A stretch of DNA of 64,000 nt, taken from assembly GCA_965222605.1 (NCBI GenBank), contig OZ244960.1:512001-576000 (forward strand), written 5' to 3'. The notes under the pieces are model-generated. The model saw only the letters and a list, made by a program, of their open reading frames with translations. It did no database searches and was not told the DNA's origin. Source of the stretch: Candidatus Latescibacterota bacterium. GTDB lineage: Bacteria > Latescibacterota > UBA2968. The position numbers were made by a program, and so were the translations under genes. The first letter of the stretch is position 1. Every line of letters starts with the position of its first letter. Below, one piece after another: positions 1 to 64,000 of this stretch.

Positions 1-479
1 TCCAATTCTCTGTGGGGATTCATCCCGCCAACGCCAAATTTTAATGCCTTATAACCCAGCGCGAGTGCTCCCTCAAGACCATCCCGCGACCACCCCGTGC
101 GATACGATGGCACCGCCATTCGCGTTCCACCCAGCACTTCGACAAGCGGTTTATTCGCCCGCTTTCCCCGCAAATCCCACAATGCCAAATCCGCGCCACT
201 AATCGCCATCATCGCAATCCCCTTATATCCATAAGCCGCGGTATGGCGATACATCGCATCCCACAACCCCTCGACATCCCCGGCATTCGCGCCAATCAAA
301 ACCTCGCGCAGCACCGTCTGAACTACGTGAATACCCGCCGGACCACCCCCGCCAACACCGTATCCCGACAGCCCATCATCCGTATCAATCCGCACCAGAA
401 TCTGCCCAATATCTCCGCGCCAACCTGCAGGTGCGCGATCTGCTTCCGGTTGCACCGCACGAACATGTGTAATGATCAT
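1..479 (-). CDS. Mandelate racemase/muconate lactonizing (enolase superfamily) enzyme, 5' part; runs off the window start
   Basis: Not in ORF track. Manual translation from ATG 479 (RBS AGGAG upstream): MIITHVRAVQ...ILVRIDTDDGLSGYG...LWDAMY...AISGADLALWDLRGK, the typical MR/MLE N-terminal motifs. Confidence 0.85.
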   Translation of the reverse strand, partial: MIITHVRAVQPEADRAPAGWRGDIGQILVRIDTDDGLSGYGVGGGGPAGIHVVQTVLREVLIGANAGDVEGLWDAMYRHTAAYGYKGIAMMAISGADLALWDLRGKRANKPLVEVLGGTRMAVPSYRTGWSRDGLEGALALGYKALKFGVGGMNPHREL

Positions 480-758
480 GTGAAATCTCCTATTTGAAAT
501 AAAAAAAAATATTAAAAAATTGCATTACCTGTGTCTTGAAACTAAACCCCATTCAGTATATATTTACCGTAAAGAACTTACTCGTCAGATTCCCGGAGAA
601 ATATAATGGACAAAACAATCAAACGCACGCCCGATGGAAAGCCCGAAAGGCGCACACTCACACGACTGGCAATCACGTCTCAAAACCTGGCAACGATCTC
701 AACAACCATCCCTCTGGAATCGCCTATTCAGATCCACCTGATCCACTCCTGTCTTGTC

Positions 759-787
759 TTGACGCATTTGCCAAATTCCATTAACTT
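759..787 (+). promoter_or_regulatory. Putative sigma70-type promoter of the ABC-DUF1854 genes
   Basis: TTGACG-17 nt-TAACTT, 45 nt upstream of GTG 832, which has RBS AGGAG. Confidence 0.5.
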
Positions 788-831
788 AATAAGTAAGTAA
801 GCACTTTCTTTCTTTTATCAGGAGTTGATCT

Positions 832-3129
832 GTGGCAAACGCTTCCGAGACAAATCTTCTGGAAATCCCCCCGCAGCACATCTTAGATGGCCTTATCCCA
901 TCGCACGAAACAGTTCAATTATCGGCCAGTACCGATATTCGTCTCGATGGTACGTATGGAACCGCTTATCTCCTCGCCACAAACAAACACTTGTTCGCAA
1001 TTAGCCCCAATGGCGATTCGACACCACACACAGAGCGTATCCCACTTTCAGAAATTACCAATCTCGAAGTCAAAGACCTGTTTGGCAACAGCTTGCTCAA
1101 AGTCCGCACCGGAACCACAGGTGCTACACTTGCGCGATTTACCAAAGGCCAGAACCAGAAATTCAACCGGATAACGCACCGTCTTGAAACCCTTGTAAAA
1201 GACGCGCGCAAAACCGAAGACAAAATCGCAAAAGGCCATCTTGAAAGCGCGATTTCGGGCAGGCGGTGCGACGTGTGCGGCACAATCATTTCCCGCAGGG
1301 TGGGGGTCTGCACCAACTGTCTCGACACGCGCAAACTGCTGTATCGATTGCTCGCCTATGCGCGTCCCTTCTGGAAACTCGGAACCCTGAGTCTTGTCCT
1401 GCTACTCACCTCGACCTTTATTGGCCTTACCCCACCGCTTTTGATGCGCGAACTCATCGATGGCGTACTCGCTCCTTCGGCAACGTATGAAACGACCCTT
1501 TTTCGCGACATCACAAACAGCATATTTGGGGTGCCATCCGGATACGAAATCCTCTATTTTCTCGTGGGCCTGCTCCTGCTGATCAATCTCTCGCAATCGG
1601 GCCTTCGCGCCATACGCTCGTATATTTTATCCGTTCTTGGACAGAAAATTACCTATACCCTCAGAAATAAGGTCTATCAGCACCTCCACCGCCATTCTCT
1701 CAGCTTTTACAACGAGCGCGAAACCGGCACCATTATGGCCAGCATCACCCAGGATGTGGGCCGCCTGCAAGATTTTATCAGCGATGGCCTGCAAGAAATT
1801 ATCCGCGACATCATCACCATAGCCATTATATGCGGCATTCTCTTTACGCTCAATGTCAAACTCGCCACCCTCGTTTTAATCCCCACGCCCCTTCTGATTA
1901 TTGCAACCCTCAAATTTGGTCACCGACTGCATCGCACCTATCGCGGCCTGTGGCGGCGTTGGGCAGGCATCAGCGCACTCCTGGCCGACACCATTCCCGG
2001 CGTGCGCGTGGTCAAAGCCTTTGCACAGGAAGACCGCGAAGTGGGTAAATTTCAGACGCGCAGCGAAGACCTCCTCAAGGGTGAAATCAAAATTGCGGGC
2101 ATTCGCAGCATCTTCAGTCCCGTCATGGCTTTTATTATGTCTATCGGAACGCTGATTATATGGCTCGTGGGGGGCGCCTCGGTTCTCGACGGCGCATTGA
2201 CATTGGGCAACTTTGTGGCATTTACGCAGTACATGTGGCGTTTTTATGGCCCGGTTGAAAGCCTCTGCCGCCTCAACCACCGCTTCCAGCGGGCCGCGTC
2301 TTCTGCCGAACGCGTCTTTGAAGTTCTCGACACACAACCCGATGTAACCGACAGACGCTCCGCGTACGCCATGCCCTCAATTGAAGGGCGCATCCAATTT
2401 GACAACGTGACATTTTCTTACGAACCCGGCAAACCCGTTCTCAAAAACCTCAATTTTACCGTTGAACCCGGTGAAATGATCGGCCTTGCCGGACATTCCG
2501 GCGCGGGCAAAAGCACCCTGATCAACCTGATTTGTAGATTTTACGATATCGAAGAAGGCGCGATTTTAATCGACGGACGCGATATCCGCGATGTCACCCT
2601 CAAATCCCTACGCGATCAGATCGGCGTCGTTCTGCAAGACCCCTTTCTTTTCAATGGCCCGATAGCCGAAAACATCGCCTATGGCAAACCCGATGCCCCA
2701 CTCGATGAAATCGTCGCAGCCGCCAAAACAGCCAATGCCCACGAATTTATCCTCCGCCTGCCCGATAGCTACGACACCCCCGTAGGTGAACGCGGCGTTC
2801 GACTCTCGGGCGGCGAAAGGCAACGCATCTCAATTGCGCGCGCGATCCTGCGAAACCCGCGTATTCTAATTCTCGATGAAGCCACCTCCAGCATGGATAC
2901 CGAGACAGAATCACAGATTCAAGAAGCTCTTTACAGACTCGTGCAAGGGCGCACGACCTTTGCCATTGCCCATCGCCTTTCCACGCTCAAACACGCAGAC
3001 CGCCTCTTTATCATCGACAAAGGCGCGCTCGCCGAGATGGGATCACACGCCGAACTCATCGCCTATGATGGTATTTACGCGCGTCTTTGCCGCATGCAAA
3101 CAGAATTGTCCAGACTCCGCGCATGGTAG
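832..3129 (+). CDS. ABC exporter, fused permease/ATPase, with N-terminal extension and CxxC...CxxC zinc ribbon
   Basis: Walker A GHSGAGKS, LSGGERQ signature, ILILDEAT, AHRLST, several TM segments, CDVC...CTNC. Confidence 0.92.
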   Translation: MANASETNLLEIPPQHILDGLIPSHETVQLSASTDIRLDGTYGTAYLLATNKHLFAISPNGDSTPHTERIPLSEITNLEVKDLFGNSLLKVRTGTTGATLARFTKGQNQKFNRITHRLETLVKDARKTEDKIAKGHLESAISGRRCDVCGTIISRRVGVCTNCLDTRKLLYRLLAYARPFWKLGTLSLVLLLTSTFIGLTPPLLMRELIDGVLAPSATYETTLFRDITNSIFGVPSGYEILYFLVGLLLLINLSQSGLRAIRSYILSVLGQKITYTLRNKVYQHLHRHSLSFYNERETGTIMASITQDVGRLQDFISDGLQEIIRDIITIAIICGILFTLNVKLATLVLIPTPLLIIATLKFGHRLHRTYRGLWRRWAGISALLADTIPGVRVVKAFAQEDREVGKFQTRSEDLLKGEIKIAGIRSIFSPVMAFIMSIGTLIIWLVGGASVLDGALTLGNFVAFTQYMWRFYGPVESLCRLNHRFQRAASSAERVFEVLDTQPDVTDRRSAYAMPSIEGRIQFDNVTFSYEPGKPVLKNLNFTVEPGEMIGLAGHSGAGKSTLINLICRFYDIEEGAILIDGRDIRDVTLKSLRDQIGVVLQDPFLFNGPIAENIAYGKPDAPLDEIVAAAKTANAHEFILRLPDSYDTPVGERGVRLSGGERQRISIARAILRNPRILILDEATSSMDTETESQIQEALYRLVQGRTTFAIAHRLSTLKHADRLFIIDKGALAEMGSHAELIAYDGIYARLCRMQTELSRLRAW

Positions 3130-3159
3130 CTCTTTAGCCTCATCTCAACAGGTATATCA

Positions 3160-3669
3160 ATGTCTTCACTTCCAGACCTGACCGGCGACCTCCCCCTTCT
3201 TTCGCCCCGCGACATTCGCCTGTATCTCGACAATTTTGACGATCTCACACTCGACCTGCGCGATAAAATCCACGAGCGGATTGGCGTGCAGCGCGCTTTT
3301 CCCCTCAACGCGCCCACAAAATTCATCGTGCTCCACGATTCAGACGGCGGCGAAATAGGCATAGTGCGCGACATGGTCGATCTCGACCCAGACAGCCGAG
3401 ATGCATTGGAAATAGCACTCGAACAGGCATATTTTATGCCGCGCATTCTCAAAATAAATAGCATTGTTTCCAATTTCCACGTACCCACATGGGATGTGGA
3501 AACAGATCGCGGGCATCGCGTATTTGAAATCCCCAGCAGCCGGCGCGATGTGCGCATAATAGACGACGTACGGGTGATTTTGCGAGACGCCGATGGCAAC
3601 CGCTACGAGATCGTCGATTACCGCCGCCTCGACCCCGATAGCGTTGCATTTGTGGAAACCATTGTATGA
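3160..3669 (+). CDS. DUF1854-family protein
   Basis: RAFPL...EIG...YFMPRI...WDVETDRG...DADGNRYEI pattern; follows the ABC exporter as usual for this family. Confidence 0.8.
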   Translation: MSSLPDLTGDLPLLSPRDIRLYLDNFDDLTLDLRDKIHERIGVQRAFPLNAPTKFIVLHDSDGGEIGIVRDMVDLDPDSRDALEIALEQAYFMPRILKINSIVSNFHVPTWDVETDRGHRVFEIPSSRRDVRIIDDVRVILRDADGNRYEIVDYRRLDPDSVAFVETIV

Positions 3670-3765
3670 TCACAATGGGAACAATTGTACCCCAATCTTC
3701 GTCAAAGCCAAAATGAACTGACGTGCCTGTTGGCGCAGTTTATATTCGCAAGAAAGGAGGGGGTC

Positions 3766-6700
3766 ATGAAACTCAGTGAATTTGCCATTTACAAACCTAT
3801 CAGCACCATTATGGTTACAATCAGTATTATGGTGATGGGTTTTATTTCCCTGTTCAGGTTGCCACTCGAATATCTACCCAGCCTGACATTTCCACGCATC
3901 TATGTTTCCGTCAATTATCCCTCCTCTTCCCCGGAAGAAATTGAGCGGTTTATCACGCGCCCCATCGAAGAAATTCTCGGTACGCTATCAGGCGTTGAAA
4001 GCATCAGTTCCTCATCGAGCGGATCCAGTGCGCGCATTGGCATGGAATTTGCGATGGATGCCGATATGGATCTGGTTGGGGTACACATCCGCGACCGCCT
4101 CAACCAAGTTCGCGCGGACCTGCCTGCCGACGTTGATCGCATTGACATTCGCAGTTTCGATACAGAAGACTTTCCCATTCTCGAATACTCTCTCACATGG
4201 CTTGGCGAAAACAACCAGGAACTTGTCAATGTCTTCAATCAAATGATCTTGCCCAGAGTGCAGCGTCTCGAAGGCGTCGCCAATGTTGCACTCGAGGGTT
4301 TACGAGAAAAAGACCTTCTCGTCGAAGTCGATCAAAAAGCCCTGACAGCCTATAGGCTGGACTTTCGCACCATCAATCGCGCCCTGAATAGCAACAATAT
4401 TAATGTCTCTGCGGGATATGTCACCGAAGGGAGCAAACGCCTTGCCGTGCGCAGCATGGGCGAATTTGAAACCATTGACCAAATTCGCGACCTGCCCATT
4501 CGTCCCAATCTCACCCTCGGCGACATTGCCAATGTCACATACAAATATCCCGAATCCCGCAGCTTTGAACGCCTTGATGGACGCCCCTCGCTGACCCTTG
4601 AAGTCCAGAAAGCCTCAACGGCCAACATGGTCGATGTCTGCAAACTCGTGCGCGATGAACTCGCCCTCATCCTCTCGGAAGTCGGCAAAGACAAGCTCCG
4701 AATGCACCTGGTGCGCGACCGCTCCATCGACGTGACAAATAGCATCACCAGCCTCAGCCAATCTGCTATTTTGGGCGGTCTGTTGGCCGTCATCGCCATC
4801 TTTATTTTTCTTCGCAACTTCCGCAGCACGCTCATCATCGGCTCTGCTATCCCCATCAGTGTGCTCACCGTATTCCTGATTATGTATTTCATGCGCCAAT
4901 CCGGATCGAACATCACCCTCAACCTCATTTCCATGATGGGTCTGATGGTCGCCATTGGTATGCTCGTCGATCCCGCAGTCGTGGCCCTTGAAAATATCTT
5001 TCGCAAACGGTTTGAAGAAGGACAAGATGCCAGACAGGCCGCACTCGAAGGCAGCGATGAAATCGGCCTGCCAGTCCTCGCCGCATCGCTCACGACCATC
5101 TGCGTATTTATCCCGGTCATTTTTGTCACCGATTCGCGCACCTCGCTCTTCATGCGCGACTTTGCCATTACCGTGATCATATCTGTTATTGCCTCATTTT
5201 GTATCGCGCTCTCACTCATTCCACTGGCGGCCTCTCGCGCCTTCAATGAAGATGGTAAAATCCTCGATCGCATTCTCAAGAGCATCATCGGCCTTGTAGC
5301 CGCGCTTGGCCTGGGTACCTTTATTTATTACACGGACTTCAGCAAAATTGATTACGCCGGCCTGTGGGCAAATTTTAACACGACCATCAGCGCGTTGCCA
5401 GCATTTGCCAAAATTGGTTTTCCCGGCATCATTGCGCTGGTCATCTTTCTCTATTTCCGCTACCGTTCAATCGGCCCCAAAGCGATGTACGCCAGATTTG
5501 TCGCCTCCACCCTTCGTTACCGATGGGCAACTATCTCGGCGGCCTGTGTACTCCTTTTTGTCGGCAACTACATCTACGGCAAAGTAGAGCAACAACCCTT
5601 CCGCTATCAGCCCAACCGCGCTGTAAGACTCTCCATTGAAATGCCCCGCAGTTACGATGTGGATAAAGCGCGTGAGGTCTTCAAAATTGCCGAAGACATA
5701 CTCATCCCCTTAAAAAACGAACTCGACATCGAAGCCATTGGCAGCCGATACAGCGGTCGGCGCGGCACCCGCTTGACCCTTTATCTCACGCCGGCAGACG
5801 AAGGCAAACTCACCACAGATGAAGTTCAGCGCAAAGTTATGGCTCTCCTGCCCACAGACATTCCAGGTGTGCGTTTCAAATCCGGTGGTGGCCGCGGGGG
5901 ATCTGTAGGGGCTGGTGTTGAGCTCAAAGGGCGCAATCAGGAAACGCTGGCCATTTTGGCCGAAGACATTGAAACCAGCATGCAGGGGATGCCCGGCGTT
6001 CACGAAATACAGACCAGCCTCGAAAGCGGAACCGAAGAAATTCGCGTCACAGTCAATCGAGAACGCGCACAGCGCTACGGACTCTCGCCGCGCGATATTG
6101 CAACAACCATCGCCTCTGCGCTCGGTTCGCGCGGTGGCTCCAACTTCAAAACTCCAGACGGCGAAATCGACATCACAGTGCTGCTGCGCGAAGAAGACCG
6201 CGCCACCCTCGAACAACTCAAAACAACGGAATTTGAAAGCGATAACGGCGGCATGGTCACCTTCTCCAGCCTGGCGAATTTCAACCTGACAACGGGCACC
6301 AACACAATTCGACGCGAAGACCGCATGTCAACCGTAACAGTTTTCGCCAACACAGACCAGCAAGCGGTCTTTCGCGTGGGCCAGATCATGAAAATGCGCA
6401 TGGAAGGCGTGCCCCTGCCCAAGGGATATACGTATGAAATGGACCGCCGATTCAGATATATGAATTCAGAACAGGACCAGGACTATGAGACCTTGATCCT
6501 GGCACTTATTCTCATTTACATCATCATGGCCTCGCTCTTTGAATCCTATGTCCATCCGCTCACTATTATGTTCTGCATCTTCTTCGCATTCATCGGCGTC
6601 GCACTCGGTCTCTACACCTTCAAAATCGCCATGGACAGCAATGCCAAGTACGGCCTTCTGGTGCTTTTTGGCATCGTGGTCAACAACGGCATTGTCCTGG

Positions 6701-7017
6701 TCGATCACATCAACAGATACCGAAAACAGGGGCTTGTTCGCCGCGAGGCCATTATCCGCGGAGGGCAAGACCGATTGCGTCCGATAATGATGACCGCCAC
6801 CACCACCATTATTGGCCTGATGCCACTGGTGGTGCCCATGCTCTTTGGCAATGCCGAAGGCACCTCAAGGCGCTGGGGACCAATTGGTCTGGTGGTTATT
6901 TCCGGGCTATCTATCTCAACAATTCTGACCCTTGTGCTCTTGCCTACGGTCTATTCCCTGATGGATGACCTCTCGCAATTTACCAAACGGGTCACAGCCG
7001 TAGCCCGCGCGCAATAA
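3766..7017 (+). CDS. AcrB/AcrD/AcrF-family RND efflux permease
   Basis: RBS AAAGGAGG before ATG 3766; PEEIERFITRPIEE, GMLVDPAVVALENI, GIVVNNGIVLVD, RLRPIMMT. Confidence 0.92.
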   Translation: MKLSEFAIYKPISTIMVTISIMVMGFISLFRLPLEYLPSLTFPRIYVSVNYPSSSPEEIERFITRPIEEILGTLSGVESISSSSSGSSARIGMEFAMDADMDLVGVHIRDRLNQVRADLPADVDRIDIRSFDTEDFPILEYSLTWLGENNQELVNVFNQMILPRVQRLEGVANVALEGLREKDLLVEVDQKALTAYRLDFRTINRALNSNNINVSAGYVTEGSKRLAVRSMGEFETIDQIRDLPIRPNLTLGDIANVTYKYPESRSFERLDGRPSLTLEVQKASTANMVDVCKLVRDELALILSEVGKDKLRMHLVRDRSIDVTNSITSLSQSAILGGLLAVIAIFIFLRNFRSTLIIGSAIPISVLTVFLIMYFMRQSGSNITLNLISMMGLMVAIGMLVDPAVVALENIFRKRFEEGQDARQAALEGSDEIGLPVLAASLTTICVFIPVIFVTDSRTSLFMRDFAITVIISVIASFCIALSLIPLAASRAFNEDGKILDRILKSIIGLVAALGLGTFIYYTDFSKIDYAGLWANFNTTISALPAFAKIGFPGIIALVIFLYFRYRSIGPKAMYARFVASTLRYRWATISAACVLLFVGNYIYGKVEQQPFRYQPNRAVRLSIEMPRSYDVDKAREVFKIAEDILIPLKNELDIEAIGSRYSGRRGTRLTLYLTPADEGKLTTDEVQRKVMALLPTDIPGVRFKSGGGRGGSVGAGVELKGRNQETLAILAEDIETSMQGMPGVHEIQTSLESGTEEIRVTVNRERAQRYGLSPRDIATTIASALGSRGGSNFKTPDGEIDITVLLREEDRATLEQLKTTEFESDNGGMVTFSSLANFNLTTGTNTIRREDRMSTVTVFANTDQQAVFRVGQIMKMRMEGVPLPKGYTYEMDRRFRYMNSEQDQDYETLILALILIYIIMASLFESYVHPLTIMFCIFFAFIGVALGLYTFKIAMDSNAKYGLLVLFGIVVNNGIVLVDHINRYRKQGLVRREAIIRGGQDRLRPIMMTATTTIIGLMPLVVPMLFGNAEGTSRRWGPIGLVVISGLSISTILTLVLLPTVYSLMDDLSQFTKRVTAVARAQ

Positions 7018-7072
7018 AAAAAACCCAAGCAGTCGGCAAACCGTACCGATCACCTGGGGTTTTGCGTCTTTT

Positions 7073-7106
7073 AAAAAAGGCACTACGCTTCCTCGCGCAG
7101 TGCCTT
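7073..7106 (-). terminator. Intrinsic terminator downstream of the bactofilin remnant
   Basis: Minus strand AAGGCACTGCGC-gaggaa-GCGTAGTGCCTT followed by T run. Confidence 0.6.
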
Positions 7107-7309
7107 CTATGTTTCATCTGATGATTCTTTCCCAGTCTGATCAACCCCTTCTATCTCACTGCCCGCATCGCAATCGGCCTTAAAAACAGCGCCATCTTCA
7201 ACGATCAAGACACCCGTTTGAATTTTTCCAATTGAAAATGACCTTCAGAAACAGCTCCACGCCCAATAATGGTATTCATGGTTTTGTCAAAATTTGCGTT
7301 GCGATCCAC
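7107..7309 (-). pseudogene. Bactofilin (polymer-forming cytoskeletal protein) remnant with internal deletion and frameshift
   Basis: RBS AGGAG, GTG 7309; N-part ...MNTIIGRGAVSEGHFQ, then in another frame GKIQTGVLIVEDGAVFKADC...*; the central beta-helix repeats are missing; 203 nt, not a multiple of 3. Confidence 0.7.
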
Positions 7310-7345
7310 GGGGCTCTCCTCCTGAAAATTTTTTAACGAGCACCT

Positions 7346-7373
7346 AATATAAATCTTATGCATTTTGAGTCAA
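7346..7373 (-). promoter_or_regulatory. Putative sigma70 promoter of the bactofilin remnant
   Basis: TTGACT-16 nt-TATATT on the minus strand. Confidence 0.45.
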
Positions 7374-7395
7374 TTTATTTCTCCAAATTTTCCGC

Positions 7396-7424
7396 TTGAC
7401 AAGTATTTTTTACAGGCGTACTTT
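7396..7424 (+). promoter_or_regulatory. Sigma70-type promoter of the lectin-like/ABC operon
   Basis: TTGACA-17 nt-TACTTT; RBS GAGGAG before GTG 7460. Confidence 0.7.
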
Positions 7425-7459
7425 GCGAGCCATTTTACACCTAAAACCGAGGAGAAACT

Positions 7460-7834
7460 GTGGCATTCACAATTACCAAGACCGTTCGCCCAAACGCCGT
7501 GTGGCAAGAAATGTACCTCCAGATACAGAAAGATCAGCGCGTAATCATCACCGCAGAGGGCCTCTGGTCTCCCGAGATGCGTCCGCTTACCATTGTCTGG
7601 TGTGGCCCCGATGGCATTGAAGGGCGTCCCGCCAATGATCAATATCTCTTGCCCGGCACAAATGTGGGGGCACTCGTCGGGCGCATTGCCGATAGTCCCA
7701 TTCTTTCGGTGGGCAACTATTTCGATTTTTATTCGCCCTACGAAGGCCCGCTATTTCTCGTCATGAACGAAAATCCCGAATACCACAGCCAGGCCGGTTC
7801 ACTCCACGCACAAATCATCTTGTTTGACCTGTGA
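7460..7834 (+). CDS. LecA/PA-IL-like small lectin-fold protein
   Basis: 124 aa; GPDG...GALVGRI...GPLFLVMNE...GSL resembles PA-IL GPQG...GALVMKI...GAITLIYND...GSF; no signal peptide. Confidence 0.6.
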   Translation: MAFTITKTVRPNAVWQEMYLQIQKDQRVIITAEGLWSPEMRPLTIVWCGPDGIEGRPANDQYLLPGTNVGALVGRIADSPILSVGNYFDFYSPYEGPLFLVMNENPEYHSQAGSLHAQIILFDL

Positions 7835-8613
7835 AACTAATCCGCTTTCTTGTCCGGGAATACGCCCTCTCAGGGCTGTTTATCATCTTGCTGCTCGGCT
7901 TGTGGGAAATAGTCGTGCGAAGTCTTGATGTCGCCGCATTTATCCTCCCGCCACCATCTCAAATCCTATCCAAATTTGCCGCATCTCATCGCCTCCTGCT
8001 CTCTCATGGTCTCGTCACACTCACCGAAGCCCTCGGCGGCTTTCTCACAGGCGCGTCATCGGGGCTACTTTGTGCCATAGCAATGGCTCGCTCTCGCCTG
8101 ATCGAACGGATGCTCTACCCACTGGTCATCTCCACGCAGACCTTTCCAAAAGAGGCATTGGCACCCGTTTTTGTCATCTGGTTTGGATTTGGCCTTTTGC
8201 CCAAGGTAATTATCGCGGGCCTCATTTCCTTTTTTCCCGTTGTGATCAACACCACGCGCGGTCTCTTATCGGTTGACAAATCCATCCTCGACTTGATGCG
8301 GTCGCTCTCGGCCCGTCAGCGACAGATCTTTTTTAAAGTGCGCCTGCCCAATGCCATTCCCTATCTTTTTGCTGCACTCAAAATGTGCATCACACTCAGT
8401 GTGATTGGTGCTGTGGTCGGCGAATTTGTCGGCTCCAGTGCAGGTCTGGGCCACCTCATTCGCCTGGCCAATTCAGAACTCGCAACCGATTTGATGTTTG
8501 CCGCCCTGCTCGCACTCGGCTGCATGGGCACGGGCCTGTTTCTACTCGTTGACGGCCTCGAAAAAACAGCCCTGCGCCGTTGGGGCGGTACCGTTGAAAC
8601 CATAGGACGCTAA
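7831..8613 (+). CDS. NitT/TauT-family ABC transporter permease
   Basis: ILPPPSQI, FFPVVINTTRGL, KVRLPNAIPYLF, GAVVGEFVGSSAGLG. Confidence 0.9.
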   Translation: MKLIRFLVREYALSGLFIILLLGLWEIVVRSLDVAAFILPPPSQILSKFAASHRLLLSHGLVTLTEALGGFLTGASSGLLCAIAMARSRLIERMLYPLVISTQTFPKEALAPVFVIWFGFGLLPKVIIAGLISFFPVVINTTRGLLSVDKSILDLMRSLSARQRQIFFKVRLPNAIPYLFAALKMCITLSVIGAVVGEFVGSSAGLGHLIRLANSELATDLMFAALLALGCMGTGLFLLVDGLEKTALRRWGGTVETIGR

Positions 8614-8626
8614 AAGGGAGATTCCC

Positions 8627-9592
8627 ATGCCCAAAATATTCATCGCTCTTGCCCTCGCACTCATCGCCCTGTCTTGTGCGAGTACAGACAAAACACAGGT
8701 GCAATTCATACTCGACTGGAAAGCGCAGATGGAACACGCGGGCTTTTTTGTCGCCAAACAAAAGGGCTTTTATGAACAAGAAGGGCTTGAGGTCGAAATC
8801 CTCGAAGGCAGTGGCGCCCCCACTGCGGCCCGCGTCGTGGGCAACGGCACCTACAAACTCGGCGTGGCCAGCGGATCGGCAAATGTTATGGCAAGAGCGC
8901 GCAACATTCCCATTGTATCGCTCGCCGTTATCAATCAGCAAACTCCCGTTGTCGTTTATTCACTCGTAGAAAAAAATATCACAACACCGCAAGACCTGAT
9001 CGGCAAACGCATCGGCGTCAATATCGGCGGCACAAAACACCGCGAATTTCAAGCCTTCTTGCGCCACCAGAATATCCCGGAAGAAGACATACAACTCATG
9101 GGCATGAGCGAAGCCAGCCCGGCACCGCTCTTAGCAGGTCAAGTCGATGCCATGCTCGGATATACCGAAGACCAACCCGTCATAGTAGAACTCCGGGGCC
9201 ATGTGGTCAATCGCCTTGCCCTGTCGGATTACGGCATCGATGTCTATAGCACCAACATCATTGCCAACGAGTCTTTTCTCAAAGAAAATCCCGACCTGGT
9301 CAAACGCTTTTTGCGGGCGAGCCTGCGCGGATGGCAACACGCCGTCGATCATCCCGAAGATGCGGTAGCAGCCTACATGGCCGCGCGTCCCGAAAGCGAT
9401 GAAGCCTTCAATCGCGCCAATTTCAAATATCTGATTCCCCTATTGCAGAGCGCCGACACTCAACAACAGGGCCTGGGTGCCCAAACAGAAGCAAAGTGGC
9501 AACAAACACAGGATATCCTCCACAGCCTGGGCATGATCGACCAAAAAGTCGATCTCAACCTGCTATTTACCACGGCATTTATGCCTGAGTAA
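8627..9592 (+). CDS. NMT1/THI5-like ABC substrate-binding lipoprotein
   Basis: Lipobox LALSC; LDW...HAGFFVAKQKGFYEQEGLEVEI; FLRASLRGW. Confidence 0.88.
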   Translation: MPKIFIALALALIALSCASTDKTQVQFILDWKAQMEHAGFFVAKQKGFYEQEGLEVEILEGSGAPTAARVVGNGTYKLGVASGSANVMARARNIPIVSLAVINQQTPVVVYSLVEKNITTPQDLIGKRIGVNIGGTKHREFQAFLRHQNIPEEDIQLMGMSEASPAPLLAGQVDAMLGYTEDQPVIVELRGHVVNRLALSDYGIDVYSTNIIANESFLKENPDLVKRFLRASLRGWQHAVDHPEDAVAAYMAARPESDEAFNRANFKYLIPLLQSADTQQQGLGAQTEAKWQQTQDILHSLGMIDQKVDLNLLFTTAFMPE

Positions 9593-10976
9593 AGTTGGGA
9601 GCCAACCGCGAGCCAACTGCCTGCTCATAAGCATACGCCAGGCGCAAAATGCGGGCTTCGCCATAGGGCTTGCCAATAATCTGCAAACCGATGGGTAAAT
9701 CCTCCGCAGACCATCCACACGGAACCGATACCGCACATAAACCCAAAAAATTGACCAGCCGCGTTGTCAACCTGACGGGCGCAACATCGACATCTGCGAT
9801 ACGCGGTGCAACCGTCAACATCGTCGGACAAATCACGGCATCCACATCTCGCAGGGTCTCGCAGGCTGAGATTCGCAACTGCTCGCGCCGCTGTAAAACC
9901 CTTGCATAATCTGGCGCAGAAAAAGACGCACCATGTGCAATCCGCGCTCGAATGCGCGGATCCATCATCTCGCCCTGTCTGGCAATCAAATCCCCCTGGC
10001 ACGCATACCCCTCCACGCACATAATCATCGAACTGCCGCGCCCATCAAGCTCTTCGTCTAACTCTTCCCTCGCTTCGGGAAATTGGAATTCCTCCACATC
10101 GACCCCCAGATCACACAAAACCCCTGCCGCGGCTTCTACCAAAGCGATAACCACAGCATCTGCCCCATCGCAAAACGGATCGCGCACAAACCCGACGCGC
10201 ATCCCCTTCACATCTCGCTTTAACCCGCGAACCACATCCACCAGAGGTTGATTTAACGTCACTGGATCAGCCGCATCAGGCCCGGCAATCGCTTCAAACA
10301 CCAGCGCAGCATCTTCCACAGATCGCGTTAAGGGCCCCATGCTATCAAGCGTCCACGAAAGCGGCATTGCACCCGCGCGACTCACCCGCTCCAACGTGGG
10401 CTTGAGCCCCACAACACCGCAAAACGACGCTGGTATCCGAATAGAACCACCCGTATCTGTACCCATCGCAACAGGCACCAACCCCGCCGCCACAGCCACC
10501 CCCGACCCACTGCTCGACCCACCCGGTACGCGTTCTGATCCCCACGGATTGGGCGGCGTACCGTAATGGGGATTCAAACCATAAGGCCCAAACGCGAGTT
10601 CCACCATATTGGTCTTACCCATCAACACGGCACCAGCCTGCGAAAGACGCTTTGCGACGGTTGCCGAATCCTTTGGCACAAATGTATCCCATACTTTCGC
10701 ACCTGAAGTCGTGCGAATACCCGCCGTGTGAAATAGATCTTTTAGTGCGATTGGAATACCGTGCAAAGGACCCAAATCCGATCCCGACCGCAACATCGCC
10801 TCCGCCGCCTGTGCCTCCGCGCGAGCGCGTTCTGCCGTAACTGTAATAAACGCCTTTGTCTGATCGCCGTAATCTTCAATGCGCTGGAGCAACGCATCCA
10901 CCACCTCAACCGGCGACACATCGCCCGCCCGATAGCACGCGCCTAATTCTGATAGGGTTGCAAAATGTATATCCAC
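9579..10976 (-). CDS. Amidase signature family enzyme
   Basis: GPLHGIPIALKDL, GKTNM, PGGSSSGSG, GTDTGGSIRIPAS; likely GTG start at 10976 after GGAGG. Confidence 0.92.
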   Translation of the reverse strand: MDIHFATLSELGACYRAGDVSPVEVVDALLQRIEDYGDQTKAFITVTAERARAEAQAAEAMLRSGSDLGPLHGIPIALKDLFHTAGIRTTSGAKVWDTFVPKDSATVAKRLSQAGAVLMGKTNMVELAFGPYGLNPHYGTPPNPWGSERVPGGSSSGSGVAVAAGLVPVAMGTDTGGSIRIPASFCGVVGLKPTLERVSRAGAMPLSWTLDSMGPLTRSVEDAALVFEAIAGPDAADPVTLNQPLVDVVRGLKRDVKGMRVGFVRDPFCDGADAVVIALVEAAAGVLCDLGVDVEEFQFPEAREELDEELDGRGSSMIMCVEGYACQGDLIARQGEMMDPRIRARIAHGASFSAPDYARVLQRREQLRISACETLRDVDAVICPTMLTVAPRIADVDVAPVRLTTRLVNFLGLCAVSVPCGWSAEDLPIGLQIIGKPYGEARILRLAYAYEQAVGSRLAPNFTQA

Positions 10977-10978
10977 GG

Positions 10979-12019
10979 TCAGATATCCTCCCCAGGCGAC
11001 CACATCACCCGCCCGGCAACCATGTCCTCTAACAGCACAAGCTCCCCTCCGCGTTCGGCCGACGCATTGGCCCCCAGTACAGCCGCCAGACTGTTCAGGG
11101 CATCCCCATAAGAACTCCGCATCGCAGTGCGGTCTCCCTTGCGTATCGCATCGACAAATGCCTCTGTCTGTAACGCAAACGCATTGGGACGACTATCCCA
11201 CGCCGCGACTTCTTCACCATTTAACACGACATTTTGCGTCGACCACTCAAAAAGCGCGTCGTCGGCAATCACCGCCACCTCGCGCCGCGAATAATTCACA
11301 TTGGTCAACACCCGCGATGTCGTTGCATTGGCAACCACACCGCTCTTAAATCGATAATTCACATTATATGCATAAGGCATATTGATCGGATCTGGCCCTT
11401 CACCTTCCGCACGATAAAAATAAAACGCCGACACCGCCTCAATATCGCCGAGAAAAAAACGCAACAGATCAATCATGTGAATGGTATTTTCCACATATGA
11501 TCCCCCACACAGGGCCATGCGACTCGTCCAGTATCGGATATGCCGCCCGCTGTAAAACAACTGCACCTGTGCGTGCCGTGGAATCCGCGTTTCGAGCCTG
11601 GCCTTCAAATATTCAGATGAAGGATAATAGCGGCTCATAAACCCAACTTGAGAAATAATACCCGCCCTGTTAATCACCTCGCAAAAAGCCACAGCCTGAG
11701 CCATATCTAAACTTTGCGGTTTCTCCACAAAAAGGGCGATCTCCTTCTCTGCTGCGTTCAACTCCGCATCCGTATGTAAAGTCGGGGGCAAACACACATA
11801 AACCCCGTCCAATCCCTCTTTGTCAAACATCTCTCGGTGATCCGTATAAACGGATTTCGCGCCCCAAATCTTTGCCTGCTCAGACACAATGCCCTGATCC
11901 ACATCGCAAAATGCCTGCAACACCACTTCGCCTTTTTTAACCAATTGAGAAAGGGCTGGCAAATGTGCATTCTGTGGAATATGCCCCAATCCAATCATAC
12001 CCATGCGAACGGGTTTCAT
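10979..12019 (-). CDS. Gfo/Idh/MocA-family oxidoreductase
   Basis: GMIGLGHI Rossmann motif, FVEKP, IHMIDL. Confidence 0.9.
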   Translation of the reverse strand: MKPVRMGMIGLGHIPQNAHLPALSQLVKKGEVVLQAFCDVDQGIVSEQAKIWGAKSVYTDHREMFDKEGLDGVYVCLPPTLHTDAELNAAEKEIALFVEKPQSLDMAQAVAFCEVINRAGIISQVGFMSRYYPSSEYLKARLETRIPRHAQVQLFYSGRHIRYWTSRMALCGGSYVENTIHMIDLLRFFLGDIEAVSAFYFYRAEGEGPDPINMPYAYNVNYRFKSGVVANATTSRVLTNVNYSRREVAVIADDALFEWSTQNVVLNGEEVAAWDSRPNAFALQTEAFVDAIRKGDRTAMRSSYGDALNSLAAVLGANASAERGGELVLLEDMVAGRVMWSPGEDI

Positions 12020-12918
12020 ATACTACCCCCCTCAATCTCTGCAATCAATTCTCTGGACAATCGCTCGCCATCCGACACAAGCACACAATCCTCCAATTCA
12101 TCAATATCCGATACCCCACACAACAACATTGACACCCGATTGTCCGACAACAAATAGCGCAAAGCCGTGCGCGTCATAGGTTCATCCACACCTTCAACAA
12201 TTTTCTCTACCCGCATTAAATTGTCATATAAATCGACAAATCGCCCCTGCGCCATCCACTGCTCCCGTTTTGAACCCAACAACCCCGCGTGCAATGGCGA
12301 AGCGCAAATCACAGCAATGCCTTCCTCTGCCGCTGTGGGGACCAGCGTCTCTGTCGCTTCTCGCATCAGCAAATCGTACTTGCAAAACGTAATCACTGAA
12401 ACAAATATATCGGTCTCCTTGAGCACCCGAGACATCAAATCCAAATCTGAACCCGTCAGTCCAATATAATCACAGATCCCCTGAGACTGTATCTCCAACA
12501 ACGCCTCTATAGCTCGACCCGCATCAAACAACCCGGGCCACCCGGCTTTTTCGGCCTCATGCACCTGCAAAAGATGAACATGATCGCGCTTTAACCGCTT
12601 CAAACTCGCATCGAGACCTCGCCATACTGCATCGCGTGTATAGTCAAACGGCTCGGGATAATACCCGACTTTTGTCGCCAGATAATACGCCTCCCTCACG
12701 CCCGACAGGGCGACGCCCAGCACCTCTTCGCTGCGCCCACGCCCGTAAAGCGGTGCGGTATCGAAATAATTCACCCCCAATTCCAGCGCTCGCTCCACCA
12801 CCGCCACCCCATGCGACACCGGTTTTAGTCCCATCTCGGGGCGACCGTAGAACCACGACCCACCAAGCCCTATCTCACTGACTTTCCATCCTGTTTTACC
12901 AAATACCCTGTATTCCAT
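12016..12918 (-). CDS. Aldo/keto reductase
   Basis: MEYRVFGKTGWKVSEIGLG, GVNYFDTAPLYG, ATKVG, SLKRL; start moved to ATG 12918. Confidence 0.9.
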   Translation of the reverse strand: MEYRVFGKTGWKVSEIGLGGSWFYGRPEMGLKPVSHGVAVVERALELGVNYFDTAPLYGRGRSEEVLGVALSGVREAYYLATKVGYYPEPFDYTRDAVWRGLDASLKRLKRDHVHLLQVHEAEKAGWPGLFDAGRAIEALLEIQSQGICDYIGLTGSDLDLMSRVLKETDIFVSVITFCKYDLLMREATETLVPTAAEEGIAVICASPLHAGLLGSKREQWMAQGRFVDLYDNLMRVEKIVEGVDEPMTRTALRYLLSDNRVSMLLCGVSDIDELEDCVLVSDGERLSRELIAEIEGGSI

Positions 12919-12923
12919 TTCAA

Positions 12924-13598
12924 TCACCGATACCATCGACTCAACGTGACATCCGACACAGAACACGAATAGAGAATACGCAACACCCACATCTCTACCA
13001 CTGTGCGTACAAAGCCCCACTTGCGCCACCGCCGCGTGGAACTGCATACCTGTGCATTGAGCATCACAAATTTATCCACACGCGCCACACGCGAGCAAAA
13101 CTCGGAATCTTCAAACAACTGCAAGAGCGGAAATCCCCCCACAGCGAGAAAAGTCTCGCGTCGAACATAAATACCCTGATCGCCATAAGTAATCCCCAAA
13201 TACCGGGAACGCAAGGTGCTCAAAAACGCAACCAATCGAAAACCAATTGTCTTCTCCGAAAAGCCGGGCCGAAATCGCCCGCCCACCACACCGGACACGC
13301 GCAGCGAGTCGCGTATCAACATCAACCCATCAGAAGGCAAAAATGTATCGGCATGCAAAAACAAAAACACATCGCCCGTCGCACATTCTGCACCGGCATT
13401 CATCTGCAACGCCCGCCCTGCTTTCCCTACCTGAACCCATTGCGCCCCACCACGCGCCTCAACCATTTTCTTTGTACCATCCGTACTCCCACCATCTACC
13501 ACAATCAGTTCCACATCCTCAACACCATAAAACTGTGCCAGACACGCGCCGATAACAGTTTCTTCATTTAGAACGGGAATAATCACACTGATCTGCAC
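12924..13598 (-). CDS. Glycosyltransferase family 2 (TIGR04283-like)
   Basis: ISVIIPVLNEE, VVDGGSTDGT, GRALQMNAGA, FLHADT, YGDQGI, FEDSEF, SSTRRW. Confidence 0.88.
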   Translation of the reverse strand: MQISVIIPVLNEETVIGACLAQFYGVEDVELIVVDGGSTDGTKKMVEARGGAQWVQVGKAGRALQMNAGAECATGDVFLFLHADTFLPSDGLMLIRDSLRVSGVVGGRFRPGFSEKTIGFRLVAFLSTLRSRYLGITYGDQGIYVRRETFLAVGGFPLLQLFEDSEFCSRVARVDKFVMLNAQVCSSTRRWRKWGFVRTVVEMWVLRILYSCSVSDVTLSRWYR

Positions 13599-13608
13599 AC
13601 CGACTCCG

Positions 13609-14187
13609 CTATTTTTTTATAATATCAAAAAATTGCCGCCCATAACTAACCAGTGAAACAGCGAGCAACGCGGCACTCAGGCCAATCAGCGCGGGCTTGA
13701 GCACATCTGCATCCCACAAATAGGCCAAAAGCAACCAACTCATCACCAGCGTCGTAGCCTTCCCCCAAAAATTGGAAGCCAACAACACATCGTGTTGCTT
13801 GACCAGATACATCCCCGCAAAAAAAATCACCACATCGCGCATCAAAACGCCCGCAACCAGCCATACGGGCAAACCTTTAAACACAACCATGGCAATTGTA
13901 ATCGCCCCAACAGCCACCTTATCCGCCAGAGGATCGAGAATCTTCCCCCACTGTGAAATTTCGCCCCACCTGCGCGCGAGCCACCCATCTATCCAATCGC
14001 TGACAATCATCACCACCACCACGCCGAATGCTTCCCATACATAATCCGGCCCCAATGCTATGAGCCACACAGCGGGCAGCGTCAGCATCGCGCGCAACAA
14101 ACTAACACCATTTGACAGCGTCCAAAAACGGCCGCGTTCAACAGTTCCCATGCAATACCTCACGACAACATCAATTATATCCTTCAC
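13609..14187 (-). CDS. CDP-alcohol phosphatidyltransferase
   Basis: SDWIDGWLARR...GKILDPLADK signature. Confidence 0.9.
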   Translation of the reverse strand: MKDIIDVVVRYCMGTVERGRFWTLSNGVSLLRAMLTLPAVWLIALGPDYVWEAFGVVVVMIVSDWIDGWLARRWGEISQWGKILDPLADKVAVGAITIAMVVFKGLPVWLVAGVLMRDVVIFFAGMYLVKQHDVLLASNFWGKATTLVMSWLLLAYLWDADVLKPALIGLSAALLAVSLVSYGRQFFDIIKK

Positions 14188-14220
14188 ACTTCATCCTTCA
14201 CACTTCATCCTTCACACTTC
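14179..14220. repeat. Perfect 14-bp tandem repeat x3 (ATCCTTCACACTTC)
   Basis: Three exact copies spanning the stop of the 14198 gene and the start of the 14187 gene. Confidence 0.9.
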
Positions 14221-15007
14221 CGCGCCATATCTCAAACGCATTCGCCGCAGGTCCCACGAGAAACAGCGCGTAAAACGGCGCGTAAATCGCTTCATTCAAG
14301 CGCAAAATCATCTCGACAAAAGCCACCAGAAAAGCGACAAAGCACTGCCCCTTTCGCGTCAACACAGTCGTTTTGGGATCTGTGATCATAAAAAAAATAA
14401 ACAACTGATACATCGGTCCTGTAATCGGCGCAATACTCGTCAAATACGCCTGTCCGGTAAACAAGCAACGAATGAGAGCAAAAGCCAAAAACGAAATCAC
14501 ATATACCGCACAGATATGAAACCGCCGCAATCGCCAGAGCGCGGCACTCCCCAGAATCCAGATAATTACCATTACCGACAGGGTATTGCCCCACTGAATG
14601 CTCAACCCAGCCACCACTTCAGGGGCGAGAAATAGCACAATACTCACCCCAAAATTGGACGGATTCCACAAATGCCTGCCGCGCCATCGCAGCACATACT
14701 TAGATGCAATAGACAACACACTGCACAGCACATAAGGCCAAAACAGAGGCGAACGGATCAAAATGCCCACACTGATCCCGGTGATATATGCACTGACCAG
14801 CCCCGGCCACACGCCCCATGTCAATCGTCCCAATGCAAATTCCGCCAGCACGCTACTCAGGATAGCCGTCAGCGTTTGCCCCAGACTCTCCAAAAAGCCA
14901 AAAGTAACCTGCCCCCCAATCAGAATGCACGTAATCAATGCCGGTGACAGATAGCGGCTTTGCAACCCCGTCCAGACCGATTTCCAGAACCCGCTCACTC
15001 GATCCAT
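14198..15007 (-). CDS. UnbU-like membrane protein (RnfD/NqrB-related)
   Basis: SAYITG, SIASKYVLRWRGRHLWNPSNFG, FFMITDPKTT; directly downstream of the UnbV-like gene. Confidence 0.75.
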   Translation of the reverse strand: MDRVSGFWKSVWTGLQSRYLSPALITCILIGGQVTFGFLESLGQTLTAILSSVLAEFALGRLTWGVWPGLVSAYITGISVGILIRSPLFWPYVLCSVLSIASKYVLRWRGRHLWNPSNFGVSIVLFLAPEVVAGLSIQWGNTLSVMVIIWILGSAALWRLRRFHICAVYVISFLAFALIRCLFTGQAYLTSIAPITGPMYQLFIFFMITDPKTTVLTRKGQCFVAFLVAFVEMILRLNEAIYAPFYALFLVGPAANAFEIWRGSVKDEV

Positions 15008-15008
15008 T

Positions 15009-16823
15009 TCAATTCTCTAAAATCCGATGCACCCGCCGCACATCGGGCGCGTAAAACATCTGTGCCTGTCCCGACGGCCAGCGTATTGCAACGCTATCAA
15101 CCGCCGCGCCATCGCCTAAACCAAAATGCAGCGGACGTTGATTTTGCGCGGCGTATCCACTACCACCCGACACCTCCTGCACCTGCACCTCTCCGTTCCA
15201 AAACACCTGCACCCGCGCCCCAATCGCACTGCGATTGCTCTGTTGTCCAACCAGATCGAACCCAATCCAGTTTGTCTCTGCTCGCACTGTGTTGCGGTAT
15301 AACAAAAGCGGTCCCCGCTGATTGGCCACCACCACATCCAACACCCCCCGGTTCCACAAATCTACCAGAACCACAGCCCGCCCGTCGAAACGGTCCCGAA
15401 CGCCTACTGCCTGTGCTACCTCGGCAAATTGCCCCACCCCATCGTTCACCCAAACGCGCTTAGTCTGATGACCAGCCAGACTCCTGCCCCGCATCGGAGG
15501 CCAATTTTTTGCATCTGAAATAATCGCGCTGTGTCCACCCGCCACCTGAGAAAAATCGTACCAGTAATTCCCATTTTCATCTGCCGAAATATATCCATTA
15601 GTCAAAACGAGATCCAGCGCCCCATCATTATTCAAATCCCCAAACTGCGCGCCAAAACTCCATCCTCCCAGATCCACGCCCATCGCCCCGGCCAAATTCT
15701 CAAACCGAAAGGTCTCGCCTCCCTGGGGCACCCACAAATTATTCCCCTGAATGAGAACACCTGCTTGAGAAATATTCGTCTCGTAAATTGCCAGATCTCC
15801 CCGATTCAGCACATCGCCAAATGCGGCATTCATCCCACTTTTTGGCTGGCGGCCCACCCCGGCCTGCTCTCCCATCTCGACAAACCGCTTTCCTCCCTCA
15901 TTCACATACAACTCGGAAATCCCGTAATCATTGGACAAAAACAGGTCGGGAAATCCAGAACTATTCAAATCCGCCGCACCCACCGCCAGTGTCCACCTTC
16001 TGCTCGTGATCCCGACCTTTACTGTTACATCCTCAAATGTCCCATCGCCCAAATTTCGAAGCAAATACTTTCGCCCTCCATTATTGGCGTATTCAAAACT
16101 CTCCGGCATCATCTGCGTAGTCTCCAAATCCCACAAATTCAGGGACTCGGACCAGTAACCCGCCACAAAAATGTCCAGATGCCCATCGCAGTCGTAATCC
16201 ACCCAAATAGCACTCCCGGCATTGATCCACTCGGGCAAACCCACTATTTCTGTCACGCGCTCAAACACCTTCCCCTCCCGATTGCGAAACAACTCGGGAC
16301 GGCCCCATTTATACAGAAACAAATCTTCAAATCCATCATTGTCGTAATCACCCCACACAGCCCCCATGCTCACGCCTGCTCGATTCACATCCGCCACGCC
16401 CAAATCGGTCGCCACATCTTCAAAACCCTCCCCTCCTAAATTTCGATACAGCCGATTCATACTTCCCATCCGACTACTTGTGACATACAAATCCTGCCAT
16501 TCATCCCGATCGTAATCCACCACCGACACCGCCGCGCCCATCGACGCGATAATCGGCATAATATGATCCAGCTTTGCATCCAGCACAGGAGCTTCATGTA
16601 CAAAATTGATCCCTTCCTGTTTTCCAACTTCCTTCAGGTAGAATCCATATCTTTCAGTACCTGTGCTGACAAGGGGTAAGTCAGTATCCCTTTCCCCCAC
16701 TTGCCATCCCCCCCACTTCATCATACCCAGCGCGACCAGCAATAGCCCGAAAAACAGCACCACCAAAATCTGCACGACGCGATTGGGCTGTCTCTCCTCT
16801 ATCCCACTGTCTTCCCGCTTCAT
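15009..16823 (-). CDS. CRTAC1/ASPIC-UnbV family protein with FG-GAP repeats
   Basis: DYDNDG-type repeats; PESFEYANNGG; C-terminal NRSAIGARV...LHFGLG...IRWPSG. Confidence 0.9.
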   Translation of the reverse strand: MKREDSGIEERQPNRVVQILVVLFFGLLLVALGMMKWGGWQVGERDTDLPLVSTGTERYGFYLKEVGKQEGINFVHEAPVLDAKLDHIMPIIASMGAAVSVVDYDRDEWQDLYVTSSRMGSMNRLYRNLGGEGFEDVATDLGVADVNRAGVSMGAVWGDYDNDGFEDLFLYKWGRPELFRNREGKVFERVTEIVGLPEWINAGSAIWVDYDCDGHLDIFVAGYWSESLNLWDLETTQMMPESFEYANNGGRKYLLRNLGDGTFEDVTVKVGITSRRWTLAVGAADLNSSGFPDLFLSNDYGISELYVNEGGKRFVEMGEQAGVGRQPKSGMNAAFGDVLNRGDLAIYETNISQAGVLIQGNNLWVPQGGETFRFENLAGAMGVDLGGWSFGAQFGDLNNDGALDLVLTNGYISADENGNYWYDFSQVAGGHSAIISDAKNWPPMRGRSLAGHQTKRVWVNDGVGQFAEVAQAVGVRDRFDGRAVVLVDLWNRGVLDVVVANQRGPLLLYRNTVRAETNWIGFDLVGQQSNRSAIGARVQVFWNGEVQVQEVSGGSGYAAQNQRPLHFGLGDGAAVDSVAIRWPSGQAQMFYAPDVRRVHRILEN

Positions 16824-19800
16824 GGCCTATCATTCCTCAGCGCCGAGTCAAATCGCTCAGGCGTCACATACCGAGTGTGAAACCGTTGCCAATCCTCTGC
16901 ATTGCGCTTAAAAACCGGATCATCTTCAAGCGTTTTGGGCGCGCGATCATAAGTCAAGACCCCATGCGCAGGCAAAGGCAACACCGTCGTTGAAAAAGCC
17001 GTATTATAATCGCCGTCTTTAACCCATCCATCGCCTTTTAACACAAAATCTCGCACCCGCTCCCCAGGACCTTGCAAAGCCTCAAATTGCAATTGGATTT
17101 CATCTCCCGCATTCACAATCACATATCGGTCATCGACCTGTGCCAGCAATGGCTTCACATCTCCATATCGCGTGTAATATCCCACGAGATCTCGCCACAG
17201 TTGAGAAGTTCCGCTAAGCGCGTGATAATCTGGCACCTCGGGCGAACTCGCATCTGCCTCCGCCACCTGGGAAAACCCGCGATAATACAACCGCGCACGC
17301 TCCAAAGGCACAGATTGAACCGTCATCACACTGTCTTCCAGCGGCACGGCCCACGCCAAACGATCCCAATAAATCTCCAAATTGGTCTGCAATCTAAATT
17401 TTCGGGAAACATCCCGCGGGAAAACTCCGCTCAGATCGATCAACACCGTCTTGTGCTTCCCGGCAGGAAAACCCAGGTCTGGATGCGCGACGCGCCAATC
17501 AGACCCGTCAAATACATGCAGAGAAAGGCCCTGAGGGGGCGGATGGCTACCCTGCCCCAGCGCCACATTGATCGAACTATCCGTCGGATGAATCCATCCC
17601 TGACCAACCAGCCATAAAGGTCCTTTTCTGGGCACCTCGTCTCCCACCACCACCTCCACATAGTGTTCTCGCGTCACCCCCTGGTAAATGCCCCGCCCAA
17701 AAGTATCCACATACTGTCCATCTCGCACCCGCACCCTATCGGTCACATCGCGCCCCCGATCATCTTTCACAACAACAAAAGATTGAGGCTGCGTAGTCGC
17801 ATAAATCGCAAGCGATGGAGAAACCCGAGCAAAACGTTCATCCACAAAAATCGACGTCCCCACGGGATGATCAACTGCAACAAGAGACACCCAATCGACA
17901 AAATGCGTCTCCCACAGTTCTCCCGTAATCCGGATATCGTACATCTCATTTTGAGCAGATAGCTGATCGCCTTTGATCTTCACCCAATCTTCCGTCTGAA
18001 CAATACCCGCAACCACCTGGGAATTGATCCGCATGCCCAGAGGCGACCGCCACAAAAAATCCGTTACAAACCCTATCTCCGACCCATTGTGGGCAAACAC
18101 CCAGGGGCACGACCCCTTCAACCGCTGTACGGCACGCACCTCCTGATCCACCTCCAGATTAAACTCCACCTGAGGCATCCCATTGGGCCACACAATCCGC
18201 ACGAGATCTGCCCCCGTATAAGCCCCCAATCCGAAATGCACCACCGGATCCGTAACCACCTGCTTCTGATAGAACGCACCTGAACGCAATTCCACTTCTG
18301 AACCCAAACCCAGTGCATTGATTCGCCCGTCGCCAAGAGACCTACCACCCACGGGACGAATCGCCTGCCAGTGATACGCCAAATCGCCCCGGTTCACCAA
18401 TTGCAACGCCTCACCCGCATCCGAAACACCCAACAAATCGAGCCGACCATCGCCCGTTAAATCGGCCACACCAGTCACGCGCGCTTTCAGATCCAGAGAA
18501 TGGTAAGCCGTTTCTGACGCCAGATAGGCGCGTTTACCAAACACCAGATCCAATGCGCCATTATTATCCAGATCCGCTATGAGAAGCGCGGCTGGCTCAA
18601 CAGGTGAATCACCCTGGATTAGCTTGCGTATCCCTCCTTGCGATACCGCCATCACAGCACCATCTCGATCTGCGATCACGCGCTCTAAGCGCCCGTCTCG
18701 ATCCAGATCTCCTGCTGCTATGGCAATCCCGTTCACCGCCTTTTTCGCCCCCAGCGTAAATACACTTGCCCGCTCATTAATCGCCTCAATCAATTGCCCT
18801 TCTCGGTCCAGCATCGCCGCATCGGGATCGCCATCGCCATCCCTATCAGCCCAGACAAAACCCCTCAGTCCATCTACATTGCCGAAAAGGTCTCGCGCCA
18901 CAAACGAACCATCTCCATTATTTTGCAACACGAGAGGCGTACCAGTAGAACGTCCCAACACAAAATCGACATCTCCATCCATCTCTATATCTGCACCCCA
19001 CACGCCGGAATAAGCCATCTCCGTTACTTCTTTGCTCAACCCGATGGAATCAGTCACATCCTCAACCCCGCCATCCTCAGTGCGCTGCAACAATTGAAAA
19101 CCATCTGCCCCCACCAGCGCCAGATCTAACGCAAAATCGTTATTCCAATCAACTGTCAGCATCCCATTCATCTCCGACACACCTGAAAAATCAACCGCAA
19201 TCCCCTCCGCCCCCCGCACTTGAGAAGCACTTGCCACAACCACCTCTACCCCTTCTTCAGACCAGAAAGGCTTGAGCGTCTGCCAATCACTTCCCCCCAA
19301 ACCCGCAACGGATTCGGATTCAAAATACATATCCAAATCCGCAGGCGACGGCATGGCCTGGGGCGCGTCGAGCTTCAAAAATTCAACCACGGGATCTCCC
19401 AGGCGTTCAGCCGGCACAATCAGCGCATCCAGCGCGCGCCGATACTTATGATCGCGCAACAACACATTGTGCAAAAACATCGCGTGCAAAGTCCCACTCC
19501 CTGCCGCCTCGCTCTGCAACCGACGCAACTGCCCCCGTGCCGCATCCGACCAGCCTTCTGCCCACTCACCTAACTTTTCCACCGATGCGCGCAACGCCCC
19601 CTCATCACCTCGTTTGCCCGCTTGCCTCGCCCGCTCGAGCCACAGCGCGGGATTGTGCGGCACCTGTTTGATCAGAGCTTCCAACTGTGCCCAGACCTCC
19701 TGCTCGCTACCTGCTCCCCCCCACCGCTCGACCTCTTTCATCCGCGCATATTGCGCCTTCACAAGCCCTTGTTGCGCCGCCTGCCCGAAAAACGCGATAG

Positions 19801-20149
19801 CAGCGTCGGATTGTCCTCTACTGCGCTCGACCAGCCCCTGTAACATCGCAATAGCGCCGCTTTGGGGTATCAGTGAACGCGCTGTCTTCAGATCTTTGGC
19901 AGCCCCATCGTAATCCCCGCGCCGCAACCGCAACACCCCGCGATTTGCCCACGCAGCCGGCTCCTCGGGTTCCAATGTAATAGCACGGCTCAAACTGGTA
20001 TCTGCCCGATCAAAAGCACCCACCTCCAGCGCGAACACACCCGTATAAAATGCAGACACATAATCCGCGGATGGCGTAGCCATCTTCACCTGTCCGCATC
20101 CAAGCCCCAACACCATCAACAACCCGATCATGCGATGAATATTAAGCAT
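16820..20149 (-). CDS. TPR + FG-GAP + ASPIC/UnbV lipoprotein with uncharacterised C-terminal domain
   Basis: Lipobox LGLGC, TPRs, DxDGDG repeats, VHFGLG...IVWPNG, KGSCP...AVDHP...GWVKDGD. Confidence 0.85.
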   Translation of the reverse strand: MLNIHRMIGLLMVLGLGCGQVKMATPSADYVSAFYTGVFALEVGAFDRADTSLSRAITLEPEEPAAWANRGVLRLRRGDYDGAAKDLKTARSLIPQSGAIAMLQGLVERSRGQSDAAIAFFGQAAQQGLVKAQYARMKEVERWGGAGSEQEVWAQLEALIKQVPHNPALWLERARQAGKRGDEGALRASVEKLGEWAEGWSDAARGQLRRLQSEAAGSGTLHAMFLHNVLLRDHKYRRALDALIVPAERLGDPVVEFLKLDAPQAMPSPADLDMYFESESVAGLGGSDWQTLKPFWSEEGVEVVVASASQVRGAEGIAVDFSGVSEMNGMLTVDWNNDFALDLALVGADGFQLLQRTEDGGVEDVTDSIGLSKEVTEMAYSGVWGADIEMDGDVDFVLGRSTGTPLVLQNNGDGSFVARDLFGNVDGLRGFVWADRDGDGDPDAAMLDREGQLIEAINERASVFTLGAKKAVNGIAIAAGDLDRDGRLERVIADRDGAVMAVSQGGIRKLIQGDSPVEPAALLIADLDNNGALDLVFGKRAYLASETAYHSLDLKARVTGVADLTGDGRLDLLGVSDAGEALQLVNRGDLAYHWQAIRPVGGRSLGDGRINALGLGSEVELRSGAFYQKQVVTDPVVHFGLGAYTGADLVRIVWPNGMPQVEFNLEVDQEVRAVQRLKGSCPWVFAHNGSEIGFVTDFLWRSPLGMRINSQVVAGIVQTEDWVKIKGDQLSAQNEMYDIRITGELWETHFVDWVSLVAVDHPVGTSIFVDERFARVSPSLAIYATTQPQSFVVVKDDRGRDVTDRVRVRDGQYVDTFGRGIYQGVTREHYVEVVVGDEVPRKGPLWLVGQGWIHPTDSSINVALGQGSHPPPQGLSLHVFDGSDWRVAHPDLGFPAGKHKTVLIDLSGVFPRDVSRKFRLQTNLEIYWDRLAWAVPLEDSVMTVQSVPLERARLYYRGFSQVAEADASSPEVPDYHALSGTSQLWRDLVGYYTRYGDVKPLLAQVDDRYVIVNAGDEIQLQFEALQGPGERVRDFVLKGDGWVKDGDYNTAFSTTVLPLPAHGVLTYDRAPKTLEDDPVFKRNAEDWQRFHTRYVTPERFDSALRNDRP

Positions 20150-22130
20150 CGTGCTCCTTCCATCCTGGTATCGAAATATCCATCCGCCGCGTAGGCGCGT
20201 AGATCTTATCGCCCTTATAAGGCGCGTCCTGCGTCACAATATAAATCGCGCCATCATGCACATACGTGATCTCATCCCGCGAATCTCCCACCACATCTTC
20301 CACAACCCCACCCGCCCAATCAAATGGCACACCCTCGCACACGGGTTTGATCACCTTGCGACACTGTGCATCGTAAAACCCGAATGATTCGGCACTGGTA
20401 CTGACAAACAGCAACTCCTGTCCATCGCCTACCCAGTTCACTGCCGGTCCACCCTGGCTCATGTTATCCGGCTCCATCCGAGACAGCGGATCCCCTTGAC
20501 CACTCACCAGATTCATAATCCCATAAGTTCCCCACCGATCGCCCATCCACATCTCCAACCCCGGCAAATCGGGTCTAAAATTCCCCGCGTAAATCCCCTG
20601 CACATGCCCATAGCGGTGGTGCCGCAGCAGTGTGCCATCCCGCGCATCCACCAGAAAAAATCCCGGATCGCTCCCCGCAATCCCGATCTCTGGCCCATTG
20701 CTCTCATCTCCATCCAACTCCCCAAAAGAAGCGTGGTCGATATGCCCTGCACCGCCAGAATCCTCGATGTACTCCGCACCCTCCATTGTCCAGAGATGAT
20801 TTCCATCCCCATCGTAAAGATCGTAACCGGGCAAAATTTCGTCCCGGCCATCGCCATCTACGTCGTAAAACCAGATATACATTCCGTACCACGCATTGTG
20901 CGCGTCCCGCCGCCAGCGCAAGTTCAAATTTTCGTCAAACGCCCAGATCGAATATCCGGTACCCGCGCCGTCGCCATCCCGCAAAATCAAATCCTGCGCC
21001 TTCTCCGTCTTTCTAATTTTACACGGCCAGATCACCTTGAGCGAATGCAAAAAATCTCCCATGCTCGCATTTCTGTATCCCCGATACGGCCCCGTCCGCG
21101 GCAATTCTGTTTCCGCCGTCACCTCCCCCGATTTTCCGCTCACCAGCTTTAATCGATCATCCTCAATACCGATAAAGTCTTCCACCCCATCCCCATCCAG
21201 ATCGTGTACCACAGATCGTTGCAGCCCTTTTGCTGCGGGAAAAGTCTGATCGTATTGCACTTCCCCGTCAAAATTTAAGCACACAACGCGCACCCCTTCA
21301 TCCGTCTCCTTTTGCAACACAATTTCCTTTTGCCCCGCCCCTCTAAAATCGCCGTATCGAACCTCACACGGCCAGAACTCGCCGATGTCAATCCGCTTCC
21401 ACAGCACTGGCTTTGGATACTTCTCCGCTTCCTCTGCCACCTCTTTTTGATATGCGTCCAACCGACTCGTGTATGCAGCATTGGCAGATGCACCCGTGGT
21501 GACGCGTACCGCACGCATGCGACTTCGCGTATTTGTACGCACGCCCACTTTCCCGGTTGGAAAGCGATCGTCATAAGCTACAAATGCCTGCTCGCCATTC
21601 ACATAACACGCAAACCGCTCGCCCTCACATACCACTTTTAGCGCGTAATACTGTCCCCTATCAAATCCATTGGGCAGATCCGCAAGCATCGTCCACGCCT
21701 CGTCTTCTCTCCGATAGAGCACAAACCGATCAAACCCCTCCATACAAAAATAATAATACCGCCTCAAATCCTGATACCGCACCATAATCCCCGACCGGGC
21801 GACAATCGCATGGGGATCGTCATTACCCGGCTGGGTATATGCGTTCAACTGCCGCACCTGCGCTTCCACCGTGTAATCACCCCACAGCGGCTCACCCGCC
21901 ACCAGACACCGATCCGACTTGGCAGTGTGCTCCAACACTTCTGAGTCCCCATCTTTCACCACCCGATAGTTGCTCAGCATATTCCACTTGGGGGGCGCGA
22001 CCAGCGCATTCCCCCAGCCCTTGAAATATTGCTCATCGATACTCTGATCCGGTTCTGTCTTATCCAGCACCGTCCCCAGCGGACATCCCGATAGGTCAAT
22101 CTCCGCCAGCAATCGCTCATTGTTTGCCAT
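20142..22130 (-). CDS. PL11 (rhamnogalacturonan lyase)-like beta-propeller protein with N-terminal beta-sandwich (DUF1080-like) domain
   Basis: W.DY.VEA.V...GI..RYQD..YY domain, then DVDGDGRDEI, HIDH, GHVQ...GNFRPDLPGLE; no signal peptide. Confidence 0.6.
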   Translation of the reverse strand: MANNERLLAEIDLSGCPLGTVLDKTEPDQSIDEQYFKGWGNALVAPPKWNMLSNYRVVKDGDSEVLEHTAKSDRCLVAGEPLWGDYTVEAQVRQLNAYTQPGNDDPHAIVARSGIMVRYQDLRRYYYFCMEGFDRFVLYRREDEAWTMLADLPNGFDRGQYYALKVVCEGERFACYVNGEQAFVAYDDRFPTGKVGVRTNTRSRMRAVRVTTGASANAAYTSRLDAYQKEVAEEAEKYPKPVLWKRIDIGEFWPCEVRYGDFRGAGQKEIVLQKETDEGVRVVCLNFDGEVQYDQTFPAAKGLQRSVVHDLDGDGVEDFIGIEDDRLKLVSGKSGEVTAETELPRTGPYRGYRNASMGDFLHSLKVIWPCKIRKTEKAQDLILRDGDGAGTGYSIWAFDENLNLRWRRDAHNAWYGMYIWFYDVDGDGRDEILPGYDLYDGDGNHLWTMEGAEYIEDSGGAGHIDHASFGELDGDESNGPEIGIAGSDPGFFLVDARDGTLLRHHRYGHVQGIYAGNFRPDLPGLEMWMGDRWGTYGIMNLVSGQGDPLSRMEPDNMSQGGPAVNWVGDGQELLFVSTSAESFGFYDAQCRKVIKPVCEGVPFDWAGGVVEDVVGDSRDEITYVHDGAIYIVTQDAPYKGDKIYAPTRRMDISIPGWKEHDA

Positions 22131-22204
22131 GTCTTTCTCCCTGTAAAAAAAATGGAAACTGCATCGACGCGATATATCTTATCATGCCATCAATAAACCC
22201 GAAC

Positions 22205-24151
22205 TCAAAATACATGCACTACATGCCCCTGCCCCGGAAACCAGACCAGATCTACCACAAAAGACAGCGTTACTGCCAGCGCATATCCAATCAACAGACC
22301 TGAAAAAAAAGGCTGCCATCGGCGGTACAACACCATCCCACCTCCCTTCAGGAACAACCCTTTGATCGCCCAAACAAGAAAAGCCGAAAACGCCAGTTCT
22401 CGTGTAAAATTGGTGCCGGAAATGGTCAGCCCGATCGGGTGAAGCGGCCACCTCGGAAACCGGTAACGCAAAAAACTCAGCAGTCCCATCAGCGCGGCAC
22501 CGATTCCGAACAGCATCAGTCGGATACTGTCCGTCCCCTGTGGTGTCTTCATCTTGGCAACTGCCGCATTAAAGGCCGCTTTGTTCCCACTTCGATAGGG
22601 CCACACATCAAAATGATAGGCTCCGTGAACATAGGCCAGATGAAGCGTTAACGCAAGCGATACCACGGCACTCAGCACCAGGCCAAATACCACGGCCCAG
22701 AGCAGAAGGCGTCGATTGCCACGCACAAAATCTGCCAGACGAGCTCCGTGTACCAACCCGGGCATAAACAGTCCCCGGTAGGAAATCAACGCATAGGAAA
22801 ATGCCAATGCCGTCATTGTTGCCCCCGACAGGGTACGCGTACCCAGGACAGCCATCGTAAAGGCCTGGCCGCTCAGCGGGGTGCGAACATAAATCAACCC
22901 TGTCTCCGCCACAATCTTGGCTACTCCCACATACGTCACCAGCGTTGCTAAAATACACAGAATGGCTGCGCCATAGGCCATCCCCGCCGCGTGTAGCCAC
23001 AACACCAGGTAACCCAGTCCTATAAACATCCCCCATACCGCAGCCCGATATCCCATCATCTCATCCGTATCTTCGGCGTTCCGCCCCCCCTTAAAAGCAC
23101 TGCGGAATGCGGTGTAAAAGTGCCTTCGGGCTATCCACAACCCCCAGCCCACAAATACGGTCAACGCCCCGAACCCCTCCCAGCCGGCCACTTCGTATGA
23201 CGAGCCCCAACTGTCGGAGTTCTTCAAACCAAATCCCAGTCGCCTTAAGATACCCACCTGAAATACATTCAGCACATAAAAAAACCAGACGCTGAACAAC
23301 ACTTCCAGGTTGGCAAAATACACAAACCCGATCGTAAACAGATTGAACTTGATCCGGATTCCAGGGAAATTGCGGCCCAGTGGTAGTGACGTTCCAGATC
23401 GGTAACTACCCGTGGGAAACCTGGGTACCCCAGGAGAAAAAAACGACAGGATGTTCCAGGCGATCATCCCAAATCCCGTCACTGCGCCCGCCCAGAACAA
23501 CCTTCCCCCAATCATCTGTATCCCGTGTTTTGGCGCCGAGACCAGATCTACCGCCACATTTGCCAGCGGATAGACCAATCGCTCGTGATCCACCCACTGC
23601 CGCCGCAACAAAACCGCCAGACAGATCGACACACACGCCGCTGCACCGATAAAACTCAACCACCAGAACAGTGGCAAAATCCACTCACCCCACGGCACAG
23701 CCTGTCCGGGCGGTAATCCCTCAAAAAACCATGTCATCGCCCGCCCGTCTTCCGAGGGCGCCATCCACGGTCTGATATGATTGTGCAGGTAAGGTGCCCA
23801 CCCATTCTCCGGTGTAGCAAAATAAAACGGTGCCGCAAGAATCCCCAACAAATACCCCGGCAGTCCGTCCGCCGCCGGGATCACCGCGCTGGCCAACCCC
23901 ATCGTCAACGCCACCAGCAAATCCGAACGTCCAAACGCCCACTCGGGTTTCTGCGCTTTGAGCACCGGATTCACAATCAGAGCACACAACACAAAGGGCA
24001 CAAATAGGGCCAGCGCAAAATTGCTCATGTTCAACCGGGAGGATCGCACAATAAACTCAGAATAGGTAGCCCAAACGCTCACCAGCACCACAAAAAACGC
24101 CCCCAGTACCACCGCACGAACCTTAAACCGATCGTCTCGCACCTGCCCCAT
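22205..24151 (-). CDS. DUF6785/DUF6784-type polytopic membrane protein (putative transporter)
   Basis: RRQWVDHERLVYPL, KIVAETG, WPLHPIG; many TM segments. Confidence 0.75.
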   Translation of the reverse strand: MGQVRDDRFKVRAVVLGAFFVVLVSVWATYSEFIVRSSRLNMSNFALALFVPFVLCALIVNPVLKAQKPEWAFGRSDLLVALTMGLASAVIPAADGLPGYLLGILAAPFYFATPENGWAPYLHNHIRPWMAPSEDGRAMTWFFEGLPPGQAVPWGEWILPLFWWLSFIGAAACVSICLAVLLRRQWVDHERLVYPLANVAVDLVSAPKHGIQMIGGRLFWAGAVTGFGMIAWNILSFFSPGVPRFPTGSYRSGTSLPLGRNFPGIRIKFNLFTIGFVYFANLEVLFSVWFFYVLNVFQVGILRRLGFGLKNSDSWGSSYEVAGWEGFGALTVFVGWGLWIARRHFYTAFRSAFKGGRNAEDTDEMMGYRAAVWGMFIGLGYLVLWLHAAGMAYGAAILCILATLVTYVGVAKIVAETGLIYVRTPLSGQAFTMAVLGTRTLSGATMTALAFSYALISYRGLFMPGLVHGARLADFVRGNRRLLLWAVVFGLVLSAVVSLALTLHLAYVHGAYHFDVWPYRSGNKAAFNAAVAKMKTPQGTDSIRLMLFGIGAALMGLLSFLRYRFPRWPLHPIGLTISGTNFTRELAFSAFLVWAIKGLFLKGGGMVLYRRWQPFFSGLLIGYALAVTLSFVVDLVWFPGQGHVVHVF

Positions 24152-26287
24152 TTATTTCACCTCAACGCCCCGCAACGCCTCGACACGCCAACCAAATTCC
24201 TCCTCCAATTCTTTTGTCCATCCCCGCTTTAGAAACGCAATCTGCCCCTCCCGATTGAGAAACCAGGTTGTGGGAAAGCCCTGAATACCCGCTTTATTCA
24301 CATATCCGTCATCGAGCAAAACCGGAAACGTGTAACCCTTTTCCTCCATCCACGGCGGTACTGACTCGGGATTGCGATCATTATTGATCGTCAAAATCGC
24401 CACATCTGGATCATCCTTGTAATGCTCGTACAAATTCTGAAACTCCGGCATCTCTTTCACACACCACCCACACCATATCCCCCAGAAATTGATCGCCACG
24501 ACCTTGCCCTTCAAAGAAGTTAGTGATACTTGCTTATCCTTTAATGTCTTCAAATTAAACGCAAGAGCGGATTCTGGAGCCTCGATCCGAGAAGCCAGGA
24601 CCTCCTGTTCTCTCGTTTCTCGATCCGAAGCCCTCAAAGGTTTTAAATAATCTTCGTACCCATCCAAATTCTCGTGTCGCTTCAAAAAAAGTGACTTCAG
24701 AGCCTGGTCATTGAGATTTTTACCTGACGATGGGATGGCTATACCCATTTTATAAAATATTTCCGCCTGATCTGGATTGTCCATCGCCTCATAGACCTGA
24801 CCCAAATGGTAAATCGTGTCCATCTTCTTGGGATTCAGTTCATAGGCGCGCATCAATTCTCGCGCGGCATCTTCCAAACGCCCTTCCTGAAAAAACACCC
24901 AGCCGAGGGCATCGGCCATCAACCCGGTTCTCCCTTTTATGGTCTGTTGATACTTTTCCTCTGAGTCGAAGTACTTTCTCTGGCTTTCCAGTCTTTCCTT
25001 TACTGCCGCAATACCATCCCGGGCAATCTGCTCAGCCTCTCGATAATACGATGTGCGTTCCGCCAGTATGATTGCACCCATTGGAAATGTGATGTGCAGA
25101 TTGACATTCTCATATTTAACCATACCCTGCACCACGTCCAGAATTTCTTCTGCCGATACCGCAGAATCCTCTCGAATGGCAAAGAGAAGCTCCTGATACG
25201 CATATCCCAGAAACCTTTTATCGTAGTGTCGGGGCCGCGCGATAAACGCCCTCAGAAAATTCCGAAACTCTGCCTCTTGCCCGGGGTCTTGAAAACCCTC
25301 TTCACTGGCGGCATCCCGCATCGCACGATAGCGATTCAGCAGCACCGCCTCTGCCGCCGCACTTTCGCCATAGGTACTGAGGATACGATCTCCTACCATT
25401 TTTGCCTTTTCTTTTGCTTCCAGCCTCATATAGGCACCATATAGTGTCATCAGAGTAGCCGCATCTTCCCCACCCGCGTTTATAAACACATCGGCATCAG
25501 CCTCGATCTCCGCAATTTTCTCTGCTATAGGCTTGTTTTTGAGTCGCTCAATCGCTCGCCAGAACCGCTGATGCACCTTTATGTCTGTTGGTGCCAATTG
25601 GGCCGCTTTCTGGTATAGCGGATAGGCATCATCATAACGCCCCACCAAATACAGATAATAAGCCGGTCGAAAATAGGCATTTGCATTGCCAGGATCGACT
25701 TTGCGCGCTTCTGCAAACGCCTTCAGGCAAGCCTCGAACCTTTCGTTATCTTTTCCCCTCTTAGAAGTATAGTACAGCGCATTCCCCTTAACGACCAGAA
25801 GCCTGGCTGGATTCTCGACTCGCGTTTTATACTGATCCACAAAGGCAATAGCATCCTCTTTATTGCTTCCATACAGCACATCCGCTCTTGTATTGATGAC
25901 ATCCGCATGATCGGGCAACATCTCCAGGGCTTTTTCACTGGCTGAAAGTGCCTCATCCCTGCGCTCTTTCCCGAGTCGATCAAGTGCGCTCGCAAGCGCG
26001 ATCCAGCTCCACGCGCTATTTTCATGAGACGCGACCATCTGTTCAGCGGCAACAACTGCTTCCTCTGTATTATCCACAGCCATGTGATGAATGAACCATG
26101 CACGCAGATGCAAATTGTCCGGAAATCGCTCAACCAGCTTTTTACCCTCAACATATCCATCTTTAGCATTCCGTATCATTCGCAGAGACCTCAACCTCGC
26201 AATCGCCTCTTCTGCCGTATCTTGCCCTTGAATGGGAATTGGACACACAGCAAACAACAAAAGATACAAGACCCATCGATTCCTCAT
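24152..26287 (-). CDS. Secreted TPR protein with C-terminal TlpA-like redoxin
   Basis: Signal peptide, TPRs, LKGKVVAINFWGIWCGWC..EMP, GFPTT. Confidence 0.88.
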   Translation of the reverse strand: MRNRWVLYLLLFAVCPIPIQGQDTAEEAIARLRSLRMIRNAKDGYVEGKKLVERFPDNLHLRAWFIHHMAVDNTEEAVVAAEQMVASHENSAWSWIALASALDRLGKERRDEALSASEKALEMLPDHADVINTRADVLYGSNKEDAIAFVDQYKTRVENPARLLVVKGNALYYTSKRGKDNERFEACLKAFAEARKVDPGNANAYFRPAYYLYLVGRYDDAYPLYQKAAQLAPTDIKVHQRFWRAIERLKNKPIAEKIAEIEADADVFINAGGEDAATLMTLYGAYMRLEAKEKAKMVGDRILSTYGESAAAEAVLLNRYRAMRDAASEEGFQDPGQEAEFRNFLRAFIARPRHYDKRFLGYAYQELLFAIREDSAVSAEEILDVVQGMVKYENVNLHITFPMGAIILAERTSYYREAEQIARDGIAAVKERLESQRKYFDSEEKYQQTIKGRTGLMADALGWVFFQEGRLEDAARELMRAYELNPKKMDTIYHLGQVYEAMDNPDQAEIFYKMGIAIPSSGKNLNDQALKSLFLKRHENLDGYEDYLKPLRASDRETREQEVLASRIEAPESALAFNLKTLKDKQVSLTSLKGKVVAINFWGIWCGWCVKEMPEFQNLYEHYKDDPDVAILTINNDRNPESVPPWMEEKGYTFPVLLDDGYVNKAGIQGFPTTWFLNREGQIAFLKRGWTKELEEEFGWRVEALRGVEVK

Positions 26288-26326
26288 AGCACACCTCCTT
26301 GAATGACTTCCATGACATCATCTCCG

Positions 26327-27289
26327 CTACTCGGTTTGCCTCGGCGACCAGCGAGGTGCAGAGACCTCCATATCCACAGAAACTTCATGCAAATCTGTGC
26401 CATCGGCATTTATCATCATCAACCTGTGTTCCAAACCACCCTGCCCCTCAAGGGTTCGTCGCACTTCAAAAGCAATCCTTTGACCGTCAGGAGACCAGGT
26501 AGGAGAAAAAAAAGCCACTGTGGAACTCGCTCCCCGGGTCAACTGTTGCACCCCAGTCCCATCGGAATTCATAGTATAAATCTCGCATTCTGGAAATTGG
26601 TTCCGCACTTGTGGTTGATGCCGATTTGATGCATAAGCAATACGCGTTCCGTCAGGCGACCAGGCGGGATGAATATTCTGAACACCATTGAAATCCGTCA
26701 ACCTGACCCGGTTAGAACCATCTGAAGCCATGAAAAAAATGTCGATATTGTTCCCTTGACGCGATTGAAAAGCAATTCTGCGCCCATCTGGCGACCAGGC
26801 CGGTGCCTCATCACTACTGGGAGAATTTGTCAGATTTTGTAGTCCTGTACCATCGAGGTTGACCGTGTAGATATCCCATCTATCTCTATTATCCTCTTGG
26901 GCCTGAAAAGCGATCTTTCCACCATCAGGAGACCAGGCTGGGCCGAGATCGGGACCGGGCAAATCAACCACCTTCTGTATGCCCCTATCCTCCAGATTAA
27001 AAATATAAATACCAAAATTTCCCAGTGCATCTCGGTTTGAAGCAAATACAATGCGTCGCGCATTCGGGGACCATGAGGGATTGGTATAGCTCCCCTTCTC
27101 GCTCGTAAGCCTCATCAAACCTTCGCCATCGGGACGCATCACAAAAATTTTGAATGATGTAAAATCTCCCGGTCCCACAAACGCAATGCGGCCATCAACA
27201 GTTGAATAATCAGAATCCAGCAGACCGGTATTCCCAGCGCAATGAAGCAGGAAAAAAAACAGAAGATACAATATCCACTGATTCCTCAT
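26327..27289 (-). CDS. TolB-like PD40-repeat beta-propeller (lipo)protein
   Basis: Repeated PAWSPDG..IAF motifs; LLHC near N-terminus. Confidence 0.88.
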   Translation of the reverse strand: MRNQWILYLLFFFLLHCAGNTGLLDSDYSTVDGRIAFVGPGDFTSFKIFVMRPDGEGLMRLTSEKGSYTNPSWSPNARRIVFASNRDALGNFGIYIFNLEDRGIQKVVDLPGPDLGPAWSPDGGKIAFQAQEDNRDRWDIYTVNLDGTGLQNLTNSPSSDEAPAWSPDGRRIAFQSRQGNNIDIFFMASDGSNRVRLTDFNGVQNIHPAWSPDGTRIAYASNRHQPQVRNQFPECEIYTMNSDGTGVQQLTRGASSTVAFFSPTWSPDGQRIAFEVRRTLEGQGGLEHRLMMINADGTDLHEVSVDMEVSAPRWSPRQTE

Positions 27290-27313
27290 AGCACATCTCC
27301 TGAGCGGCTGATG

Positions 27314-28618
27314 CTATGCTGGCGCGCCATATACCAGAATCTTCCGCCTGTCGTAAATCAACACCTCATCTCTTCCATCCCCATCCAGATCTAACACCAT
27401 CGCGCCATATCCAATCCCATAATCATAAGCCCGAAATCCCCGGATGCGCTGTTTGGGCTGTTTGAAATCCTCTCGAAAGGGAAATTCCATCACCCGGTTG
27501 CCATCTCCATCCATCAGAAATGGCCAGTAGAGATGTGTATCTTCAGGCTCGCTATCATAAGGCACATCTTCCTGTTGCTTCTTTAAGGCCGGGGCATAAA
27601 TCACCAGATCCAGTCCGTCATCTCGCCAGCCGCGTACAGCATGTTGCGCGTATCCCACACCGGGTTTTTGCCACAGTGCCTGTCCATCGGGCGTATAACA
27701 CGTCATCCCAATCCACTTTTCGTTCAAAATCATCGTCTGTCCATCTATATCACTGCGAAAACGCCCCACCGTCGTATTCTGCGAATGCTCGTGCGGGCGT
27801 CTCCAGATCACATCGCCCCGCGTATTCGCCACAAAAAAGTCCTTGCTTCCCGAATACGCAATCTCAATTTTCCCATCCCCATCCAGATCCACCGGATTGA
27901 TATTATCCGCATGCTCTACCGTAGCATTTTCCACTGGAATCGACCACAACAAAGTCCCGTCGTTATCCACCAGATTATACCCGATCAACATCTCATCGCA
28001 CCCATCGCCATCCACATCGATCAACACCGGTGCATGCCCTGCCCCGTGATAATGCGGCGTCATCCACAGCTCCGACAAATCGCTATCCAGAACATAAGTC
28101 GGATTGCCGTATTCATAAGGCGGATAAGCACCATCATTGACTTTCACCACGAGTTGCTGCCGCGTCGGATCACCCCTCAAACTCCCTGCCTTCACCTGGG
28201 AAAAATTATCTGCCGGTAACTTCTTCTTTGCCTGCACCTCGCCCGTTTCCCCGTCAAAAACCGTCAGCATATCCCACACTATCGAAACCACCTCCATCTT
28301 CCCATCGCCATCCACATCAGCGGTGATAAAATCATTGCCCCCATGCGCGCAGTAGGGATCTGCACCTCGATGCGGCTCCCCCACCTGCCACAGTTGATTG
28401 CCCTTCTGGTCAATCGCCGTAATACAGAACAAACGCCGTTCCTCATCCGTATTCCATCCCCGCTCAATGTAGAGATCCGACTTCAACTGTCCCGGACTCT
28501 GCCGCAACAAAAACTCCAGCTTTCCATCGCCATTCACATCTGCCACAATCATCTGCCCGCCAATACCTTCCACATCCAGTTCCCACAGCAACCGCGCATC
28601 TCTCCGTGCTTCACCCAT
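27314..28618 (-). CDS. PL11-like FG-GAP beta-propeller protein
   Basis: GAGHAPVLIDVDGDGCDE, EHAD, EHSQ...GRFR; no signal peptide. Confidence 0.6.
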   Translation of the reverse strand: MGEARRDARLLWELDVEGIGGQMIVADVNGDGKLEFLLRQSPGQLKSDLYIERGWNTDEERRLFCITAIDQKGNQLWQVGEPHRGADPYCAHGGNDFITADVDGDGKMEVVSIVWDMLTVFDGETGEVQAKKKLPADNFSQVKAGSLRGDPTRQQLVVKVNDGAYPPYEYGNPTYVLDSDLSELWMTPHYHGAGHAPVLIDVDGDGCDEMLIGYNLVDNDGTLLWSIPVENATVEHADNINPVDLDGDGKIEIAYSGSKDFFVANTRGDVIWRRPHEHSQNTTVGRFRSDIDGQTMILNEKWIGMTCYTPDGQALWQKPGVGYAQHAVRGWRDDGLDLVIYAPALKKQQEDVPYDSEPEDTHLYWPFLMDGDGNRVMEFPFREDFKQPKQRIRGFRAYDYGIGYGAMVLDLDGDGRDEVLIYDRRKILVYGAPA

Positions 28619-28680
28619 GGTTGGTCTCCTTGTGTCTTAGCGTCCCTTGTCTACGCTCTTATGTGGTTATCTCTTTTGAT

Positions 28681-28708
28681 GGGCGGGCACAGGGGCACCG
28701 CCCCTACA
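28681..28708 (-). repeat. GTAG-type REP-like palindrome
   Basis: Minus strand TGTAGGGGCGGTGCCCCTGTGCCCGCCC: GTAG tetranucleotide plus GGGCGG...CCGCCC stem, intergenic. Confidence 0.6.
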
Positions 28709-28717
28709 TTTGATTTT

Positions 28718-28751
28718 TCATCTGCGTTCATCTGCGTTCATCGGTGGTTGC
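28718..28751. repeat. Short 10-bp-periodic repeat (TCTGCGTTCA), copy 1
   Basis: TCATCTGCGTTCATCTGCGTTCATCGGTGGTTGC; related copy at 30440-30463. Confidence 0.7.
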
Positions 28752-30395
28752 GTTTTCTTCCACAACCACAACGCGATCTGCCCCAATATCTTCCAACACC
28801 TGCACGCGCCCACTCACCCAGCGCACCTCAATTCGATCCACGCGAATCGCATTGCCCAGCCCAAAATGCAACCGCAAATCGCTCGCCGACAGATAGCTCG
28901 ACTGACTCCGCACCTCGCGCACCTGGATCTTTCCCCCCGCGCTCACATGCACCACTGCCCCAATCCCATCCCTATTTGAAAACCCCTGTCTCGTCTTCTG
29001 CATACCCCCCACCAGTTTTACAACGATCCAGTGTCCCGAGTTCCCACCTTCGTTGCGGAACACCCGCGCTCGCTGCCTCGAATGCAGTACCACCAGATCC
29101 AGGTCGCCATCTCCATCCAGATCGCCAATTGCCGACCCGCGACTCACCCCCGGCACCTCAACACCCGCACTAACCACCTCAAATCGCCCATCCGCGTTGC
29201 GAAATATTTGATCCCCCTGTAAATAGGACTCAGCCTGGGAAAACGCCTTCACATTTGGGAAAATATGCCCATTTGCCACAAACAGATCCAGATCGCCATC
29301 GTTGTCATAATCGAAAAAATGAGTGCCAAATCCCAAAGGCAACAGAGACACCCCGGCAATACCCGTTGACACACTTCCCTCCATAAAAAATCCACCCGCC
29401 GCACTCTGGTATATCGCATTGGTCTCGTAGGAAAAATTCGTCACAAAAATATCTGATCGCCCGTCCCCATCTACATCCCCCACATCAACCCCCATCCCCG
29501 CCTGCGTCCGGCCTTGCGCATTAAACGCCACACCCGCCTCTACACCTGCATTCTCAAACCGCCCGCCCGCGTTGCGGTACAAAAAATTTGGCGTCGTATC
29601 ATTCGCCACATAGAGATCGGTATCCCCATCCCCATCGTAATCCAGACTCACCACCCCAAGCCCTTTGCCCGAAGAATCCGCCACACCCGCCTCAAAGGAC
29701 ACATCTGTAAATATTCCATTTCCCTCATTCCGATAAAGCAAATCCGGCGCCCCCTCAAAATAACCCGGATCGCAATACGTGCGGACACCCACCCGCTCGC
29801 AATGCGGCTCGGTTTTCACATCGTACGTCAAATAGCGCACCACATACAGATCCAGATCGCCATCCCCATCCGCATCAAAAAAGGTCGCACCAGCAGACCA
29901 TCCACCGCCCCCCACGCCTGCCTTTTTTTCCACAAACCCGCCACGACCATCATTTTGATACAGCACATTGGCATCATAACCCGTCGTATAAAGATCGAGA
30001 TCGCCATCATTGTCATAATCCCCAACCGTACACCCCATCCCATACCCCACACCTGGCGCACCCGATACAGCCGAAAAGCGAAACCCGCCATCATTTCGGT
30101 AAAGCGCGTTCTCTCCGCCCATCTGCCCGTGTTCTCCATTGACAAAATACAAATCGAGATCGCCATCCCCATCCGCATCAAACACCGCACAGCCCGACCC
30201 CATAGTTTCCAAATAATGCCAATTTCCCCGCGCGCCAGTCCGATGCACAAACGATATACCAGACGCTTCTGCGACCTCCACAAATTGCTCTGCGGCAATA
30301 GAACCCGAACATAAAAGAAAAAAAAGAATACCGATAGCTCTAATCACTAATATTCCCATCCAAGTACTACACCGTTTCATTGATGAACGGCTCAC
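28728..30395 (-). CDS. CRTAC1/ASPIC-UnbV family protein
   Basis: ETMGSG, DADGDGDLDLY repeats, AGMGVD, NRDGIGA...LHFGLG; true start may be slightly downstream. Confidence 0.9.
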   Translation of the reverse strand: MSRSSMKRCSTWMGILVIRAIGILFFLLCSGSIAAEQFVEVAEASGISFVHRTGARGNWHYLETMGSGCAVFDADGDGDLDLYFVNGEHGQMGGENALYRNDGGFRFSAVSGAPGVGYGMGCTVGDYDNDGDLDLYTTGYDANVLYQNDGRGGFVEKKAGVGGGGWSAGATFFDADGDGDLDLYVVRYLTYDVKTEPHCERVGVRTYCDPGYFEGAPDLLYRNEGNGIFTDVSFEAGVADSSGKGLGVVSLDYDGDGDTDLYVANDTTPNFLYRNAGGRFENAGVEAGVAFNAQGRTQAGMGVDVGDVDGDGRSDIFVTNFSYETNAIYQSAAGGFFMEGSVSTGIAGVSLLPLGFGTHFFDYDNDGDLDLFVANGHIFPNVKAFSQAESYLQGDQIFRNADGRFEVVSAGVEVPGVSRGSAIGDLDGDGDLDLVVLHSRQRARVFRNEGGNSGHWIVVKLVGGMQKTRQGFSNRDGIGAVVHVSAGGKIQVREVRSQSSYLSASDLRLHFGLGNAIRVDRIEVRWVSGRVQVLEDIGADRVVVVEENATTDERR

Positions 30396-30439
30396 GCCGT
30401 TGCCGTTCCGCTATTCAATTTGCGAAAGTATAGGCACGC

Positions 30440-30463
30440 CTATCTGTGTTCATCTGTGGTTGC
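30440..30463. repeat. Short repeat, copy 2 (CTATCTGTGTTCATCTGTGGTTGC)
   Basis: Close match to 28728-28751; encodes ATTDEHR*. Confidence 0.65.
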
Positions 30464-31939
30464 TTTTTTCGCCATAGCCTCGGCCTCTGCTTTCCGCCCC
30501 GCCCGACCGTAAAGAACCGACAACTGGAGATACAACTCGCGCGGATCTTCTGCTCCTTCAATCACCTGCTCATACAACGCTTTTGCCGCGTCCATATCTC
30601 CCGCCACCGCATGTGCCACACCCAATCGCACAAGCAACCCCGCAGAATACGCAACCTGATCTGCCTTGATCTTATAGGTTGCAATGCACTTATTCAAATG
30701 TCCCGTCTTCGCCTGTGTCTGACTGATCTGATCGTAAATATAGAACGCGGCATAGGCAATCGGATCCATCGCCACAATCCGCTCATACCCCTCCACCACA
30801 TCACGCGACAACCCATCGGCACACAAGAACATATCTGTCCTGTGTCTCAATGCCTCGTCAGATACCATGCTCCCTTCACCCAGCGCAAAAGCCGCATCAT
30901 AAGACCGCCGCGACCGATCTACATCCCCCAATGCCTGATAGGACTGTCCCAGAGCCAAATAGACCAGGGGAACCTCCGGACTAAACCGCCATGGCAAATC
31001 CGGATCTTCTACCAGAGCGACCGCTTCCCGATAAATCTCTATTGCCTTCTCCTGCTGCCCCAATCTCACAAACCTGTCTCCAAAATCCAGCAAGTCGGCT
31101 ATCTTATCAAATCGTACGGGCAACACATACTGATCTCGAACCGCGTGCCGGTGGCGCTCGTCAAAAAACTTAAACGTCTCCCACGCGTGTCGCGCCGACA
31201 GAGAATCGCCCGATACCTGATAAGCCTGTGCCAGTCCATAATGACCTTTGGGATCTTCAAAATCAATTTTTGTCGCCCGTTTGTACGCAGATATAGCAGA
31301 CGCATACTTGCCATGCATCATCATGAGTTGTCCGATTTCTAAATGTGCCTCTTTGCGATCTGAAAACATCTGGACGGCCTTTTGAAATGCCTCCAGCGCC
31401 TCGTCGTAACGCGCTTGCCTGACCAGCGCAAGACCATATCCGTAAACCGCCAGATCGTCCGTTGGATCTCGCTCCAAAACAGCCTGAAACGCCTCTTCCG
31501 CATCGGAATACGCCCCTGCCAATTCAGCCACAAAACCCAGATTTCGGTAAAACATTGTCTCATGGGGTTTTAGCGCGACCGCCTGCCTAAATGCTTCAAT
31601 TGCCGGGCTGTAATTGCGCTGAAAAAAATACACCACTCCAAGATCGTTATGCGCTCCTGCATCCCCTATTTTTAGATGGATGGCCCGCCGCAAATTCTCC
31701 CCGGCCTCTTGCAGATCGCCCTGCCGCGTCACAATTTGAAGCCATCCCAAAAATCGGTACGCATCCGCCGCTGTCGAATCGGCTGCGATCACATCCTCGC
31801 ACCGCACCATTGCCCCGTAATAATTGCCCTTGATAATATCGACCAGCACCGAGTCCATCTGTGATGGCTCAACTGCACCGACATTTGGGACAAACAGCAT
31901 CCACACCATTAGCCAATAACCAAATCTTTTCAAAATCAC
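30440..31939 (-). CDS. Secreted TPR-repeat protein
   Basis: GTG 31939 after GGAGG; signal peptide; multiple AHNDLG/YRNLG-type TPRs. Confidence 0.85.
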   Translation of the reverse strand: MILKRFGYWLMVWMLFVPNVGAVEPSQMDSVLVDIIKGNYYGAMVRCEDVIAADSTAADAYRFLGWLQIVTRQGDLQEAGENLRRAIHLKIGDAGAHNDLGVVYFFQRNYSPAIEAFRQAVALKPHETMFYRNLGFVAELAGAYSDAEEAFQAVLERDPTDDLAVYGYGLALVRQARYDEALEAFQKAVQMFSDRKEAHLEIGQLMMMHGKYASAISAYKRATKIDFEDPKGHYGLAQAYQVSGDSLSARHAWETFKFFDERHRHAVRDQYVLPVRFDKIADLLDFGDRFVRLGQQEKAIEIYREAVALVEDPDLPWRFSPEVPLVYLALGQSYQALGDVDRSRRSYDAAFALGEGSMVSDEALRHRTDMFLCADGLSRDVVEGYERIVAMDPIAYAAFYIYDQISQTQAKTGHLNKCIATYKIKADQVAYSAGLLVRLGVAHAVAGDMDAAKALYEQVIEGAEDPRELYLQLSVLYGRAGRKAEAEAMAKKATTDEHR

Positions 31940-31947
31940 TAACCTCC

Positions 31948-33903
31948 TCAATACAAATGAATCCAATGCCCCCGGCCCATAAACCACAAAACATCCACCG
32001 CAAACGACACCCCAACCCCCAGCGAATATCCCGAAAGCAATCCCGTAAACAACGGACGATACCGCCGATAAAGCGTCACACCACCAATTTTCACAATCAA
32101 AAACTTACACGCCCAGGCAATAAAAATAGACCACGTCGATTTCGTGGCACGGCCACTCCCGCCCACTGCAAACCCAATCGGATGCAACGGCCACCAGGGC
32201 AAGCGGTAGCGCAACACCGTCAACACCGTCATGCCCACCACACCAACCCCGAAAAATATGAGACGAGAAGACGCTGGTCCCTGAGGGCTTTGCATCATAG
32301 TTACAGCCCGCGTAAACACGCTATCGCGGCCATAGCGAAATGGAAACCCTCCAAAATTATACGCGCCCTGTTCATAGCCCCATCCCAGACTCAAATAAAT
32401 ACACAAGGGAATACCCACCAGCAGCGCCAGCCCCATACTCTTGCCCAGTCGCCTCTGATCGGTACCGGCAAGATCTCCCATCTTCGCACTATTAGCCAGA
32501 GACGACATAAACAGGCCCTTGCCGTGAAAAAACAGCCCCTCTGTAAATGCCAGCGTCGTAATCGTCCCGCCCGCCATAGATGCCGACCCCAAACAATTGG
32601 TCACCAATATCTGCGGACTTACCCCCCATGCCAGATAGAGCAAACCACTTTCACACACCACCTTTGCCAGCCCCAAGCACACCCCGTAGAGCGCGAGCAA
32701 AAACAAACCGCCGATATACCACTCGATCCCGGCCATACACAGCCATAGCAAACAAAATCCCGACCCCAGAATCACGCCCAATACAGTCGTGCGATAAGAT
32801 AACATTTCACCCGAATCATCCACCCCGTACTTCGTATTGATCGCTTTCCTCACCACATCCCGCAGATGATGCCGCGCCGTCCACAATGCCCACCAGACCA
32901 GCGCGAACAATGCCCCCAGATTTTCCCATGCACTCGCCGCACCTGTTCCCGGACCCAAATCCAGACCAATGCGATTGAAAATCCCGTTCTGTGTCCAATA
33001 AACCAGATAAAAAAACCAGAGACTAAACAACACATCCAGATTGGCAAAATAACCAAACCCGATAATGTACAAATTGACGCGGTTGGTCATCGCGGGAAAC
33101 CCGTCAATAAATACCAGATCTTTGCGCCCAAAATAATTGATGCGGGGCCAGGCATCCCAAAAATACCACACAAAATTCCAGGCCAAAAGCCCGAATCCAA
33201 GAGCAAACCCGATCCAAAACAGCTTGTTCCGCATCAGGCCAGACCATATCTCCTCAGCACCGTCATCGACAATCAGATCGGACACCGGTGAAATCAGGGG
33301 ATAAACCAGACGCTCGTTTTCCCCCCATTGCTTTCTGAGCATCACCGCCATACACAGCAGCACAAAAGTCAGCACCCCTATCAGACACATCCACCAGAAT
33401 AACGGCATAATCCAGACCGACCACGGCACTGAGCCTGAGGGCAACCCCTCAAAAAACCCCTGCATTGCGCCGCGCTCATTCAACGGTGCCAACCACGAAG
33501 GGATAGTCGGATGCAACAGGGCTTCCCATTGATTCTCTGGCGAAGCAAAATAATAAGGCGCTGCCAGCACACCCAGGAAAAACCCCAAAAGACCACTACC
33601 GGGGATATGCGCCCCAATCAATCCCATTGCAACAACAGTCAAAAGCTCTGAACGCGAGAGCATATACCCCGGATAAATCCATTTCAAAAGCGGGTTCAAA
33701 CCCAGGACTACAACCACAAACCACATGAAAAAACCCACGGGGAAGTGACTCACGTTCATAGACGATGACCGCGCCACCGGCTCGGAAAATGTAATCACCG
33801 CGACTTCGGCACAAACCAGCACAATGCCCAGCAACACAGCGCGGGCGGTCACGCCCCGTCCGGCAGACTGAATCGCAACAGGTGTCTCAAAAGCCAGGCT
33901 CAT
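31948..33903 (-). CDS. DUF6785/DUF6784-type polytopic membrane protein, second paralogue
   Basis: RKQWGENERLVYPL, KVVCESG, WWPLHPIG; clearly homologous to the 22205 gene. Confidence 0.75.
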   Translation of the reverse strand: MSLAFETPVAIQSAGRGVTARAVLLGIVLVCAEVAVITFSEPVARSSSMNVSHFPVGFFMWFVVVVLGLNPLLKWIYPGYMLSRSELLTVVAMGLIGAHIPGSGLLGFFLGVLAAPYYFASPENQWEALLHPTIPSWLAPLNERGAMQGFFEGLPSGSVPWSVWIMPLFWWMCLIGVLTFVLLCMAVMLRKQWGENERLVYPLISPVSDLIVDDGAEEIWSGLMRNKLFWIGFALGFGLLAWNFVWYFWDAWPRINYFGRKDLVFIDGFPAMTNRVNLYIIGFGYFANLDVLFSLWFFYLVYWTQNGIFNRIGLDLGPGTGAASAWENLGALFALVWWALWTARHHLRDVVRKAINTKYGVDDSGEMLSYRTTVLGVILGSGFCLLWLCMAGIEWYIGGLFLLALYGVCLGLAKVVCESGLLYLAWGVSPQILVTNCLGSASMAGGTITTLAFTEGLFFHGKGLFMSSLANSAKMGDLAGTDQRRLGKSMGLALLVGIPLCIYLSLGWGYEQGAYNFGGFPFRYGRDSVFTRAVTMMQSPQGPASSRLIFFGVGVVGMTVLTVLRYRLPWWPLHPIGFAVGGSGRATKSTWSIFIAWACKFLIVKIGGVTLYRRYRPLFTGLLSGYSLGVGVSFAVDVLWFMGRGHWIHLY

Positions 33904-34811
33904 TATTCCTTCTCCAGCTTATCCAGTTTTCGACTAAAAATCAACTCAATCTGTGCTTTGATATCATCAATAGGCTTTGGATCGCCTGCCATACGCACCT
34001 GCGGCCAGCCCAGGCCGATCTTCATATTGTGGGAAAGCACAAGCCCGCGGTCGATATCAATCTCCCACTCGGCATTCCCCGACCCCGTGCCGTCAATCAC
34101 CAGCGACAACACTTCAATATGCAACCAAATTCGGTAATGCACCTCGCGTTCCTCTTCAATCTCCACCACCCGGTATCCCTTTTGCTTTTTGACCTTCTTC
34201 AACTTATAGGTGCTGGTAAACTGCACGAGCGATGGCTCAAACCCGGCATCGAAATCGTAAAACGGCACCTCAATGCGCTGTTCGCCCTCCCAGGTATCCC
34301 CGACCGACACCGCTTGATCGGGCAGCACTGGCGCGAGACTGGGCATCCAGACCTGGCGCAAATCCGTAATCATATCCTTGCGCTCGGCCTTATATGCCGA
34401 AAAATCGGGATCAAACTCGACCACCTGTCCCCCGGGCGCAATCCTCCAGACAAACGAAAGATCATTCAACAAATCCAGAGTATAGGGGAATTGCTCATAG
34501 GTCAACCGTTCACCCGACAACGTGGCCTGACTGCCGCCCTTATCTACTTTAGCCATCACTTTCGCGCTATCGCCCCCTTCGACCACCATCTCTCGGCTTC
34601 GCCATTCCCCATAACCTTGCACTCCAAACGTGCCCTCTCTCAGAATTATCTCGGCCTTATCGCTAAAATACTCCAGGCGATACTTGTTTTTATAGCGCAC
34701 TACTCGCCCTTCGGGATACTGCAACTTCAACATCACCTGATCCGTAGCATACACCTCCAGAACGCCAACCAGCATCCCCATCGCACACAGAATCCATCTC
34801 AAAATCTTCAC
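33903..34811 (-). CDS. Secreted hypothetical protein (possibly DUF6263-like)
   Basis: Signal peptide, RBS AGGAGG, LPDQAVSVGDTW motif; translationally coupled to neighbours. Confidence 0.7.
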   Translation of the reverse strand: MKILRWILCAMGMLVGVLEVYATDQVMLKLQYPEGRVVRYKNKYRLEYFSDKAEIILREGTFGVQGYGEWRSREMVVEGGDSAKVMAKVDKGGSQATLSGERLTYEQFPYTLDLLNDLSFVWRIAPGGQVVEFDPDFSAYKAERKDMITDLRQVWMPSLAPVLPDQAVSVGDTWEGEQRIEVPFYDFDAGFEPSLVQFTSTYKLKKVKKQKGYRVVEIEEEREVHYRIWLHIEVLSLVIDGTGSGNAEWEIDIDRGLVLSHNMKIGLGWPQVRMAGDPKPIDDIKAQIELIFSRKLDKLEKE

Positions 34812-34822
34812 AGCGTCCTCCT

Positions 34823-37039
34823 TTATCCATCCGGCCTCTGCCTTCTTTCTTGGATCAACACTTCCAACTCTCGCACAGCATTCACATCTCTCGTGATTTT
34901 CCGGTACCCATCCAACGCCGCCGCCGCATCCTCCTCCCGCCCGGTCTCTGCACAGACCAATGCCAAATTGTGATAAGGTACAGCATAATTGGGATCCGAT
35001 TCAATGGCTTTTCGGTACCAATAAATTGCCGCATCCAGAGAATCCCGAATAGTATATGTATCTCCCAGATCGGTATAATCCCGGGCTGTGCCGGGTCGGG
35101 TTCTGAACCGATTCACAATATCTGCCTCCCACAACTCGCACGCTCGGTGCAAAGGCGCGACCAGGATCGAATCTCTTGCCGCTGCTTCCCGCCACATTTT
35201 TACCGCCTCCGAGAATTGCTTGTTCCTGATAAACACGGTACCAAGCCCCGCATAAGCATCTGGCATTTCGGGCCAGACCTTCAGAGCCTGCCGGAACGCA
35301 ATCTCCCCAGACCGATCATCACCCTGTTGCAATGCATCAATGCCCACCTGCACCTGTGCCTCTGGGTCGTCGGCAAGAAGGTCTGTCACCATTGTTCGAT
35401 ATTCCGTCAGAGCCTTCGATAGCTTATCCCTGCGCGATAGATTCACACCCTCCAGCATCGAAGCCGCCCTTATACGCACCAATCGCGAAGGATCATCCAA
35501 CCGATCAATCACAGCCTCAATACCCGCATCTCTTCCCTGAACCATCAATCCCTCTATCGCCCGGGTGCGTACCATCGAATGTAGATCGTCCAGAGCGTCT
35601 ATCAAAGCCTTTTCAGCCCTATCATCTGCCTGCCTGCCCAGTAATACGGCTGCCGAAGCCCGCAACACCATGCTCTGGTCTTTCGAAAGCGCGATCAAAC
35701 CATCCAGAGCCTTTGGGTCCCCCACTCGTCCCAGAACAATTGCTTCGGCCTGAGCCACTTCATCTTCCTGTGAACCCCACCACGTCTTTACCCAGCTTGC
35801 CGCCCAGTTGGGGGTTTGATCGCTATGGCACCCGTTACACGCATTTGGAATGCCAAACCGAACCGTATTTTCCGGTACCGGCGACAGGATGCGGTGATCG
35901 TATATCCCAATGCGCTTCACTTCTTCTACAGGTGGCATATGGCAATCCACACACCCGACCGTCTTGTGATTGCTATGCCTTTCAACAGGCTCTCCCACAT
36001 CTATCCTGTGACAGTTCAAGCACACCCGATCATAGGTTGCAGCGCGGGTCTCGCCTTCCGCTCTCACAGGACCCAGATGGTGAGAATCGTGGCAACCTGC
36101 GCACGTCAGATGCCCCACCGTATAACACGAACTCATCAAAAAAGCCAGAGTGTTGTAGTTCAGCGCGCGGTAGCGTCCATCTGCCCAGAACTTTTCGCTG
36201 TCCAGCACTTCCAATTCGTAAAAGTCGTAAAACGGATCGCCCGGCTGATAGCCCTCCTTGATAATCCGCTTGTGCGCGTGGCACTGCGCGCAGACTTCTA
36301 CTGACTGTTCCGAACTCAAAAATTGCAAATTTACCAGTATCGTATCCCGCGCTGGCACCTGGTCCGGCAACGCTTTCCAAAATGCCACATGTTGGCCTCC
36401 AGGTCCGTGGCAGGTTTCGCAATTGATGCTCAAATCTGTCCAGCGCGTCGCGTAGGTTCCCGTCTCTGGATCGTAATTTTTTACAATCTGGCTGGCGTGA
36501 CAGTCGTGACACTGAAAATTCCAGTTCCGCCCAAAATTCGTCCAATAATTGACATCGCCCGGCGCAAAGCCCTGCGGGTGGTCGAACAACCCTTCCACTG
36601 GATCGAACCACGTCTGCTCCCGAACATCCCAATAGACCGGCAGCACCTGAATGCGTCCCCCCTCAAGCGTGGTCAAATACCACTGCGTATCCCGGTCTCC
36701 GATTGCGTATTCGACGGGATAGACCCCCCGCTTCCCGTTCGCGCCATCCGTCTCCATAAAATAGGTCCCGTCCCGCACAAACATACGAGAAGTCATTCCC
36801 CCATAAGTATATGTATTGTTCTGCGTAAAATCTCCCCGTACAGTTTCGATCGAAGGCACCTGCATTGATCGCCGATGCAACGACCCATGCCATTCTTTAT
36901 AAGAATCCAGATGACACGTTGCACACGCCTCTGCACCCGTATATATCGCTTTGGATGTTACTGACTGTGGCGCATCCTTCGCACATCCACATACCATCAC
37001 CAAAAAGAGAAGAGTCCTCTGGATCATTGCAAGCATCAC
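34823..37039 (-). CDS. Multiheme cytochrome c lipoprotein with HEAT and TPR repeats
   Basis: Eight CxxCH (CATCH, CHDCH, CETCH, CAQCH, CAGCH, CLNCH, CVDCH, CNGCH); lipobox VCGC; HEAT and TPR C-terminus. Confidence 0.9.
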   Translation of the reverse strand: MMLAMIQRTLLFLVMVCGCAKDAPQSVTSKAIYTGAEACATCHLDSYKEWHGSLHRRSMQVPSIETVRGDFTQNNTYTYGGMTSRMFVRDGTYFMETDGANGKRGVYPVEYAIGDRDTQWYLTTLEGGRIQVLPVYWDVREQTWFDPVEGLFDHPQGFAPGDVNYWTNFGRNWNFQCHDCHASQIVKNYDPETGTYATRWTDLSINCETCHGPGGQHVAFWKALPDQVPARDTILVNLQFLSSEQSVEVCAQCHAHKRIIKEGYQPGDPFYDFYELEVLDSEKFWADGRYRALNYNTLAFLMSSCYTVGHLTCAGCHDSHHLGPVRAEGETRAATYDRVCLNCHRIDVGEPVERHSNHKTVGCVDCHMPPVEEVKRIGIYDHRILSPVPENTVRFGIPNACNGCHSDQTPNWAASWVKTWWGSQEDEVAQAEAIVLGRVGDPKALDGLIALSKDQSMVLRASAAVLLGRQADDRAEKALIDALDDLHSMVRTRAIEGLMVQGRDAGIEAVIDRLDDPSRLVRIRAASMLEGVNLSRRDKLSKALTEYRTMVTDLLADDPEAQVQVGIDALQQGDDRSGEIAFRQALKVWPEMPDAYAGLGTVFIRNKQFSEAVKMWREAAARDSILVAPLHRACELWEADIVNRFRTRPGTARDYTDLGDTYTIRDSLDAAIYWYRKAIESDPNYAVPYHNLALVCAETGREEDAAAALDGYRKITRDVNAVRELEVLIQERRQRPDG

Positions 37040-37100
37040 AACCGTCCCTATACTCTAAACGGCCCAAAAATTCGCCATACAGGCTATCTGACGAATTTTT

Positions 37101-37985
37101 CTATCTTTCCAAAAAAGTCTCAGACCATTTCGGCTCATAGTCGCTCTCGAACAACCAGTCAAAATTCTCGGGCACAATATGGGCGCGCTCGGGACGCAAC
37201 TTCTCTCGCAGCCGGGGAAAAAACGCCATTACCCCATCCCGCTGAATCTTCGGCAACCCGCAGGACACGCCCGTAGCGATCCATGACGTGCCCATCGCCT
37301 TGCGTGGCACCTTATCCTCATTCTGCCAGGCAGAATGCAATCCCGCACTGCACAAAACCAGAATCTGTCCTCGACGCGCAACAGCCGGAACCGGTTCCTG
37401 CTCCAGCCAGGGCGTATCAACCAGCTCGGGCACATGCTCGGGATAAGCCGACGCAGTATCCGACGGCTCTGGACGCAACCCGTGGACGCGGGGCAACATC
37501 GCCTTGTGCTCTGGTGTCAAAACCCGGCTCCAGTGTTCCATAATCGGACGATGACTACCCGGCAGAATGCGCATAGCCCCTCGATGATCGGGCACATCAT
37601 TGAGCCAGAACCACAACTCAGCGCGCATCCGTCGGGGCGTCGCCTGAAAATCATCCCATGTCGCCTGGATATCGACGTGGCATCCATTTCCCCATTGCTC
37701 GCGAACACTCGCAAAAGGTGCATTACTCGGTGCGCGCTCGTGGGGTGTCAACCCCCACCACAGATGTACGGACTCAGCCCGCAACACCTTCTTCGCGACC
37801 TCCTCAAAATAGGGATGCTGGACGACATCGACATAATCCGGATCTTCATAAGGCGGACGCCCGCTCGCCTTCAACCGATCCCAGGACGCTTCGGCGCGGT
37901 CCAACTCCTCGGTCGTAAAGGGACTGTCAATCGCAACCGCCCCTTCCTCCTCGTATTGTCTCATTTGTGCATCGGTAAATAGCAT
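37101..37985 (-). CDS. Phytanoyl-CoA dioxygenase (PhyH)-family Fe/2OG enzyme
   Basis: YEEEG, HVD, GAMRILPGSH, LHSAWQN...R. Confidence 0.8.
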   Translation of the reverse strand: MLFTDAQMRQYEEEGAVAIDSPFTTEELDRAEASWDRLKASGRPPYEDPDYVDVVQHPYFEEVAKKVLRAESVHLWWGLTPHERAPSNAPFASVREQWGNGCHVDIQATWDDFQATPRRMRAELWFWLNDVPDHRGAMRILPGSHRPIMEHWSRVLTPEHKAMLPRVHGLRPEPSDTASAYPEHVPELVDTPWLEQEPVPAVARRGQILVLCSAGLHSAWQNEDKVPRKAMGTSWIATGVSCGLPKIQRDGVMAFFPRLREKLRPERAHIVPENFDWLFESDYEPKWSETFLER

Positions 37986-38194
37986 ATGGTTTTCTCCCTC
38001 CGTTGCAGCAAAAATCATTCGAATCAGACGATCCTTGCCTGAATGAGCTTGTTTTCTTTTTCAGTTTATCGCCTCTCAGCCCAAAATTCAAGCCAAATAC
38101 CACGAGCTATACCTTGTGTGGGACAAGCCAATAGTCTATATTTCTAATAGCTCTTATTCTCAAAACTTTAGCATTTTTTGTGAAAGGCCTCTCG

Positions 38195-40663
38195 ATGAAC
38201 ACAGCCCTCAAATGTGTTGCACCCGCCCTGCTCTGTTTCTTGCTCTCTGCAACGCTTGCCGCTCAGGAAGCCCAGATTGACTCTCTCATTGCCCAGGGAC
38301 AGGCTGCCTTTGAAGCCAACAAAAAAGACCAGGCCATCAAAGCACTCACAGCAGCCATCAAACAGAATCCCGATAACATCCAGACCTACCTCGCCGTTGC
38401 CCGCATATACATCAAGGCGGAGTATCTGAACCACGCGATGAAGGCATTCAAAGAAGCCCTCAAACTCAATGATGCCTCGCCAGAAGCCCAGACCGGCATT
38501 GCAGAGATCTACTATAAAAAAGCCTCTGGCGGGATCATGGCTGTTTACCATGCCCGCAAAGCTGTCAGCGCGGCCCGGCGCGCCACCCGACTCGACCCCA
38601 CCTACGCGTCCGCCTACGTCCTCCTCGGTCGCGCTTATATCCGCCTGAATGAGAACCACACGGCTGCCTCGCGGGCTTTTGCACAGGCATTGACACACCA
38701 GCCCGACAATCCCGAAATCGCCTACCTCCTGGGCACTTCCTATATTGAACTGCGCCGCAATGCCGAAGGTCGTCAGCGCGACAGCCAGATGATCCTGAAC
38801 GAATCCACCCTCAAAAACCTCGGACACCACCTCGAAAATGCTCGCTTCCTCCCCATCGCCGCGCAGATACTCTTCGATAAAGGAGAGCCGGAAAAAGCCC
38901 TCAATATCTTTGAGCAATTCATCGCCACCCTGCCTGAAACAGAACGGGCCTACTACGACGACATCGCCAGGGTGGGAACCAAAGAAGAAATCAAAACCTA
39001 CGAAGCAACCCCCGAAGCGGAACGCCCCGCCTTCCTCGAACAATTCTGGGCCAAGCGCGATTTCGATTTGCTCACCGAAGTCAACGAACGCCTTATCGAG
39101 CACTACCGCAGGGTGTGGTATGCGCGAAACCACTTCGCCGAAGCCAAAACACCCTGGGATGCGCGGGGAGACATCTATATCCGCTACGGCGACCCCGACT
39201 ACCGCGCGCGTTCTGGCAGGGCCAACCCCGAAATCACGCCCGCCGTAGAACAGGTCAAAGAACGTCTCGCCCTGGCCCTCTATGGTCCCGAAGCGATGGA
39301 CGAAGTTTTTACCGGGCCGGTCTATCCCATCCGTTCCAACCAGTCTTTTGTGGGCGAACTCGATCCCGCGGCTCTCGCACGCACCGATGAAGGCGGCAAT
39401 ATTCTCGTACCCCCCGGCACATTTGAAGGCAACCAGGACGAATTCGTCCTCACAGAAGCTCTTGGGGCAGATGGGGAGGCAAGCGGTGAAGTCGGAGAAA
39501 TTGGGCAGTTGGCCCTCGACGAATACCAGCGGCGGCAGATGCGCCCCGAAAACCAGCACCACTTCTTGCCCGTCACCTCACGAGGCGACATGACCATTGT
39601 GTCCTGGGAAACCTGGGTCTATACCCACATCGGAGAAGGCATCGAAATCACCTTTACCAACGAGTTGGGCAGCGGTGTTTACAGCTACGCACCACTCCCC
39701 GACTTTCCCCACGAAGAAACCACCATTGGCCTTCACCGGTACTCACTCCTCGCGTATTACGCCCCCGAGGCCATCGCCAACCGCACGGTCAGCGAAGTCC
39801 CCGACTTTTACACGCCCGGCGGCCCCATGTCAGGGCTTGGCTTTCACTATGACTTTGCAGACTTTCGCGGGTCAGATGGCACCACCCGCCTGGAAATCTA
39901 CTACGGCATCGATCCCATAGAAATGGGCACCTTTGCTTCGGGCGACACCTCCACAATTGTCGCTGACTGCGCCGTCATCCTGGCCGACACCTCCTACACG
40001 AACGTTTACCGCTCACAAGACGCCATCTTTTACCGGTCTATCGGCCACCGCATGTGGCCCGAAGGCTCCTTCATCCCCACCCTCATCCCAATCGATGTTC
40101 CCCCCGGCAACTACCTGCTCACAGTACAGGTCAACGACCGCGCTGCCGAACGCAAAGGTATTTATCGCCATCAAGTACACGTTGAGCCTTATCAATCCAA
40201 CGCCTTGCAACTCAGCGACATCCAGCTAAGCTGGAACATCTCGGAAAACCCGGGTGACGAAAAATTCCGCAAAGGCGACGTCTGGGTCGTGCCTATGATC
40301 TCCCGCGCCTATCAGAAAGACCAGAGCGCGTATGCCTATTACGAACTCTACAACCTCACCCGAAACGAATTTGGGCAAACCCGCTATCGCGTCACCTATA
40401 CCATTACCGTGGAAGATCCAATACGCCCCTTCAATCTGGTCCGCAGCAGCGTTGGTGCGCTTGCCAGGATATTTCAGCGGCAGGACAGAACGCAGGTCAA
40501 AGTCAGCTTCGACCAGACCGGCAACGAACAATCTATCGCCGGGTATTTTGAACTCAGCTTGAAAAAAGTCAAAGCCGGTTACAACCGCCTCACCGTCACA
40601 GTCGAAGACCTCAACAACGGACAAAAAGCCGCCAAAGAAATCCAGTTCAGATATAAAAAATAG
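38195..40663 (+). CDS. TPR + GWxTD-domain exported protein (copy A)
   Basis: Signal peptide, TPRs, FW..RD...NE...EHYRRV.YA...F...WDARGDIYIRYGDPD, LQLSDI. Confidence 0.88.
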   Translation: MNTALKCVAPALLCFLLSATLAAQEAQIDSLIAQGQAAFEANKKDQAIKALTAAIKQNPDNIQTYLAVARIYIKAEYLNHAMKAFKEALKLNDASPEAQTGIAEIYYKKASGGIMAVYHARKAVSAARRATRLDPTYASAYVLLGRAYIRLNENHTAASRAFAQALTHQPDNPEIAYLLGTSYIELRRNAEGRQRDSQMILNESTLKNLGHHLENARFLPIAAQILFDKGEPEKALNIFEQFIATLPETERAYYDDIARVGTKEEIKTYEATPEAERPAFLEQFWAKRDFDLLTEVNERLIEHYRRVWYARNHFAEAKTPWDARGDIYIRYGDPDYRARSGRANPEITPAVEQVKERLALALYGPEAMDEVFTGPVYPIRSNQSFVGELDPAALARTDEGGNILVPPGTFEGNQDEFVLTEALGADGEASGEVGEIGQLALDEYQRRQMRPENQHHFLPVTSRGDMTIVSWETWVYTHIGEGIEITFTNELGSGVYSYAPLPDFPHEETTIGLHRYSLLAYYAPEAIANRTVSEVPDFYTPGGPMSGLGFHYDFADFRGSDGTTRLEIYYGIDPIEMGTFASGDTSTIVADCAVILADTSYTNVYRSQDAIFYRSIGHRMWPEGSFIPTLIPIDVPPGNYLLTVQVNDRAAERKGIYRHQVHVEPYQSNALQLSDIQLSWNISENPGDEKFRKGDVWVVPMISRAYQKDQSAYAYYELYNLTRNEFGQTRYRVTYTITVEDPIRPFNLVRSSVGALARIFQRQDRTQVKVSFDQTGNEQSIAGYFELSLKKVKAGYNRLTVTVEDLNNGQKAAKEIQFRYKK

Positions 40664-40680
40664 AGAGATGGCAAAATCAA

Positions 40681-40713
40681 AAAAAGGCGACCGAAAAACT
40701 CGGTCGCCTTTTT
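40681..40713. terminator. Bidirectional intrinsic terminator
   Basis: AAAAAGGCGACCGA-aaaac-TCGGTCGCCTTTTT between convergent genes. Confidence 0.88.
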
Positions 40714-40732
40714 ACATGCTCAACACAACGAG

Positions 40733-41674
40733 CTAAAATGCAAAGCCCACCCCAAACCGCAAGGGTGTATTCAGATCGTGTTTGGACTGCTGCCACGCCA
40801 CATCCGCCGTGATCTTTGTCCCGACCAGGGGCAACTTCACGCCTGCACCTGCTGTAACCCCAAAGGAATCGTAGCGGAACATATATCCTGCCCGCAGCGC
40901 CAGCATATTGCCCACCCAGGCTTCGCCGCCCACATGATAGCGCTCTTCCCAGTTGATCAGGAAGTTCATCTCAAACGCCCCGGTGATATAAAACGGATCG
41001 CCTTGCTGCCCATAGACCTCGGCAGCGGTTCCCAGATTGAACGACAGAGGTTGCTGGAACTGCCGCCGCAACACCACTGTGTCCTTTCCGAAGTTCCGCA
41101 ATGCCATTGACAGTCTCAGGCTGCCAAGCCCGGTGTAGAACTTGGTGCCGAAATCCACATTGAAAGTCGTGTGGTTGGTCAGGTCCAGATCCTCGCGAGC
41201 CAACATAAATCGGATGCCAAAGGACAGCTTGTCCGTGAACTTGCGGCTATAAATGAGACTAAAAGCCGATGTGCCCAGGCTGAGGATTCGACCCGTGCCT
41301 CCCGGCTGCAAAATCGTGGTCTCCTCTACATCCTCTGGCTTAAAGGTCAGGATACTGACCCCGATGGTATGCACACCGCTTGTATAAGCTATAGCCCCGG
41401 TGTTGAATTTAGAATTTACGAACCACATCGAATGGCTCAGCGACACTTCCACTTTCTCCACACCCGTCATACCGGCCGGATTCCACCACGCGGCATTGAC
41501 ATCGTCTGCGATAGTTGCATAAGCACTCCCCATTGCCACGGCTCGAGGGCTTTGCGCCACCGCAAGGGGTGAGAAGATTGTCAAGTCCGGCCGCTTGATA
41601 AGCCCACCTGCATCTGCTGGAACAGCCATCAGTGTCGTGGCGAGCACGCAGATGACAAAAACTTTTTTATACAT
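40733..41674 (-). CDS. PorV/PorQ-family outer-membrane beta-barrel
   Basis: Signal peptide, SPRAVAMGSAY...DVNAAWWNPAG, ALRAGY, terminal Phe. Confidence 0.85.
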   Translation of the reverse strand: MYKKVFVICVLATTLMAVPADAGGLIKRPDLTIFSPLAVAQSPRAVAMGSAYATIADDVNAAWWNPAGMTGVEKVEVSLSHSMWFVNSKFNTGAIAYTSGVHTIGVSILTFKPEDVEETTILQPGGTGRILSLGTSAFSLIYSRKFTDKLSFGIRFMLAREDLDLTNHTTFNVDFGTKFYTGLGSLRLSMALRNFGKDTVVLRRQFQQPLSFNLGTAAEVYGQQGDPFYITGAFEMNFLINWEERYHVGGEAWVGNMLALRAGYMFRYDSFGVTAGAGVKLPLVGTKITADVAWQQSKHDLNTPLRFGVGFAF

Positions 41675-41726
41675 ACTTGCACTCCTTATTCAGAGGGGCG
41701 ATAGGCACAGACCTACCGCCCGCCGA

Positions 41727-44231
41727 TTACCTGACAGATCCCCCGACCACCACAAATGTCCCGCGCTGGATCTTTCCATTGCTTTCTGGCGTCAGGGACT
41801 TCACCACGAAGAAATAGACCCCGGCCGGAACCTGTCCTGTCACCGCCTTGGTGAGCTGGATATATTCCGCTTCTCCAACCGTCGGATTATCGTGGTCAAA
41901 CTCCGACATCAGATCTCCGGAAACCGAGAAAATCTTCACATTGCACCTGGACGGCAAATTCACGAACCGAATTTTATCCGACCCTTCATAAGCGTGAGAA
42001 CCATCGGCCAAAAAGGGATTGGGCACCACAGACACCTTCGCTTCCAGGCGTTCGGCCTCTGCATAAGCGGCCACTGCCGGACTCGTGGGTATCCATGAGT
42101 ACCGGAAGAACTGCTCGGGAGCAGATAATCCGCTCTCCAGCCCGCTCTGCACCGACTGCTGGGCAGCCGGTGGCAAATCGGACAGCGTCTTGCTGCCATC
42201 GCTACTGGTCCAGGTGCTGTGCCCGGTGTCATAAGCCGTCACCGCATAGTAGTACGCAAATCCGGCCAGAGATGTATCGTCGGTGTAAGAATACCGATCA
42301 CCTTCTTTGTGGGTTGCGTCTCCGACCTTGATATCCTTCAGGAGTTGCCAGTTGTCGAAGTAAAAATCGCTGCGGTAAAGCCGGTAGCCTGCAATATCCT
42401 TGGCCTCGGCAGTACCCGCATAATCGGGATCTTCCAGATCGTCGATGCTCTGCCAGCTAATTTTGGCCGTAGCTGCCGGTGTGTTCGCGATCCAGGTGTG
42501 GATATCCGGCGGCGGGAGTGGCACATCGCCGCCCAGTTCGTACATCGCCTGTGCGTGCTGTGCGTGCCTCATCAAATTCCGCATGGCCTTGTCCGTGTGC
42601 AAATCGGCCTGATTCTGCGGGATATTCCGCTGCCAGCCCCACATATTTTCCTCTACTGGCATCGATGCTGTAAAAGCCGTCACGATCTTCACGCGGTCTC
42701 CTCTTTGCAAATCGTAGGGACCATAAGTGTGAGAAAACGCATGCCAGTTGGGCGACATGGGTTGCTCGGGAGTCTCGCCCCGTCGCGTGGGGTTGTCCTG
42801 CACTGGCAGAGGTGCAGTCGGATTGTCCGGCCAGCCCGTGCGTCCGGCGATATTGTACATGCTCACCCGCTCGCCCGGCTTAGCCACCGACACCAGCGCA
42901 ATACCGATCTCGTCGGTGCTGTGCCGGTTGATGTCCGGTTCTTCTTTGTGGGTGAACCACGGCGCAGCAAAGGGCTGCTCTGCCACCTTTGGAGCTATGT
43001 AATTTGCATAGTCGTCGTTCACAAAAGGCGGCGTGTAGTCAATCGGAATCGCCCCCACGTACTGCCCGGCCAGGAGTTCTCCGCGCAGTTGGAAGTTCAG
43101 CCGCCCCCAGCAGCACTGGCTTTCTGGCTGGTGGGGGTCGCCCGCATCGTCGTGCGCCGTCAGCGGAGAGTCCCAGTCAAACGCATAGCTCATCTTCATG
43201 CCCACAGCGTCAGCCACATCCGCGTGATTCGGGTCAGCTGTCCCATAGTTAGCCGCCTCGGTGTAGCGGTACACATCGTCCTGGATCACATTGTAGTTCT
43301 CCGACTCTTGCCGGCGCAACAGCCAGTAGTAGTACCCGCGCGCTCTATCTACGCGGTCGCGGTTGGCTGTGCCGCCTTCTGTGGGCCAGAAATAGTTGTA
43401 AAACGCGAAATAGACATCCTTCAGGTTCAGTCCAGCACCCCCGTTCAAGTCGGCAACGCCATCGCCGTCGGAGTCTCCCGTGTTCTCAAACACATTCTCC
43501 ACAATGATGAAGTCGTCCCAGTCACGGAACGTCCACTGGTAGATCTTCTTCGTGCCCTGGATCCCGGCCTCTGTCGTCCACTTGGCAATCGCCACCAGTT
43601 CTCCAAACCGCTTGTGCTCTGGCTTCATATACGTATGGAAATCCCAGTTGTGGATCTCCACAATATTGTCCACACCCGGGTGCGGCTGCCCCGGATACCA
43701 GTTCTTGGCCTCCGCGATCGGAATTCCCTTGAGCGGATGCTGAGGATCCATCCCCACACCCATTTGCCCTTCGATTTCCGTACTCACTGGATACGCCATC
43801 GGCGTGATATCCGGGCTGGTGGTCAAGCTCGTAAACGATACCACGAGTTCTTTGCCGCGCGAGGGCGTGTATTCTGATGGGTCGGGCCTGGTAATAATAA
43901 ATGTTCCCAGGCTCCGCGCTGTGGCCGTTCTCAGCAAATAGTTTTGCACCCACTGATTGGACCCCGGCCATCCGCGACTATCCCACAAACTGCCCGGCAA
44001 GCGGTTGCGACCCGGGTAGGTCACGCCCTCCATGCTGGCGCGCCGGCTCCCATCTCGATCCGGACCGTGCATGCCCGTGTTCATCAGCCCCGTCCAGAGC
44101 TTGCTGCGCCGCAGGTTGCGCCACGGTAGCCGAGGAATATTCTGAGCGGCTACCTCGCAGGCCAGCGACATCACAAAGATTCCCACAAGGATTGCCCCGG
44201 CCGTGCGAGAAAATTTCGCATACATTTTCAT
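41727..44231 (-). CDS. Large exported protein with fn3-like domain and T9SS type A CTD-like C-terminus
   Basis: Signal peptide from ATG 44231; DIAGYRLYRS...YYYAVTAYD; VSVVPNPF...IRFVNLP..C.VKIFSVSGDL...AGVYFFVV. Confidence 0.8.
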   Translation of the reverse strand: MKMYAKFSRTAGAILVGIFVMSLACEVAAQNIPRLPWRNLRRSKLWTGLMNTGMHGPDRDGSRRASMEGVTYPGRNRLPGSLWDSRGWPGSNQWVQNYLLRTATARSLGTFIITRPDPSEYTPSRGKELVVSFTSLTTSPDITPMAYPVSTEIEGQMGVGMDPQHPLKGIPIAEAKNWYPGQPHPGVDNIVEIHNWDFHTYMKPEHKRFGELVAIAKWTTEAGIQGTKKIYQWTFRDWDDFIIVENVFENTGDSDGDGVADLNGGAGLNLKDVYFAFYNYFWPTEGGTANRDRVDRARGYYYWLLRRQESENYNVIQDDVYRYTEAANYGTADPNHADVADAVGMKMSYAFDWDSPLTAHDDAGDPHQPESQCCWGRLNFQLRGELLAGQYVGAIPIDYTPPFVNDDYANYIAPKVAEQPFAAPWFTHKEEPDINRHSTDEIGIALVSVAKPGERVSMYNIAGRTGWPDNPTAPLPVQDNPTRRGETPEQPMSPNWHAFSHTYGPYDLQRGDRVKIVTAFTASMPVEENMWGWQRNIPQNQADLHTDKAMRNLMRHAQHAQAMYELGGDVPLPPPDIHTWIANTPAATAKISWQSIDDLEDPDYAGTAEAKDIAGYRLYRSDFYFDNWQLLKDIKVGDATHKEGDRYSYTDDTSLAGFAYYYAVTAYDTGHSTWTSSDGSKTLSDLPPAAQQSVQSGLESGLSAPEQFFRYSWIPTSPAVAAYAEAERLEAKVSVVPNPFLADGSHAYEGSDKIRFVNLPSRCNVKIFSVSGDLMSEFDHDNPTVGEAEYIQLTKAVTGQVPAGVYFFVVKSLTPESNGKIQRGTFVVVGGSVR

Positions 44232-44255
44232 GTCATATCCTCTATTAAGTTGGAT

Positions 44256-44286
44256 CCGCGGTGTGGACACTCCGCCCACACCGCGG
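44256..44286. other. GC-rich intercistronic hairpin without U tail
   Basis: CCGCGGTGTGG-9 nt-CCACACCGCGG between the TBDR and cargo genes. Confidence 0.6.
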
Positions 44287-44298
44287 CACTGTGCCTGC

Positions 44299-47200
44299 TT
44301 ACCAGGTCAACCGCAACCCTGCAAATACCAAACGCGGATCGGTCCTCGTATATCTGCTCAACTCACTGGCATCGCCGCCGAACTGCACGAACAACGGATT
44401 GGTAGGCTGTGATTCAAGCAATCCCCACCGCACGTAGTCTGCGCTCGTGGATGGCGAGCCTTTGAAATTGAACAAATTTTCGATCTCCACATAAAGCAAC
44501 GGGCGGATGCCCCTGATGTTGAACCCTTTCTGGAAGCTGAAATCTACCGACGAGATCGTGGGACCCTCTTTCTTCAGGTTCAGACTGGTTTTCGGATCCT
44601 GGAAATCGAAGATTCGCCCCGTGAAGATGCGGTAGATCATGTTCACCCGAACATCGCCGAACAGCTTGCTGCCCCAGAACATCTCGCCGGGACCAAAATC
44701 GGGTGGGCTGGCATAGACCAGCACCAGGCTCCCATTTGTCCGCGTGGCATCGCTGCGCCCACCTTCCACACTCCAGCCCGTCGTCGAAAAGGCGTAAAGC
44801 CCCCGCAGCGCTGCCTGTTCCTCACTGGACAGCCCGCTCTGCTCCCACAGGGGATAAAATTTCCCATCGTTGGTCGCATACATCGCACCCACGCCGAACT
44901 CGCCAGCCAGACCCTTATCTACTACCTCCTGCGCCTTTGCCTTCAATTCCTCCAGCTTGGCGCCGGTCGGCGGAGCGGGGATCTCTGCACCCGTATTCGG
45001 GTCAATCGTGTAACTGACCCAGTACCGGTTGGGATCGGCAATATACGATGCATCCGGATAAATATTGCCGCCCATATTGCCCCGCTTGGTGCCGCCAATG
45101 GTCAGGCGCTCGCCCCAGCCCAAGTTGAGTGCGGCTTTGAACGAGAAGTTGTGCTTCAACCCCTTCTTCAATGCCAGTTCGATACCACGGGTCGTGGTGT
45201 GGCCTCTCGGACCCTGCGAACGAGTCTTGGCCTTGCTACCAATCTGTGGGTCCTGGAAGCGAGCAGTATTAACACTCAAAAATCCATTGGTGATGCGGTA
45301 ATAGGCAGTGCCCTGGAAGGAATAGTCGCTGATGAAATTCCACTCCGTGCCCAGTTCAAAAGCCGTAGAGACCTGCGAATGCTGCAAGGAGAAGAACTGA
45401 TCAATCACAAATCCCGAGCCAAACGAGTCGTTGCGGACCAGGCTGTTGTTGTACTCTTCAGCACTGATGTTTCCATCGTTGTTGTGGTCGATCGAGTGCG
45501 GTCCCGTCGCCCGCCAGTTCTGCTGGTATATCCGGCGGAAATCCGGACGGGTGTGAAACTTCCCGTAGAAGAAATGAATCTTCGACTTGGCCGTAATCGG
45601 GTGCGATATCCCGACCCGGGGCATAAACCAGTTCATCGGCTGCATATCGCCATACATCGTATGGTTCCGGAAGCGCGTGTAGTTGTAGCCCATCGGCGCG
45701 CCCTGATAGGGATGGAGGGGAACCACTCCGCCGCTATACCGCTCGTAGCGGAAGCCCGCATTGATGATCAGTCCTTCAAACTCCATCTTGTCCTGCACAT
45801 AAGCGTGGAGCTCGGTGGGCGTAATCCCCACACCGGGTTCATAGCGCTTGCCCCAGTAAATCAGCCATCGATTCCGCTCATCCACATCTTCGTAGGTCTC
45901 GGTCTTCCAGTTGTCGTAGCGATAAAATGTAAAACCGCCCTTCAGAAAGTGCGTGCGAGTCACCTGGCTGGCCAGATCGAACCGCGCTGCCAGCTTGTTT
46001 TGCTGCCCGACGCGCAGATCCCGCACCTGCCCGGAATCGGTGTAGTACCACCCATCATCGTCTAAGGATGGATTCACCGTCGTGCTGGGAATGTCAATGG
46101 TGTCCTGCTTGCTGGCAATATACGACAGCCTCACTTCGTAAAATGTCTTTGCCGATAGGGTGTGGATGCTGGACACATAAAACATGTTGTCCGTCACCTG
46201 CCACTCACCCCCATAGCGTCCGCGTTCTTCCAGGAAAATCGCCCTGGAATTAAAGCTGTCTGCATAGCGACCTTGGCGGCTGGAATACAGCCCACCCACA
46301 CGGAGCTTGATATCGGGTGTGGCGCTATAGGTTACTTTGTAGCTCACATCCGCGTTAAATGGCTCGCGCTCAGTCGGCTGGGGCAGGTTCCGGGCCTGAA
46401 TATCGTGCTTTGTAGTGGCAAAGAACGACAGATCACGGTTAATAGGCCCCGAAAGAGATGTCTCTAAAAAATGCCCTTGCACATCTGTATAATCGCTCGA
46501 AGGCCGCTGATGCACCTTCCGACCATTGGCTGTTTCATTGGCCCACTCAGAATCGCCATATTGCAGCCGACCCTGATGTACGAAGCTATCGTAAGCATTG
46601 TTGCCCCAGTGCTTCTGTTGCGCTGGCGAGTACCGATAGTGAAACTGTCCGTGGTAGTCCCGACCGCCATCTTTGGTTACAATCTGGATAGAGCCGGTAT
46701 TGCCATATTCGGCATTCAACCCGCCGGCCAGCACCGTGATCTCTGAAATCGCCGACGTATTGACATCGCCGCTCCAGTTCTGCGTGCCCCCACGGGTGCC
46801 TGTCCCACGCCGACCATCCGAGTGCGTCATACGCACACCATCTACCATATACTCGGCCACTTCACCGCCATTGCCCACAAAGGCATTGCGGATGCGATTT
46901 GTACCGTCGGTATTGACCCCCGCCTCCAGCTCGATAAAGGAATCCAGATCGCGGACAATGGGCAGCACTGCAATATCCTCGGCGGTCACCACATAACGGC
47001 TTGCCGTCACATCTGCCTCCACCGGAGGCCGCTCTGCAATCACGGTCAACTCACCCAGTTCCAGAGCTGCTTCATTGAGCGAGAAATCAACTGTCGTCGT
47101 CAGATCCGACGCAACCCGCACATCGGACCTGGTCGCACCCGTGTACCCAACCATCGACGCCTTCACTGTATAACTCCCCGGATCGACAGACAGGACAAAA

Positions 47201-47391
47201 TAATACCCCTCCCCATCAGTTGTTGCCCCACGGGTCGTCCCCTCCACCAACACGTTGGCACCCGGCAGAGCCTCTCCAGCCTTATCGACTATACGGCCAG
47301 TAATTTTTCCCGTTGTTGCCGCCTCGGCCAGGCTGACAAAACCGAGGGCAAAAATCATAACGAGAACAAAACCCAGACATTTTCTGTACAT
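44299..47391 (-). CDS. TonB-dependent receptor with N-terminal carboxypeptidase-regulatory-like domain
   Basis: TTGKITGRIVD..GEALPGANV; YMVDG; GGLNAEYGN; MPRVGISHPIT; C-terminal PRLVFAGLRLTW. Confidence 0.9.
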   Translation of the reverse strand: MYRKCLGFVLVMIFALGFVSLAEAATTGKITGRIVDKAGEALPGANVLVEGTTRGATTDGEGYYFVLSVDPGSYTVKASMVGYTGATRSDVRVASDLTTTVDFSLNEAALELGELTVIAERPPVEADVTASRYVVTAEDIAVLPIVRDLDSFIELEAGVNTDGTNRIRNAFVGNGGEVAEYMVDGVRMTHSDGRRGTGTRGGTQNWSGDVNTSAISEITVLAGGLNAEYGNTGSIQIVTKDGGRDYHGQFHYRYSPAQQKHWGNNAYDSFVHQGRLQYGDSEWANETANGRKVHQRPSSDYTDVQGHFLETSLSGPINRDLSFFATTKHDIQARNLPQPTEREPFNADVSYKVTYSATPDIKLRVGGLYSSRQGRYADSFNSRAIFLEERGRYGGEWQVTDNMFYVSSIHTLSAKTFYEVRLSYIASKQDTIDIPSTTVNPSLDDDGWYYTDSGQVRDLRVGQQNKLAARFDLASQVTRTHFLKGGFTFYRYDNWKTETYEDVDERNRWLIYWGKRYEPGVGITPTELHAYVQDKMEFEGLIINAGFRYERYSGGVVPLHPYQGAPMGYNYTRFRNHTMYGDMQPMNWFMPRVGISHPITAKSKIHFFYGKFHTRPDFRRIYQQNWRATGPHSIDHNNDGNISAEEYNNSLVRNDSFGSGFVIDQFFSLQHSQVSTAFELGTEWNFISDYSFQGTAYYRITNGFLSVNTARFQDPQIGSKAKTRSQGPRGHTTTRGIELALKKGLKHNFSFKAALNLGWGERLTIGGTKRGNMGGNIYPDASYIADPNRYWVSYTIDPNTGAEIPAPPTGAKLEELKAKAQEVVDKGLAGEFGVGAMYATNDGKFYPLWEQSGLSSEEQAALRGLYAFSTTGWSVEGGRSDATRTNGSLVLVYASPPDFGPGEMFWGSKLFGDVRVNMIYRIFTGRIFDFQDPKTSLNLKKEGPTISSVDFSFQKGFNIRGIRPLLYVEIENLFNFKGSPSTSADYVRWGLLESQPTNPLFVQFGGDASELSRYTRTDPRLVFAGLRLTW

Positions 47392-47413
47392 CGAAAAACC
47401 TCCTTAGTGAGAA

Positions 47414-48112
47414 CTACCAGTAATATTTAATCCCGCCCACCAGATCTATCGCCTGCATTGGGAAGACTTTTTCAAGCCCCCAGTCCTCCAGGGGACGGAG
47501 TTCGCCCATAATCACATTATACCGCAAGCGGAGATCGATCACAAATTGCTCGGACCCCACGATGCTGATCCCACCTCCAAATGAGAACGTCAGTGCTGCC
47601 ACCTTGTCGTGAAAGGCGGGATTTAGAACGCTGGTATCCAGGGACGTTCCCGACTGCCCGGGAAAAACCAACCCCGACACCTCATTCGAAAATCCGAAAA
47701 ACCCGACGCCACCCATTATATAAGGCGATGTGCCTTTGCCCACTTCCTTGAAATGGAGCAGGGCGCTGGCGACCAGGCTATTGAACGTCACGCCTTGATC
47801 GACATTTGGACTGCGGTAGTTCTGGCTATCAATCGGCCAGGTGAACTCTCGTGTATCCAGATCGCCGCCCAGCATCGAAGAATAGTGATACTCAATCTCG
47901 GCGACAACTCTCGACGAGGCTATATAGTTGTAGCTAAGTCCCAATTTGGGAGAGGCAGAGTACCACTCGCCAAATTTGAACAACGGTACGTTTGCACTCC
48001 CGAAAAACCCGATCCCCGACTGGCCTTCTTCTAAGGCTCCAGCCGTGGAAACCGAGACCAGAACCGCCCCAGTGAGACATAGTATTCTAAACATCGCTCT
48101 CAACATCCGCAT
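47414..48112 (-). CDS. Small outer-membrane beta-barrel protein
   Basis: RBS AAGGAGG, signal peptide, SPYIMGGVG, terminal Trp. Confidence 0.8.
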   Translation of the reverse strand: MRMLRAMFRILCLTGAVLVSVSTAGALEEGQSGIGFFGSANVPLFKFGEWYSASPKLGLSYNYIASSRVVAEIEYHYSSMLGGDLDTREFTWPIDSQNYRSPNVDQGVTFNSLVASALLHFKEVGKGTSPYIMGGVGFFGFSNEVSGLVFPGQSGTSLDTSVLNPAFHDKVAALTFSFGGGISIVGSEQFVIDLRLRYNVIMGELRPLEDWGLEKVFPMQAIDLVGGIKYYW

Positions 48113-48347
48113 AAGCTGGCCCTCCTTTGAGATGGTAAAAAATACAACACGGTATCGCACTCAATTCAAATACTCCTCCTTTCTCCGGCTCAATTTATTC
48201 ATAAAACTTATTTTCACGCCCTCCCGCTGATTTTTAGATGGTTTTAACTCCAAACTGATAATGAGGATAAACTATTGACTATTATTTACTTATATTAAAT
48301 TTCTAATATAGTCACAAATTTTCACTTATATCATCAACAATATGCAT

Positions 48348-48394
48348 TAAAATTTCTCCCAATGTCAAGTGTTTTTTTGATCGTTCTTCACCTT
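48348..48394. repeat. Copy of a lacI 3' end and downstream sequence
   Basis: 40/47 nt identical to 55149-55195; its last 14 nt match 53849-53862 at 13/14. Confidence 0.8.
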
Positions 48395-49149
48395 GCTATC
48401 TGAGTCATTAAAATCCAAGTCCTTCGTTAGTTCGTAGCCCGTGCAGATAGACTGGGGACAATCCATCCCAGAAGGCGCAAGGGGAAATGCCAAATCATAA
48501 CTATTCGCATTGTTCGCATCGTCAACTGCGCCGTTACCATCCAGATCATAGCGGATGGCGTTTAGTCGCTCCAGGTTGGATACCTCAATGAGGCCATCAT
48601 CGTCATCGTCGTAGTCAAACAACGGCGTTCCGACCATTGTTGCCGACCATGCGCTACGAACACTCGTTTTCTTAGCTCTAACCTGTACATCGTAACCAGA
48701 GCCACCGACCAGACCGTTGATCGTATATTCAAAGTTATCACTCGTTCCGGCATTCCTAACCACTGTCCAGTTGCCGCTAACTGTCTCGTCATCGCTGGTG
48801 AGAATGTAGCGCACGTCATACCCAGTAATGTTGCTACGGAGCGGATCACTCAAGGCAACCCTGAGTGATCGGGCTCCCGGCGTCACACTGGAAATGGTCG
48901 GCACGCTGAGCACCGTCGCTCCTTCGCCCAGTTCAGACCATTCTCCCTGCCCTTCGGCATTGGTCGCCCCGCACCCGTATCTCGTAATTCGTGCCCTCCT
49001 CCAGGCCCATGATCGTTATGGTCTTATCCCTGATGGAAGCATTCGCATCGATAAATGCATCGTTGCGCCCACTGCTTCGGTATTGTATGTCGTAGCTAAT
49101 ACCAATATCAATACGTCCGATTTTTTCCGATTGACCGCCCAGCTCCGTC

Positions 49150-49810
49150 CAGTATAGCTTGTTCCTTGCGATGTCCAGCGCAATGCCAAATGGGTCCCCT
49201 AATCCCGTGGCGATAAGGTCTTCGACATTTCTACCATTGAGATCAGCACGCTGGACTTTATCCGTACCACGGTCCGCCCAGTACATCTTGTTTCCTGCGA
49301 TATCCAGCGCAATACCAAATGGATCCTCCAATCCCGTGGTGACGAGGTCTTCGACATTTTCGCCACCGAGATCAGCACGCCGAATTCTATCACTGATTGC
49401 CCAGTACATCTTGTTCCCTGCGATGTCCAACGCAATACCCCCAAATTTATCCGGCAGTCCCGTGATGAGGTCTTCGATATTTTCACCATTGAGATCAGCA
49501 CGCCGGATGCGACCAGAGCCCGTCCAGTACATCTTGTTCCCTGCGATGTCCAACGCAATACCCCCAAGTTTACCCGGCAGTCCCGTGATGAGGTCTTCGA
49601 TATTTTCACCATTGAGATCAGCACGCTGGACTTTATCCGTATAGAGATCTACCCAGTACATCTTGTTTCCCGCGATATCCAACGCAATGCCCACAGGAAA
49701 TTGCACCGCATCCCGAATGAGGTCTTCGACATTTTCACCGTCGAGATCAGCACGCCGGATGCGACCAGAGTCCGTCCAGTACATCTTGTTCCCTGCGATG
49801 TCCAACGCAA
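49150..49810 (-). repeat. Coding tandem repeats of about 123-129 bp (YWTD/LDLR class B)
   Basis: Six (I/V)ALDIAxNK(M/L)YW units; the units starting near 49401 and 49524 are nearly identical DNA. Confidence 0.85.
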
Positions 49811-50274
49811 CGTCAATTGGATTAAACATAGAAACATTATCTGTATTCAATACTGAAGGGGAGTCCCCCCAGATAATGGTCAAGGTAGTCATGGTTGCCT
49901 GCGTCACTGTCGGCGCATCTAATTCCGGGGAGCCTATGTCGGTCACTATGACAGTTATTGCCTGTGTTGCTGTCAATGCTCGACCATTCTCACCACTCAT
50001 CGCTGTGACCTCTACGATATATGCGTTGTTGGTATCCGCATCCAATGGAGCCTCAAAATCTGGTGCGGCTTTGAAGATCAACACACCTGTTTCTGAAACA
50101 ATGAAGAACTGAGTTTGATCTGCCCCGCCAGTAATGGCATAACTGGTGACGCTGTCGTCGCTATCGGCGTCATTGGCAACCACTATGCCGACACCTGTCA
50201 CATTTTCCAGCACATTGAATGTCGCATTGCTCGTGAAGACCGGCGCAACATTAACCTTCATCTTCCCTTCACCT

Positions 50275-51200
50275 GAATCAGACCACGCACCTGTGCCTTC
50301 ATCGTTCTTCGCACGCACCTGTACCTCATAACTCGTACCCGGTTTCAAGTTCGTAAGCGTCAAAGTCAAATCCGTGCCATCGTATTCCGCATCGGTGAAA
50401 CCGTCATCGTCACTCGCCTTATACTGCACATCGTAATCCGTAATCTCTGGTCCCGTATTCGCAGGAACTTCCCACGTCACTTTCAAACTATTCATCGTCA
50501 CTTCCGAAACCACAGGCGTTTCAACCTGACCCGGTGCCTCGTCATCCTTGTCGGTCACAGTCACAACAATCGTCTGTGCTGCTGTCAATACACGTTCACT
50601 CGCACCGCCAGTCGCCGTGACCTCCACGATGTATTCATTGTTATTTGCTACATTGGCAGGGTCGGCGCTTTCAACATCTGCTGGCACCTCATAGTTCGGT
50701 GCAGCCTTGAAGCGCAACCCACCCTCCTCCGTGATCTCGAACTGCTCTTGATCCGCTCCACCGGTAATGGCGTAGCCCGTGATGCTGTCATCGCTATCCC
50801 CGTCATTGGCGGACACTGCGCCAACCGTTGTGTTATTTTCTTTCACCTCGAATGTCGCGCTACTGGTGAAGATCGGGGCCTGATTCTCAATGGTCATCCC
50901 TTCACCTGATTCAGACCAATTACCTGTGCCTTCATCACTCTCTGCACGCACCTGCACCTCATAACTCGTACCCGGTTTCAAGCCCGTAAGCGTCAAAGTC
51001 AAATCCGTGCCATCGTATTCCACATCGGTAAATTCGCTCTCACCACTCGCCTTATACTGCACATCGTAGTCCGTAATCTCTGGTCCCGCATTCGCAGGAA
51101 CTTCCCACGTCACTTTCAAACTTTTCATCGTCGCCTCTGCTATGGTCGGCGCAGCAGGTTGACCCGGTGCCTCGTCATCCTTGTCCGAAACAGTCACAAC
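50275..51200 (-). repeat. Two near-identical fn3 coding repeats (~50275-50570 and ~50908-51200)
   Basis: Long shared stretches such as CCTCATAACTCGTACCCGGTTTCAAG and CGTAAGCGTCAAAGTCAAATCCGTGCCATCGTATTCC. Confidence 0.85.
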
Positions 51201-53780
51201 AATAGACTGCGTTCCTGAACTACTTTCACCGCTCCCCGTCACTACCACAACATATTCATTATTACCCGCATCATTTAACGGAGAAGTACTCGCCACATCC
51301 AGCGGATCCTCATAATTCGGTACATCATTAAACATCAATAAACCACTCTCAGAGATAGAAAATTTATCCCCATCTGAACCGCCAGACACAGTATAACCAG
51401 ACACGGCACCACCGATAGACCGACCCCTTAACCGAGAAACTTCAGAAGCATCCGGACTGCCCGGCACTATCCCATAACGGAAATTAAATACATTCTCCCC
51501 TAAATCCTTAACCTTCACATGAGCGTAGTACGTCCCTTCACATAAAGAAACTATTATCCTTTTCTTGGAAGGATCGGAAGGATCGTTCGACGTTCCGAGA
51601 GGCAACTCACTACCGTCTGCATCCTCCAATATCAAATCAGTGTCAACATCCAACTGCCTCAAGCCAATATTTAGCACCTTCGGTTGGGTCAAAACAAAAC
51701 GATAATACTTCTCATGATTCCCATCTCCGAGAGACTCATTATTCTCAAAATACCCCTTACCCGACGTTAAACCCGTTATATCCCCCAAATCTTTGAACTC
51801 CGACGGCCTCCGATAAATCCTTGCAGACACAGTGCCAACATTAGAACTGTTTTCCTCCACACCAAACGCATCTGCACTCACAAAAGAAACCTGTTCATTA
51901 CCCCAGGTAACACTCGGCTCAAATACAAAAACTGCGACAACTTCCGGCGACAATGTTATTGAATTGGAGACCTTTTCAAACGCAAGACCTCTTCTTCTAT
52001 CACTTGTATTTTGAATGTCTCCCATTGAAATTTGAACGTCTCCGAGTGTTACAGTAATATCGTTATCCGCTGTCGCATCAATCCTGGTCGCGGTCACGAC
52101 AGAACTGCTCATAGACCCGGCAGAAATCGTCACAACATTATTATCAACGTCCAACGTTCCGCCAGAAACTGTAACGGGAACATTAAGATCGAAAGGTGCG
52201 CCTGTATGAACCTTCGCAAAAAACTTATCAGAAGTCCCATCCGAATTTTGGATTCTCTCAAGGCTTACTCGCATATTCAGAGGATCAACACTATTACTCC
52301 GAAAATCCAATTTTAGCAGATTTACCATATTATAGAAAAGACTGTCTGGTAACGCGGAAAGCTTATTCCCTTGCAAATCTAAAAAAATCAAATTTGATGA
52401 AACGTCGGCAAAATCTCTTGAACTGAGACTCGCAATCTTATTGGACGCAAGATACAAATCAAGAACTAGCACCCCCGACAAATCATCCAAAGGCAAAGAT
52501 GAAACACTTGTAATATCGTTGCTATTCAACCTCAAAATCCTAAGTTTTGTCAAAGGCTCAAAAGTATTGTCCTGAAGACTCGTTATATTATTATCCTCTA
52601 ATGACAAGGCCGAAAGACTATCCAATCCTCCAAACGCCCCTGCATGAATATCTGAAATATTGCCTCCACTAACCTCCAAAGTCTTTAACTTCGACATTCC
52701 CACAAAAACATTGTTGTCAAGCGTTGTTAAACTGTTGTTTATTAACCTCAGACGTCTTAACTCTGACAGTCCCGAAAAATCTCCAACTTTCAAAGCCGAA
52801 ATAGAACTCTCCGAACTGCCATATATCGCTAATCGATTCGTTAGATTAGACAAGTCTTGTTCTGTGACACTCCCACAATCTGTTGCACCGAGAGCCGTTA
52901 CTATCGCGTCGCGCACTTGCGGGGTGCGATCACAGACGCTGAGAAAATCAGAAGAGGTAGCAACACGCTTAGTAGCGTAAGGTTGGTCAATGGTGTCAAC
53001 AGACTTGCCAAAGCTACTGACAAAGATCAAGAAGTCATCAAATGCAATTTCGCCATTGCCATCCAGATCGTACTTTGTCTCGTACTTTCCATCGTTAAGT
53101 CGAGATCCAAAAACACTTACTAAAAACAAAAAGTCGGGAAAATCTACAGTCCCACTCCCGTCAAAGTCTGGGGAAGAGGCTGCAGCGACCCGTAGGGCAA
53201 CACTGAGGGATAGAGGCACTGCCTCAGATTGTTCCCCCCGGCCAAGCTCAGCACGCACCAACCGAATCTCTGTGCCCAAAAACGCATCCGTGGTCAAAAA
53301 ACGCAGTGTACCCATCAGACCGCTGTTGACTGTTGCAGAGCCACCCAAAGACGCCAGGTTGATCTGGACAAAGCTCGCTTGTCCCGGCGTGCGTGAAACG
53401 GCAGTTGAATCCCCTTTCTGGACCCGGACATTGGGCAACACATCACCTGTATCAAACCCTTCGTAAACAACCTGAGTGGCATCGTATTCAATACGAACAG
53501 AAAGATCGCTCGCATTTTGGATATCTGTACCAAAAATCTGAATGGAAACATCCTGATCGGGAGATACATTGAGAGAGTGCATGGCCTGACCGCCCACAGC
53601 CTCATCCAAATCCAGAGAAAGAGAAAAACTACTGGTCTGTGAGGAAGGAGAAAACGATTGAATCAATAGGACGGCGAGTGTAACTGCAAAAATCGAGGCA
53701 TAGGCAGATCGTCTGCGAAGTAGTAATTTCTGCATGTTGAATTCCTCACACTTGTAATGAGCACGACATGAACGACATGA

Positions 53781-53853
53781 TTTACATTGTGCATTTGGGT
53801 CGAACGAGGTTTATCTGGCAGGACCTGTCCTCGTTCGGCTTTTATTTTTCATT
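53781..53853. repeat. 73-bp direct repeat with hairpin, copy 1
   Basis: 70/73 identical to 54987-55059; stem GTCGAACGAGG/CCTCGTTCGGC plus T-rich tail on the + strand. Confidence 0.9.
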
Positions 53854-54877
53854 CTTCACCTTTGTTCGCCCCACAGGATTCCCGCACGATTAGATGCGAT
53901 TTCAAAGTTATTTGCCGAGGCGGATTCTGCCCCTCGAGTTGCTCCAGCATCAGATCCATCGCAGCCTGAGCAATCGCCCCGTAGGGGGTTACCAGTGTGG
54001 TCAGTGCTGGCATCATATAAGCCGCCACGTCAATATCTCCGTGACCCACTACAGCCACATCATCGGGTACGCGCAGACCCAATTCTTGTAGCCCTCTACA
54101 AACGCCTATGGCTGTATAATCGTCTCGGCACACAAGAGCTGTAAACTTGTCGCCGAGTTCTTTGCCCAGGAGATACCCTCCCTCTGCATAGATGGTGGGG
54201 AAAGGTATGTGTTCAGGCGTCAGGCCGTGCTTTTGCATCGCTAAAAGATACCCCTTACCCTTGGATGAAACCTGGCTGGTCTCATTCCAGTCCTCTCCGA
54301 TAAACCCGATCTGCTCGTGACCCAACTCAATCAAATGCTCTGTGGCCTCGTAAAAATCTGCTACCTGATCCAACACAACCCCGCTCAGATTTTCAGTCGG
54401 GTAGTGAAAGGTCACCACGGGCACTCGTCCCCTCACGATGTTCAAAATACGCTCTGATTCTTCTTCATCGCCCCGCGTGTGAATCAAGAGCCCGTCTATG
54501 CCCCGAGAAATCAACTGCCTGATCTGCAGGATCTGGTCGTCAAGTGGATCCTGAGGAAGCCGGTTAGCGGCCATTCTCAGCAGAATCTGATAATCATGCT
54601 CGTCAGCCACTCTCAAAATCTGGTCGGTCTGATGTCCAAACGTCTCCAAAGCAATATGGTAGGTCAGCAGACCCAGTGTGCCCGCCTTTCCCATCACCAT
54701 CCCCCGCGCCATCAAATTGGGACTGTAGTCCATATCGGCGGCTGTTTGTCGCACCAGATCTCGGGTCTGCGTCTTCACCACTATCGACGCATGCGGAGAC
54801 AATGCCCTTGAGACTGTTGAATACGAAATCCCCAACTTCCTTGCAATGTCCTTGATGGTAACTTGCCTCTTTTTCAT
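53849..54877 (-). CDS. LacI-family transcriptional regulator (copy 1)
   Basis: TIKDIARKLGISYSTVSRAL HTH; YSPN..AR; VPDDVAVVG..D; LIVRESCG. Confidence 0.95.
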   Translation of the reverse strand: MKKRQVTIKDIARKLGISYSTVSRALSPHASIVVKTQTRDLVRQTAADMDYSPNLMARGMVMGKAGTLGLLTYHIALETFGHQTDQILRVADEHDYQILLRMAANRLPQDPLDDQILQIRQLISRGIDGLLIHTRGDEEESERILNIVRGRVPVVTFHYPTENLSGVVLDQVADFYEATEHLIELGHEQIGFIGEDWNETSQVSSKGKGYLLAMQKHGLTPEHIPFPTIYAEGGYLLGKELGDKFTALVCRDDYTAIGVCRGLQELGLRVPDDVAVVGHGDIDVAAYMMPALTTLVTPYGAIAQAAMDLMLEQLEGQNPPRQITLKSHLIVRESCGANKGEE

Positions 54878-54986
54878 TTGCTAATCCTTTCGCCAGGCAA
54901 GTAACATAGATGCTGCCTGATCGGTTTTGGTTTTTTCTGTCGCTTAATGCTCTCCCTTAAACTATATTGTAGCCAACACGATGTGG

Positions 54987-55059
54987 TTTACATTGTGCAT
55001 TTGGGTCGAATGGGGTTTGTCTGGCAGGACCTGTCCTCGTTCGGCTTTTATTTTTCATT
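54987..55059. repeat. 73-bp direct repeat with hairpin, copy 2
   Basis: See copy 1. Confidence 0.9.
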
Positions 55060-55072
55060 ATACAATACATAA

Positions 55073-55128
55073 TTGACACATACGTTTGCATCAATACTCA
55101 GAATAATCAATCACATTTCAGATGTCAA
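55073..55128 (-). promoter_or_regulatory. Promoter plus candidate LacI-type operator upstream of lacI copy 1
   Basis: TTGACA (55128-55123)-17 nt-TATTCT (55105-55100); imperfect palindrome TTGACACATACGTTTGCATCAA with central CG overlapping the predicted start site. Confidence 0.6.
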
Positions 55129-55181
55129 GTACTATTTGAACATTTCCATAAAATTTTTCCCAATGTCAAGCATTTCTTCGA

Positions 55182-56210
55182 TCATTTTTCACCTTTGTTC
55201 GCCCCGCAGGATTCCCGCACGATTAGCTTAGATTTCAAGGTCACTTGCCGAGGCTTATCCTGCCCCTGAAGTTGTTCCAGCATCAGATCCATCGCAGCCT
55301 GAGCAATCGCCTCGTGCGGGATTACCATTGTGGTCAGTGATGGCGTCACATAAGCCGATACGTCAATATCTCCGCGACCCACTACAGCCACATCATCGGG
55401 TACGCGAAAACCCAATTCCCGTAGCCCTCTACAAACGCCTATCGCTGTATAATCGTCCCGGCACAAAAGGGCCGTAAACCGGTCACCGAGTTCTTTGCCC
55501 AGGCGATATCCCGATTCTGTACGGATGGTGGGAACAGGTGTGTGTTTTGGCGTCAGGCCGTACTTTTCCATCGCCAGGCCATACCCCTTAGCCTTGTTTG
55601 AAAGCGGGCTGCCATCATTCCAGTGGGAACCGAGAAACCCGATCCGCTCGTGACCCAACCCGATCAAATGCTCTGTGGCCTCGTAATAATCCGCTGCAAG
55701 GTCCAGCACGACCCCGCTCAGGTCTTGAGTCGGAAAGCGAAGGGTCACCACGGGCATCTGTCCCTTCACGATATCCAAAATACGCTCTGATTCTTCTTCA
55801 TCGCCCCGCGTGCGAATCAACAGTCCGTCTATACCCCGAGAAATCAACTGCTTGATCTGTAAAGTCTGGTCGTCCATCGGAGTCAAAGGAAGCCGGTTAG
55901 AGGCCAGTCTCAGCAGAATCTGATAATTCTGCTTGTCAGCCGCTTTCAGAATCTGGTCAGTCTCACGTCCAAGCGTCTCCAAAGCAATCTGGTGGGTCAG
56001 CAGACCCAGTGTACCTGTCTTCCCCATCACCATCCCCCGCGCTATCAAATTGGGACTATAGTCCATCTCGGCGGCTGTTTTTTCTACCAGTTTTCGGGTC
56101 TTTTCCTTCACCAATACCGATGCGTGTGGAGACAGAGCGCGTGAAACTGTTGAATACGAAATCCCCAACTTCCTCGCAATATCTTTGATGGTAGCTTGTT
56201 TTTTTTTCAT
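55182..56210 (-). CDS. LacI-family transcriptional regulator (copy 2)
   Basis: Same length (342 aa) and motifs as copy 1; identical HTH. Confidence 0.95.
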   Translation of the reverse strand: MKKKQATIKDIARKLGISYSTVSRALSPHASVLVKEKTRKLVEKTAAEMDYSPNLIARGMVMGKTGTLGLLTHQIALETLGRETDQILKAADKQNYQILLRLASNRLPLTPMDDQTLQIKQLISRGIDGLLIRTRGDEEESERILDIVKGQMPVVTLRFPTQDLSGVVLDLAADYYEATEHLIGLGHERIGFLGSHWNDGSPLSNKAKGYGLAMEKYGLTPKHTPVPTIRTESGYRLGKELGDRFTALLCRDDYTAIGVCRGLRELGFRVPDDVAVVGRGDIDVSAYVTPSLTTMVIPHEAIAQAAMDLMLEQLQGQDKPRQVTLKSKLIVRESCGANKGEK

Positions 56211-56439
56211 TGGTTAATCCCACAATTAAGCGACATAAATGAGAGGGCATAATTTACGAGCAAACTGCTGTGATGTGACTTCGGAATGGATGATAATATA
56301 TCATCTATAAACAGATATACTTTTTTTACTGATTAGTTAACAGTATCTTAGAAACAAAGAGTGATATATCATCCTGGGACAATATATCGCCCTCATTAAA
56401 AAATAACAAGTTCTAATTTCTCAAATCGCCCTGCTGCGC

Positions 56440-56468
56440 TTGACAACGCTCGCCCCCCCCCTTAACTT
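56440..56468 (+). promoter_or_regulatory. Sigma70-type promoter with a C9 tract in the spacer
   Basis: TTGACA-ACGCTCG(C)9T (17 nt)-TAACTT. Confidence 0.6.
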
Positions 56469-56505
56469 TCAACATCTACTCACTGTATTCTTTACGGATA
56501 TCCCC

Positions 56506-57606
56506 ATGACCACCCGTCTGTATTTCACCCTTGTCTTCCTGCTGGGATTTGTTGCCCCTGCCAACGCGCAAGGCGATCCCACCGAGATACCCGCACGCTA
56601 CGATCTGGCTCGCATGTCGCTGGAAGACGGCGAGGTTCATTATGCCGAACAACAATTCCTTAAAATCCTCAAAATTGACCCCAAACACGCGCCTACACAT
56701 TTAATTTTGGGTCGCCTCTATCACCTTCAGAAGCGCAACGCCAATGCTTACCGCCACCTCAAAACCTATCTCGAGCTCTCGCCTGAAGCACCCGACAAAA
56801 CCGCGATCCGCACCTTGCTCAATACCATCGCCGACAGCCTGAAGGCATCCGGCAAAGGCTGGGTCATCATCGATCCGTCAACGCCCTGGCGTCCATCTGT
56901 CCCACCCCAACCCGACGAACTCGGTTTTGTATCCATCCAGGGCGGAACCTTTTTGATGGGCGGAACCTTTGAAAACGAAAAACCCATCCGTCTGGTCGCA
57001 GTGGCCGATTTCGAACTCCTGAACCACGAAGTCACCAACGCCGAATACTTTGCCTTCACCAGAGCCACGGCCCATCCCTCGCCCGAACACTGGCGCGAAG
57101 ACTGGTTCTGGATATCTGAGTTCGGCACCCACCCCGTTGTCAATATCACCCATTACGACGCCGAAGCTTATTGCCACTGGCTGGACGCGCGCTTGCCCAC
57201 CGAAGCCGAGTGGGAATACGCTTGCCGCGCGGGCCGCACCCAGGCCAAATATCCCTGGGGCGACGACCCACCCGACGAACAAAAGGCCAATTACGGACGC
57301 ATCTTCAAAACGCCTTATCCCACAAGAGCTGTCAAATCCCACCCTCCCAATGCCTACGGTCTCTACGACATGGCCGGCAATGTGTGGGAGTGGTGTGCTG
57401 ATTGGTACGATCCAAACTATTACAAAAACGCCCCCTCCGATAACCCCAAAGGTCCGGACAAGGGCTTCGATTATCAACACACGCGCAGGGGCGGACAATG
57501 GCAGTCCTCCCCTCATTCCCTGCGTTGTGCCCGCCGCTATGGGGGCGAGCCTTCGGCTCAGGACAACGGCAGCATGGCCTACTTCGGCTTTCGCTGTGCC
57601 CGTTAA
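56506..57606 (+). CDS. Exported TPR + FGE-sulfatase (SUMF1/EgtB/PvdO) domain protein
   Basis: Signal peptide from ATG 56506; EVTNAEY, HPVVNI, RLPTEAEWEYACR, PNAYGLYDMAGNVWEWC, GFRC. Confidence 0.9.
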   Translation: MTTRLYFTLVFLLGFVAPANAQGDPTEIPARYDLARMSLEDGEVHYAEQQFLKILKIDPKHAPTHLILGRLYHLQKRNANAYRHLKTYLELSPEAPDKTAIRTLLNTIADSLKASGKGWVIIDPSTPWRPSVPPQPDELGFVSIQGGTFLMGGTFENEKPIRLVAVADFELLNHEVTNAEYFAFTRATAHPSPEHWREDWFWISEFGTHPVVNITHYDAEAYCHWLDARLPTEAEWEYACRAGRTQAKYPWGDDPPDEQKANYGRIFKTPYPTRAVKSHPPNAYGLYDMAGNVWEWCADWYDPNYYKNAPSDNPKGPDKGFDYQHTRRGGQWQSSPHSLRCARRYGGEPSAQDNGSMAYFGFRCAR

Positions 57607-57619
57607 AAGAGAGACCGCC

Positions 57620-58687
57620 ATGGCAATCCGCCTCACATTTCTCTGTGCTCTCCTGGTCGCTCTTCCGATAGCCGTATATAGCGGAGGCATCCCCCGCGTG
57701 CCATTGGGCCATGACGAAATCCGCTATCTCAACAGCATTCCCAAAGACAATCCCCTCACCCAAACCAAAATAGCCCTGGGCAAACTCCTCTTTTTCGACA
57801 AGCGGCTCTCCAGAGATGGCAGCATAGCCTGTGGCTCTTGCCACCAGCCCCATCGCGCCTTTACCGATGGCCGCGTCTTGCCCACAGGTATTGACGGTCA
57901 GACTCCCAAACGCAATGCACCCACCTTAATCAACCGGGCATATGGCACGGCTTATTTTTTCGATGGCAGGGCTGCTTCCCTTGAAGAACAGGCTCTCATC
58001 CCCATCCAGAGTCCCTCAGAAATGGGCAACACCATCGATCATGTCGTCGCCACTTTATCGGCCATCTCCGGTTACCGCGCCCACTTCAAAGCCGCCTTTA
58101 GAGACAGCACCATCACGCCCGACCGCATCGCCAAAGCCTTAGCCGCTTTCGAACGCACACTCATCTCTGGCGAATCGCCCTACGACCTGTTTGAATACGG
58201 CGGCCCCAAAGGCTCCATGTCCAAATCTGCCATCCGGGGCCTGCGCCTCTTTCGCACCAAAGCGCGTTGTACACTCTGCCACATGGGGTTCAACTATACC
58301 GACGAAGACTTCCACAACATCGGTACGGGCTGGGATCGCGCCGATCTTTCCACTTACGAAAAAATCGGCAACCTGAAAGACATTAAAGGTATCGATCCAG
58401 GGCGATATGCACAAACCCAAAAACCAGAACACTTTGGCGCAATGAAAACGCCCACCCTGCGCGAAGTCGCACGCACAGCCCCCTATATGCACAACGGCAG
58501 CATCAAAACCCTGCAAGAAATCATCGAATTTTACGACAAAGGCGGTACCCCCAATCCCTTCCTCGACGAATTGATCTCCCCCCTCAACCTCACCGACGCC
58601 GAAAAACAGGACCTGATCGCCTTCCTCAAAGCACTCAACGGCAGCAACTGGCTCCACATCGAGCCGCCATTTAGCTTCCCCAAGTGA
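57620..58687 (+). CDS. Di-heme cytochrome c peroxidase / MauG family
   Basis: LGKLLFFDKRLS, CGSCH, RNAPT, CTLCH, KTPTLR..PYMHNG; real start ATG 57620 with signal peptide. Confidence 0.9.
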   Translation: MAIRLTFLCALLVALPIAVYSGGIPRVPLGHDEIRYLNSIPKDNPLTQTKIALGKLLFFDKRLSRDGSIACGSCHQPHRAFTDGRVLPTGIDGQTPKRNAPTLINRAYGTAYFFDGRAASLEEQALIPIQSPSEMGNTIDHVVATLSAISGYRAHFKAAFRDSTITPDRIAKALAAFERTLISGESPYDLFEYGGPKGSMSKSAIRGLRLFRTKARCTLCHMGFNYTDEDFHNIGTGWDRADLSTYEKIGNLKDIKGIDPGRYAQTQKPEHFGAMKTPTLREVARTAPYMHNGSIKTLQEIIEFYDKGGTPNPFLDELISPLNLTDAEKQDLIAFLKALNGSNWLHIEPPFSFPK

Positions 58688-58753
58688 GTGGAAACATAAG
58701 CCTTAACTATTGAGAATTGTCGCATCACCCAATTACACGTCCTCTGAAGTGTT

Positions 58754-60976
58754 CTACCTCCGCGCCTTACTCTGCATCCCCTTCACCGGCCACCACGTTG
58801 GGTCGTCAGTCACCACAAGCCCAGCGACCTGTGCAGTCGGTGTACCGGGTCTCAAGCGCAGCGTGTGCGTCCCGGCTGTGAGCCGGAACACCTCTGGCGT
58901 GCCCGTATGCATATTTCCAGCCGGAGACCAGTGCCACTCGCCCCAGAATCCCCAGGCCATCCACTGGACCTCCAGATCATCATCCACACACAAATCGAAA
59001 TACACATCCAGGGTGTCCGGGCGCACCCGCCCCACATGCTCGTCCTTTGGCCGCTCCCGAATAGACCGGCCCCAGATCGCATAATCTCCGTCCCGAGGCA
59101 CCTCAAACGTCCAGGTTGCCATACCACCTCCCCTGGGGTACAGAGCTTGTCCGACCTCCACCTTCTGCAACCCCATGTTCAGGACCTCGGCATCTTCGGG
59201 TATCAGCTCAATCCGAACCGGCTCAAACGCAGGTGTCTTTCCTCCAACAACCTCCGATGGAGCCGACTCGTTGCCCGCCCGATCTACCGCTGTGACACGG
59301 TAATAATACTCCGTATTCAACGCCAGCCCCCAATCTACAAACTCGGCACTCGAAGGGGACCCCACCAGTGTCTCCTGTCTGCACGCAAAATCGGATACCT
59401 GGCTGGAATACACATTGTAGTGGTCCAGATCCGAATCCTCGACCCCGGACCAGTGTATTCCCAGCGTATTGGCCGACACAGCCTCCACCTGAATCCCTCC
59501 AGGCACACCGGGTGCCGTTGTATCCAAAGCCACCCGAACCTTGCCCCCTCGCTCACCATTTGTACCCACCTCACTGGAAAACTCACTCTCCAGCCCGCTC
59601 CACTCCTGTGCCGTCACTACGTAATATCCCGGCGTTCTCGGTCCCGACCATTTCGTCCCCTCAACCGGTTCTTCCGTCAGTCTTACATAATGCTCGGAAT
59701 GCTCATCCCGCCTGTAAATGTGATATCCCTTTGTCTCGTGACACCGCCGGGGCGCTTCCCAGTTCAGCAAAAGCCTATCTTCCCTCGGACTCACCATCAA
59801 ATTCTGGGGCGGATCGGGGAGCCTGTTCACCACAATATAAAGATCCGCATATTCCCCCATAAAATCGCTATTGAACACCACTTTCGTCCCATCCGGGCTG
59901 CTGTTAGGGTGCGGGTGTGTGGCGTGGTGATCCGGGTGCCACCCCCGCTCATTGTGTGAATACAGCGAACTCATGTGTTTGAACAACACGTGGCATTCCT
60001 CCGACCCATCGGTACGGAAACAGATAATGGCCCCGGGATAGCGGCCCCATTGGGGCGTGTCGGACACAAACCATTCTCCGTCCAGGCACGGCCCTCCGTG
60101 CCCTCCGCTGTCCAGGTGTATAACCGATCGCCGGTTTTCCCCTTTATAAGATACCCCCCACACATGCCCGCCGTCATAATACGTCAGTTCGCTTCCGTCC
60201 ATCGGCCAATCCGGATGCCCGCCGGTATAGGGAATCTCGTGCCGGTCCATCCCATCCGGCAAAATCGTCCACTGTGTCCTCGGATCGTCAAAATTAAAAA
60301 ACAGCCTCCGATCCGCTGACTTGGTAAACCGCAATCGATGCCATCGCCGTTCGAAATGCACCTCCTGCACCGCTCCGTCCAGTCCCACCACATAGGCTAC
60401 AGAAGGCATATCTGGTGGAAATATGCCAGCAGACACCTCCTCATTCCCCTTCTTATCTCCAAAGAGGAACCACTCTTCCGACGGATGTGGCGGCATCATC
60501 TGACCCAGATCCCGATCCACATTCACGATTGCCTCCCGTTCCCCCGTAAACGGGTTTTCGGCTACAATATGCGTGCCCTTCTCATCTACCACTGCGTGGT
60601 AAAATCGATCCGGATAGCGCATACTCCAGAAGCCCGTGTTAATCGGCTTTTTATCCGCTGTCGGCATCGGCCGGAGATTGTCTCCATTTGCATCCATTAA
60701 CCACCGCTTGCGCTCCCCACCCGTGCGCCGGCTCAAAAACCCCAGGACCGATCCATTCGCGTTCCACCCGGGAATGTCGTAATAATCGTTTACACTCACT
60801 GCAGGGTCACATGTAACTCGCCAGGCGATATGTCCTGTTGCAGTGTCGCGAAACACGGTCCGCTCCGATAGAAATGCATCCCCTCGCCTGGTATCCGCCA
60901 GCCTCCGCCTCCCCTTTCGCTTTGCCAGTTCCACCAATCCGTGGAACGGTGCCGGTTGTTTGTCTTCTCTGGACAT
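58754..60976 (-). CDS. Oligogalacturonate-lyase/TolB-like beta-propeller with fn3 and C-terminal beta-sandwich domains
   Basis: F.D..TG...R.T...YY...W; THPHPNSSPDGTKVVFNSD; YYYRVTAVDRAGNES; RBS GGAGG before ATG 60976; no signal peptide. Confidence 0.65.
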   Translation of the reverse strand: MSREDKQPAPFHGLVELAKRKGRRRLADTRRGDAFLSERTVFRDTATGHIAWRVTCDPAVSVNDYYDIPGWNANGSVLGFLSRRTGGERKRWLMDANGDNLRPMPTADKKPINTGFWSMRYPDRFYHAVVDEKGTHIVAENPFTGEREAIVNVDRDLGQMMPPHPSEEWFLFGDKKGNEEVSAGIFPPDMPSVAYVVGLDGAVQEVHFERRWHRLRFTKSADRRLFFNFDDPRTQWTILPDGMDRHEIPYTGGHPDWPMDGSELTYYDGGHVWGVSYKGENRRSVIHLDSGGHGGPCLDGEWFVSDTPQWGRYPGAIICFRTDGSEECHVLFKHMSSLYSHNERGWHPDHHATHPHPNSSPDGTKVVFNSDFMGEYADLYIVVNRLPDPPQNLMVSPREDRLLLNWEAPRRCHETKGYHIYRRDEHSEHYVRLTEEPVEGTKWSGPRTPGYYVVTAQEWSGLESEFSSEVGTNGERGGKVRVALDTTAPGVPGGIQVEAVSANTLGIHWSGVEDSDLDHYNVYSSQVSDFACRQETLVGSPSSAEFVDWGLALNTEYYYRVTAVDRAGNESAPSEVVGGKTPAFEPVRIELIPEDAEVLNMGLQKVEVGQALYPRGGGMATWTFEVPRDGDYAIWGRSIRERPKDEHVGRVRPDTLDVYFDLCVDDDLEVQWMAWGFWGEWHWSPAGNMHTGTPEVFRLTAGTHTLRLRPGTPTAQVAGLVVTDDPTWWPVKGMQSKARR

Positions 60977-61186
60977 CGCTAATCCTCCTGAGAACTGTGA
61001 ACAGATTGCACTGCCAATTGCAGTACTCCAAAAAAATAGTTTATCGCCTCTCAAACCGGAAACCAAATATGCCGACCTCTATAATGGGCACTTGTGAAGA
61101 TTGGAACTATCTCTTATATTTTTCTAAAAGCTCGGAATTGGGTGTCCTGGAAATTTCCGTGTTTCACAACCCCGAGGATACATCCG

Positions 61187-63625
61187 ATGCATACCACAAA
61201 AAAATCTGTCGCTATCGCCTTGTTGTGCTTCATCTCCTTTACACCACTTGCAGCACAAGAGGCGCAGATCGACTCCCTCATCGCCCTTGGCAAAGCCCAC
61301 TTTGAGGCAGGCAATCAAGACAAAGCCATCACCGCTTTGAACGAGGCCGTCAGCCGGGGGCCGCACCGCATTCAAACCTACCTGACTGTCGGCGATATTT
61401 ACCTCAACGCCGGGCATCTAAACCAGGCCATGAAGGCGTATCAAGAAGCCCTCGATCTCAACGATGCCTCTCCAGAAGCCCAAACCGGTATTGCAGAAGT
61501 CCACTATCGCAAGGCATCCGGCGGCATCACTTCTATCTACCACGCTCGCAGAGCCGTCAGCACAGCCCGGCGTGCCACCCGACTCAATCCAGACTACGCC
61601 CCCGCCTACATCACTCTGGGCCGCGCCTACATCCGCCTGAACGAAAACTATACTGCAGCCGCTCGAGCCTTTGTCGCTGCGCTCGAACGCCAGCCCGACA
61701 ACCCCGAAATCGCCTACCTTCTCGGGGATGCCTATATCGAACTGGCCCGCAACGCAGACGGTGCCCAGCGCAACGCCCGAATGGTACTGGACGCAGCCAC
61801 CTTCAAACGCCTGGAACGCCATCTGGAAACTTCCCGTTTTCTGCCCATAGCTGCCCAGATTCTCTTCGACAAGGGGGTAGCGACAAAGGCCCTCGACACC
61901 TTCGAGCGCTACATCCAGACCTTGCCCGAAACCGAACAGGCCTATTACCGCGACATCACCTTTCTCGCCTCCAAACAGCAGATAGAGACCTACAACCAGA
62001 CGCCAGAAGAAAAGCGCCCCGCCTTCCTCAAACAATTCTGGGCCAAACGCGACTTCGATTTGCTCACCGAAGTCAACGAACGCCTCATCGAACATTATCG
62101 TCGGGTCTGGTATGCCCGGACACACTTCAGCCGAAGCCAAATCCCCTGGGATGCCCGAGGCGAGATATACATCCGCTACGGCGACCCCGACTATCGCGCA
62201 TATTCGGATCGCCAGAATCCGGACATGAATCCGGCTGTGACACAGATCAAAGAACGTCTGGCCCTGGCCCTTTACGGCCCGGAATCCCTCGACGAAACCT
62301 TTGTCGGGCCGGTCTATCCCGTGCGTAGCAACCAGTCGTTTGTAGGCGTGCTCGACCCGGCATCCATCCGGTACGTAGATGAGGGCGGCAACCTCCTCAG
62401 TGAAGATGCCCTCCTCGATGCAGCCGGCGAAGGAACAACAGATGAAGTCAATGAGAGTTTACAGGCGACCAGTGCATTCCAGAACTTTCTGCAAAGCCAG
62501 ATGCGACCGGAGAATGCCCACCACTATCGGCCCGTCACCTCTCAGGGAGATATGACCATCGTCCCCTGGGAAACCTGGATCTACACCCGAATCAGCGAGG
62601 GCATCGAAATTACCTTCACCGACGAATTGGGCAAGGGCCTCTACGGCTATGCGCCCATTCCGGACTTTCCCGAAGGGGAAGGCTCAATCGGCCTGCACCG
62701 GTTTTCCCAGTATGCCTATTACGCTCCCCAGGCCATTGCAGCGCGCACCGTCGCAGATATTCCGGAATACTACCGCCCCGGCGGGCCGATGTCGGGCCTC
62801 GAATTCTCCTACGACTTTGCCGACTTTCGCGCAGATAGTGGCCAGACCCGCCTCGAAGTCTATTATGCCATCGCCCCTTCCGAAATGGGCACCATTGCAT
62901 CCGGGGACACCAGCACCATTCTCGCCGATTGTGCGATTGTGCTGACCGACACGGCTTACACCCATATCTACCGGGAGGAAATCCCGCTCCGATACCGGGT
63001 CATCGGGCACCGCAAATGGCCCGAAGATGCTTTCATCCCCAACCTCCTCTCCCTGGACATCCCATCGGGAGATTACCTGCTCACCGTCCAGCTCAACGAC
63101 GCAGTAGCGGAGAGAAAGGGGATCTATCGGCACCGTATCCGCGTCGAACCCTACGGACCGGACGTCCTCCAGATCAGCGATATCCAGCTAAGCTGGAACA
63201 TCTCTGACCGGGGTGGAAATGCAAAATTCCGCAAGGGCGACGTCTGGGTCGTACCCATGACCACTCGGGCCTATCAGGAAAATCAAAGCGCCTATGCCTA
63301 CTACGAACTCTACAATCTCTCCCGCGACCACTTCGGACAGACCCGCTACCGGATTACCTACACCATCGGATCCGAAGACCCCAAACGGCCTTTCAACCTG
63401 GTGCGCAGTAGCTTTTCAGCCCTCACCAAACTCTTTCAACGGGAACAAAAGACCCAGGTCCGCGTCAGCTTCGACCAGACCGCCACGGAGACCTCGCCGA
63501 TCGGCTATTTTGAATTGAGCCTGAAAAAAGTCAGGCCCGGCTACAACCGCCTCACCGTCACAGTGGAAGACCTCAATAACGACCAGACCGCAACCAAAGA
63601 GATCCTGTTTCGCTACAAAAGATAA
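61187..63625 (+). CDS. TPR + GWxTD-domain exported protein (copy B)
   Basis: Colinear paralogue of 38195-40663 along its whole length. Confidence 0.88.
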   Translation: MHTTKKSVAIALLCFISFTPLAAQEAQIDSLIALGKAHFEAGNQDKAITALNEAVSRGPHRIQTYLTVGDIYLNAGHLNQAMKAYQEALDLNDASPEAQTGIAEVHYRKASGGITSIYHARRAVSTARRATRLNPDYAPAYITLGRAYIRLNENYTAAARAFVAALERQPDNPEIAYLLGDAYIELARNADGAQRNARMVLDAATFKRLERHLETSRFLPIAAQILFDKGVATKALDTFERYIQTLPETEQAYYRDITFLASKQQIETYNQTPEEKRPAFLKQFWAKRDFDLLTEVNERLIEHYRRVWYARTHFSRSQIPWDARGEIYIRYGDPDYRAYSDRQNPDMNPAVTQIKERLALALYGPESLDETFVGPVYPVRSNQSFVGVLDPASIRYVDEGGNLLSEDALLDAAGEGTTDEVNESLQATSAFQNFLQSQMRPENAHHYRPVTSQGDMTIVPWETWIYTRISEGIEITFTDELGKGLYGYAPIPDFPEGEGSIGLHRFSQYAYYAPQAIAARTVADIPEYYRPGGPMSGLEFSYDFADFRADSGQTRLEVYYAIAPSEMGTIASGDTSTILADCAIVLTDTAYTHIYREEIPLRYRVIGHRKWPEDAFIPNLLSLDIPSGDYLLTVQLNDAVAERKGIYRHRIRVEPYGPDVLQISDIQLSWNISDRGGNAKFRKGDVWVVPMTTRAYQENQSAYAYYELYNLSRDHFGQTRYRITYTIGSEDPKRPFNLVRSSFSALTKLFQREQKTQVRVSFDQTATETSPIGYFELSLKKVRPGYNRLTVTVEDLNNDQTATKEILFRYKR

Positions 63626-63651
63626 ATAGCAGCGGGGACTTATCTTATATT

Positions 63652-63684
63652 AAAAAAAAGAGGTGGCCGGATATCCGGCCACCC
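63652..63684. terminator. Intrinsic terminator between convergent genes
   Basis: A run then GGTGGCCGG-atat-CCGGCCACC. Confidence 0.75.
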
Positions 63685-63710
63685 TATTGTTGGAATTTTT
63701 CTGGAGACGT

Positions 63711-64000
63711 TTATAATTTGATCCCCATCGAAAAACGCAACGGCACCTCCAGATTGTAACGGCTTTTCTGCCAGGCGAAATCCATGGTGAGTACGCGCCC
63801 GACAATGGGCACCTTCAGCCCGCCCCCAGCTACGAAGCTGAAGACATCGTAGTTGAACATATACCCGGCACGCAGAGCCAGCACCTTCATCAGCCAGGCC
63901 TCCCCGCCCACATGGTAGCGCTCCTCGGCATTGACGGTAAAATTCATCTCAAATGCCCCGGTCAAGAAGAACGGGTCGCCCTTAGTGCCGTAAAGTTCTC
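63711..64000 (-). CDS. PorV/PorQ-family barrel, 3' end; continues beyond the window
   Basis: GDPFFLTGAFEMNF...EERYHVGGEAW...LALRAGYMF.YD matches the C-terminus of the 40733 gene. Confidence 0.85.
   Translation of the reverse strand, partial: ELYGTKGDPFFLTGAFEMNFTVNAEERYHVGGEAWLMKVLALRAGYMFNYDVFSFVAGGGLKVPIVGRVLTMDFAWQKSRYNLEVPLRFSMGIKL

Follow-up and report, generated by a model that had tools for sequence, protein, structure and literature searches.

Four adjoining genes in the 64,000-nt stretch of Latescibacterota DNA analyzed here (the window) appear to specify a conserved outer membrane (OM) nutrient-capture module of Latescibacterota and neighboring FCB-group phyla, in which a protein docked on a beta-barrel through its C-terminal domain (CTD) would be the surface partner of a TonB-dependent receptor (TBDR), a reading to which we give a probability of about 0.5. 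Among TBDRs of the FCB group, the one well-understood means of gaining a substrate-capturing partner is, to our knowledge, a SusD-type surface lipoprotein. If the reading is true, anchoring by a barrel and a CTD would solve the same problem in a second way and would link the fields of secretion and nutrient uptake. A literature search found no description of such a cassette.

The exported cassette occupies 40733-48160 on the - strand and comprises, in order, a small OMP beta-barrel (47414-48160; 248 aa from the GTG at 48160, with an ATG at 48112), the TBDR (44299-47391, 1030 aa), a protein termed here the cargo (41727-44279, likely start 44231, 834 aa), and a short PorV/PorQ-family barrel (40733-41674, 313 aa). 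The genes are separated by 22 nt (OMP/TBDR), 19-67 nt (TBDR/cargo) and 52 nt (cargo/barrel), and all four stop at a two-way terminator-like hairpin (40681-40713, both strands; 15-pair stem with T-runs on both strands) common to a convergent gene for an exported TPR-GWxTD protein (GWxTD1, 38195-40663, + strand). The outermost genes have their ATG starts at 38195 (TPR-GWxTD) and 48112 (OMP), and a hydrophobic signal-like N-terminal segment is present in all five proteins. The small OMP, which ends in ...KYYW, matches OMP_b-brl weakly (E 0.0015). The preliminary description of this DNA had reported precisely such an OMP-TBDR-cargo-PorV arrangement convergent on GWxTD and lacking SusD, and both statements hold, with no SusD family match among the window proteins scanned. 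The same scan of window proteins found no T9SS core gene (SprA/Sov, PorK/L/M/N, PorU). The host phylum is Latescibacterota and not Bacteroidota.

The cargo is built of a signal peptide, an N-terminal domain of ~540 aa that belongs to no known family, an Fn3 domain, a linker, and a putative, divergent T9SS-type CTD that forms a C-terminal beta-sandwich (residues ~734-831); Fn3 followed by a beta-sandwich is also seen in its AlphaFold model. The window cargo has no match to any Pfam or NCBIfam family, and the Por_Secre_tail and TIGR04183 CTD models gave nothing at E <= 1. Among 16 members of the cargo family, sub-threshold matches were obtained to Por_Secre_tail (PF18962, Pfam) in five and to TIGR04183 in seven, seven weakly matched the CTD end of PorZ, and three matched CHU_C. 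Type A CTD motifs (PNP, GxY) are visible in the cargo alignment, and hhalign paired the cargo CTD (86% probability, E 5e-6) with the C-termini of four proteins from cassette neighborhoods that match FlgD_ig and/or Por_Secre_tail above threshold. The N-terminal domain matched 407 cluster representatives (E <= 0.001; 1.84 billion searched), and distant relatives of its core sit in multidomain proteins, with Por_Secre_tail in 9 of 28 sampled (7 above the Pfam cutoff); structure comparison of this domain gave no convincing relative (TM 0.2-0.32).

The short barrel belongs to the PorV/PorQ family (NF033709, 145.3 bits against a cutoff of 90, E 3e-42, residues 34-313), and a profile of 20 relatives matches the solved PorV 6h3i_F (E 2.1e-21). 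The protein has 313 aa vs 402 in the solved chain. It lies far below the equivalog cutoffs for PorV (NF033710, 44.3 of 250 bits), PorQ (NF033711, 59.1 of 220), and PorV2 (NF052325, 52.1 of 325), of which PorQ is the best match, and the PorP/SprF and Slam/DUF560 families are absent among its matches at E <= 0.01. When the barrel was modeled with cargo residues 572-834, the cargo CTD was predicted to dock on it (ipSAE 0.90; three controls 0.00-0.01), in agreement with the anchoring that the preliminary description had envisaged. Of the solved complexes, 116 of 157 attained the 0.90 mark, as did 2 of 215 mismatched pairs; these counts are only rough because the analysis's own alignments were used for the complex model. 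Contact agreement in these runs was at least 80% and partner pLDDT at least 61, and the named cargo contacts (including PNP, D743, H746, Y748, and G772) all fall within the CTD. Interface positions are slightly more conserved than the remainder in the CTD (0.65 vs 0.56, p ~0.04) and not in the barrel (0.62 vs 0.64). PorV-cargo complexes have already been solved, and so the score may stem from resemblance to them and not from binding by this copy. The same concern would favor a reading in which the docking is a modeling artifact and the PorV-like protein, binding no CTD, serves beside the TBDR as a substrate channel of the FadL type, as do a weak Toluene_X match (FadL family, E 2e-7) and a match to UPF0164. 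Such a channel is nevertheless very improbable, given that the PorV/PorQ model scores far higher, that the predicted interface is made by the most conserved motifs of the CTD, and that the controls scored so low.

A genome-collection scan with the cargo profile yielded 61 loci from the best 80 of 170 matching stretches, in records titled Latescibacterota, Gemmatimonadota, Calditrichota, and KSB1, with cargo identities ranging from 97% down to 30%. In 60 of the 61 loci listed the TBDR lies immediately upstream of the cargo and the PorV-like gene follows, a recurrence that excludes a chance arrangement; the remaining locus (L025) stops just after the cargo. An OMP homolog is found upstream of the TBDR in 44/61. 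Chromosomes carry at least 1-3 cassettes, the counts being lower bounds because of that cut at 80 of the 170 stretches.

The window itself holds part of a second cassette, the GWxTD/PorV-like junction recurring at 61187-64000. Here, a second TPR-GWxTD paralog (GWxTD2, 61094/61187-63625, + strand) faces a second two-way terminator-like hairpin (63661-63684, both strands, 10 pairs) and the 3' end of a PorV-like gene (63711-64000, - strand) that leaves the window; the C-terminal fragment that it encodes (63711-63998) shares 63% identity with the first barrel. The PorV-like fragment is identical at 95 of 95 residues to the barrel of locus L015 (L015:12503-13465), and GWxTD2 is 98.4% identical to the L015 gene beside a complete second cassette. 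The preliminary description had considered that the second porV might lack accompanying cargo and TBDR genes, but in the close relatives L014, L015, and L018 genes for cargo, TBDR, and OMP lie ahead of it. The cassette is real and does recur. Identity between cassettes 1 and 2 is 67-69% for the OMP, 60% for the TBDR, 63% for the cargo, 57% for the barrel, and 67% for GWxTD, and matrices of pairwise identity for the five proteins are correlated at r = 0.97-0.99, as is expected from linkage alone. The cassettes were duplicated en bloc in tandem and their components have co-diverged. Each has its own PorV-family barrel, as the preliminary description had proposed, but a strict one-to-one pairing is weakened by L052 and L055, where one barrel accompanies two or three cargo paralogs, and by an invariant core of the predicted interface that is common to all cassettes.

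The cargo might instead be an ordinary enzyme or adhesin of a canonical T9SS, carried by a paralogous PorV shuttle and then released or linked to LPS, with the TBDR a mere neighbor in a substrate-utilization operon and not a physical partner. As far as we know, Bacteroidota have a single general PorV, in contrast to the own barrel of each cassette, and this difference, the gene order retained down to 30% cargo identity, and the co-divergence of the components as units make such a role unlikely. It would fit the CTD homology of the cargo, the PorV family membership of the barrel, and the many CTD-bearing genes in cassette neighborhoods, and one report allows for a T9SS in further phyla of the FCB group (PMC11285876).

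The TBDR combines a CarboxypepD_reg extension (2e-19), a plug (1e-7), and a very divergent barrel, an Oar/SusC-type architecture. The extension (PF13620 plus PF13715) occurs in 19/19 TBDR members, which makes them Oar-type in architecture only, a layout common to many importers, and Plug PF07715 occurs in 18/19, while the barrel model PF00593 is matched by 1/19. In the PDB, the TBDR profile matches FepA, Cir, and YncD (5e-15 to 4e-10) through their plugs only, and a TonB-box-like 'EMVVVAER' is conserved in the TBDR consensus. The score against SusC/RagA (TIGR04056) is 69.9 bits, far short of the cutoff of 368, and stems from the N-terminal 250 residues only.

Further clues to function come from the surrounding genes. 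Downstream on the - strand are a PhyH-family dioxygenase gene (37101-38018, family match), seen downstream in 11/61 loci listed by phmmer and in 5/13 representative loci by Pfam, and a multi-pass DUF6785/DUF6784 membrane protein (31948-33903; Pfam 3.7e-109, ~10 hydrophobic segments), which is a candidate inner-membrane permease of the locus. A relative of the latter follows the cassette co-directionally in 45/61 loci listed, and all 48 matches are co-directional; a second such protein, recognized by Pfam and its hydrophobic segments, lies further downstream (22205-24151, - strand). The first of these, linked to the cassette, was overlooked in the preliminary description. Two LacI-family regulators (53849-56210, - strand, family match) are found upstream on the same strand, as are co-directional LacI genes in 9/61 loci listed, and genes nearby encode LacI/GntR regulators, oxidoreductases, dioxygenases, and some glycoside-hydrolase- or lyase-like proteins. 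Because a DUF6785/DUF6784 protein, LacI/GntR regulators, and catabolic enzymes adjoin the cassette, the locus looks like one for nutrient uptake.

We propose only provisionally the following route. The TBDR would import a candidate substrate across the OM, and the 834-aa cargo would cross the inner membrane by Sec and reach the cell surface, where its uncleaved T9SS-type CTD would stay docked on the cassette's own barrel in the manner of PorZ with PorQ, PorU with PorV, and type B cargo with PorP/SprF. The large N-terminal domain may then capture or process substrate beside the TBDR, making the cargo a putative SusD analogue with the role of SusD and other surface lipoproteins in Bacteroidota, or of TbpB or hemophilin in Slam/T11SS loci. 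From there, the linked DUF6785/DUF6784 protein could hand the substrate on to enzymes of the cytoplasm, with LacI or GntR regulators in control, and the TPR-GWxTD protein would be an exported accessory in about half of the cassette lineages.

Transport might also run outward, with an Oar-type TBDR exporting the adjacent CTD protein using TonB energy and the barrel receiving and anchoring it, import being secondary if it occurs. Export would account for every cargo having a TBDR and a barrel of its own, and for the strict linkage of the three genes, without a T9SS core, of which no gene was found among the window proteins scanned, and it suits both the Oar architecture and a barrel unusually divergent from those of importers. 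However, the linked DUF6785 protein, regulators, and catabolic genes fit import; PopC, which Oar exports, is not known to carry a CTD, and we know of no PorV-like partner of Oar. On balance export seems improbable. The Oar TBDT of Myxococcus xanthus does share the CarboxypepD_reg extension, plug, and barrel of the cassette TBDR and is needed for PopC secretion, but the same N-terminal arrangement dominates ordinary Bacteroidetes importers (PMC6434023). Doubtful as well is a broader proposal, that the cassettes are autonomous display/uptake units that need no T9SS core, in which an Oar-type TBDR and a mini PorV-like barrel would export, dock, and use a CTD co-receptor; in that case, PorV-CTD recognition would represent an older, modular device of the FCB group that Bacteroidota later built into the T9SS, and barrel anchoring would offer another way to do what SusD-type lipoprotein lids do.

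The nutrient-capture module has partial parallels in known systems, and a private barrel is itself known from PorQ-PorZ and from PorP/SprF with type B cargo. In Porphyromonas gingivalis, a PorV/PorQ-family barrel holds a surface partner via an uncleaved CTD (PorQ-PorZ, PorV-PorU; PMC10202324). The cassette resembles these pairs in the PorQ-leaning barrel and in the weak PorZ CTD matches of 7/16 cargo relatives, but the barrel is under all equivalog cutoffs, the cargo N-terminal domain is unrelated to PorZ or PorU, and the pair is multi-copy, embedded with a TBDR, and in Latescibacterota. Type B CTD cargo, whose CTD is probably uncleaved, is encoded side by side with its own PorP/SprF barrel, the proposed surface anchor (Flavobacterium, P. 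gingivalis PG1035; PMC10202324); the cassette likewise pairs a cargo with an adjoining barrel, but one with no PorP/SprF match and with a TBDR as part of the unit, and its CTD looks closer to type A, yet with CHU_C in 3/16. As in the SusC-SusD/utilisome loci of Bacteroidota, a TBDR with a carboxypeptidase-regulatory-like extension adjoins the gene of a putative surface partner, and regulators and catabolic genes are close by, but no SusD match was obtained among the proteins scanned, the TBDR is far from the SusC/RagA cutoff (69.9 vs 368), and the partner would be a barrel-anchored CTD protein, not a lipoprotein. Slam/type XI loci (TbpB-TbpA; HrpABC) unite barrel, cargo, and TBDR, with TPR involved (PMC8406197), and the likeness is one of locus logic (an OM barrel, a cargo targeted through a C-terminal domain, a TBDR served by that cargo as co-receptor, TPR). 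The systems are not homologous; the cassette barrel is not DUF560, and its TPR, found only in some loci, belongs to a GWxTD protein encoded separately. A T9SS review restricts CTD proteins to Bacteroidota (PMC10202324), in contrast to the PorV-family barrel and CTD pairs that are multi-copy in Latescibacterota and present also in Calditrichota and KSB1. The cassette suggests testable roles for the cargo N-terminal domain and the DUF6785/DUF6784 and GWxTD families, and the three- or four-protein complex is a concrete candidate for cryo-EM.

The place of the TPR-GWxTD protein is looser than was first suggested. Both window copies carry the GWxTD domain (TIGR04514, 58.9 bits for GWxTD1 and 57.2 for GWxTD2, cutoff 28), with GWxTD1 just under the Pfam PF20094 cutoff (24.5 vs 26.9 bits). 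The expected linkage in other genomes is present in 28/61 loci listed, in three arrangements, and missing within 10 kb of the remainder, and hence the protein is better regarded as an accessory than as an obligate assembly factor, or as the dedicated periplasmic one of the preliminary description, the more so as GWxTD look-alike clusters are commonest in Gemmatimonadota, WOR-3, and Acidobacteriota. In the window proteins, the GWxTD motif reads PWDxRG.

Five long genes span positions 38195-48160 of the window by ORF calling, four on the minus strand and the fifth convergent on them. The four minus-strand genes, spaced 22, 19-67 and 52 nt apart, encode a small outer membrane protein (OMP; 47414-48160, with an ATG at 48112; 248 aa) with a weak match to OMP beta-barrels, a TonB-dependent receptor (TBDR; 44299-47391; 1030 aa) that combines a Plug domain with an N-terminal CarboxypepD_reg extension, a putative exported protein here termed the cargo (41727-44279), and a PorV-like barrel (40733-41674; 313 aa). 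The cargo ORF comprises 850 aa, and translation probably begins at 44231 to give 834 aa, as in a 97% identical relative (P0001); no Pfam or NCBIfam family was assigned to it in the scan of the window proteins. The convergent gene, which runs from 38195, encodes a TPR-GWxTD protein of 822-827 aa (GWxTD1) with a signal peptide and TPR repeats that scores 58.9 bits against TIGR04514 (cutoff 28). Between its stop codon and that of the PorV-like gene lies a 15-pair hairpin (40681-40713) flanked by T-runs on both strands. All five proteins open with a hydrophobic signal-like segment and the barrel proteins of the cassette terminate in aromatic residues. ORF calls, family models and hairpins reproduce to the base the gene layout and the recurring GWxTD/PorV junction of the preliminary description. 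A conserved A-x-A-Q ends the signal peptides of both the cargo family and GWxTD (window positions 44150-44231 and 38195-38270, and family alignments), and this recalls the 'Q-rule' reported for substrates of Bacteroidetes signal peptidase I (PMC5837995).

The barrel exceeds the cutoff of the PorV/PorQ family model (145 bits versus 90) and falls below those of the PorV, PorQ and PorV2 equivalogs (44, 59 and 52 bits; cutoffs 250, 220 and 325). A profile of 20 such barrels matches the solved PorV of Flavobacterium johnsoniae (6h3i_F) with an E value of 2e-21 and at both protein ends; that the barrel is instead a FadL-like channel is very improbable. A single complex prediction, in which the barrel was combined with cargo residues 572-834 using a separate alignment for each, gave a score of 0.90, compared with 0.01 for the best of three controls. 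The mark applied is one that 116 of 157 solved complexes attain, as against 2 of 215 mismatched pairs; these figures are approximate here since our own alignments were used. At least 80% of the contacts agree across three runs, with a partner pLDDT of at least 61, and all of the named cargo contacts in the model fall within its C-terminal domain, leaving the Fn3 domain uninvolved. Because PorV complexes have already been solved, this predicted pass indicates likeness to a known binding mode and is not proof of binding by this copy. Invariant positions of the predicted interface are W84, E117, E118, P124, G126 and P209 on the barrel and PNP, D743, H746, Y748 and G772 on the C-terminal domain, and variable positions ring this invariant core. 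When conservation of the predicted interface was compared with that of the remainder, the barrel showed no signal and the C-terminal domain a marginal one, and therefore neither cognate specificity, as implied by the private barrel of the preliminary description, nor a universal interface is concluded.

An AlphaFold2 model of the cargo (37 aligned relatives; mean pLDDT 80.5, pTM 0.84) consists of a signal helix, a beta-rich N-domain of ∼540 residues, a helical stalk with a conserved DVPxPPPD at its end, then an Fn3-like domain (∼579-668), a linker and a beta-sandwich (∼734-828), the latter carrying the conserved motifs VVPNPF, IRFxNLP, IFSVSGxL, GxYFFVV and GTFxVV in that order. The window cargo itself matches no model of a T9SS-type C-terminal domain (CTD) at E ≤ 1. 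Within a set of 16 family members, sub-threshold matches were seen to Por_Secre_tail in five and to CHU_C in three, and there were matches to TIGR04183 in seven and to the CTD end of the PorZ model in seven. Profile-profile comparison with the CTDs of four proteins encoded by neighboring genes, all of which match FlgD_ig above threshold and two of which also pass the Por_Secre_tail cutoff, gave 86% probability (E 5e-6) over 68 columns. From these family-level similarities the C-terminal domain is read as a divergent, putative T9SS-type CTD. Sequence-profile searches of PDB chains with the cargo and with its C-terminal part returned no match, and a fold search with the full model, which retrieved tandem-Fn3 matches to the C-terminal domains only, was set aside. 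The N-domain was not assigned to a fold family, as the fold search with its model gave weak matches only (TM 0.2-0.32), to beta-sandwich regions in enzymes of GH94, GH116 and GH65, in copper amine oxidase and in cyclic glucan synthase. At E ≤ 0.001 it has 407 cluster representatives in a set of 1.84 billion (45 at E ≤ 1e-30), and in the ESM Atlas it falls only in 'hypothetical protein' clusters, most commonly of Fidelibacterota, Zixibacteria and Gemmatimonadota. Its core (profile positions ∼165-489) is found again inside larger proteins, and of 28 sampled, nine match Por_Secre_tail (seven above the Pfam cutoff), together with BNR/sortilin, beta-helix or RCC1 domains; this company fits a role of the N-domain as an extracellular module.

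In the TBDR family, the N-terminal extension occurs in 19 of 19 and the Plug domain in 18 of 19 members, and the standard barrel model matches one of 19. With the family profile, matches were obtained to the plugs of FepA, Cir, PirA, YncD and PqqU as well as to the N-terminus of a SusC homolog, and a TonB-box-like EMVVVAER directly precedes the plug in the consensus. The window protein scores 69.9 bits on the SusC/RagA model, far from its cutoff of 368, and no SusD gene was found near the cassette. It has the domain layout of the Oar subclass (PMC6434023). That the TBDR of the cassette exports its cargo, for which export of PopC by Oar is the precedent (PMC6434023), is an unlikely alternative to a role in uptake. 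In the accessible portion of the 2015 Latescibacteria genome paper, Plug-domain proteins are named only as candidate receptors for the uptake of vitamin B12 and iron by a TonB-dependent route (PMC4454575).

Relatives of the complete cargo are few, with only 18 at E ≤ 0.001 in a set of 5.8 billion protein clusters. Scanning the cargo alignment against one genome per species gave 199 pattern matches, 170 of them encoding a relative, and the best 80 of these 170 yielded 61 loci (L001-L061), in which ORFs were called and searched with the window proteins and then with HMMs built from the matches. By their record labels most loci are from Candidatus Latescibacterota, several from Gemmatimonadota, two from Calditrichota or Caldithrix and one from KSB1; the nearest encode cargos 93-97% identical to that of the window, and several chromosomes have at least two or three cassette loci, which are lower bounds as the best 80 of 170 matches were used. 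In 60 of 61 loci the genes for TBDR, cargo and PorV-like barrel follow one another in this sequence, all oriented alike; the exception is L025, whose sequence stops 155 bases past the cargo gene. A reading of the cargo as an ordinary substrate of the T9SS, with the TBDR simply a neighbor, is improbable. The proteins scanned in the window included no T9SS core component. The other FCB phyla that the introduction of one paper names as possibly having a T9SS do not include Latescibacterota (PMC11285876). The small OMP lies 5′ of the TBDR in 44 of 61 loci; one further locus, L020, is cut within the TBDR. In two loci lacking it (L034:5045-6499 and L042:5049-6482) a protein of ∼480 aa with a weak neutral-ceramidase N-terminal match is encoded directly 5′ of the TBDR, and in L047 (3993-5423) the same protein lies 5′ of a retained OMP. 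The Caldithrix and KSB1 loci L052 (13241-15751) and L055 (9959-12496 and 12696-15194) have one or two extra cargo paralogs after a single PorV-like gene, so that barrel-to-cargo ratios of 1:2 and 1:3 exist.

A second cassette enters the window by its 3′ end, with GWxTD2 (61094/61187-63625, plus strand; 67% identical to GWxTD1), a 10-pair hairpin (63661-63684) and the final 95 codons of another PorV-like gene (63711-63998, minus strand; 63% identical to the first barrel). L014, L015 and L018 carry the whole paralogous cassette, with OMP, TBDR, cargo (63% identical to that of the first cassette) and barrel convergent on GWxTD2, followed as in the window by an fn3-domain gene and then the first cassette. 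The barrel fragment is identical to that of L015 at 95 of 95 residues and GWxTD2 is 98.4% identical, and thus in the nearest relatives the second porV noted in the preliminary description does come with cargo and TBDR genes. The five genes of the two cassettes diverge to a like degree (57-69% identity), and pairwise-identity matrices of the five proteins across all loci correlate with r = 0.97-0.99. Judged from these comparisons, the cassette is duplicated en bloc and unshuffled; such correlations are also expected from linkage alone and are not evidence for physical contact.

Of the 61 loci, 28 have a full-length GWxTD gene no more than 10 kb away, as a raw count. It is convergent and just downstream in 17 loci of one clade, which includes the window, co-directional and just downstream in six loci of another single clade, and co-directional and upstream in five loci of at least three lineages. 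An apparent further 'GWxTD-like' gene that scores 315-331 bits upstream in L056-L061 was dropped as its alignment is confined to the TPR region, and weak matches of 19-74 bits, which are also TPR matches, were left uncounted. Linkage in three arrangements together with duplication en bloc in the clade of the window argues for a functional tie of GWxTD to the cassette; that 32 of the 60 triplet loci open to assessment (L025 excluded) lack it argues against an obligate role as the dedicated assembly factor of the preliminary description. The GWxTD profile matched only TPR proteins in the PDB, with no solved relative beyond the TPR part, the C-terminal part falls only in 'hypothetical protein' clusters of the ESM Atlas, most commonly of Gemmatimonadota, WOR-3 and Acidobacteriota, and no mention of GWxTD was found in the literature searched.

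Linkage to the cassette is stronger for a DUF6785/DUF6784 protein, which in the window has 651 aa and about ten hydrophobic segments and is encoded downstream of the cassette (31948-33903, minus strand), with a second copy at 22205-24151 (minus strand). A relative is present in 45 of 61 loci, and all 48 matches are co-directional with the cassette, 45 of them downstream; this strong, co-directional linkage suggests that the protein is a candidate for the inner-membrane step of an uptake route. The best-supported reading, to which we assign a probability of about 0.5, is that the cassette is an outer-membrane capture-and-import module. The CTD protein would be exported, its CTD would remain docked on the PorV-like barrel of the cassette, its N-domain would act beside the TBDR, and the substrate would pass on via DUF6785/DUF6784. 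There are precedents for such docking, as PorZ is kept on PorQ and PorU on PorV, while type B cargo is kept on cognate PorP/SprF barrels encoded adjacently (PMC10202324). A parallel logic is seen in Slam/T11SS loci, which combine a barrel, a cargo with a C-terminal targeting domain and a TBDR (PMC8406197), and there the cargo serves the TBDR as a co-receptor or hemophore, with involvement of TPR domains (PMC8406197). The parts are of known kinds, namely the PorV family, CTD and TBDR, and what is new is their combination, copy number and phylum. No description of the cassette or of DUF6785 was found in the literature searched, nor was such a cassette described in that on PorV-like barrels or, by titles and the beginnings of abstracts, in the listed papers on PorV, TBDR, SusD and T9SS; searches for Latescibacter with type IX secretion gave no match.

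In the window, a PhyH-family dioxygenase (37101-38018, minus strand) and a 738-aa protein with multihaem cytochrome c motifs, HEAT and TPR (34823-37039, minus strand), the latter conserved there in the clade of the window, are encoded downstream of the cassette. LacI regulators are upstream and co-directional in the window and in 9 of 61 loci, with GntR/FCD regulators in others. In 13 representative loci, Pfam neighbors include GFO/IDH/MocA oxidoreductases, PhyH dioxygenases, homocysteine-S-methyltransferase-family enzymes, hydantoinase, creatininase and M20/M24 peptidases, and some GH130-like, GH127, GH42M, heparinase II/III and polysaccharide deacetylase genes. Rfam at gathering threshold gave no RNA family in the whole window, and hence no riboswitch hinting at a substrate.

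Between the LacI genes and the cassette is a gene for a 1600-aa exported protein (48365-53735, minus strand) with LRR, fn3, cadherin, LDL-receptor class B and dockerin/EF-hand-like matches, followed in a different frame by a 182-aa fn3 ORF without a signal peptide, and the two may be one frameshift-split gene. The pair is missing at that site in the close relatives L001 and L015, and related repeat proteins are encoded downstream of cassettes in L034, L036, L041 and L048. Around the second DUF6785/DUF6784 gene is a run of FG-GAP/ASPIC-UnbV proteins (15009-30395, minus strand), of which two bear rhamnogalacturonan-lyase-11-like parts and one bears a 3-keto-disaccharide-hydrolase-like part, accompanied by a PD40 propeller and a TPR-thioredoxin protein. 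A gene pair kept in relatives lies between the two cassettes (56440-58687, plus strand): one gene joins TPR to an FGE-sulfatase-family part, and the other is of the di-haem cytochrome c peroxidase/MauG family. Their ORFs overlap as called, and the peroxidase domain begins only at residue 239, so that the true start of the second gene is probably later. Elsewhere are a cyanophycin-metabolism-associated-like ABC transporter (832-3669, plus strand; 674 bits, below the cutoff of 880) with a DUF1854 partner, and a TIGR04283 arsenosugar-biosynthesis glycosyltransferase (12924-13598, minus strand; 231 bits, cutoff 182). Every 2-kb bin of the window has a negative GC skew (−0.07 to −0.38), and the long genes lie almost all on the minus strand, which accounts for the many long spurious ORFs on the plus strand.
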